A stretch of DNA of 15,790 nt from Candidatus Eiseniibacteriota bacterium (GTDB lineage Bacteria; ARS69), in the NCBI GenBank assembly GCA_052390515.1, contig JBQTGV010000186.1:1-15790 (forward strand). The letters run 5' to 3'. Position numbers and translations under genes: made by a program. The notes under the pieces are model-generated. The model saw nothing but the letters and a program-made list of their open reading frames with translations. It had not been told where the DNA came from and searched no databases. Shown here piece after piece: positions 1 to 15,790 of the stretch (its first letter is position 1; each line of letters starts with the position of its first letter).

Positions 1-1
1 C

Positions 2-268
2 TGTCACGCCGGCCGCTTCGAGACGTCCATCGTGCTGGCGGAGAGCCCCGAGCTGGTGCGGGAGAGCCGCGCGTCCCTGGTCCCGAATCCGAGCTCGCTC
101 TCGGGGGCCATCCGGAGCGGCCGGCGCACCTTCGAGGAGGCGGGAGGTCCGCGGGCGTACTTCGGGGATCCGGCGGCCGCCACGCCCGAGGAGGGGCGAG
201 AGCGCATCGCCACGCTCGGCGCGATCCTGGAGGAGGCGGTCCTTGACGCCCTCCCGGATTTCCCCTGA
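2..268 (+). CDS. Creatininase-family amidohydrolase, C-terminal part (5' end outside window)
   Basis: Frame 2 is open from base 2: CHAGRFETSIVLAESPELVR...AYFGDPAAATPEEG. HAGxxETS and GDPxxATxExG are characteristic creatininase-family motifs. Stop TGA at 266-268. Confidence 0.85.
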   Translation, partial: CHAGRFETSIVLAESPELVRESRASLVPNPSSLSGAIRSGRRTFEEAGGPRAYFGDPAAATPEEGRERIATLGAILEEAVLDALPDFP

Positions 269-279
269 ACTCGGGCGGC

Positions 280-1047
280 ATGACTCTCGAGGGACGGAAC
301 GCGGTCGTCACCGGCGGCGGCAGCGGCATCGGCGCGGCATGTGCGAGCGCGCTGGCCGCGGAGGGCGCACGCGTCCTGGTGTGCGCGCGGACGCGGGAGA
401 GCGTGGAGCGCGTGGCGGCGGCGATCGGCGGGAAGGCGACGGCCACCCCGTGCGACGTGACCGATCCGGAGAGCGTGCGGGCCATGGCGCGCGTCGCGGC
501 GGAGCGGCTGGGACGCGTGGACATCCTGATCAACAACGCCGGCGCGGGTCACAGCGCGCCGCTGGTCAAGGAGACGCTGGACGACTGGAACCGCATGCTC
601 GCGGTGAACGCGACGAGCGCGTTCCTGTGCACGCGGGAGTTCCTGCCGCGCATGATCGAGGCCGGGTGGGGCCGCGTGGTGAACGTGGCGTCGGTCGCCG
701 GGCTCAGCGGCGCGCGCTACATCGCCTCGTACGCGGCGGCGAAGCACGCCGTGATCGGGCTCACCCGATGCGCGGCGGCGGAGGCGGCCGCCTCCGGCGT
801 CACGGTGAACGCGGTCTGTCCGGGATACGTGGACACCCCGATGACGGAGGCATCCCTGGCGCGGATCATGCAGAGGTCCGGGCTGTCCCGCGAGCAGGCG
901 GGCGCCGCCATCCTCGAGAAGATGCCGCAGGGCCGCCTCGTCACCGCGGAGGAGGTCGCGTGCCAGGTGGTCTCCCTGTGCCGGGAGGGGAGCCGCGGCA
1001 TCAACGGGCAGTGCGTCGTGATCGACGGCGGGGGGTTGCTCTCGTGA
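280..1047 (+). CDS. SDR family NAD(P)-dependent oxidoreductase (3-hydroxyacyl-CoA dehydrogenase-like member of abm cluster)
   Basis: 255 aa; TGGGSGIG, NNAG, catalytic YAAAK, VNAVCPGYVDT and a C-terminal DGG. Confidence 0.93.
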   Translation: MTLEGRNAVVTGGGSGIGAACASALAAEGARVLVCARTRESVERVAAAIGGKATATPCDVTDPESVRAMARVAAERLGRVDILINNAGAGHSAPLVKETLDDWNRMLAVNATSAFLCTREFLPRMIEAGWGRVVNVASVAGLSGARYIASYAAAKHAVIGLTRCAAAEAAASGVTVNAVCPGYVDTPMTEASLARIMQRSGLSREQAGAAILEKMPQGRLVTAEEVACQVVSLCREGSRGINGQCVVIDGGGLLS

Positions 1048-1090
1048 GCGAGGCCGTCGTCGGCTGCCCTTTCCGGGCGGAGCGCTAGCC

Positions 1091-1483
1091 GTGTGGGACG
1101 CGGTGAACCCGCCGTCGCTCCCGGAGCCGCGCGGCTTCGCCCACGGGATGCTCTCCCTCGAGGGTGGCCGCCTGCTGCTCGTCGCCGGGCAGACCGCGGC
1201 GGTCGGCGACCGTGCGACCGGCGACTTCGCCGCGCAGTTCGCGGCGGCGCTCGACCGTGTCCTCGTGGTCGTGCGAGCGGTCGGCGGCGGGCCGGAGCAC
1301 GTCGGCCGCCTCACCGTGTACGTGACCGACCTCGCGCGGTACCGGGCCTGCCGCCGCGAGCTCGGCACGGTGTGGCGCGAGCGCTTCGGGACGCACTATC
1401 CGGCGATGGCGCTCGTCGAGGTGAAGGCATTGCTCGACGAGGGCACGCTCGTCGAGATGGAAGCCACGGCGGTCGTTCCCTGA
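1091..1483 (+). CDS. Rid (YjgF/YER057c/UK114) family protein, Arg-less type
   Basis: 130 aa from GTG with GGAG about 9 nt upstream; PRGFAHG, VAGQ, YPAMALVEV and LVEMEATA motifs. Confidence 0.9.
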   Translation: MWDAVNPPSLPEPRGFAHGMLSLEGGRLLLVAGQTAAVGDRATGDFAAQFAAALDRVLVVVRAVGGGPEHVGRLTVYVTDLARYRACRRELGTVWRERFGTHYPAMALVEVKALLDEGTLVEMEATAVVP

Positions 1484-1489
1484 GAGGAG
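1483..1489 (+). promoter_or_regulatory. Shine-Dalgarno sequence of the crotonase gene
   Basis: AGAGGAG lies 5 nt before the ATG at 1495. Confidence 0.75.
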
Positions 1490-1494
1490 ACACC

Positions 1495-2292
1495 ATGCGG
1501 TCCCCCAAGTCCTTCCTCTACGAGCACGACCGGGCGAGCTCGGTGGTCACCCTCACGCTGAATCGGCCGGAGCGGCTCAACGCGCTCACCTTCGAGGTGT
1601 ACGCGGAGCTGCGTGACACCTTCGACGCGCTGGGAGACGAGGACGGCGTTCGCGCCGTGGTGCTGACCGGCGCGGGGCGCGCGTTCTGCTCCGGAGGCGA
1701 CGTCGAGGACATCATCGGCGCGCTGCTCGGCCGGCGGTTCGAAGCCCTGCACGACTTCACGATGCTCACCTGCGACCTGATCCTCTCGATCCGCGCCTGC
1801 CCGCGCCCGGTCGTCGCGGCGCTCAACGGCACGGTGGCCGGGGCCGGCGCCGTCGTCGCCTCGGCCTGCGATTTCCGCATCGCGGCGGAGTCGGCGAAGA
1901 TCGCGTTCCTGTTTCCGCGCGTCGGGCTCTCCGGCGCGGACATGGGCGCGTGCTGGCTGCTGCCGCGCCTCGTCGGGCTCGGCCACGCGACCGAGCTCTT
2001 GATGACCGGGGACTTCGTCGACGCGCGGCGCGCGGAGCGCATCGGGCTCTACACCCGCGTCGTCGCCGACGGAGAGGCCCTGCGCGAGGCACGCGCTCTG
2101 GCGGAGAAGCTCGCGCGGGGACCGGCCGCGGCGACCGCCGTCACCAAGGACATGCTGAATCGCGAGGCGTCGATGTCGCTGGAGAGCGCGCTCGGTGCGG
2201 AGGCGCGCGTGCAGGCCGCCCTCATGCAGGGGCCGGACTTCCAGGAAGCGTTCGAGGCGTTCCGGGCGAAGCGAGAGGCGAGGTTCCGCTGA
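1495..2292 (+). CDS. Enoyl-CoA hydratase/isomerase (crotonase) family protein
   Basis: 265 aa from ATG 1495 (good RBS; the ORF track start at 1093 overlaps the Rid gene). Motifs [25 protein letters not shown] and A..IGL. Confidence 0.92.
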
Positions 2293-2294
2293 CC

Positions 2295-3440
2295 ATGCCC
2301 GATCCCGGAACGGTGCGGGCGTTCCTCGAGGAGCGGCACGTCCAGCTCGCCGCGCGCGTGACCGAGTGGGTGCGGACGGAGATCGCTCCGCTCCCCGAAC
2401 CGGCGGACGACGGCGAGGCTCGGGCGCAGGCGCGCTTCGTGCTCCATCTGCTGGGGTCCGCCGGCTGGCTCCGGCCGATCGAGGAGCGGGACGCACGCGC
2501 TTGCGGGCTGATCCGCGAGTCGCTGGCCGAAGCTTCGCCGCTCGCCGACGCGGTCTTCGCCCTGCAGGCGCTGGGGACGACGCCGCTGCTGCTCGCCGGC
2601 GCCGCCGGGCCGGCGAAGCGCTGGATCGACGCCGCGCTCGCCGGCGAAGCGATGGCGGCCTTCGCCATGACCGAGCCGGAGGCGGGCTCGGACGTGGCGG
2701 CCATGACGACGAGCGCACGGCTCGACGGCGACTCGTACGTGCTCGACGGCACGAAGACCCTGATCTCCAACGCCGGGCTCGCGGACTTCTACGTCGTGTT
2801 CGCCCAGTCCGAGCCGGCGAAGGGCAAGAAGGGCATCGTCGCGGTCGTCGTGCCGGCGGACTCACCGGGACTCCGCTTCGTGAAGGCGCAGATCCTGAGC
2901 GCGCCGCACCCGCTGGGGGAGATCGCATTCTCGGATTGCCGGGTTCCCGCCGCGAACCGCCTCGGCGGCGAGGGTGCGGGCCTGCGCATCGGGCTGGCGA
3001 CGCTCGACCGCCTGCGTGCCACGGTGGCTGCGTCGGCCTGCGGCATGGCCGGCCGCGCGCTCGACGAAGCCTGCGCCTGGGCGAAGGCCCGCCGCCAGTT
3101 CGGCAAGCTGCTCGCCGAGCACCAGCTCGTGCAGGCGAAGATCGCGCGGATGGCGACCGACCTCGCCGCGGCGCGGCTGCTCACCTACCACGCGCTCCGG
3201 GAGAAGGACCTGGGGGCGGAGCGCACCGGCATGGAGTCGGGGATGGCCAAGGCCTTCGCCACCGAGGCCGCGCAGCGCATCGTGGACGACGCTGTGCAGA
3301 TCCTCGGCGGGCGCGGCGTGCTCGCGGAGCATCCCGTGGAGCGCCTGTACCGTGCGGTGCGTGCGCTGCGCATCTACGAGGGCACGACCGAGATCCAGCA
3401 GCTGATCATCGCCGGGCACCTGCTGGCGGACGCGAGCTGA
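2295..3440 (+). CDS. Acyl-CoA dehydrogenase family protein
   Basis: 381 aa from ATG 2295, 2 nt after the upstream stop. Motifs [35 protein letters not shown] and IYEGTTEIQ (catalytic Glu). Confidence 0.94.
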
Positions 3441-3442
3441 CC

Positions 3443-5701
3443 GTGCGCATCGTCAGCGTCGGCGGCGGGCCCGCGGGCCTCTGGTTCGCCATCCTGATGA
3501 AGCGGGCGGATGCGCGGCACGAGGTGCTCGTGCTGGAGCGCAACCGGCCGGACGACACCTTCGGGTTCGGCGTCGTCTTCTCCGACGCGACGCTGACGAA
3601 CCTCGAGGCCGCCGATCCGCAGACGCTCGCAGCGATCCGGCGGAGCTTCTACCACTGGGACGACATCGACATCCACTTCGGCGGGCGCGTGCATTCGTCC
3701 ACCGGGCACGGCTTCGCCGGCATCTCCCGTCTCCGTCTGCTCCAGATCCTGGACGCGCGCTGCCGGGAGCTCGGCGTCGAGATCCGCTACGTGAACGAGG
3801 TCCGCGATCTTCGCGAGTACGAAGGCGCCGATCTGATCCTCGGCGCCGACGGCGTCAACAGCACCGTGCGAACGCTCCTCGCGGATCGTTTCCGGCCGAG
3901 CACCGACCTGCGGCCGAACCAGTTCGTGTGGCTGGGTACGACGCGGCCGTTTCCGGCGTTCACCTTCTATTTCAAGGCGAACGCGCACGGCCTATGGCGG
4001 GTGCACGCCTACCAGTACGAGGAGCGCGGGCTCTCCACGTTCATCGTGGAGACGACCGACGAGGCGTTCCGCGCGTCCGGGCTCGCCGTCGACGACGAGA
4101 GCGCGACGATCGCGTTCTGCGAGGAGCTCTGCCGGGAGGAGCTCGGCGGCCACCGCCTGCTGGGTAACCGCTCGGTCTGGCGGAACTTCCCGACGGTGAC
4201 GAACGAGGTCTGGAGCCACGGCAACGTCGTGCTGATCGGCGACGCCGCGCACACCGCGCACTTCTCGGTCGGCTCGGGAACGAAGCTGGCCATGGAGGAC
4301 GCGATCGCGCTGGCGGAGGCGCTCGGCAGCGAGCCCGACGTGGGGCGGGCGCTGCGCCGCTACGAAGAGCGGCGCCGGCCCGACGTGGAGAGCCTGCAAC
4401 GTGCCGCGCAGGCGTCCCTCGCCTGGTTCGAGAACACAGAGCGCTACGTCCGCTCCGAGCCGATCCAGTTCGGCTTCAACCTGCTGACCCGCAGCCTGCG
4501 CATCACCCACCAGGACCTTCGCGTCCGGGATCCGGCGTACGTCGACCGCGTGGACTCGTGGTTCGCGGCGAGGGCGGCGGAGCAGATCGGCGCTCCTGCG
4601 CCCGGCGGCGGGCCGATCCCGCCTCCGATGTTCACGCCGTTCCGCCTGCGCGGCCTGACGCTCGCGAACCGGGTCGTCGTGTCGGCCATGTGCCAGTACC
4701 GGGCCGAAGACGGAACGCCGAACGACTGGCACCTCGTGCACCTCGGCAGCCGCGCGGTCGGCGGGGCCGGCCTCGTCATGACGGAGATGACCGACGTGAG
4801 CGAGGACGCACGCATTTCCCCGGGGTGCACCGGCATGTACACGTCCGAGCACGTGGCCGCCTGGCGCCGCATCGTGGACTTCGTGCACGCCGAGAGCGGG
4901 GCGAAGATCGGAATCCAGCTCGGGCACGCCGGCCGCAAGGGCGCGACGAAGCTCGCCTGGGAGGGCGCGGACGAGCCGCTCCCGGACGGCGGCTGGCCGC
5001 TGCTGTCCGCGTCGGCGCTGGCTTGGCGCGAGGCGAACCGGATCCCCAAGGAGATGGATGCGGACGACATGCGCCGCGTGACGCGGGACTTCGTGCAAGC
5101 CGCGCGCATGTCCGTGGACGCGGGATTCGATCTGTTGGAGATCCACTTCGCCCACGGCTACCTGCTGGCCGGCTTCGTCTCCCCGCTCACCAACCTACGG
5201 CGGGACGAGTACGGCGGGACGCTCTCGAACCGCCTGCGCTTCCCGCTGGAGGTGCTGGACGCGGTGCGGGCCGCGTGGCCGGCCGGGAAGCCGGTCTCGG
5301 TGCGCATCTCCGCGGTGGACTGGGCGCCCGGTGGAACGACGCCCGACGATGCGGTGGAGATCGCCCGGATGCTGAAGGAGCACGGCTGCGATCTGGTCGA
5401 CGTCTCCGCGGGCCAGACCGTACCGCACCAGAAGCCTCGCTACGGGCGGCAGTTCCAGACGCCCTTCGCCGACCGCATCCGGCACGAGGCCGGCGTGGCC
5501 ACGATGGCGGTCGGCAACATCTCCTCGTACATGGACGTGAACACGATCCTCGCGGCGGGGCGCGCGGACCTGTGCGCGCTGGCGCGCGCGCACCTGTGGG
5601 ATCCGTACTGGACGCGGAACGCCGCGCAGAAGCTGGGTTGGCCGCTGGCGTGGCCGGCTCCCTACACGAGTTTGGCGAACTACACGCCGCGGTTCGAGTA
5701 G
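3443..5701 (+). CDS. abmA: Bifunctional anthraniloyl-CoA (2-aminobenzoyl-CoA) monooxygenase/reductase, salicylyl-CoA 5-hydroxylase family
   Basis: 752 aa from GTG 3443. N-terminal FAD monooxygenase domain ([44 protein letters not shown]) is fused to an Old Yellow Enzyme domain ([36 protein letters not shown]). Neighbouring genes match the Azoarcus evansii abm cluster set. Confidence 0.9.
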
Positions 5702-6987
5702 ACCGACTCGGCCAGGGACTCCACGCGCGGCGCGTCCGCGAGCAGCGCGGCGCAACGCTCGCGCACGCCGTCGAGCTTCACGCGGCTCAGGAACGCGGAG
5801 TAGGCGAGGTAGGCCAACATCCAGCGCAGGTCCTTCGCCCAGGGGGGGAGGAAGAGCGGCGGGCAGCACAGCCCCTCGGCCGCGAGCAGGCACAGCGCCG
5901 GCAGGTCCTCGAGGTCCAGCTTCCCGCAGAACAGGAGGCGAAGGCAGTCGGCCCGGCCCTGCACGACGACGGCGCGCAGGAAGTTGTGCACGCGCAGCAG
6001 GCCGTCGAGGTACACGACGTCCTTCGTGAAGGGAGCGCCGCCCTCCAGCACCCCGCCGCGGAACACGCGCCGTGCGCTCTCGAAGGCCTGGGCAGGCTCG
6101 GCGCCGCGGTCCTGGAAGAAGCGGAACAATTCGAGGAAGTTCGCGCCCTCGGCGGCCATCTGGATCGCGCGGACGCGACCGGCGAGCCGCGAGAGGCGGT
6201 CCAGGTCCATCGAGCCGCTCACGAACTCGGCGAAGACGGCGAGTCCCTCCTGCGTGCGCGTCGTCCCGGCGTGACCGGCGGCGAGGATGGGCAGGTCGAG
6301 CTGCGCGCGCCCGTTGAGCGACGTGCCGACGTGCACGTACGCCTCGTGGTGGATGAGCTGGTCGACGTCCTTGTCGGTGAAGCTCGCGGTGCGGCGGATG
6401 CGGATCGCGCGGGGGCCGGCGAGCGCGTTGGCCGACAGCTCGTCGACCAGGACCACGTCCGGCGCGAGCGGGCCGAAGTGCGCGACGACGGCCTCGCGCA
6501 TGCGCTCCGCCACGGCCGAAGCGAGATGGCAGGCCGCGGGCGGCGCGCCGAGATCCAGCCCGTCGAGCCCGGCCAGGACCTCTTCCAGCTGATCGGCCAG
6601 GGCGAGCGCGGTGGTGGACTCGCCGGCCAGCGCCTCGGCAGGCGTTCCGTAGAGGCTCCGCGAGCACGCGAAGAACTCCGGCGTTCCTGCGGCGGCCAGC
6701 ATGCGCGCGGACGTCTCGATCGCGTCGGCCTGCCGCGCGAGCCAGCGGTCCACCGGACCCTCGCCGCGGATCTCGCGGCGCGCCTCGGAGAGCGCGGCGA
6801 AGGTCGGGTCGACGTCGAACCGCGGATAGGTGACGACCGGGAGCCGCGTGCCCTGCGCGGCGAGGAAGCGCTCGCGCACGTCGTTGCCCCACGACAGGTA
6901 GGACAGGATCCGGACGGGACTCTCCGCACGGCGCAAGGCGAGTGCCACGCGGCGGATGCGGTCGCGCTCGGTCGGCGGGAAGGTCAC
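5680..6987 (-). CDS. DUF1704 / QEGLA-motif protein, MATCAP-like zinc metallocarboxypeptidase
   Basis: 435 aa from GTG (start uncertain, no clear RBS). HEAYVH (HExxxH, 6348-6331), TRTQEGLA (QEGLA 6252-6238), RVFRGG and [10 protein letters not shown]. Confidence 0.88.
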
Positions 6988-7017
6988 GGGAGGCTCGGTC
7001 CGGCGTGGGGGCGCTGG

Positions 7018-9201
7018 CTACGTCTTCGTTTCGACCCGAGCCGCGACCGACTTGAACGCCGGCGTCCGCGACCGCGGATCGACGTTCGCCGGGACGAGCA
7101 CGTTCGCCTCCGGGTAGTACATGGCGAGGCTGCCGGGGCGGATGTCCACGACCGCGACACGCACGCGTGCGCGCCCGGTCTCGGTCGCCACGGTCACGGG
7201 GTCGCCTTCGCTCAGGCCGAGCCGCCGCGCGTCGTCGCCCGACATCATGACCACGTCTCGGCGCTTGTTTCCACGGTAGAGATCCTCCTCTTCGTAGACG
7301 ACGGTGTTGAACTGTCCTTCGGACCGCAGCGTGGTGAGGCGGAACTCGCCGGGCGCGGGGGCGAAGTCCGGGAGCGGCGTGCGGTGGAAGCGGGCGCGTC
7401 CGTCGGGCGTGGCGAAGCGCGGCTCGTGGAACGTCCGTCCGGCGATGCAGAACTCGCCGCCGCCCGAGTCGATGCGCGCCATCGCCTCGAAGCCGGGAAC
7501 CGTCCGCGCGATCGCCCGGCGGAGTTCGCCGTGCGAGCGCAGAGCCGCCCAGTCGAAGCGACCCGGAGGCAGGATCCGCTCGGCCAGCCCGGCGATGATC
7601 TCGACCTCGGAACGCATCTCGCCCTGGGCCGGCCGCGCGCCGCCGGAGGAGAGCCGCACGAAGTTGAACATGGACTCCTGCGTCGTCGCCTCCTGCTCCT
7701 CGTCGCGGGCGAGCACCGGGACGATGACCGCGGCGCGTCCGCGGCCGTGGACGTGCCCGGCGTTCAGCTTCGTGGTCATCGAGAACGAGAACGGGATGCG
7801 GCGGAGCGCCCGGCTAGCCCAGACGGAGTCCGGGTTGCTGGCCCACAGGTTCCCGCCGAGGAGCACGGACGCGCGCACCCGCCCCCCGTCGGCCGCCAGC
7901 ATCGAGGCGAAGGTGTCGTCGCCGCCGCCCTCCGGGACACGGATGGCGAAGATCTCCTCCAGGCGCCGCGCGAACTCCGCGCGGAGCTTCGGCGTCACAC
8001 CGACGGAGCCGACGCCCTGCACGTTGGAGTGGCCGCGGATGGGAAGAAGACCGGCGCCGGGCCGACCGAGCCATCCGCGCGCCAGCGCGACGTTCGCCAG
8101 AGCGAGCACGTTGTCCACCCCGTGCCGGTGGTGGGTCAGGCCCATCGCCCAGGCGAGGATCCCCTTCCCGGCTCCGGCGATGCGGCGGACGGCGGCGTCC
8201 ACGGCGTCTCGCGGGACACCGGACCGGGCGACGAGATCGTCCCAGGAAGCTTCGAGCGCGTCGCGGCGGACCGCGTCGAAGCCCGCCGTGTGCGCGGCGA
8301 CGAACTTCTCGTCGACGGCGCCGGCCTCGATGACGCCCTTGAGCAGCGCATGGAACAGCGCGACGTCGCCTCCGACGTGCGGCTGCAGGTAGAGCTCGGC
8401 CACCTTCGAGCCGAAGAGGAGACTTCGCGGATCGGAAGGGACGCGGAAGCGCTGCAGCCCGAGCTCGCGCACGGGATTCACCACGATGACGGACCCGCCG
8501 CGCCGGCGGAGCCGCACCAGTTCGGTGATCAGCCTCGGGTGGTTGCTCGCGGGATTCGCCCCGGCGAGCAGCACGAGATCGGTCTTCGCCAGATCCTCGA
8601 GCACCAGGGACGCCGTGCCCGAACCGTAGACGTCGGCCAGCGCGACTCCGGAAGCGGCGTGGCAGTAGTACGAGCAGTTGTGGATGTGGCGGCAGCCCCA
8701 GGCCCGCGCCACGAGCTGCAAGAGGAACGCGGCCTCGTTGCTGGAGCGGCCGGAGGCGTAGAAGAAGGCCTCGTCCGGCGGCGTGTCGCGGAGCGCGGCG
8801 GCGGTGCGCTCCATCGCCTCGTCCCAGCCGATGCGGCGGAACCGGTCGTCGCCCTCGCCGGCCAACACCGGGAAGGCTAGGCGTCCCGCGCGCTCGAACT
8901 CCGCCGAGGTCATGCGCTCCATCGCGGCGATCGGCGTGGACGCGAACCAGGACTCGGTGACCGCGGCGGCCATGTCGCCGGCCTGTGCCTGCACCGACTT
9001 CTTGCAGACCTCGGGAAAGCGGCCGGCCTCGTTGGCCATGCCGCCACGCTCGCCGCCCATGCCGAGCGCGCACGTCTTGCACGCGTTGCGGGAGCGCAGC
9101 CTTCGCCAGAGCGGGAGCAGTCCGCCGGCTTCGCGTCCCTTCTGCAGGACATAGCGGATCGAGGCCAGCCCGCCGCCGGCGTCGACGCGGGGGTTGGCCA
9201 T
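7018..9201 (-). CDS. FdhF/YdeP family molybdopterin oxidoreductase (formate dehydrogenase alpha-like)
   Basis: 727 aa from ATG 9201 (the ORF extends to 9237, inside the palindromic element). Motifs CKTC...C, FYASGRSSNEAAF, NCSYYCH, GANPASNHPR, AMGLTHH, PIRGHSNVQG, RSEGQFNT, YYPEANVL and SRTPAFKS. Confidence 0.92.
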   Translation of the reverse strand: MANPRVDAGGGLASIRYVLQKGREAGGLLPLWRRLRSRNACKTCALGMGGERGGMANEAGRFPEVCKKSVQAQAGDMAAAVTESWFASTPIAAMERMTSAEFERAGRLAFPVLAGEGDDRFRRIGWDEAMERTAAALRDTPPDEAFFYASGRSSNEAAFLLQLVARAWGCRHIHNCSYYCHAASGVALADVYGSGTASLVLEDLAKTDLVLLAGANPASNHPRLITELVRLRRRGGSVIVVNPVRELGLQRFRVPSDPRSLLFGSKVAELYLQPHVGGDVALFHALLKGVIEAGAVDEKFVAAHTAGFDAVRRDALEASWDDLVARSGVPRDAVDAAVRRIAGAGKGILAWAMGLTHHRHGVDNVLALANVALARGWLGRPGAGLLPIRGHSNVQGVGSVGVTPKLRAEFARRLEEIFAIRVPEGGGDDTFASMLAADGGRVRASVLLGGNLWASNPDSVWASRALRRIPFSFSMTTKLNAGHVHGRGRAAVIVPVLARDEEQEATTQESMFNFVRLSSGGARPAQGEMRSEVEIIAGLAERILPPGRFDWAALRSHGELRRAIARTVPGFEAMARIDSGGGEFCIAGRTFHEPRFATPDGRARFHRTPLPDFAPAPGEFRLTTLRSEGQFNTVVYEEEDLYRGNKRRDVVMMSGDDARRLGLSEGDPVTVATETGRARVRVAVVDIRPGSLAMYYPEANVLVPANVDPRSRTPAFKSVAARVETKT

Positions 9202-9208
9202 TATGACA

Positions 9209-9376
9209 GCCTGACGCTTCGTCTCGGCGACGAGCATCGACGAGGGCCTCGCTCAACCTCGCTCGCCGTCCTGGCTCGCTCGGATCGACGACGCCGGCTT
9301 GCGCCGTCCGTGGCTTCAGCGCGGCGGCGACGACGCTCGGCCCTCGTCGCCGCTCTGCCGAGACGCGGCGCCAGGC
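9209..9376. repeat. Intergenic imperfect inverted repeat (REP/MITE-like or structured RNA) with two internal GGA-loop hairpins
   Basis: 9209-9248 pairs with 9339-9376, including perfect 9-bp (CGTCTCGGC) and 11-bp (CGACGAGGGCC) blocks. Internal hairpins on the - strand: GCC-AGGAC-GGC (9275-9265) and GCC-ACGGAC-GGC (9314-9303). Confidence 0.75.
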
Positions 9377-9382
9377 CGACGC

Positions 9383-10447
9383 TCAGCAAACCGCGGCAAC
9401 CGGGGCGTCCTCGTCGTGCACCGAGGCGAAGGCGCCGGAGACCCGCTCCTCTTCGAGGCGGTCGAAGTACTCGTCGGCGAGCGCGGTCGCCTCGCTCACC
9501 GAGGCGGAGTGGAAGATGCGCTCGCGCAGGCGCGCACCGTAGGGCAGGCCGCGCGTGAAGTAGCCCGTGGTCTTCTTGATGCGGCCGAGCGTCGCGCGTT
9601 CGAGGCGGGCCGCGTCGTCCGTCTCGACCGATCCCTCGAGCTGCCGGAAGTAGCCGAGCAGAACGGTGCGTCGTTCCGCGAGCGTCGGCTCGTGGACGGC
9701 ACGTCCGGCGAGCGCCTCGCCGATCTGGCGGATGAGCCACGGATTGCGCAAGATGCCGCGGCCCACCATCACGCCGTCCGCGCCGGACGCCTGCAGCGCG
9801 CGCCTCGCGTCGTCGACGGTCAGGATGTCGCCGTTGACCAGCACGGGGACGTCGACGGCGCGCTTCACCCGCCCGACGAACTCCCAGTCCGCACTTCCCG
9901 TGTAGAGATCGCAGCGGGTGCGGCCGTGCACCGTGATCATGCGCGCGCCCGCGCCCGCGGCGAGCTTCGCCACTTCCGGCGCGTTGCGGTTGGCCGCGTC
10001 CCAGCCGGTGCGCATCTTCACGGTGAAGGGCACGCGTCCCGCGGTCGCGCCGGCCACTGCGGCGAAGATGTCCCGCGCCCGGTCGGGCTCGCGCAGCAGC
10101 GCGGAGCCGGCGCACCCGGAAGTGACCTTCTTCGACGGGCAGCCCAGGTTGATGTCCACGACGTCGGCGCCCAGGTCGATGCAGCACCGGGCGGCGTCGC
10201 CCATGCGAACCGGATCCCGGCCGTAGATCTGGATGGAGACCGGATGCTCGTCGGGGTCGAGCTCGGCCATCTTCCATGCCCTGGCCACGTTGCGGGTCAT
10301 CGCCTCGGAGCTCACGAACTCGGTCACGGTGAGCCCGCAGCCGCCGAGACCCCGGATCAAGCGGCGGAAGCCACGGTCGGTGATGCCCTCCATGGGGGCG
10401 AGCACCGCCGGGGGATCGATGAGAACGGGGCCGATTCGGAAGCTCAT
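9383..10447 (-). CDS. dusB: tRNA-dihydrouridine synthase B
   Basis: 354 aa from ATG 10447. Motifs [55 protein letters not shown] and NPW. Confidence 0.92.
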
Positions 10448-10454
10448 GGGGGAC

Positions 10455-10460
10455 AGGGTA
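10455..10460 (-). promoter_or_regulatory. Putative -10 box of a leaderless dusB transcript
   Basis: TACCCT (TANNNT) lies 7 nt upstream of the ATG; no Shine-Dalgarno sequence is present. Confidence 0.5.
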
Positions 10461-10578
10461 CCCGCTGACCGAGCCGCTCGCCAGGGGCGGTCGGCGGTCG
10501 CCGTCCCCGCGGCCTCCACGCGGCCGTCGTCGGCCAGGACCGGCCGGCGGGCGCTCGGGCGGCCCCGGGGACGCCGGC

Positions 10579-11319
10579 TCAGCCGGCCGGCGCGGCGGCG
10601 GGCTTCGTCGCCACGATGCAGTGCGCGATTCCCCAGGTGAGACGCGTCGGGACGACCGGAGCGAAGCCGACCGAGGAGAGCAGATCGACGAACTCCGAGG
10701 GCGTGAGGAATCCCTTCGTGCTGTGTCGCAAGTACGTGTACGCGGACGGGCTGCGTGAGATCCAGCTCCCGATGCGGGGGAGGGCGTGATCGAGGTAGGC
10801 GGAGAGCACCGGAGTCTCCTTCCTCCGGAAGAACTCCACCACGACGAGCCTACCGCCGCCGGCGAGCAGCCGGTACGCCTCGCGGAGACCTTTCTCCGGA
10901 TCGGCGAAGTTGCGGACCCCGAAGCCCGCGGAGACGACGTCGAACGCCGCGTCCGGCTCGGGCACGCGCAGCGCGTCGCCTTCCCGGAAGCTGACGCGGC
11001 CGGCGAGTCCCTTCGCCGCCGCCTTCTCTCGGGCCAGCCGGATCATCTCCGGGCTCAGGTCCAGCCCCAGGACTTCGCCCCGGAAGCCCGCCGCGCGCGC
11101 GAACTCGAAAGCCAGGTCGCCGGTCCCGGTGGCGAGGTCGAGAATGCGCTTCGCCTCTTCGGGTCGCGCCGAACGGACCGCGGTCCGCCGCCACGAACGA
11201 TCGAGGCCGGCCGAAAGCACGTGGTTCAGCAGGTCGTAGCGCGGGGCGACCTGCGAGAACATGGAAGCGATCCGTTCCGGATCGCGTTCGAGCAGCAGCG
11301 GATCGAGGTATTGCTTCAC
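10579..11319 (-). CDS. ubiE: Ubiquinone/menaquinone biosynthesis C-methyltransferase (UbiE/MenG)
   Basis: 246 aa from GTG 11319. Motifs [45 protein letters not shown] and AYTYL..S. The longer track ORF runs antisense through the GcvT-like gene. Confidence 0.9.
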
Positions 11320-11328
11320 AGGCCGCCG

Positions 11329-11337
11329 AGTGTGCCA
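11329..11337 (-). promoter_or_regulatory. Possible extended -10 box of ubiE (near-leaderless)
   Basis: TGgCACACT ends 9 nt upstream of the GTG; no Shine-Dalgarno sequence is present. Confidence 0.3.
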
Positions 11338-11443
11338 GAGGCATCCGTCTCGGGGCAAGCGCGGCGTTCGGCGCGCGGCTGGTCGCGCGAACGAACCCGC
11401 GCAGACGCGGGGGCCGAGTCTTTCTCGGAAGCGGGACTTCGCG

Positions 11444-11449
11444 TAGCAT
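11444..11449 (+). promoter_or_regulatory. Putative -10 box of the (near-)leaderless GcvT-like operon transcript
   Basis: TAGCAT (TANNNT) lies 8 nt upstream of ATG 11458; no Shine-Dalgarno sequence at normal spacing. Confidence 0.5.
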
Positions 11450-11457
11450 GTCGCGCC

Positions 11458-12648
11458 ATGCCCGTGCCGAGCCCCTTTCACCCGCGCACCTCCCAGCTCT
11501 GCACGAGCTACCGCTGGAAGGACTGGGCCGGCTACGCCGCAGTCTGCGCGTACGACGTCTACCACGAGCGCGAGTACTTCGCGTTCCGCCACACCGCCGG
11601 CCTGATCGACGTGACCCCGCTCTTCAAGTACGAGGTGACCGGGAAGGACGCCGGGGCCTTCCTGTCGCGCGTGATGGTGCGGGACGCGGCGAAGATGAAG
11701 CGGGGTGTCGTGGCCTACTGCTGCTGGTGCGACGACGCGGGCAAGGTCATCGACGACGGGACCGTCTGGCGCCTGGGCGAGACGCACTACCGGGTGACTT
11801 CGGCGGAGCCCTCGCTCGCCTGGCTCGCGCGCAACGCGCGCGGCCTGGACGTGACCCTCGAGGACTCCACCGCGCGCATCGCCACGCTCTCCCTGCAGGG
11901 GCCGACCTCGCGCGAGATCCTGCGCCGCGCCTGCGACGCGCCGGTGGACGCGCTCAAGTACTTCCGGCTGGCGGAGGCGCGCTTCGACGGCTTCTCCGGC
12001 ACGGTCACGCGCACGGGCTACAGCGGTGACCTCGGCTACGAGATCTGGGTGGACGCGCGCGACGCCGTTCGCCTCTGGGACGTGCTGGCCGACGCCGGGA
12101 AGGACCTCGGGATGCAGCCCGCGGGGCTCGACGCGTACGACATGGTGCGCATCGAGGCGGGCTACGTGATGAACGGCGTGGACTACTACAGCGCGAACCA
12201 CTGCCTGATCGAGTCGCGCAAGTCCACGCCGTACGAGCTGGATCTCGGATGGACGGTGAAGCTGGACCGCGATGCGTTCAACGGACAGGCGGCGCTGCGC
12301 GCCGAGAAGCAGCGCGGGCCCTCGCGGTGCTTCGTGGGGCTCGAGGTGGACTGGGACGAGACGGAGCGGCTCTTCGCGGCTCTGGGGCTTCCACCGGAGA
12401 TCGCCAGCCGCGCCTGGCGCGACCCGCGGCCGGTCTACGACGCCGAGGGTCGCCAGGTCGGGCAGGCCACGAGCGGCAGCTGGTCGCCGCTGCTCAAGAA
12501 GAACCTCGCGCTCGCCACCGTGCGCGCTCCCTGGGCCGAGGTCGGCCGGGAGCTGCGCATGGAAGTCACCGTCGAGTACGTTCGCCGCTCCGTGAAGGCC
12601 ACCGTGAGGCAGAAGCCGTTCTTCGACCCCGAGCGAAAGAAGGCGTGA
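11458..12648 (+). CDS. Aminomethyltransferase (GcvT-like) folate-binding family protein, not canonical GcvT
   Basis: 396 aa. Motifs SPFHPR, GLIDVTPLFK (canonical GcvT has DVSHMG), GKVIDDG, LQGP, TRTGYSGDLGYEIW, RIEAG, TSGSWSP and PFFDP. Confidence 0.9.
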   Translation: MPVPSPFHPRTSQLCTSYRWKDWAGYAAVCAYDVYHEREYFAFRHTAGLIDVTPLFKYEVTGKDAGAFLSRVMVRDAAKMKRGVVAYCCWCDDAGKVIDDGTVWRLGETHYRVTSAEPSLAWLARNARGLDVTLEDSTARIATLSLQGPTSREILRRACDAPVDALKYFRLAEARFDGFSGTVTRTGYSGDLGYEIWVDARDAVRLWDVLADAGKDLGMQPAGLDAYDMVRIEAGYVMNGVDYYSANHCLIESRKSTPYELDLGWTVKLDRDAFNGQAALRAEKQRGPSRCFVGLEVDWDETERLFAALGLPPEIASRAWRDPRPVYDAEGRQVGQATSGSWSPLLKKNLALATVRAPWAEVGRELRMEVTVEYVRRSVKATVRQKPFFDPERKKA

Positions 12649-14231
12649 TGACCTGGGACGCGATCGTCGTCGGCGGCGGGCACAACGGGCTGGTCTGCGC
12701 CGCGTATCTCGCGAAGGCGGGGCGCAAGGTGCTCGTTCTCGAACGCCGGCACGTCCTGGGGGGTGCCGCCGTCTCCGAGGAGCTGCATCCCGGCTTCACG
12801 TTCTCGGTCTGCTCGTACGTGGTGAGCCTCTTCCGGCCGCACATCATCCGCGAGCTGGAGCTCACCCGGCACGGGATGGAGCTCATCCCCCTGGAATGCT
12901 CGTTCCTGCCGCTTCCCGGCGGGGACTCGCTCTGCCGCTGGGCGGACCCGCAGCGCACGCGCCGGGAGGTGTCGCGCTTCTCCGAGCGGGACGCGGAGAC
13001 GCTGTCGGAGTTCTCCCTGGCGATGACGCGTATGGCGCACTTCGCCAAGAACCTCATCGACGCGCCTGCGCCCGATCCCGCTTCACTCGACCCGCGGGAA
13101 CTGGCGAGGCTGCTTCGCCTGGGCCGGATGCTGGGGCAGCTCGATCCGGATCTCCGCTACCTCAATCTGCAGCTCGGCACGATGAGCGCCGTCGACTTTC
13201 TCGACCTGTGGTTCGAGTCCGACGTGCTGAAGGCGCCCATGTCGGTCAGCGGGATCATCGGGACGTTTCTCGGTGTGCGTTCGCCGGGCACGGCCTACGT
13301 GCTGCTGCACCACTACATGGGCGAGATCGACGGGGCGTTCCGTTCCTGGGGGTTCTCGAAAGGAGGCACCGGCCGGGTGAGCCAGGCCATCGCCTCGGCC
13401 GCGCGCGCCTTCGGCGCCGAGATCCGCACCGACGCGCCCGTGGCGCGCGCTCTGGTGAGGAACGGGACGGCGGAGGGCGTCGTGCTGCAGAACGGCGACG
13501 AGCTGCGCGCGAAGGTTGTGGTCTCGGCCCTCGACCCCCACCGCACGTTCTTCCGTCTCGTGGGCGAGGAGCATCTCGACCCGGAGTTCACGGCGAAGAT
13601 CCGACGATACAAGCTCCGCGGGAGCTCAGGCAAGGTGAACCTGGCCGTGGACCGCTTGCCGCGCTTCACCGGGAACCGCGAAGGCAACCATCATCTGCGC
13701 GGCGACATCGCCATAGCGCCGAGCATCGAGTACCTGGAGCGCGCCTACGACGACGCGAAGTACGGGGAGTTCTCGCGGCGGCCTTATATAAATGTGGTGA
13801 TCCCGTCGCTGCTGGACTCGACGGTCGCGCCGCCGGGGCAGCACGTCATCTCCTGTTTCGTGCAATACGCGCCGTATCGCCGGAACGGCGGCCCGGAGAC
13901 CTGGCCGGAGCACCGCGAGGAGTTCGGCGATACGGTCGTCGACACGCTCGCCGAGTACTGCCCGGGTCTGAAGGAGTCCATCCTGTTCCGGCAGGTGCTG
14001 ACCCCCTGGGATCTCGAGCAGGAATTCGGTCTCACCGAGGGGAACATCTTCCATGGGGAGCTCTCGCCGGAGCAGCTTCTCTTCCAGCGTCCCGCCGCGG
14101 GGTGGGCGCGGTACCGCACGCCGGTGCGCAATCTATGGATGTGCGCGAGCGGGACGCACCCGGGCGGCGGGGTCATGGGAGCGCCCGGCGAGCTGGCTGC
14201 GAAGACCATGCTGCGGAGGCGCGCACTGTGA
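12648..14231 (+). CDS. FAD-dependent oxidoreductase, phytoene dehydrogenase superfamily, PYROXD2-like (paralog 1)
   Basis: 527 aa; the ATG overlaps the upstream stop (TGATG). Motifs GGGHNGL, LGGA..EE..PGF.FS..SY..SL, YVLLHH.MG, GL..GNIFHG and SGTHPGGGVMG. Confidence 0.9.
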   Translation: MTWDAIVVGGGHNGLVCAAYLAKAGRKVLVLERRHVLGGAAVSEELHPGFTFSVCSYVVSLFRPHIIRELELTRHGMELIPLECSFLPLPGGDSLCRWADPQRTRREVSRFSERDAETLSEFSLAMTRMAHFAKNLIDAPAPDPASLDPRELARLLRLGRMLGQLDPDLRYLNLQLGTMSAVDFLDLWFESDVLKAPMSVSGIIGTFLGVRSPGTAYVLLHHYMGEIDGAFRSWGFSKGGTGRVSQAIASAARAFGAEIRTDAPVARALVRNGTAEGVVLQNGDELRAKVVVSALDPHRTFFRLVGEEHLDPEFTAKIRRYKLRGSSGKVNLAVDRLPRFTGNREGNHHLRGDIAIAPSIEYLERAYDDAKYGEFSRRPYINVVIPSLLDSTVAPPGQHVISCFVQYAPYRRNGGPETWPEHREEFGDTVVDTLAEYCPGLKESILFRQVLTPWDLEQEFGLTEGNIFHGELSPEQLLFQRPAAGWARYRTPVRNLWMCASGTHPGGGVMGAPGELAAKTMLRRRAL

Positions 14232-15766
14232 GCCGTCCCGACGTCCTCGTGATCGGCGCGGGCGTCAACGGGCTCGTCTGCGCGGCGTCGCTGGCGAAGG
14301 CCGGCCGGCGCGTCGTGCTGCTGGAGAGATCCGCTCACGCGGGTGGCCTCGCCGCGGGCGGCGAGTTCCATCCGGGATACCGTTCCGCGGGGATGCACCA
14401 TGACACGAGCGCTCTCCGCGGGGAGATCGTCCGCGCCCTGGAGCTCGAGAAACACGGGCTGGAGCTGGCTCCCGGTCCGGGTCCGGTACTCGTTCCCGAG
14501 CCGGACGGCCCCGGATTCCTCCTGCATCACGAAGCGGACGAGACGGCGAAGGACCTCGCGGGGCGCTCGGGTCGGGACGCCGAGGCCTTCGCCTCGTACC
14601 GCGCCTTCTTCGAGCGGATCCGGCCCTGGGCCGACCGCCTCTTCCGCGAGCCTCCGCCCGATCTGCTGGGCGGCGGCGACGGCACGCGCATCGCGCGGGA
14701 GGGCTGGGCGCTCCGCCGCCTCGGCGCCGACCTCATGCTGGAGCTCCTGCGCATCGGCCCGATGTGCGTCGCCGACTGGCTCGACGAGCGCTTCGCCTCG
14801 CCGCTCCTGAAGGGCGCGCTCGCCGTTCCGGCCGTGTCCGGCTCGTTCGTCGGGCCGTGGTCGCCGGGCACGCAGGCGAACCTCGTGCTGCACGAGTGCT
14901 CCGTGGCCCGCCCCCCGCGACGCGGGGCGCAGGCGCTGGTCGACGCTCTCGTGGCGGCGGCCCGCGCGTCCGGCGTCGAGCTGCGCTTCGGGGCGTGCGT
15001 CGAGCGCATCCGCGTCGGCGCCGGCGGCGTGGTGGGCGTGCTGCTGCGCGGGGGAGAGACGGTCGATGCGCGGATCGTGGCGGCGTCCTGCGACCCGAAG
15101 ACGGCGCTGCTGCGTCTCGTCGAGCCCGGACGCCTGCCGCTCCAGGCCGAGAGCCGCCTCGCCGCGTACCGCGCGAACGGAACGACGGCGAAGGTGAACC
15201 TCGCCCTCTCCGGCGAGCTCGGATTCGCCTCCCGTCCGGACCTTGCCGTCGAATCCGCGCGCATCGCCGGAACTCTCGACGACCTGGAGCGCGCCTTCGA
15301 TCCGATCAAGTACGGCCGCTTCGCGGAGTCCCCGGCGCTCGACGTGTGGGTGCCGACGCGGGCGAACCCCAGCTGGGCGCCGAACGGCCATCACGTCGTC
15401 TCCATCCTCGTGCACTTCGCGCCGCTCCGCCTCGAGGGCGGGTGGGACGACGCCTCCCGCCACCGCCTGGGGGACGCCGTCGTCTCCTCGCTCGCGCGGT
15501 ACGCGCCCGGGCTGCCGGGGCGCATCGTCGCCCGCGAGGTGCTCGCGCCGCCCGACATCGAGAGCCGCTGGGGTACCGCGGGCGGCCACGTCCACCACGG
15601 CGACCACACGCTCGATCAGCTCCTGATCCGCCCCGTTCCGGAGTGCGCGCGCTATGCGACGCCCATCCCCGGGCTGTTCCTCGCGGGGCGGGGGTCTCAC
15701 CCCGGCGTGGGCATGAGCGGGGCCCCCGGGGCCATCGCCGCCCGGGTCATGCTGGCCCGACGCTGA
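14228..15766 (+). CDS. FAD-dependent oxidoreductase, phytoene dehydrogenase superfamily, PYROXD2-like (divergent paralog 2)
   Basis: 512 aa; the GTG overlaps the upstream stop (GTGA). Motifs GAGVNGL, EFHPG, AKVNLAL, LERAFD..KYG, GGHVHHG and GSHPG.G..G.PG; colinear with paralog 1. Confidence 0.88.
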   Translation: MSRPDVLVIGAGVNGLVCAASLAKAGRRVVLLERSAHAGGLAAGGEFHPGYRSAGMHHDTSALRGEIVRALELEKHGLELAPGPGPVLVPEPDGPGFLLHHEADETAKDLAGRSGRDAEAFASYRAFFERIRPWADRLFREPPPDLLGGGDGTRIAREGWALRRLGADLMLELLRIGPMCVADWLDERFASPLLKGALAVPAVSGSFVGPWSPGTQANLVLHECSVARPPRRGAQALVDALVAAARASGVELRFGACVERIRVGAGGVVGVLLRGGETVDARIVAASCDPKTALLRLVEPGRLPLQAESRLAAYRANGTTAKVNLALSGELGFASRPDLAVESARIAGTLDDLERAFDPIKYGRFAESPALDVWVPTRANPSWAPNGHHVVSILVHFAPLRLEGGWDDASRHRLGDAVVSSLARYAPGLPGRIVAREVLAPPDIESRWGTAGGHVHHGDHTLDQLLIRPVPECARYATPIPGLFLAGRGSHPGVGMSGAPGAIAARVMLARR

Positions 15767-15790
15767 AACCAGATGTGGCAATCAGCTACA

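Follow-up and report, generated by a model that had tools for sequence, protein, structure and literature searches.

A conserved gene trio encoding a GcvT-family protein and two PYROXD2-related flavoproteins, a candidate folate-coupled N-demethylase

The locus and its GcvT-family protein

The window, which is the whole 15,790-nt stretch of DNA analysed here, carries at its end three co-directional genes, g1, g2 and g3, and the contig ends 24 nt past the g3 stop codon (Table 1). The first-pass annotation, which was made from the sequence alone, described these genes as joined by TGATG and GTGA overlaps, and both junctions read as described. At the g1/g2 junction (...GCGTGATGACC...) the A of the g1 stop codon TGA doubles as the A of ATG, and at the g2/g3 junction (...ACTGTGAGCC...) GTGA makes an overlap of 4 nt. 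The single putative promoter that had also been proposed found no backing in a sigma-70 consensus scan of positions 11200-15790, which returned 0 sites. No Rfam family matched in the window, and a glycine or THF riboswitch is therefore taken to be absent from it. A terminator-like hairpin in g2 (14060-14073) is at chance level, with 1 found against 1.2 expected, and was discarded. The 12 window ORFs scanned with Pfam and curated models include no gcvH, gcvP or carotenoid gene, in agreement with the first-pass annotation.

Table 1 Features of the three-gene locus, in window positions.
Feature	Coordinates	Strand	Description	Basis
g1	11458-12648	+	396 aa, P0001	GC3 frame analysis and translation
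g2	12645 (GTG) or 12648 (ATG) to 14231	+	528 aa, P0002	GC3 frame analysis and translation
g3	14228 (GTG)-15766	+	512 aa, P0003	GC3 frame analysis and translation
Divergent intergenic region between the UbiE/MenG-type methyltransferase gene and g1	11320-11457	.	Presumed promoter region	
UbiE/MenG-type methyltransferase gene		-	Start probably GTG 11319 or TTG 11358	
SD-like AAGAAGG	12637-12643	+	Within the g1 3' end, just before the g2 start	Sequence read
SD-like GGAGG	14215-14219	+	Within the g2 3' end, 9 nt before the g3 GTG	Sequence read

The protein encoded by g1 comprises a GCV_T folate-binding domain (PF01571, 214.9 bits) and a C-terminal barrel (PF08669, 54.2 bits). Its start at M1 and the N-terminus MP.PSPFHPRT are common to 22 aligned homologues, and the family motifs DDG and RTGY.GD.GYE are retained. 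Because g1 falls under the cut-offs of the GcvT models (223.9 against 300 bits for PRK00389, 171.3 against 235.85 for TIGR00528 and 144.9 against 459 for PRK13579), and because its top NCBIfam match is the formaldehyde-capturing C-terminal half of Tdm (NF053776, 259.3 bits, cut-off 1100), g1 is, judged by its sequence, a GcvT-family folate-binding protein and not the T protein of glycine cleavage. Residues 5-395 of g1 correspond to positions 388-760 of the 763 in the Tdm model. Tdm (PDB 9q5a), the best-scoring named relative, thus resembles g1 in its formaldehyde-to-THF domain; its catalytic N-terminal half is missing from g1, and Tdm is not a flavoenzyme. Further matches are to the SoxA model (164.9 bits) and, all under their cut-offs, to DmdA (129.6 bits), LigM (84.8 bits) and DesA (71.2 bits). 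The source genome, which is 95% complete, has GcvT-family matches in g1 and gcvT only. The canonical gcvT, to which g1 is 35% identical, lies on a different contig from the trio (C176:18548-19546) and is immediately followed by gcvH (19661-20014).

Over its full length, g1 also aligns with the GcvT-like parts of the dimethylglycine and sarcosine enzymes (1pj5, 104.3 bits; 4pab, 75.6 bits; 2gag, 102.1 bits). In dimethylglycine oxidase and dehydrogenase, sarcosine dehydrogenase and heterotetrameric sarcosine oxidase, an FAD-dependent amine-oxidising module is combined with a GcvT-like folate module, and the C1 unit passes to 5,10-methylene-THF. The flavin module of this group is of the DAO type (PF01266), whereas that of the trio is of the CrtO/PYROXD2 type, in the PF01593 superfamily. 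The trio further differs in being made of separate proteins, in having two paralogous flavoproteins and in lacking delta and gamma subunits.

The two flavoproteins and their relation to PYROXD2

Both g2 and g3 match PF01593 (60.1 and 68.0 bits, respectively) and have N-terminal FAD Rossmann matches. Matches to the DAO-type family PF01266 are confined to this N-terminal Rossmann stretch (residues 5-51 and 5-68), and the full-length matches are those to PF01593 and to CrtO-type models. The best named model is that of CrtO (NF045689), which g2 and g3 match over its full length with 306.1 and 251.8 bits against a cut-off of 1000, followed by crtI_fam (TIGR02734) with 120.9 and 93.1 bits against 238.1. 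Public databases annotate proteins of this family as 'phytoene dehydrogenase-like'. The AF2 model of g2 has a pLDDT of 89.3, and its nearest solved folds are 4rep (TM 0.76/0.82) and 4dgk, followed by amine oxidases at TM of about 0.5-0.6. Since carotenoid desaturases and amine oxidases both match, the fold search is not decisive between the two readings.

The first-pass annotation expected the flavoproteins to stand apart from carotenoid CrtI and CrtO, and they do so from both by score, under the two cut-offs, and from CrtI in a tree. The CrtI proteins of Pantoea and Thermus are 23-25% identical to the trio flavoproteins and occupy a long separate branch (SH-aLRT 100) outside all 81 family members. 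The whole source genome contains no crtI-family protein above cut-off and one squalene/phytoene-synthase-family (SQS_PSY) gene, located away from the trio. The CrtO ketolase and the CrtI desaturases have a fold and an FAD-binding architecture in common with g2 and g3, which differ from them in being linked to a folate protein instead of carotenoid genes and in scoring under the curated cut-offs. By the tests run, g2 and g3 are probably not carotenoid enzymes.

The protein g2 aligns over its full length with oyster PYROXD2, with 42% identity over 539 aligned positions (399 bits), and g3 is 32% identical to the same protein. The motifs YVLLHH.MG, GNIFHG and HPGGGV.G, which had been recognised as those of PYROXD2, are indeed found in g2 as well as in the PYROXD2 proteins of oyster, mayfly and flatworm; motif conservation was assessed on 67 A-type, 6 eukaryote and 7 clade-2 sequences. 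A tree was built quickly from the 81 family members and the Pantoea and Thermus CrtI, with SH-aLRT support only and with an unresolved backbone. It groups eukaryote PYROXD2 and two fusion proteins with a GFA domain, described below, in one clade (SH-aLRT 99), and places the GcvT-linked proteins in a separate clade (SH-aLRT 99). PYROXD2 is thus, in this tree, a sister subfamily of g2. Because the eukaryote proteins form a clade of their own, g2 is to be regarded as a relative and not an orthologue; of the proposed link to PYROXD2, the full-length homology stands and orthology does not. Eukaryote PYROXD2 and g2 belong to one family, well apart from CrtI, and share motifs, but animal PYROXD2, unlike g2, has no adjoining GcvT-like partner.

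The most conserved member of the trio is g2, with 63-81% identity to its orthologues in other phyla. The paralogue g3 is 37% identical to g2, evolves faster and forms a monophyletic clade (SH-aLRT 100). It retains the FAD motifs and has conserved motifs of its own. In 57 orthologues of g3 the YVLLHHYMGEIDGAF segment is replaced, with a 7-residue deletion, and GNIFHGE is changed to GGH.HHGEH.

Eukaryote PYROXD2 is an orphan mitochondrial flavoprotein with metabolite GWAS associations for N-methylpipecolate, N2-acetyl-N6,N6-dimethyllysine, trimethylamine and dimethylamine. In the available parts of two papers it is tied by GWAS to methylated amines and not to lipids (PMC5780481, PMC13352909), and the second of these, from 2026, deals in its available part with location and associations only. 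PYROXD2 is also reported to cause a severe infantile mitochondrial disorder (PMC8777681). Among the papers listed in a literature search, judged largely by title, none deals with its enzymology or with a demethylase role.

Conservation of the trio and its gene contexts

Conservation of the gene neighbourhood, which the first-pass annotation proposed to examine, is nearly complete. Among the best 80 of 500 genome loci of clade 1, from about ten phyla, the g2-like gene adjoins a GcvT-like gene in 77 of 77 and the g3-like gene comes next in 66 of 67. Gaps of at most 50 nt are found at 70 of 76 junctions on the g2 side and at 64 of 66 on the g3 side in the same set. Clustering of all ORFs from 81 clade-1 loci gave no non-trio cluster in more than 8 of them, and the suggested association with transporters, folD and purU was accordingly not borne out. 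No regulator is co-conserved with the trio in these 81 loci, crt genes are absent from their conserved clusters as well as from the window ORFs, and the UbiE neighbour is not conserved outside the source lineage. In that lineage the trio lies among housekeeping genes (DusB, a Mo-oxidoreductase and a class II ribonucleotide reductase); with such neighbours and nothing co-conserved, the window offers no substrate clue. The ORFs tried in two inserts between g1 and g2 (749 nt in L014 and 649 nt in L017) and in the DNA after g2 in L011 match no family.

A divergent clade 2 has a flavoprotein and a GcvT-like protein that are 47% and 39% identical, respectively, to those of the trio. The two genes form a pair in 73 of 74 metagenome loci, a second flavoprotein is found in 0 of 64, and ORF clustering of 79 clade-2 loci gave nothing widespread besides the pair. 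Rieske oxygenases whose best match is GbcA (150-229 bits, cut-off 670) lie near 4 of 81 clade-1 and 7 of 79 clade-2 loci, and five times in clade 2 the oxygenase gene follows in the same orientation after 0-31 nt. The sulfatases that accompany some clade-2 loci are of a generic kind and under the choline-sulfatase cut-off, and were rejected as a substrate clue. DUF971, Ham1 and RNase PH, found upstream in 15 loci, look like the synteny of one lineage and were set aside.

In cultured bacteria the contexts are catabolic, with ABC transporters, BKACE, choline dehydrogenase and aldehyde dehydrogenase. The gene order in Shinella sp. PSBB067 is flavoA-flavoB-GcvT. On a plasmid of Shinella sumterensis, a flavoprotein-gcvT pair lies in a cluster with a LysR regulator, an enoyl-CoA hydratase, an acyl-CoA ligase, a 3-hydroxyacyl-CoA dehydrogenase-type protein, a class II aldolase, BKACE and an ABC binding protein. 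Clade 2, these two Shinella loci and the fusion P0341 described below count as independent recurrences of the association between GcvT-like protein and flavoprotein. Family members from Sphingobium and Roseovarius (35-41% identity) have no GcvT neighbour. Among the papers listed in a literature search of limited journal coverage, none describes this module, in keeping with the earlier statement that no characterisation of such a system was known.

A search for fusions gave 26 longer proteins, two of which (P0333 and P0339) were assessed by Pfam only. In two proteins a GFA domain (PF04828, glutathione-dependent formaldehyde-activating; 59.7 and 51.8 bits) is fused to a PYROXD2-like flavoprotein. 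The two share 59% identity across 782 aligned positions and lie inside the eukaryote PYROXD2 clade; on the strength of this alignment the GFA fusions are genuine, and only these two support each other. The formaldehyde-activating role of the GFA family is disputed. A GcvT-flavoprotein fusion, P0341, is apparently in frame and is a single case. P0322 (GcvT and flavoprotein) and P0316-P0320 (two flavoprotein modules each) have Arg-rich, out-of-frame middles and were rejected as frameshift read-throughs. P0315 is an odd direct join.

A complex of g1 with g2 carrying FAD was predicted with a median score of 0.49 over three runs (0.64, 0.39 and 0.49), against 0.00 for the best of 3 controls, in a job that differed from the calibration in having its own alignments and the riding FAD. 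Agreement between the runs is 64% of contacts or more, with a partner pLDDT of 90 or more. In the calibration, 116 of 157 solved complexes scored at or above the mark, as did 2 of 215 mismatched pairs; of these, 18 solved complexes and both mismatches lie in the range up to 0.60. The multi-subunit arrangement put forward in the first-pass annotation thus stands clear of its controls and falls in the weak band, a weak indication that g1 may associate physically with g2.

The proposed reaction and its alternatives

We consider it somewhat probable that the trio is one operon encoding a split, THF-coupled oxidative flavoprotein N-demethylase. In this scheme, for which we infer the oxidation, the C1 transfer to THF, the complex, the substrate, the electron acceptor and the role of g3, g2 would oxidise the N-methyl C-H bond of a tertiary or secondary amine to an iminium. 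Such C-H oxidation is typical of the amine-oxidase superfamily, of which g2 is a member. The C1 unit would be taken by g1 onto THF, giving 5,10-methylene-THF and keeping free formaldehyde from escaping; the GcvT-like domains of dimethylglycine oxidase, sarcosine oxidase and TMAO demethylase trap C1 in the same way. The paralogue g3 could carry out the following demethylation as another oxidase, or could join g2 as a partner subunit. Judging by the contexts in other genomes, the substrates may be compounds that arise when betaines or carnitine-type molecules are broken down. LSD1/KDM1A is likewise a flavoprotein of the amine-oxidase superfamily that removes an N-methyl group as formaldehyde, and it reportedly binds folate; it differs in being a distant relative with a histone-lysine substrate, a SWIRM/Tower architecture and no GcvT partner.

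An unlikely alternative is that g1 itself demethylates without oxidation, transferring the methyl group to THF in the manner of DmdA, LigM and DesA and giving 5-methyl-THF, with the flavoproteins catalysing adjoining redox steps, so that the trio would be one pathway and not one enzyme. Stand-alone demethylases of the GcvT family are established (PDB 3tfh, 5x1i), and the sub-cut-off matches of g1 to the three models agree with this, as does a g1-g2 complex score in the weak band. However, g1 scores far better against Tdm and SoxA than against DmdA or LigM, and the GFA fusions link the flavoprotein family itself to C1 at the formaldehyde level. The near-obligate adjacency, the overlaps of 1-4 nt across phyla and the one apparently in-frame fusion suggest a tighter coupling.

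A reverse flow of C1, in which g1 would hold 5,10-methylene-THF and the flavoproteins would reductively methylate or aminomethylate through FAD, as do TrmFO, ThyX and MnmE-MnmG, appears very unlikely. MnmE has a GcvT-like folate-binding domain and its partner MnmG is an FAD protein, and in the source lineage the trio sits amid housekeeping genes, by DusB and a UbiE-type methyltransferase. The UbiE neighbour is nevertheless not conserved beyond that lineage, the flavoproteins belong to the amine-oxidase/CrtI superfamily and not to the GidA, TrmFO or ThyX folds, the contexts in cultured bacteria are catabolic, and the GFA fusions point to formaldehyde release.

It is highly improbable that g2 and g3 act on carotenoids or other isoprenoid lipids as CrtO/CrtI-type desaturases or ketolases, with the GcvT-like gene as an unrelated neighbour: the best named model, the nearest solved structures, the SQS_PSY-family gene and the public label fit it, but the scores are about one third or less of the CrtO and one half or less of the crtI_fam cut-off, true CrtI is remote in identity and in the tree, crt genes are neither in the window nor conserved across the loci, the GWAS ties of PYROXD2 in the available parts of those papers are to methylated amines and not lipids (PMC5780481, PMC13352909), and the GcvT linkage in three clades and two gene orders is left unexplained.

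Extending the demethylase reading to the whole PYROXD2 family, including the human protein, is a more tentative proposal, which we hold to be plausible but short of probable. The family would consist of formaldehyde-releasing oxidative N-demethylases of tertiary and secondary methylamines, the catcher would be GcvT-like in bacteria or GFA in protists, and the trio paralogues would demethylate successively into one folate subunit. Substrates could be the dimethyl- and monomethyl-amino acids left by Rieske-type demethylation of betaines, and further N6,N6-dimethyllysine, N-methylpipecolate and dimethylamine; the C1 unit would be detoxified by whichever catcher the cells pair with the enzyme. If this is true, folate-coupled amine demethylases would have evolved independently in a third architecture.

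Bacteria from sediments and the ocean, in about ten phyla, carry the module, whose genes now go under the labels 'phytoene dehydrogenase' and 'glycine cleavage T protein'. PYROXD2 ranks among the strongest and best-replicated loci of human metabolite GWAS, and a bacterial relative that nearly always comes with a folate-dependent C1 catcher offers a concrete, cheap biochemical hypothesis for it and a tractable expression system. If the demethylase reading is true, PYROXD2 would gain a testable function, and with the trio bacteria would have a hitherto unrecognised way of turning over methylated amines and supplying C1 units.

The gene trio and its setting in the window

The window, which is the entire contig C186, has a G+C content of 72% and belongs to an assembly of 4.27 Mb in 223 contigs that is 95% complete. 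Third-position G+C delineates three successive reading frames on the + strand across 11.4-15.7 kb. These are g1, which encodes a GcvT-like folate-binding protein, and g2 and g3, which encode paralogous PYROXD2-like FAD flavoproteins. As the first-pass annotation had described, and as can be read directly from the sequence, the g1/g2 and g2/g3 junctions are formed by TGATG and GTGA overlaps, respectively. SD-like motifs, AAGAAGG 5' of g2 and GGAGG 5' of g3, are each located within the end of the preceding gene, and the contig ends 24 nt past g3. What that annotation observed in the sequence of the trio was borne out except for a putative promoter, which is unsupported because an Rfam search gave no match upstream of g1 and a scan ahead of g1 found no sigma-70 consensus. 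A terminator-like hairpin within g2 (14060-14073, + strand) is at chance level: shuffled sequences predict 1.2 such hairpins, and 1 was found.

Features of the window
Feature	Position	Strand	Remarks
g1	11458-12648	+	396 aa, GcvT-like
g2	12645 (GTG) or 12648 (ATG) to 14231	+	528 aa, flavoprotein
g3	14228 (GTG) to 15766	+	512 aa, flavoprotein
FdhF/YdeP-type molybdopterin oxidoreductase and DusB	7018-10519	-	upstream of the trio
MATCAP/QEGLA family protein	5680-6987	-	PF08014, 411 bits; bacterial member
Acyl-CoA gene cluster	280-5701	+	family matches

Upstream of g1, a divergent gene for a UbiE/MenG-type methyltransferase lies on the - strand. The MATCAP/QEGLA family is named, in animals, for microtubule tyrosine carboxypeptidase. 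The acyl-CoA cluster holds an SDR similar to 3-hydroxybutyrate dehydrogenase, a RidA-family protein, an acyl-CoA dehydrogenase, an enoyl-CoA hydratase (NF006107, 359.8 bits, above the cut-off of 330) and a bifunctional salicylyl-CoA 5-hydroxylase/OYE oxidoreductase (NF006101, 1133 bits, above the cut-off of 1078). The cluster has the appearance of an aromatic-acid CoA catabolic operon.

Conservation of the trio and of its core pair

One genome per species was scanned, which gave 510 pattern matches; 500 of these encode a relative. The best 80 of the 500 were kept, and are thus the closest relatives and not a random sample; together with the window they are referred to as clade 1. Their labels comprise Planctomycetota, Acidobacteriota, Latescibacterota, Krumholzibacteriia, Eiseniibacteriota, Gammaproteobacteria (Woeseiaceae), Myxococcota, Bdellovibrionota, Gemmatimonadota, Zixiibacteriota, Dadabacteria and Caldithrix. 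The conservation of neighbourhood that had been proposed as a test of the trio holds in these best 80 loci: a g2-like gene comes next after the g1-like gene in 77/77 loci with at least 300 nt downstream, and a g3-like gene follows in 66 of the 67 loci where the g2-like gene is complete and is followed by at least 300 nt. The exception, L011, has 5,257 nt of downstream DNA devoid of a g3-like gene. Complete g2-like genes are 63-81% identical to g2, and the g3-like genes 37-55% identical to g3. With heuristic start assignments, gaps are of 50 nt or less in 70/76 cases (g1-g2) and 64/66 cases (g2-g3), and are mostly overlaps of 1 or 4 nt. Two Krumholzibacteriia loci carry inserts between the g1-like and g2-like genes (L014, 7760-8511, 749 nt; L017, 9189-9840, 649 nt), and the ORFs tried in them matched no NCBIfam family.

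When ORFs were clustered over the 81 clade-1 loci, no cluster outside the trio occurred in more than 8 loci, and the remaining large clusters consisted of ORFs antisense to the flavoprotein genes. This makes the module self-contained, and the association with transporters, folD and purU that had been proposed as a test is not conserved. In the assembly's own small phylum, the trio is present in 7 of 12 genomes. One relative (G003, locus L190) has DusB and the Mo-oxidoreductase upstream of the trio, while in another (G009, locus L189) DusB alone was seen upstream in the stretch examined; in both, a class II ribonucleotide reductase comes after g3. The DusB and Mo-oxidoreductase genes lie on the opposite strand and reflect synteny within the lineage, outside the module, and the surroundings of the trio in its own lineage are a housekeeping neighbourhood.

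A search seeded with a long hit found a second clade, in which the flavoproteins have 529 aa and are 47% identical to g2. Their source labels are Longimicrobiales, Gemmatimonadota, Proteobacteria and Tara. Among its 79 metagenome loci (L095-L173), a GcvT-like gene, whose product is 39% identical to g1, is located directly upstream in 73 of the 74 with upstream DNA, and a second flavoprotein was absent from all 64 that have sufficient flank. The GcvT-flavoprotein pair thus forms the conserved core, to which g3 has been added in clade 1. The pair-only module is common in marine metagenome contigs, with DNA of 45-72% G+C, and generic sulfatases lie beside some of these loci.

The link also recurs in cultured bacteria. 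Shinella sp. PSBB067 has the order flavoA (51% identical to g2), flavoB and GcvT-like gene; its flavoB has a frame break near locus position 9450, from either a pseudogene or a sequencing error. This locus (L183, NZ_CP069303.1, 1852104-1867663) lies on a record labelled as a 4.6-Mb 'plasmid' with 2 annotated features. A Shinella sumterensis plasmid has a flavoprotein (43%) and an annotated gcvT in one cluster with a LysR regulator, an enoyl-CoA hydratase, an ADP-forming acyl-CoA ligase, a 3-hydroxyacyl-CoA-dehydrogenase-type protein, a class II aldolase, a BKACE and ABC transport genes, and from this gene content the cluster looks catabolic. A Roseovarius homologue (35%) has no GcvT neighbour and lies beside BKACE, aldehyde dehydrogenase and choline dehydrogenase, and a Sphingobium homologue has neither a GcvT neighbour nor these genes beside it. 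Rieske oxygenases, whose best match, below cut-off, is the glycine-betaine monooxygenase GbcA, occur in 4/81 clade-1 and 7/79 clade-2 loci, and lie 0-31 nt downstream in 5 clade-2 loci. Such surroundings suggest amines of the betaine or carnitine type; they are seen in a minority of loci and are absent from the window.

Family relationships of the GcvT-like protein and the flavoproteins

The g1 protein comprises a GCV_T folate-binding domain and a C-terminal barrel, and its entire length can be aligned both to T proteins of solved structure and to the GcvT-like portions of Tdm, dimethylglycine oxidase and sarcosine oxidase. The family motifs DDG and RTGY.G..GYE are retained. The family is tight, the best 120 of 8000 scored matches being 63-95% identical and mostly exactly 396 aa long. 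Because g1 fails every GcvT cut-off, and the sole other GcvT-family match in the genome (contig C176, 35% identity to g1) has gcvH directly after it, g1 is an extra GcvT-family paralogue that probably does not serve glycine cleavage. Among named models, the folate half of the TMAO demethylase Tdm scores highest for g1, ahead of GcvT, SoxA and DmdA, and none of the four reaches its cut-off. We consider it rather unlikely that g1 is a DmdA/LigM-type methyltransferase and that the flavoproteins act at other steps. A reverse flow of C1 units, as in MnmE-MnmG, TrmFO or ThyX, is less probable still.

The g2 and g3 products share 37% identity and belong, as FAD proteins, to the PF01593 superfamily. 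Their top named model is CrtO, for which they score 306 and 252 bits where 1000 is required, and both fail crtI_fam (121 and 93 bits; cut-off 238). When all 1.84 billion cluster representatives were searched, 2,732 clusters reached E <=1e-30, and the best 150 include PYROXD2-named proteins from oyster, mayfly and flatworm and a choanoflagellate protein. Oyster PYROXD2 is 42% identical to g2 over 539 aligned positions (399 bits) and 32% identical to g3. Between g2 and true CrtI encoded on Pantoea and Thermus plasmids, identity is 23-25%. A quick IQ-TREE tree, with SH-aLRT as sole support, was made of 83 rows: 12 hand-picked pairs of g2 orthologues (A-type) and g3 orthologues (B-type), the window's pair, 5 clade-2 proteins, 4 cultured alphaproteobacterial proteins, 4 eukaryote PYROXD2, 2 GFA fusions, the first 40 full-length of the 150 representatives and 2 CrtI. 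As the reading in the first-pass annotation requires, the flavoproteins do not group with CrtI, which lies on a long branch outside all else (100) in this tree, where CrtO is not among the rows. The g2 orthologues, clade 2 and the Shinella A protein form one clade (99), in which all members with visible gene context are GcvT-linked. The g3 orthologues form a separate, long-branched clade (100) and eukaryote PYROXD2 its own (99), on an unresolved backbone. Three bacterial representatives (P0143, P0156, P0162) group with eukaryote PYROXD2. Since the g2 orthologues and eukaryote PYROXD2 are separate clades, g2 is closely related to PYROXD2 and is not its orthologue. A motif comparison of 67 A-type, 57 B-type, 6 eukaryote and 7 clade-2 sequences found YVLLHH.MG, GNIFHG and HPGGG common to A-type proteins and PYROXD2; in the B-type proteins the FAD motifs are retained, 7 residues are deleted and a distinct GGH.HHGEH motif is conserved.

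For g2, AF2 gave a confident model, with a pLDDT of 89.3 and a pTM of 0.89. Foldseek placed gamma-carotene desaturase 4rep (TM 0.76/0.82) and CrtI 4dgk on top, followed by nicotine, 6-hydroxynicotine, monoamine, cyclohexylamine and putrescine oxidases, so that the predicted fold fits both carotenoid-desaturase and amine-oxidase readings. It is very improbable that the flavoproteins are genuine carotenoid or isoprenoid enzymes and the GcvT-like gene a neighbour unrelated to them. Prediction of a complex of g2, with FAD, and g1 gave a median of 0.49 over three runs (0.64, 0.39, 0.49), against 0.00 for the best of 3 controls, in a job that differs from the calibration by its own alignments and the FAD ligand. 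The mark was reached by 116/157 solved complexes and 2/215 mismatched pairs, and passing scores of 0.60 or less came from 18 of the 157 and from both mismatches. Contact agreement between the runs was at least 64% and partner pLDDT at least 90. These models weakly support a physical g1-g2 complex.

Fusion proteins and proposed function

A search for longer proteins gave 26 matches. P0316-P0320, apparent double flavoproteins, and P0322, an apparent GcvT-flavoprotein fusion, were rejected as read-throughs of frameshifts, and most fusions in databases are artefacts of this sort. Upstream of its start, the g3 frame runs without a stop for 1,332 nt, across most of g2 (ORF 12896-15766, + strand), and because it is likewise open in relatives, single indels create false double flavoproteins, of which P0316-P0320 stand in public protein sets. 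P0341 (957 aa), a single case, looks from its sequence like an in-frame GcvT-linker-flavoprotein. P0184 and P0330 are genuine fusions of a GFA domain (PF04828, the glutathione-dependent formaldehyde-activating family) and a flavoprotein: their identity is 59% across 782 aligned positions that span the GFA domain, the linker and the PYROXD2-like flavoprotein, and they group with the choanoflagellate protein within the eukaryote PYROXD2 clade. By the GcvT linkage and these fusions, one flavoprotein family is thus partnered by a folate C1 catcher in bacteria and by a GFA-family domain in probable protists. A caveat is that doubt has been cast on the catalytic role of GFA proteins. This dual partnering is the strongest, albeit indirect, argument that the PYROXD2-like family releases formaldehyde-level carbon.

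The best-supported reading, to which we give slightly better than an even chance, is that the trio encodes a split, folate-coupled oxidative N-demethylase; what this reading and the three alternatives leave falls to something else. In such an enzyme, g2 would oxidise the N-methyl group, g1 would trap the carbon on THF, and g3 would serve either as another oxidase or as a partner subunit. In a coherent scheme, Rieske enzymes would strip the first methyl from quaternary amines, which flavin oxidases are not known to attack, and the A- and B-type flavoproteins would then handle tertiary and secondary amines. This order parallels the known succession of GbcAB, dimethylglycine dehydrogenase and sarcosine oxidase.

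A literature search, with most subscription journals and supplements outside it, found no account of the trio module or of the reaction of PYROXD2. For PYROXD2, the accessible text of papers from 2018 and 2026 gives genetic associations only, with N-methylpipecolate, trimethylamine, dimethylamine and N2-acetyl-N6,N6-dimethyllysine (PMC5780481, PMC13352909). Judged from sequence, the trio would represent a known kind of chemistry, folate-coupled flavin demethylation, and what may be new is that it is built on another flavoprotein scaffold and split into subunits.
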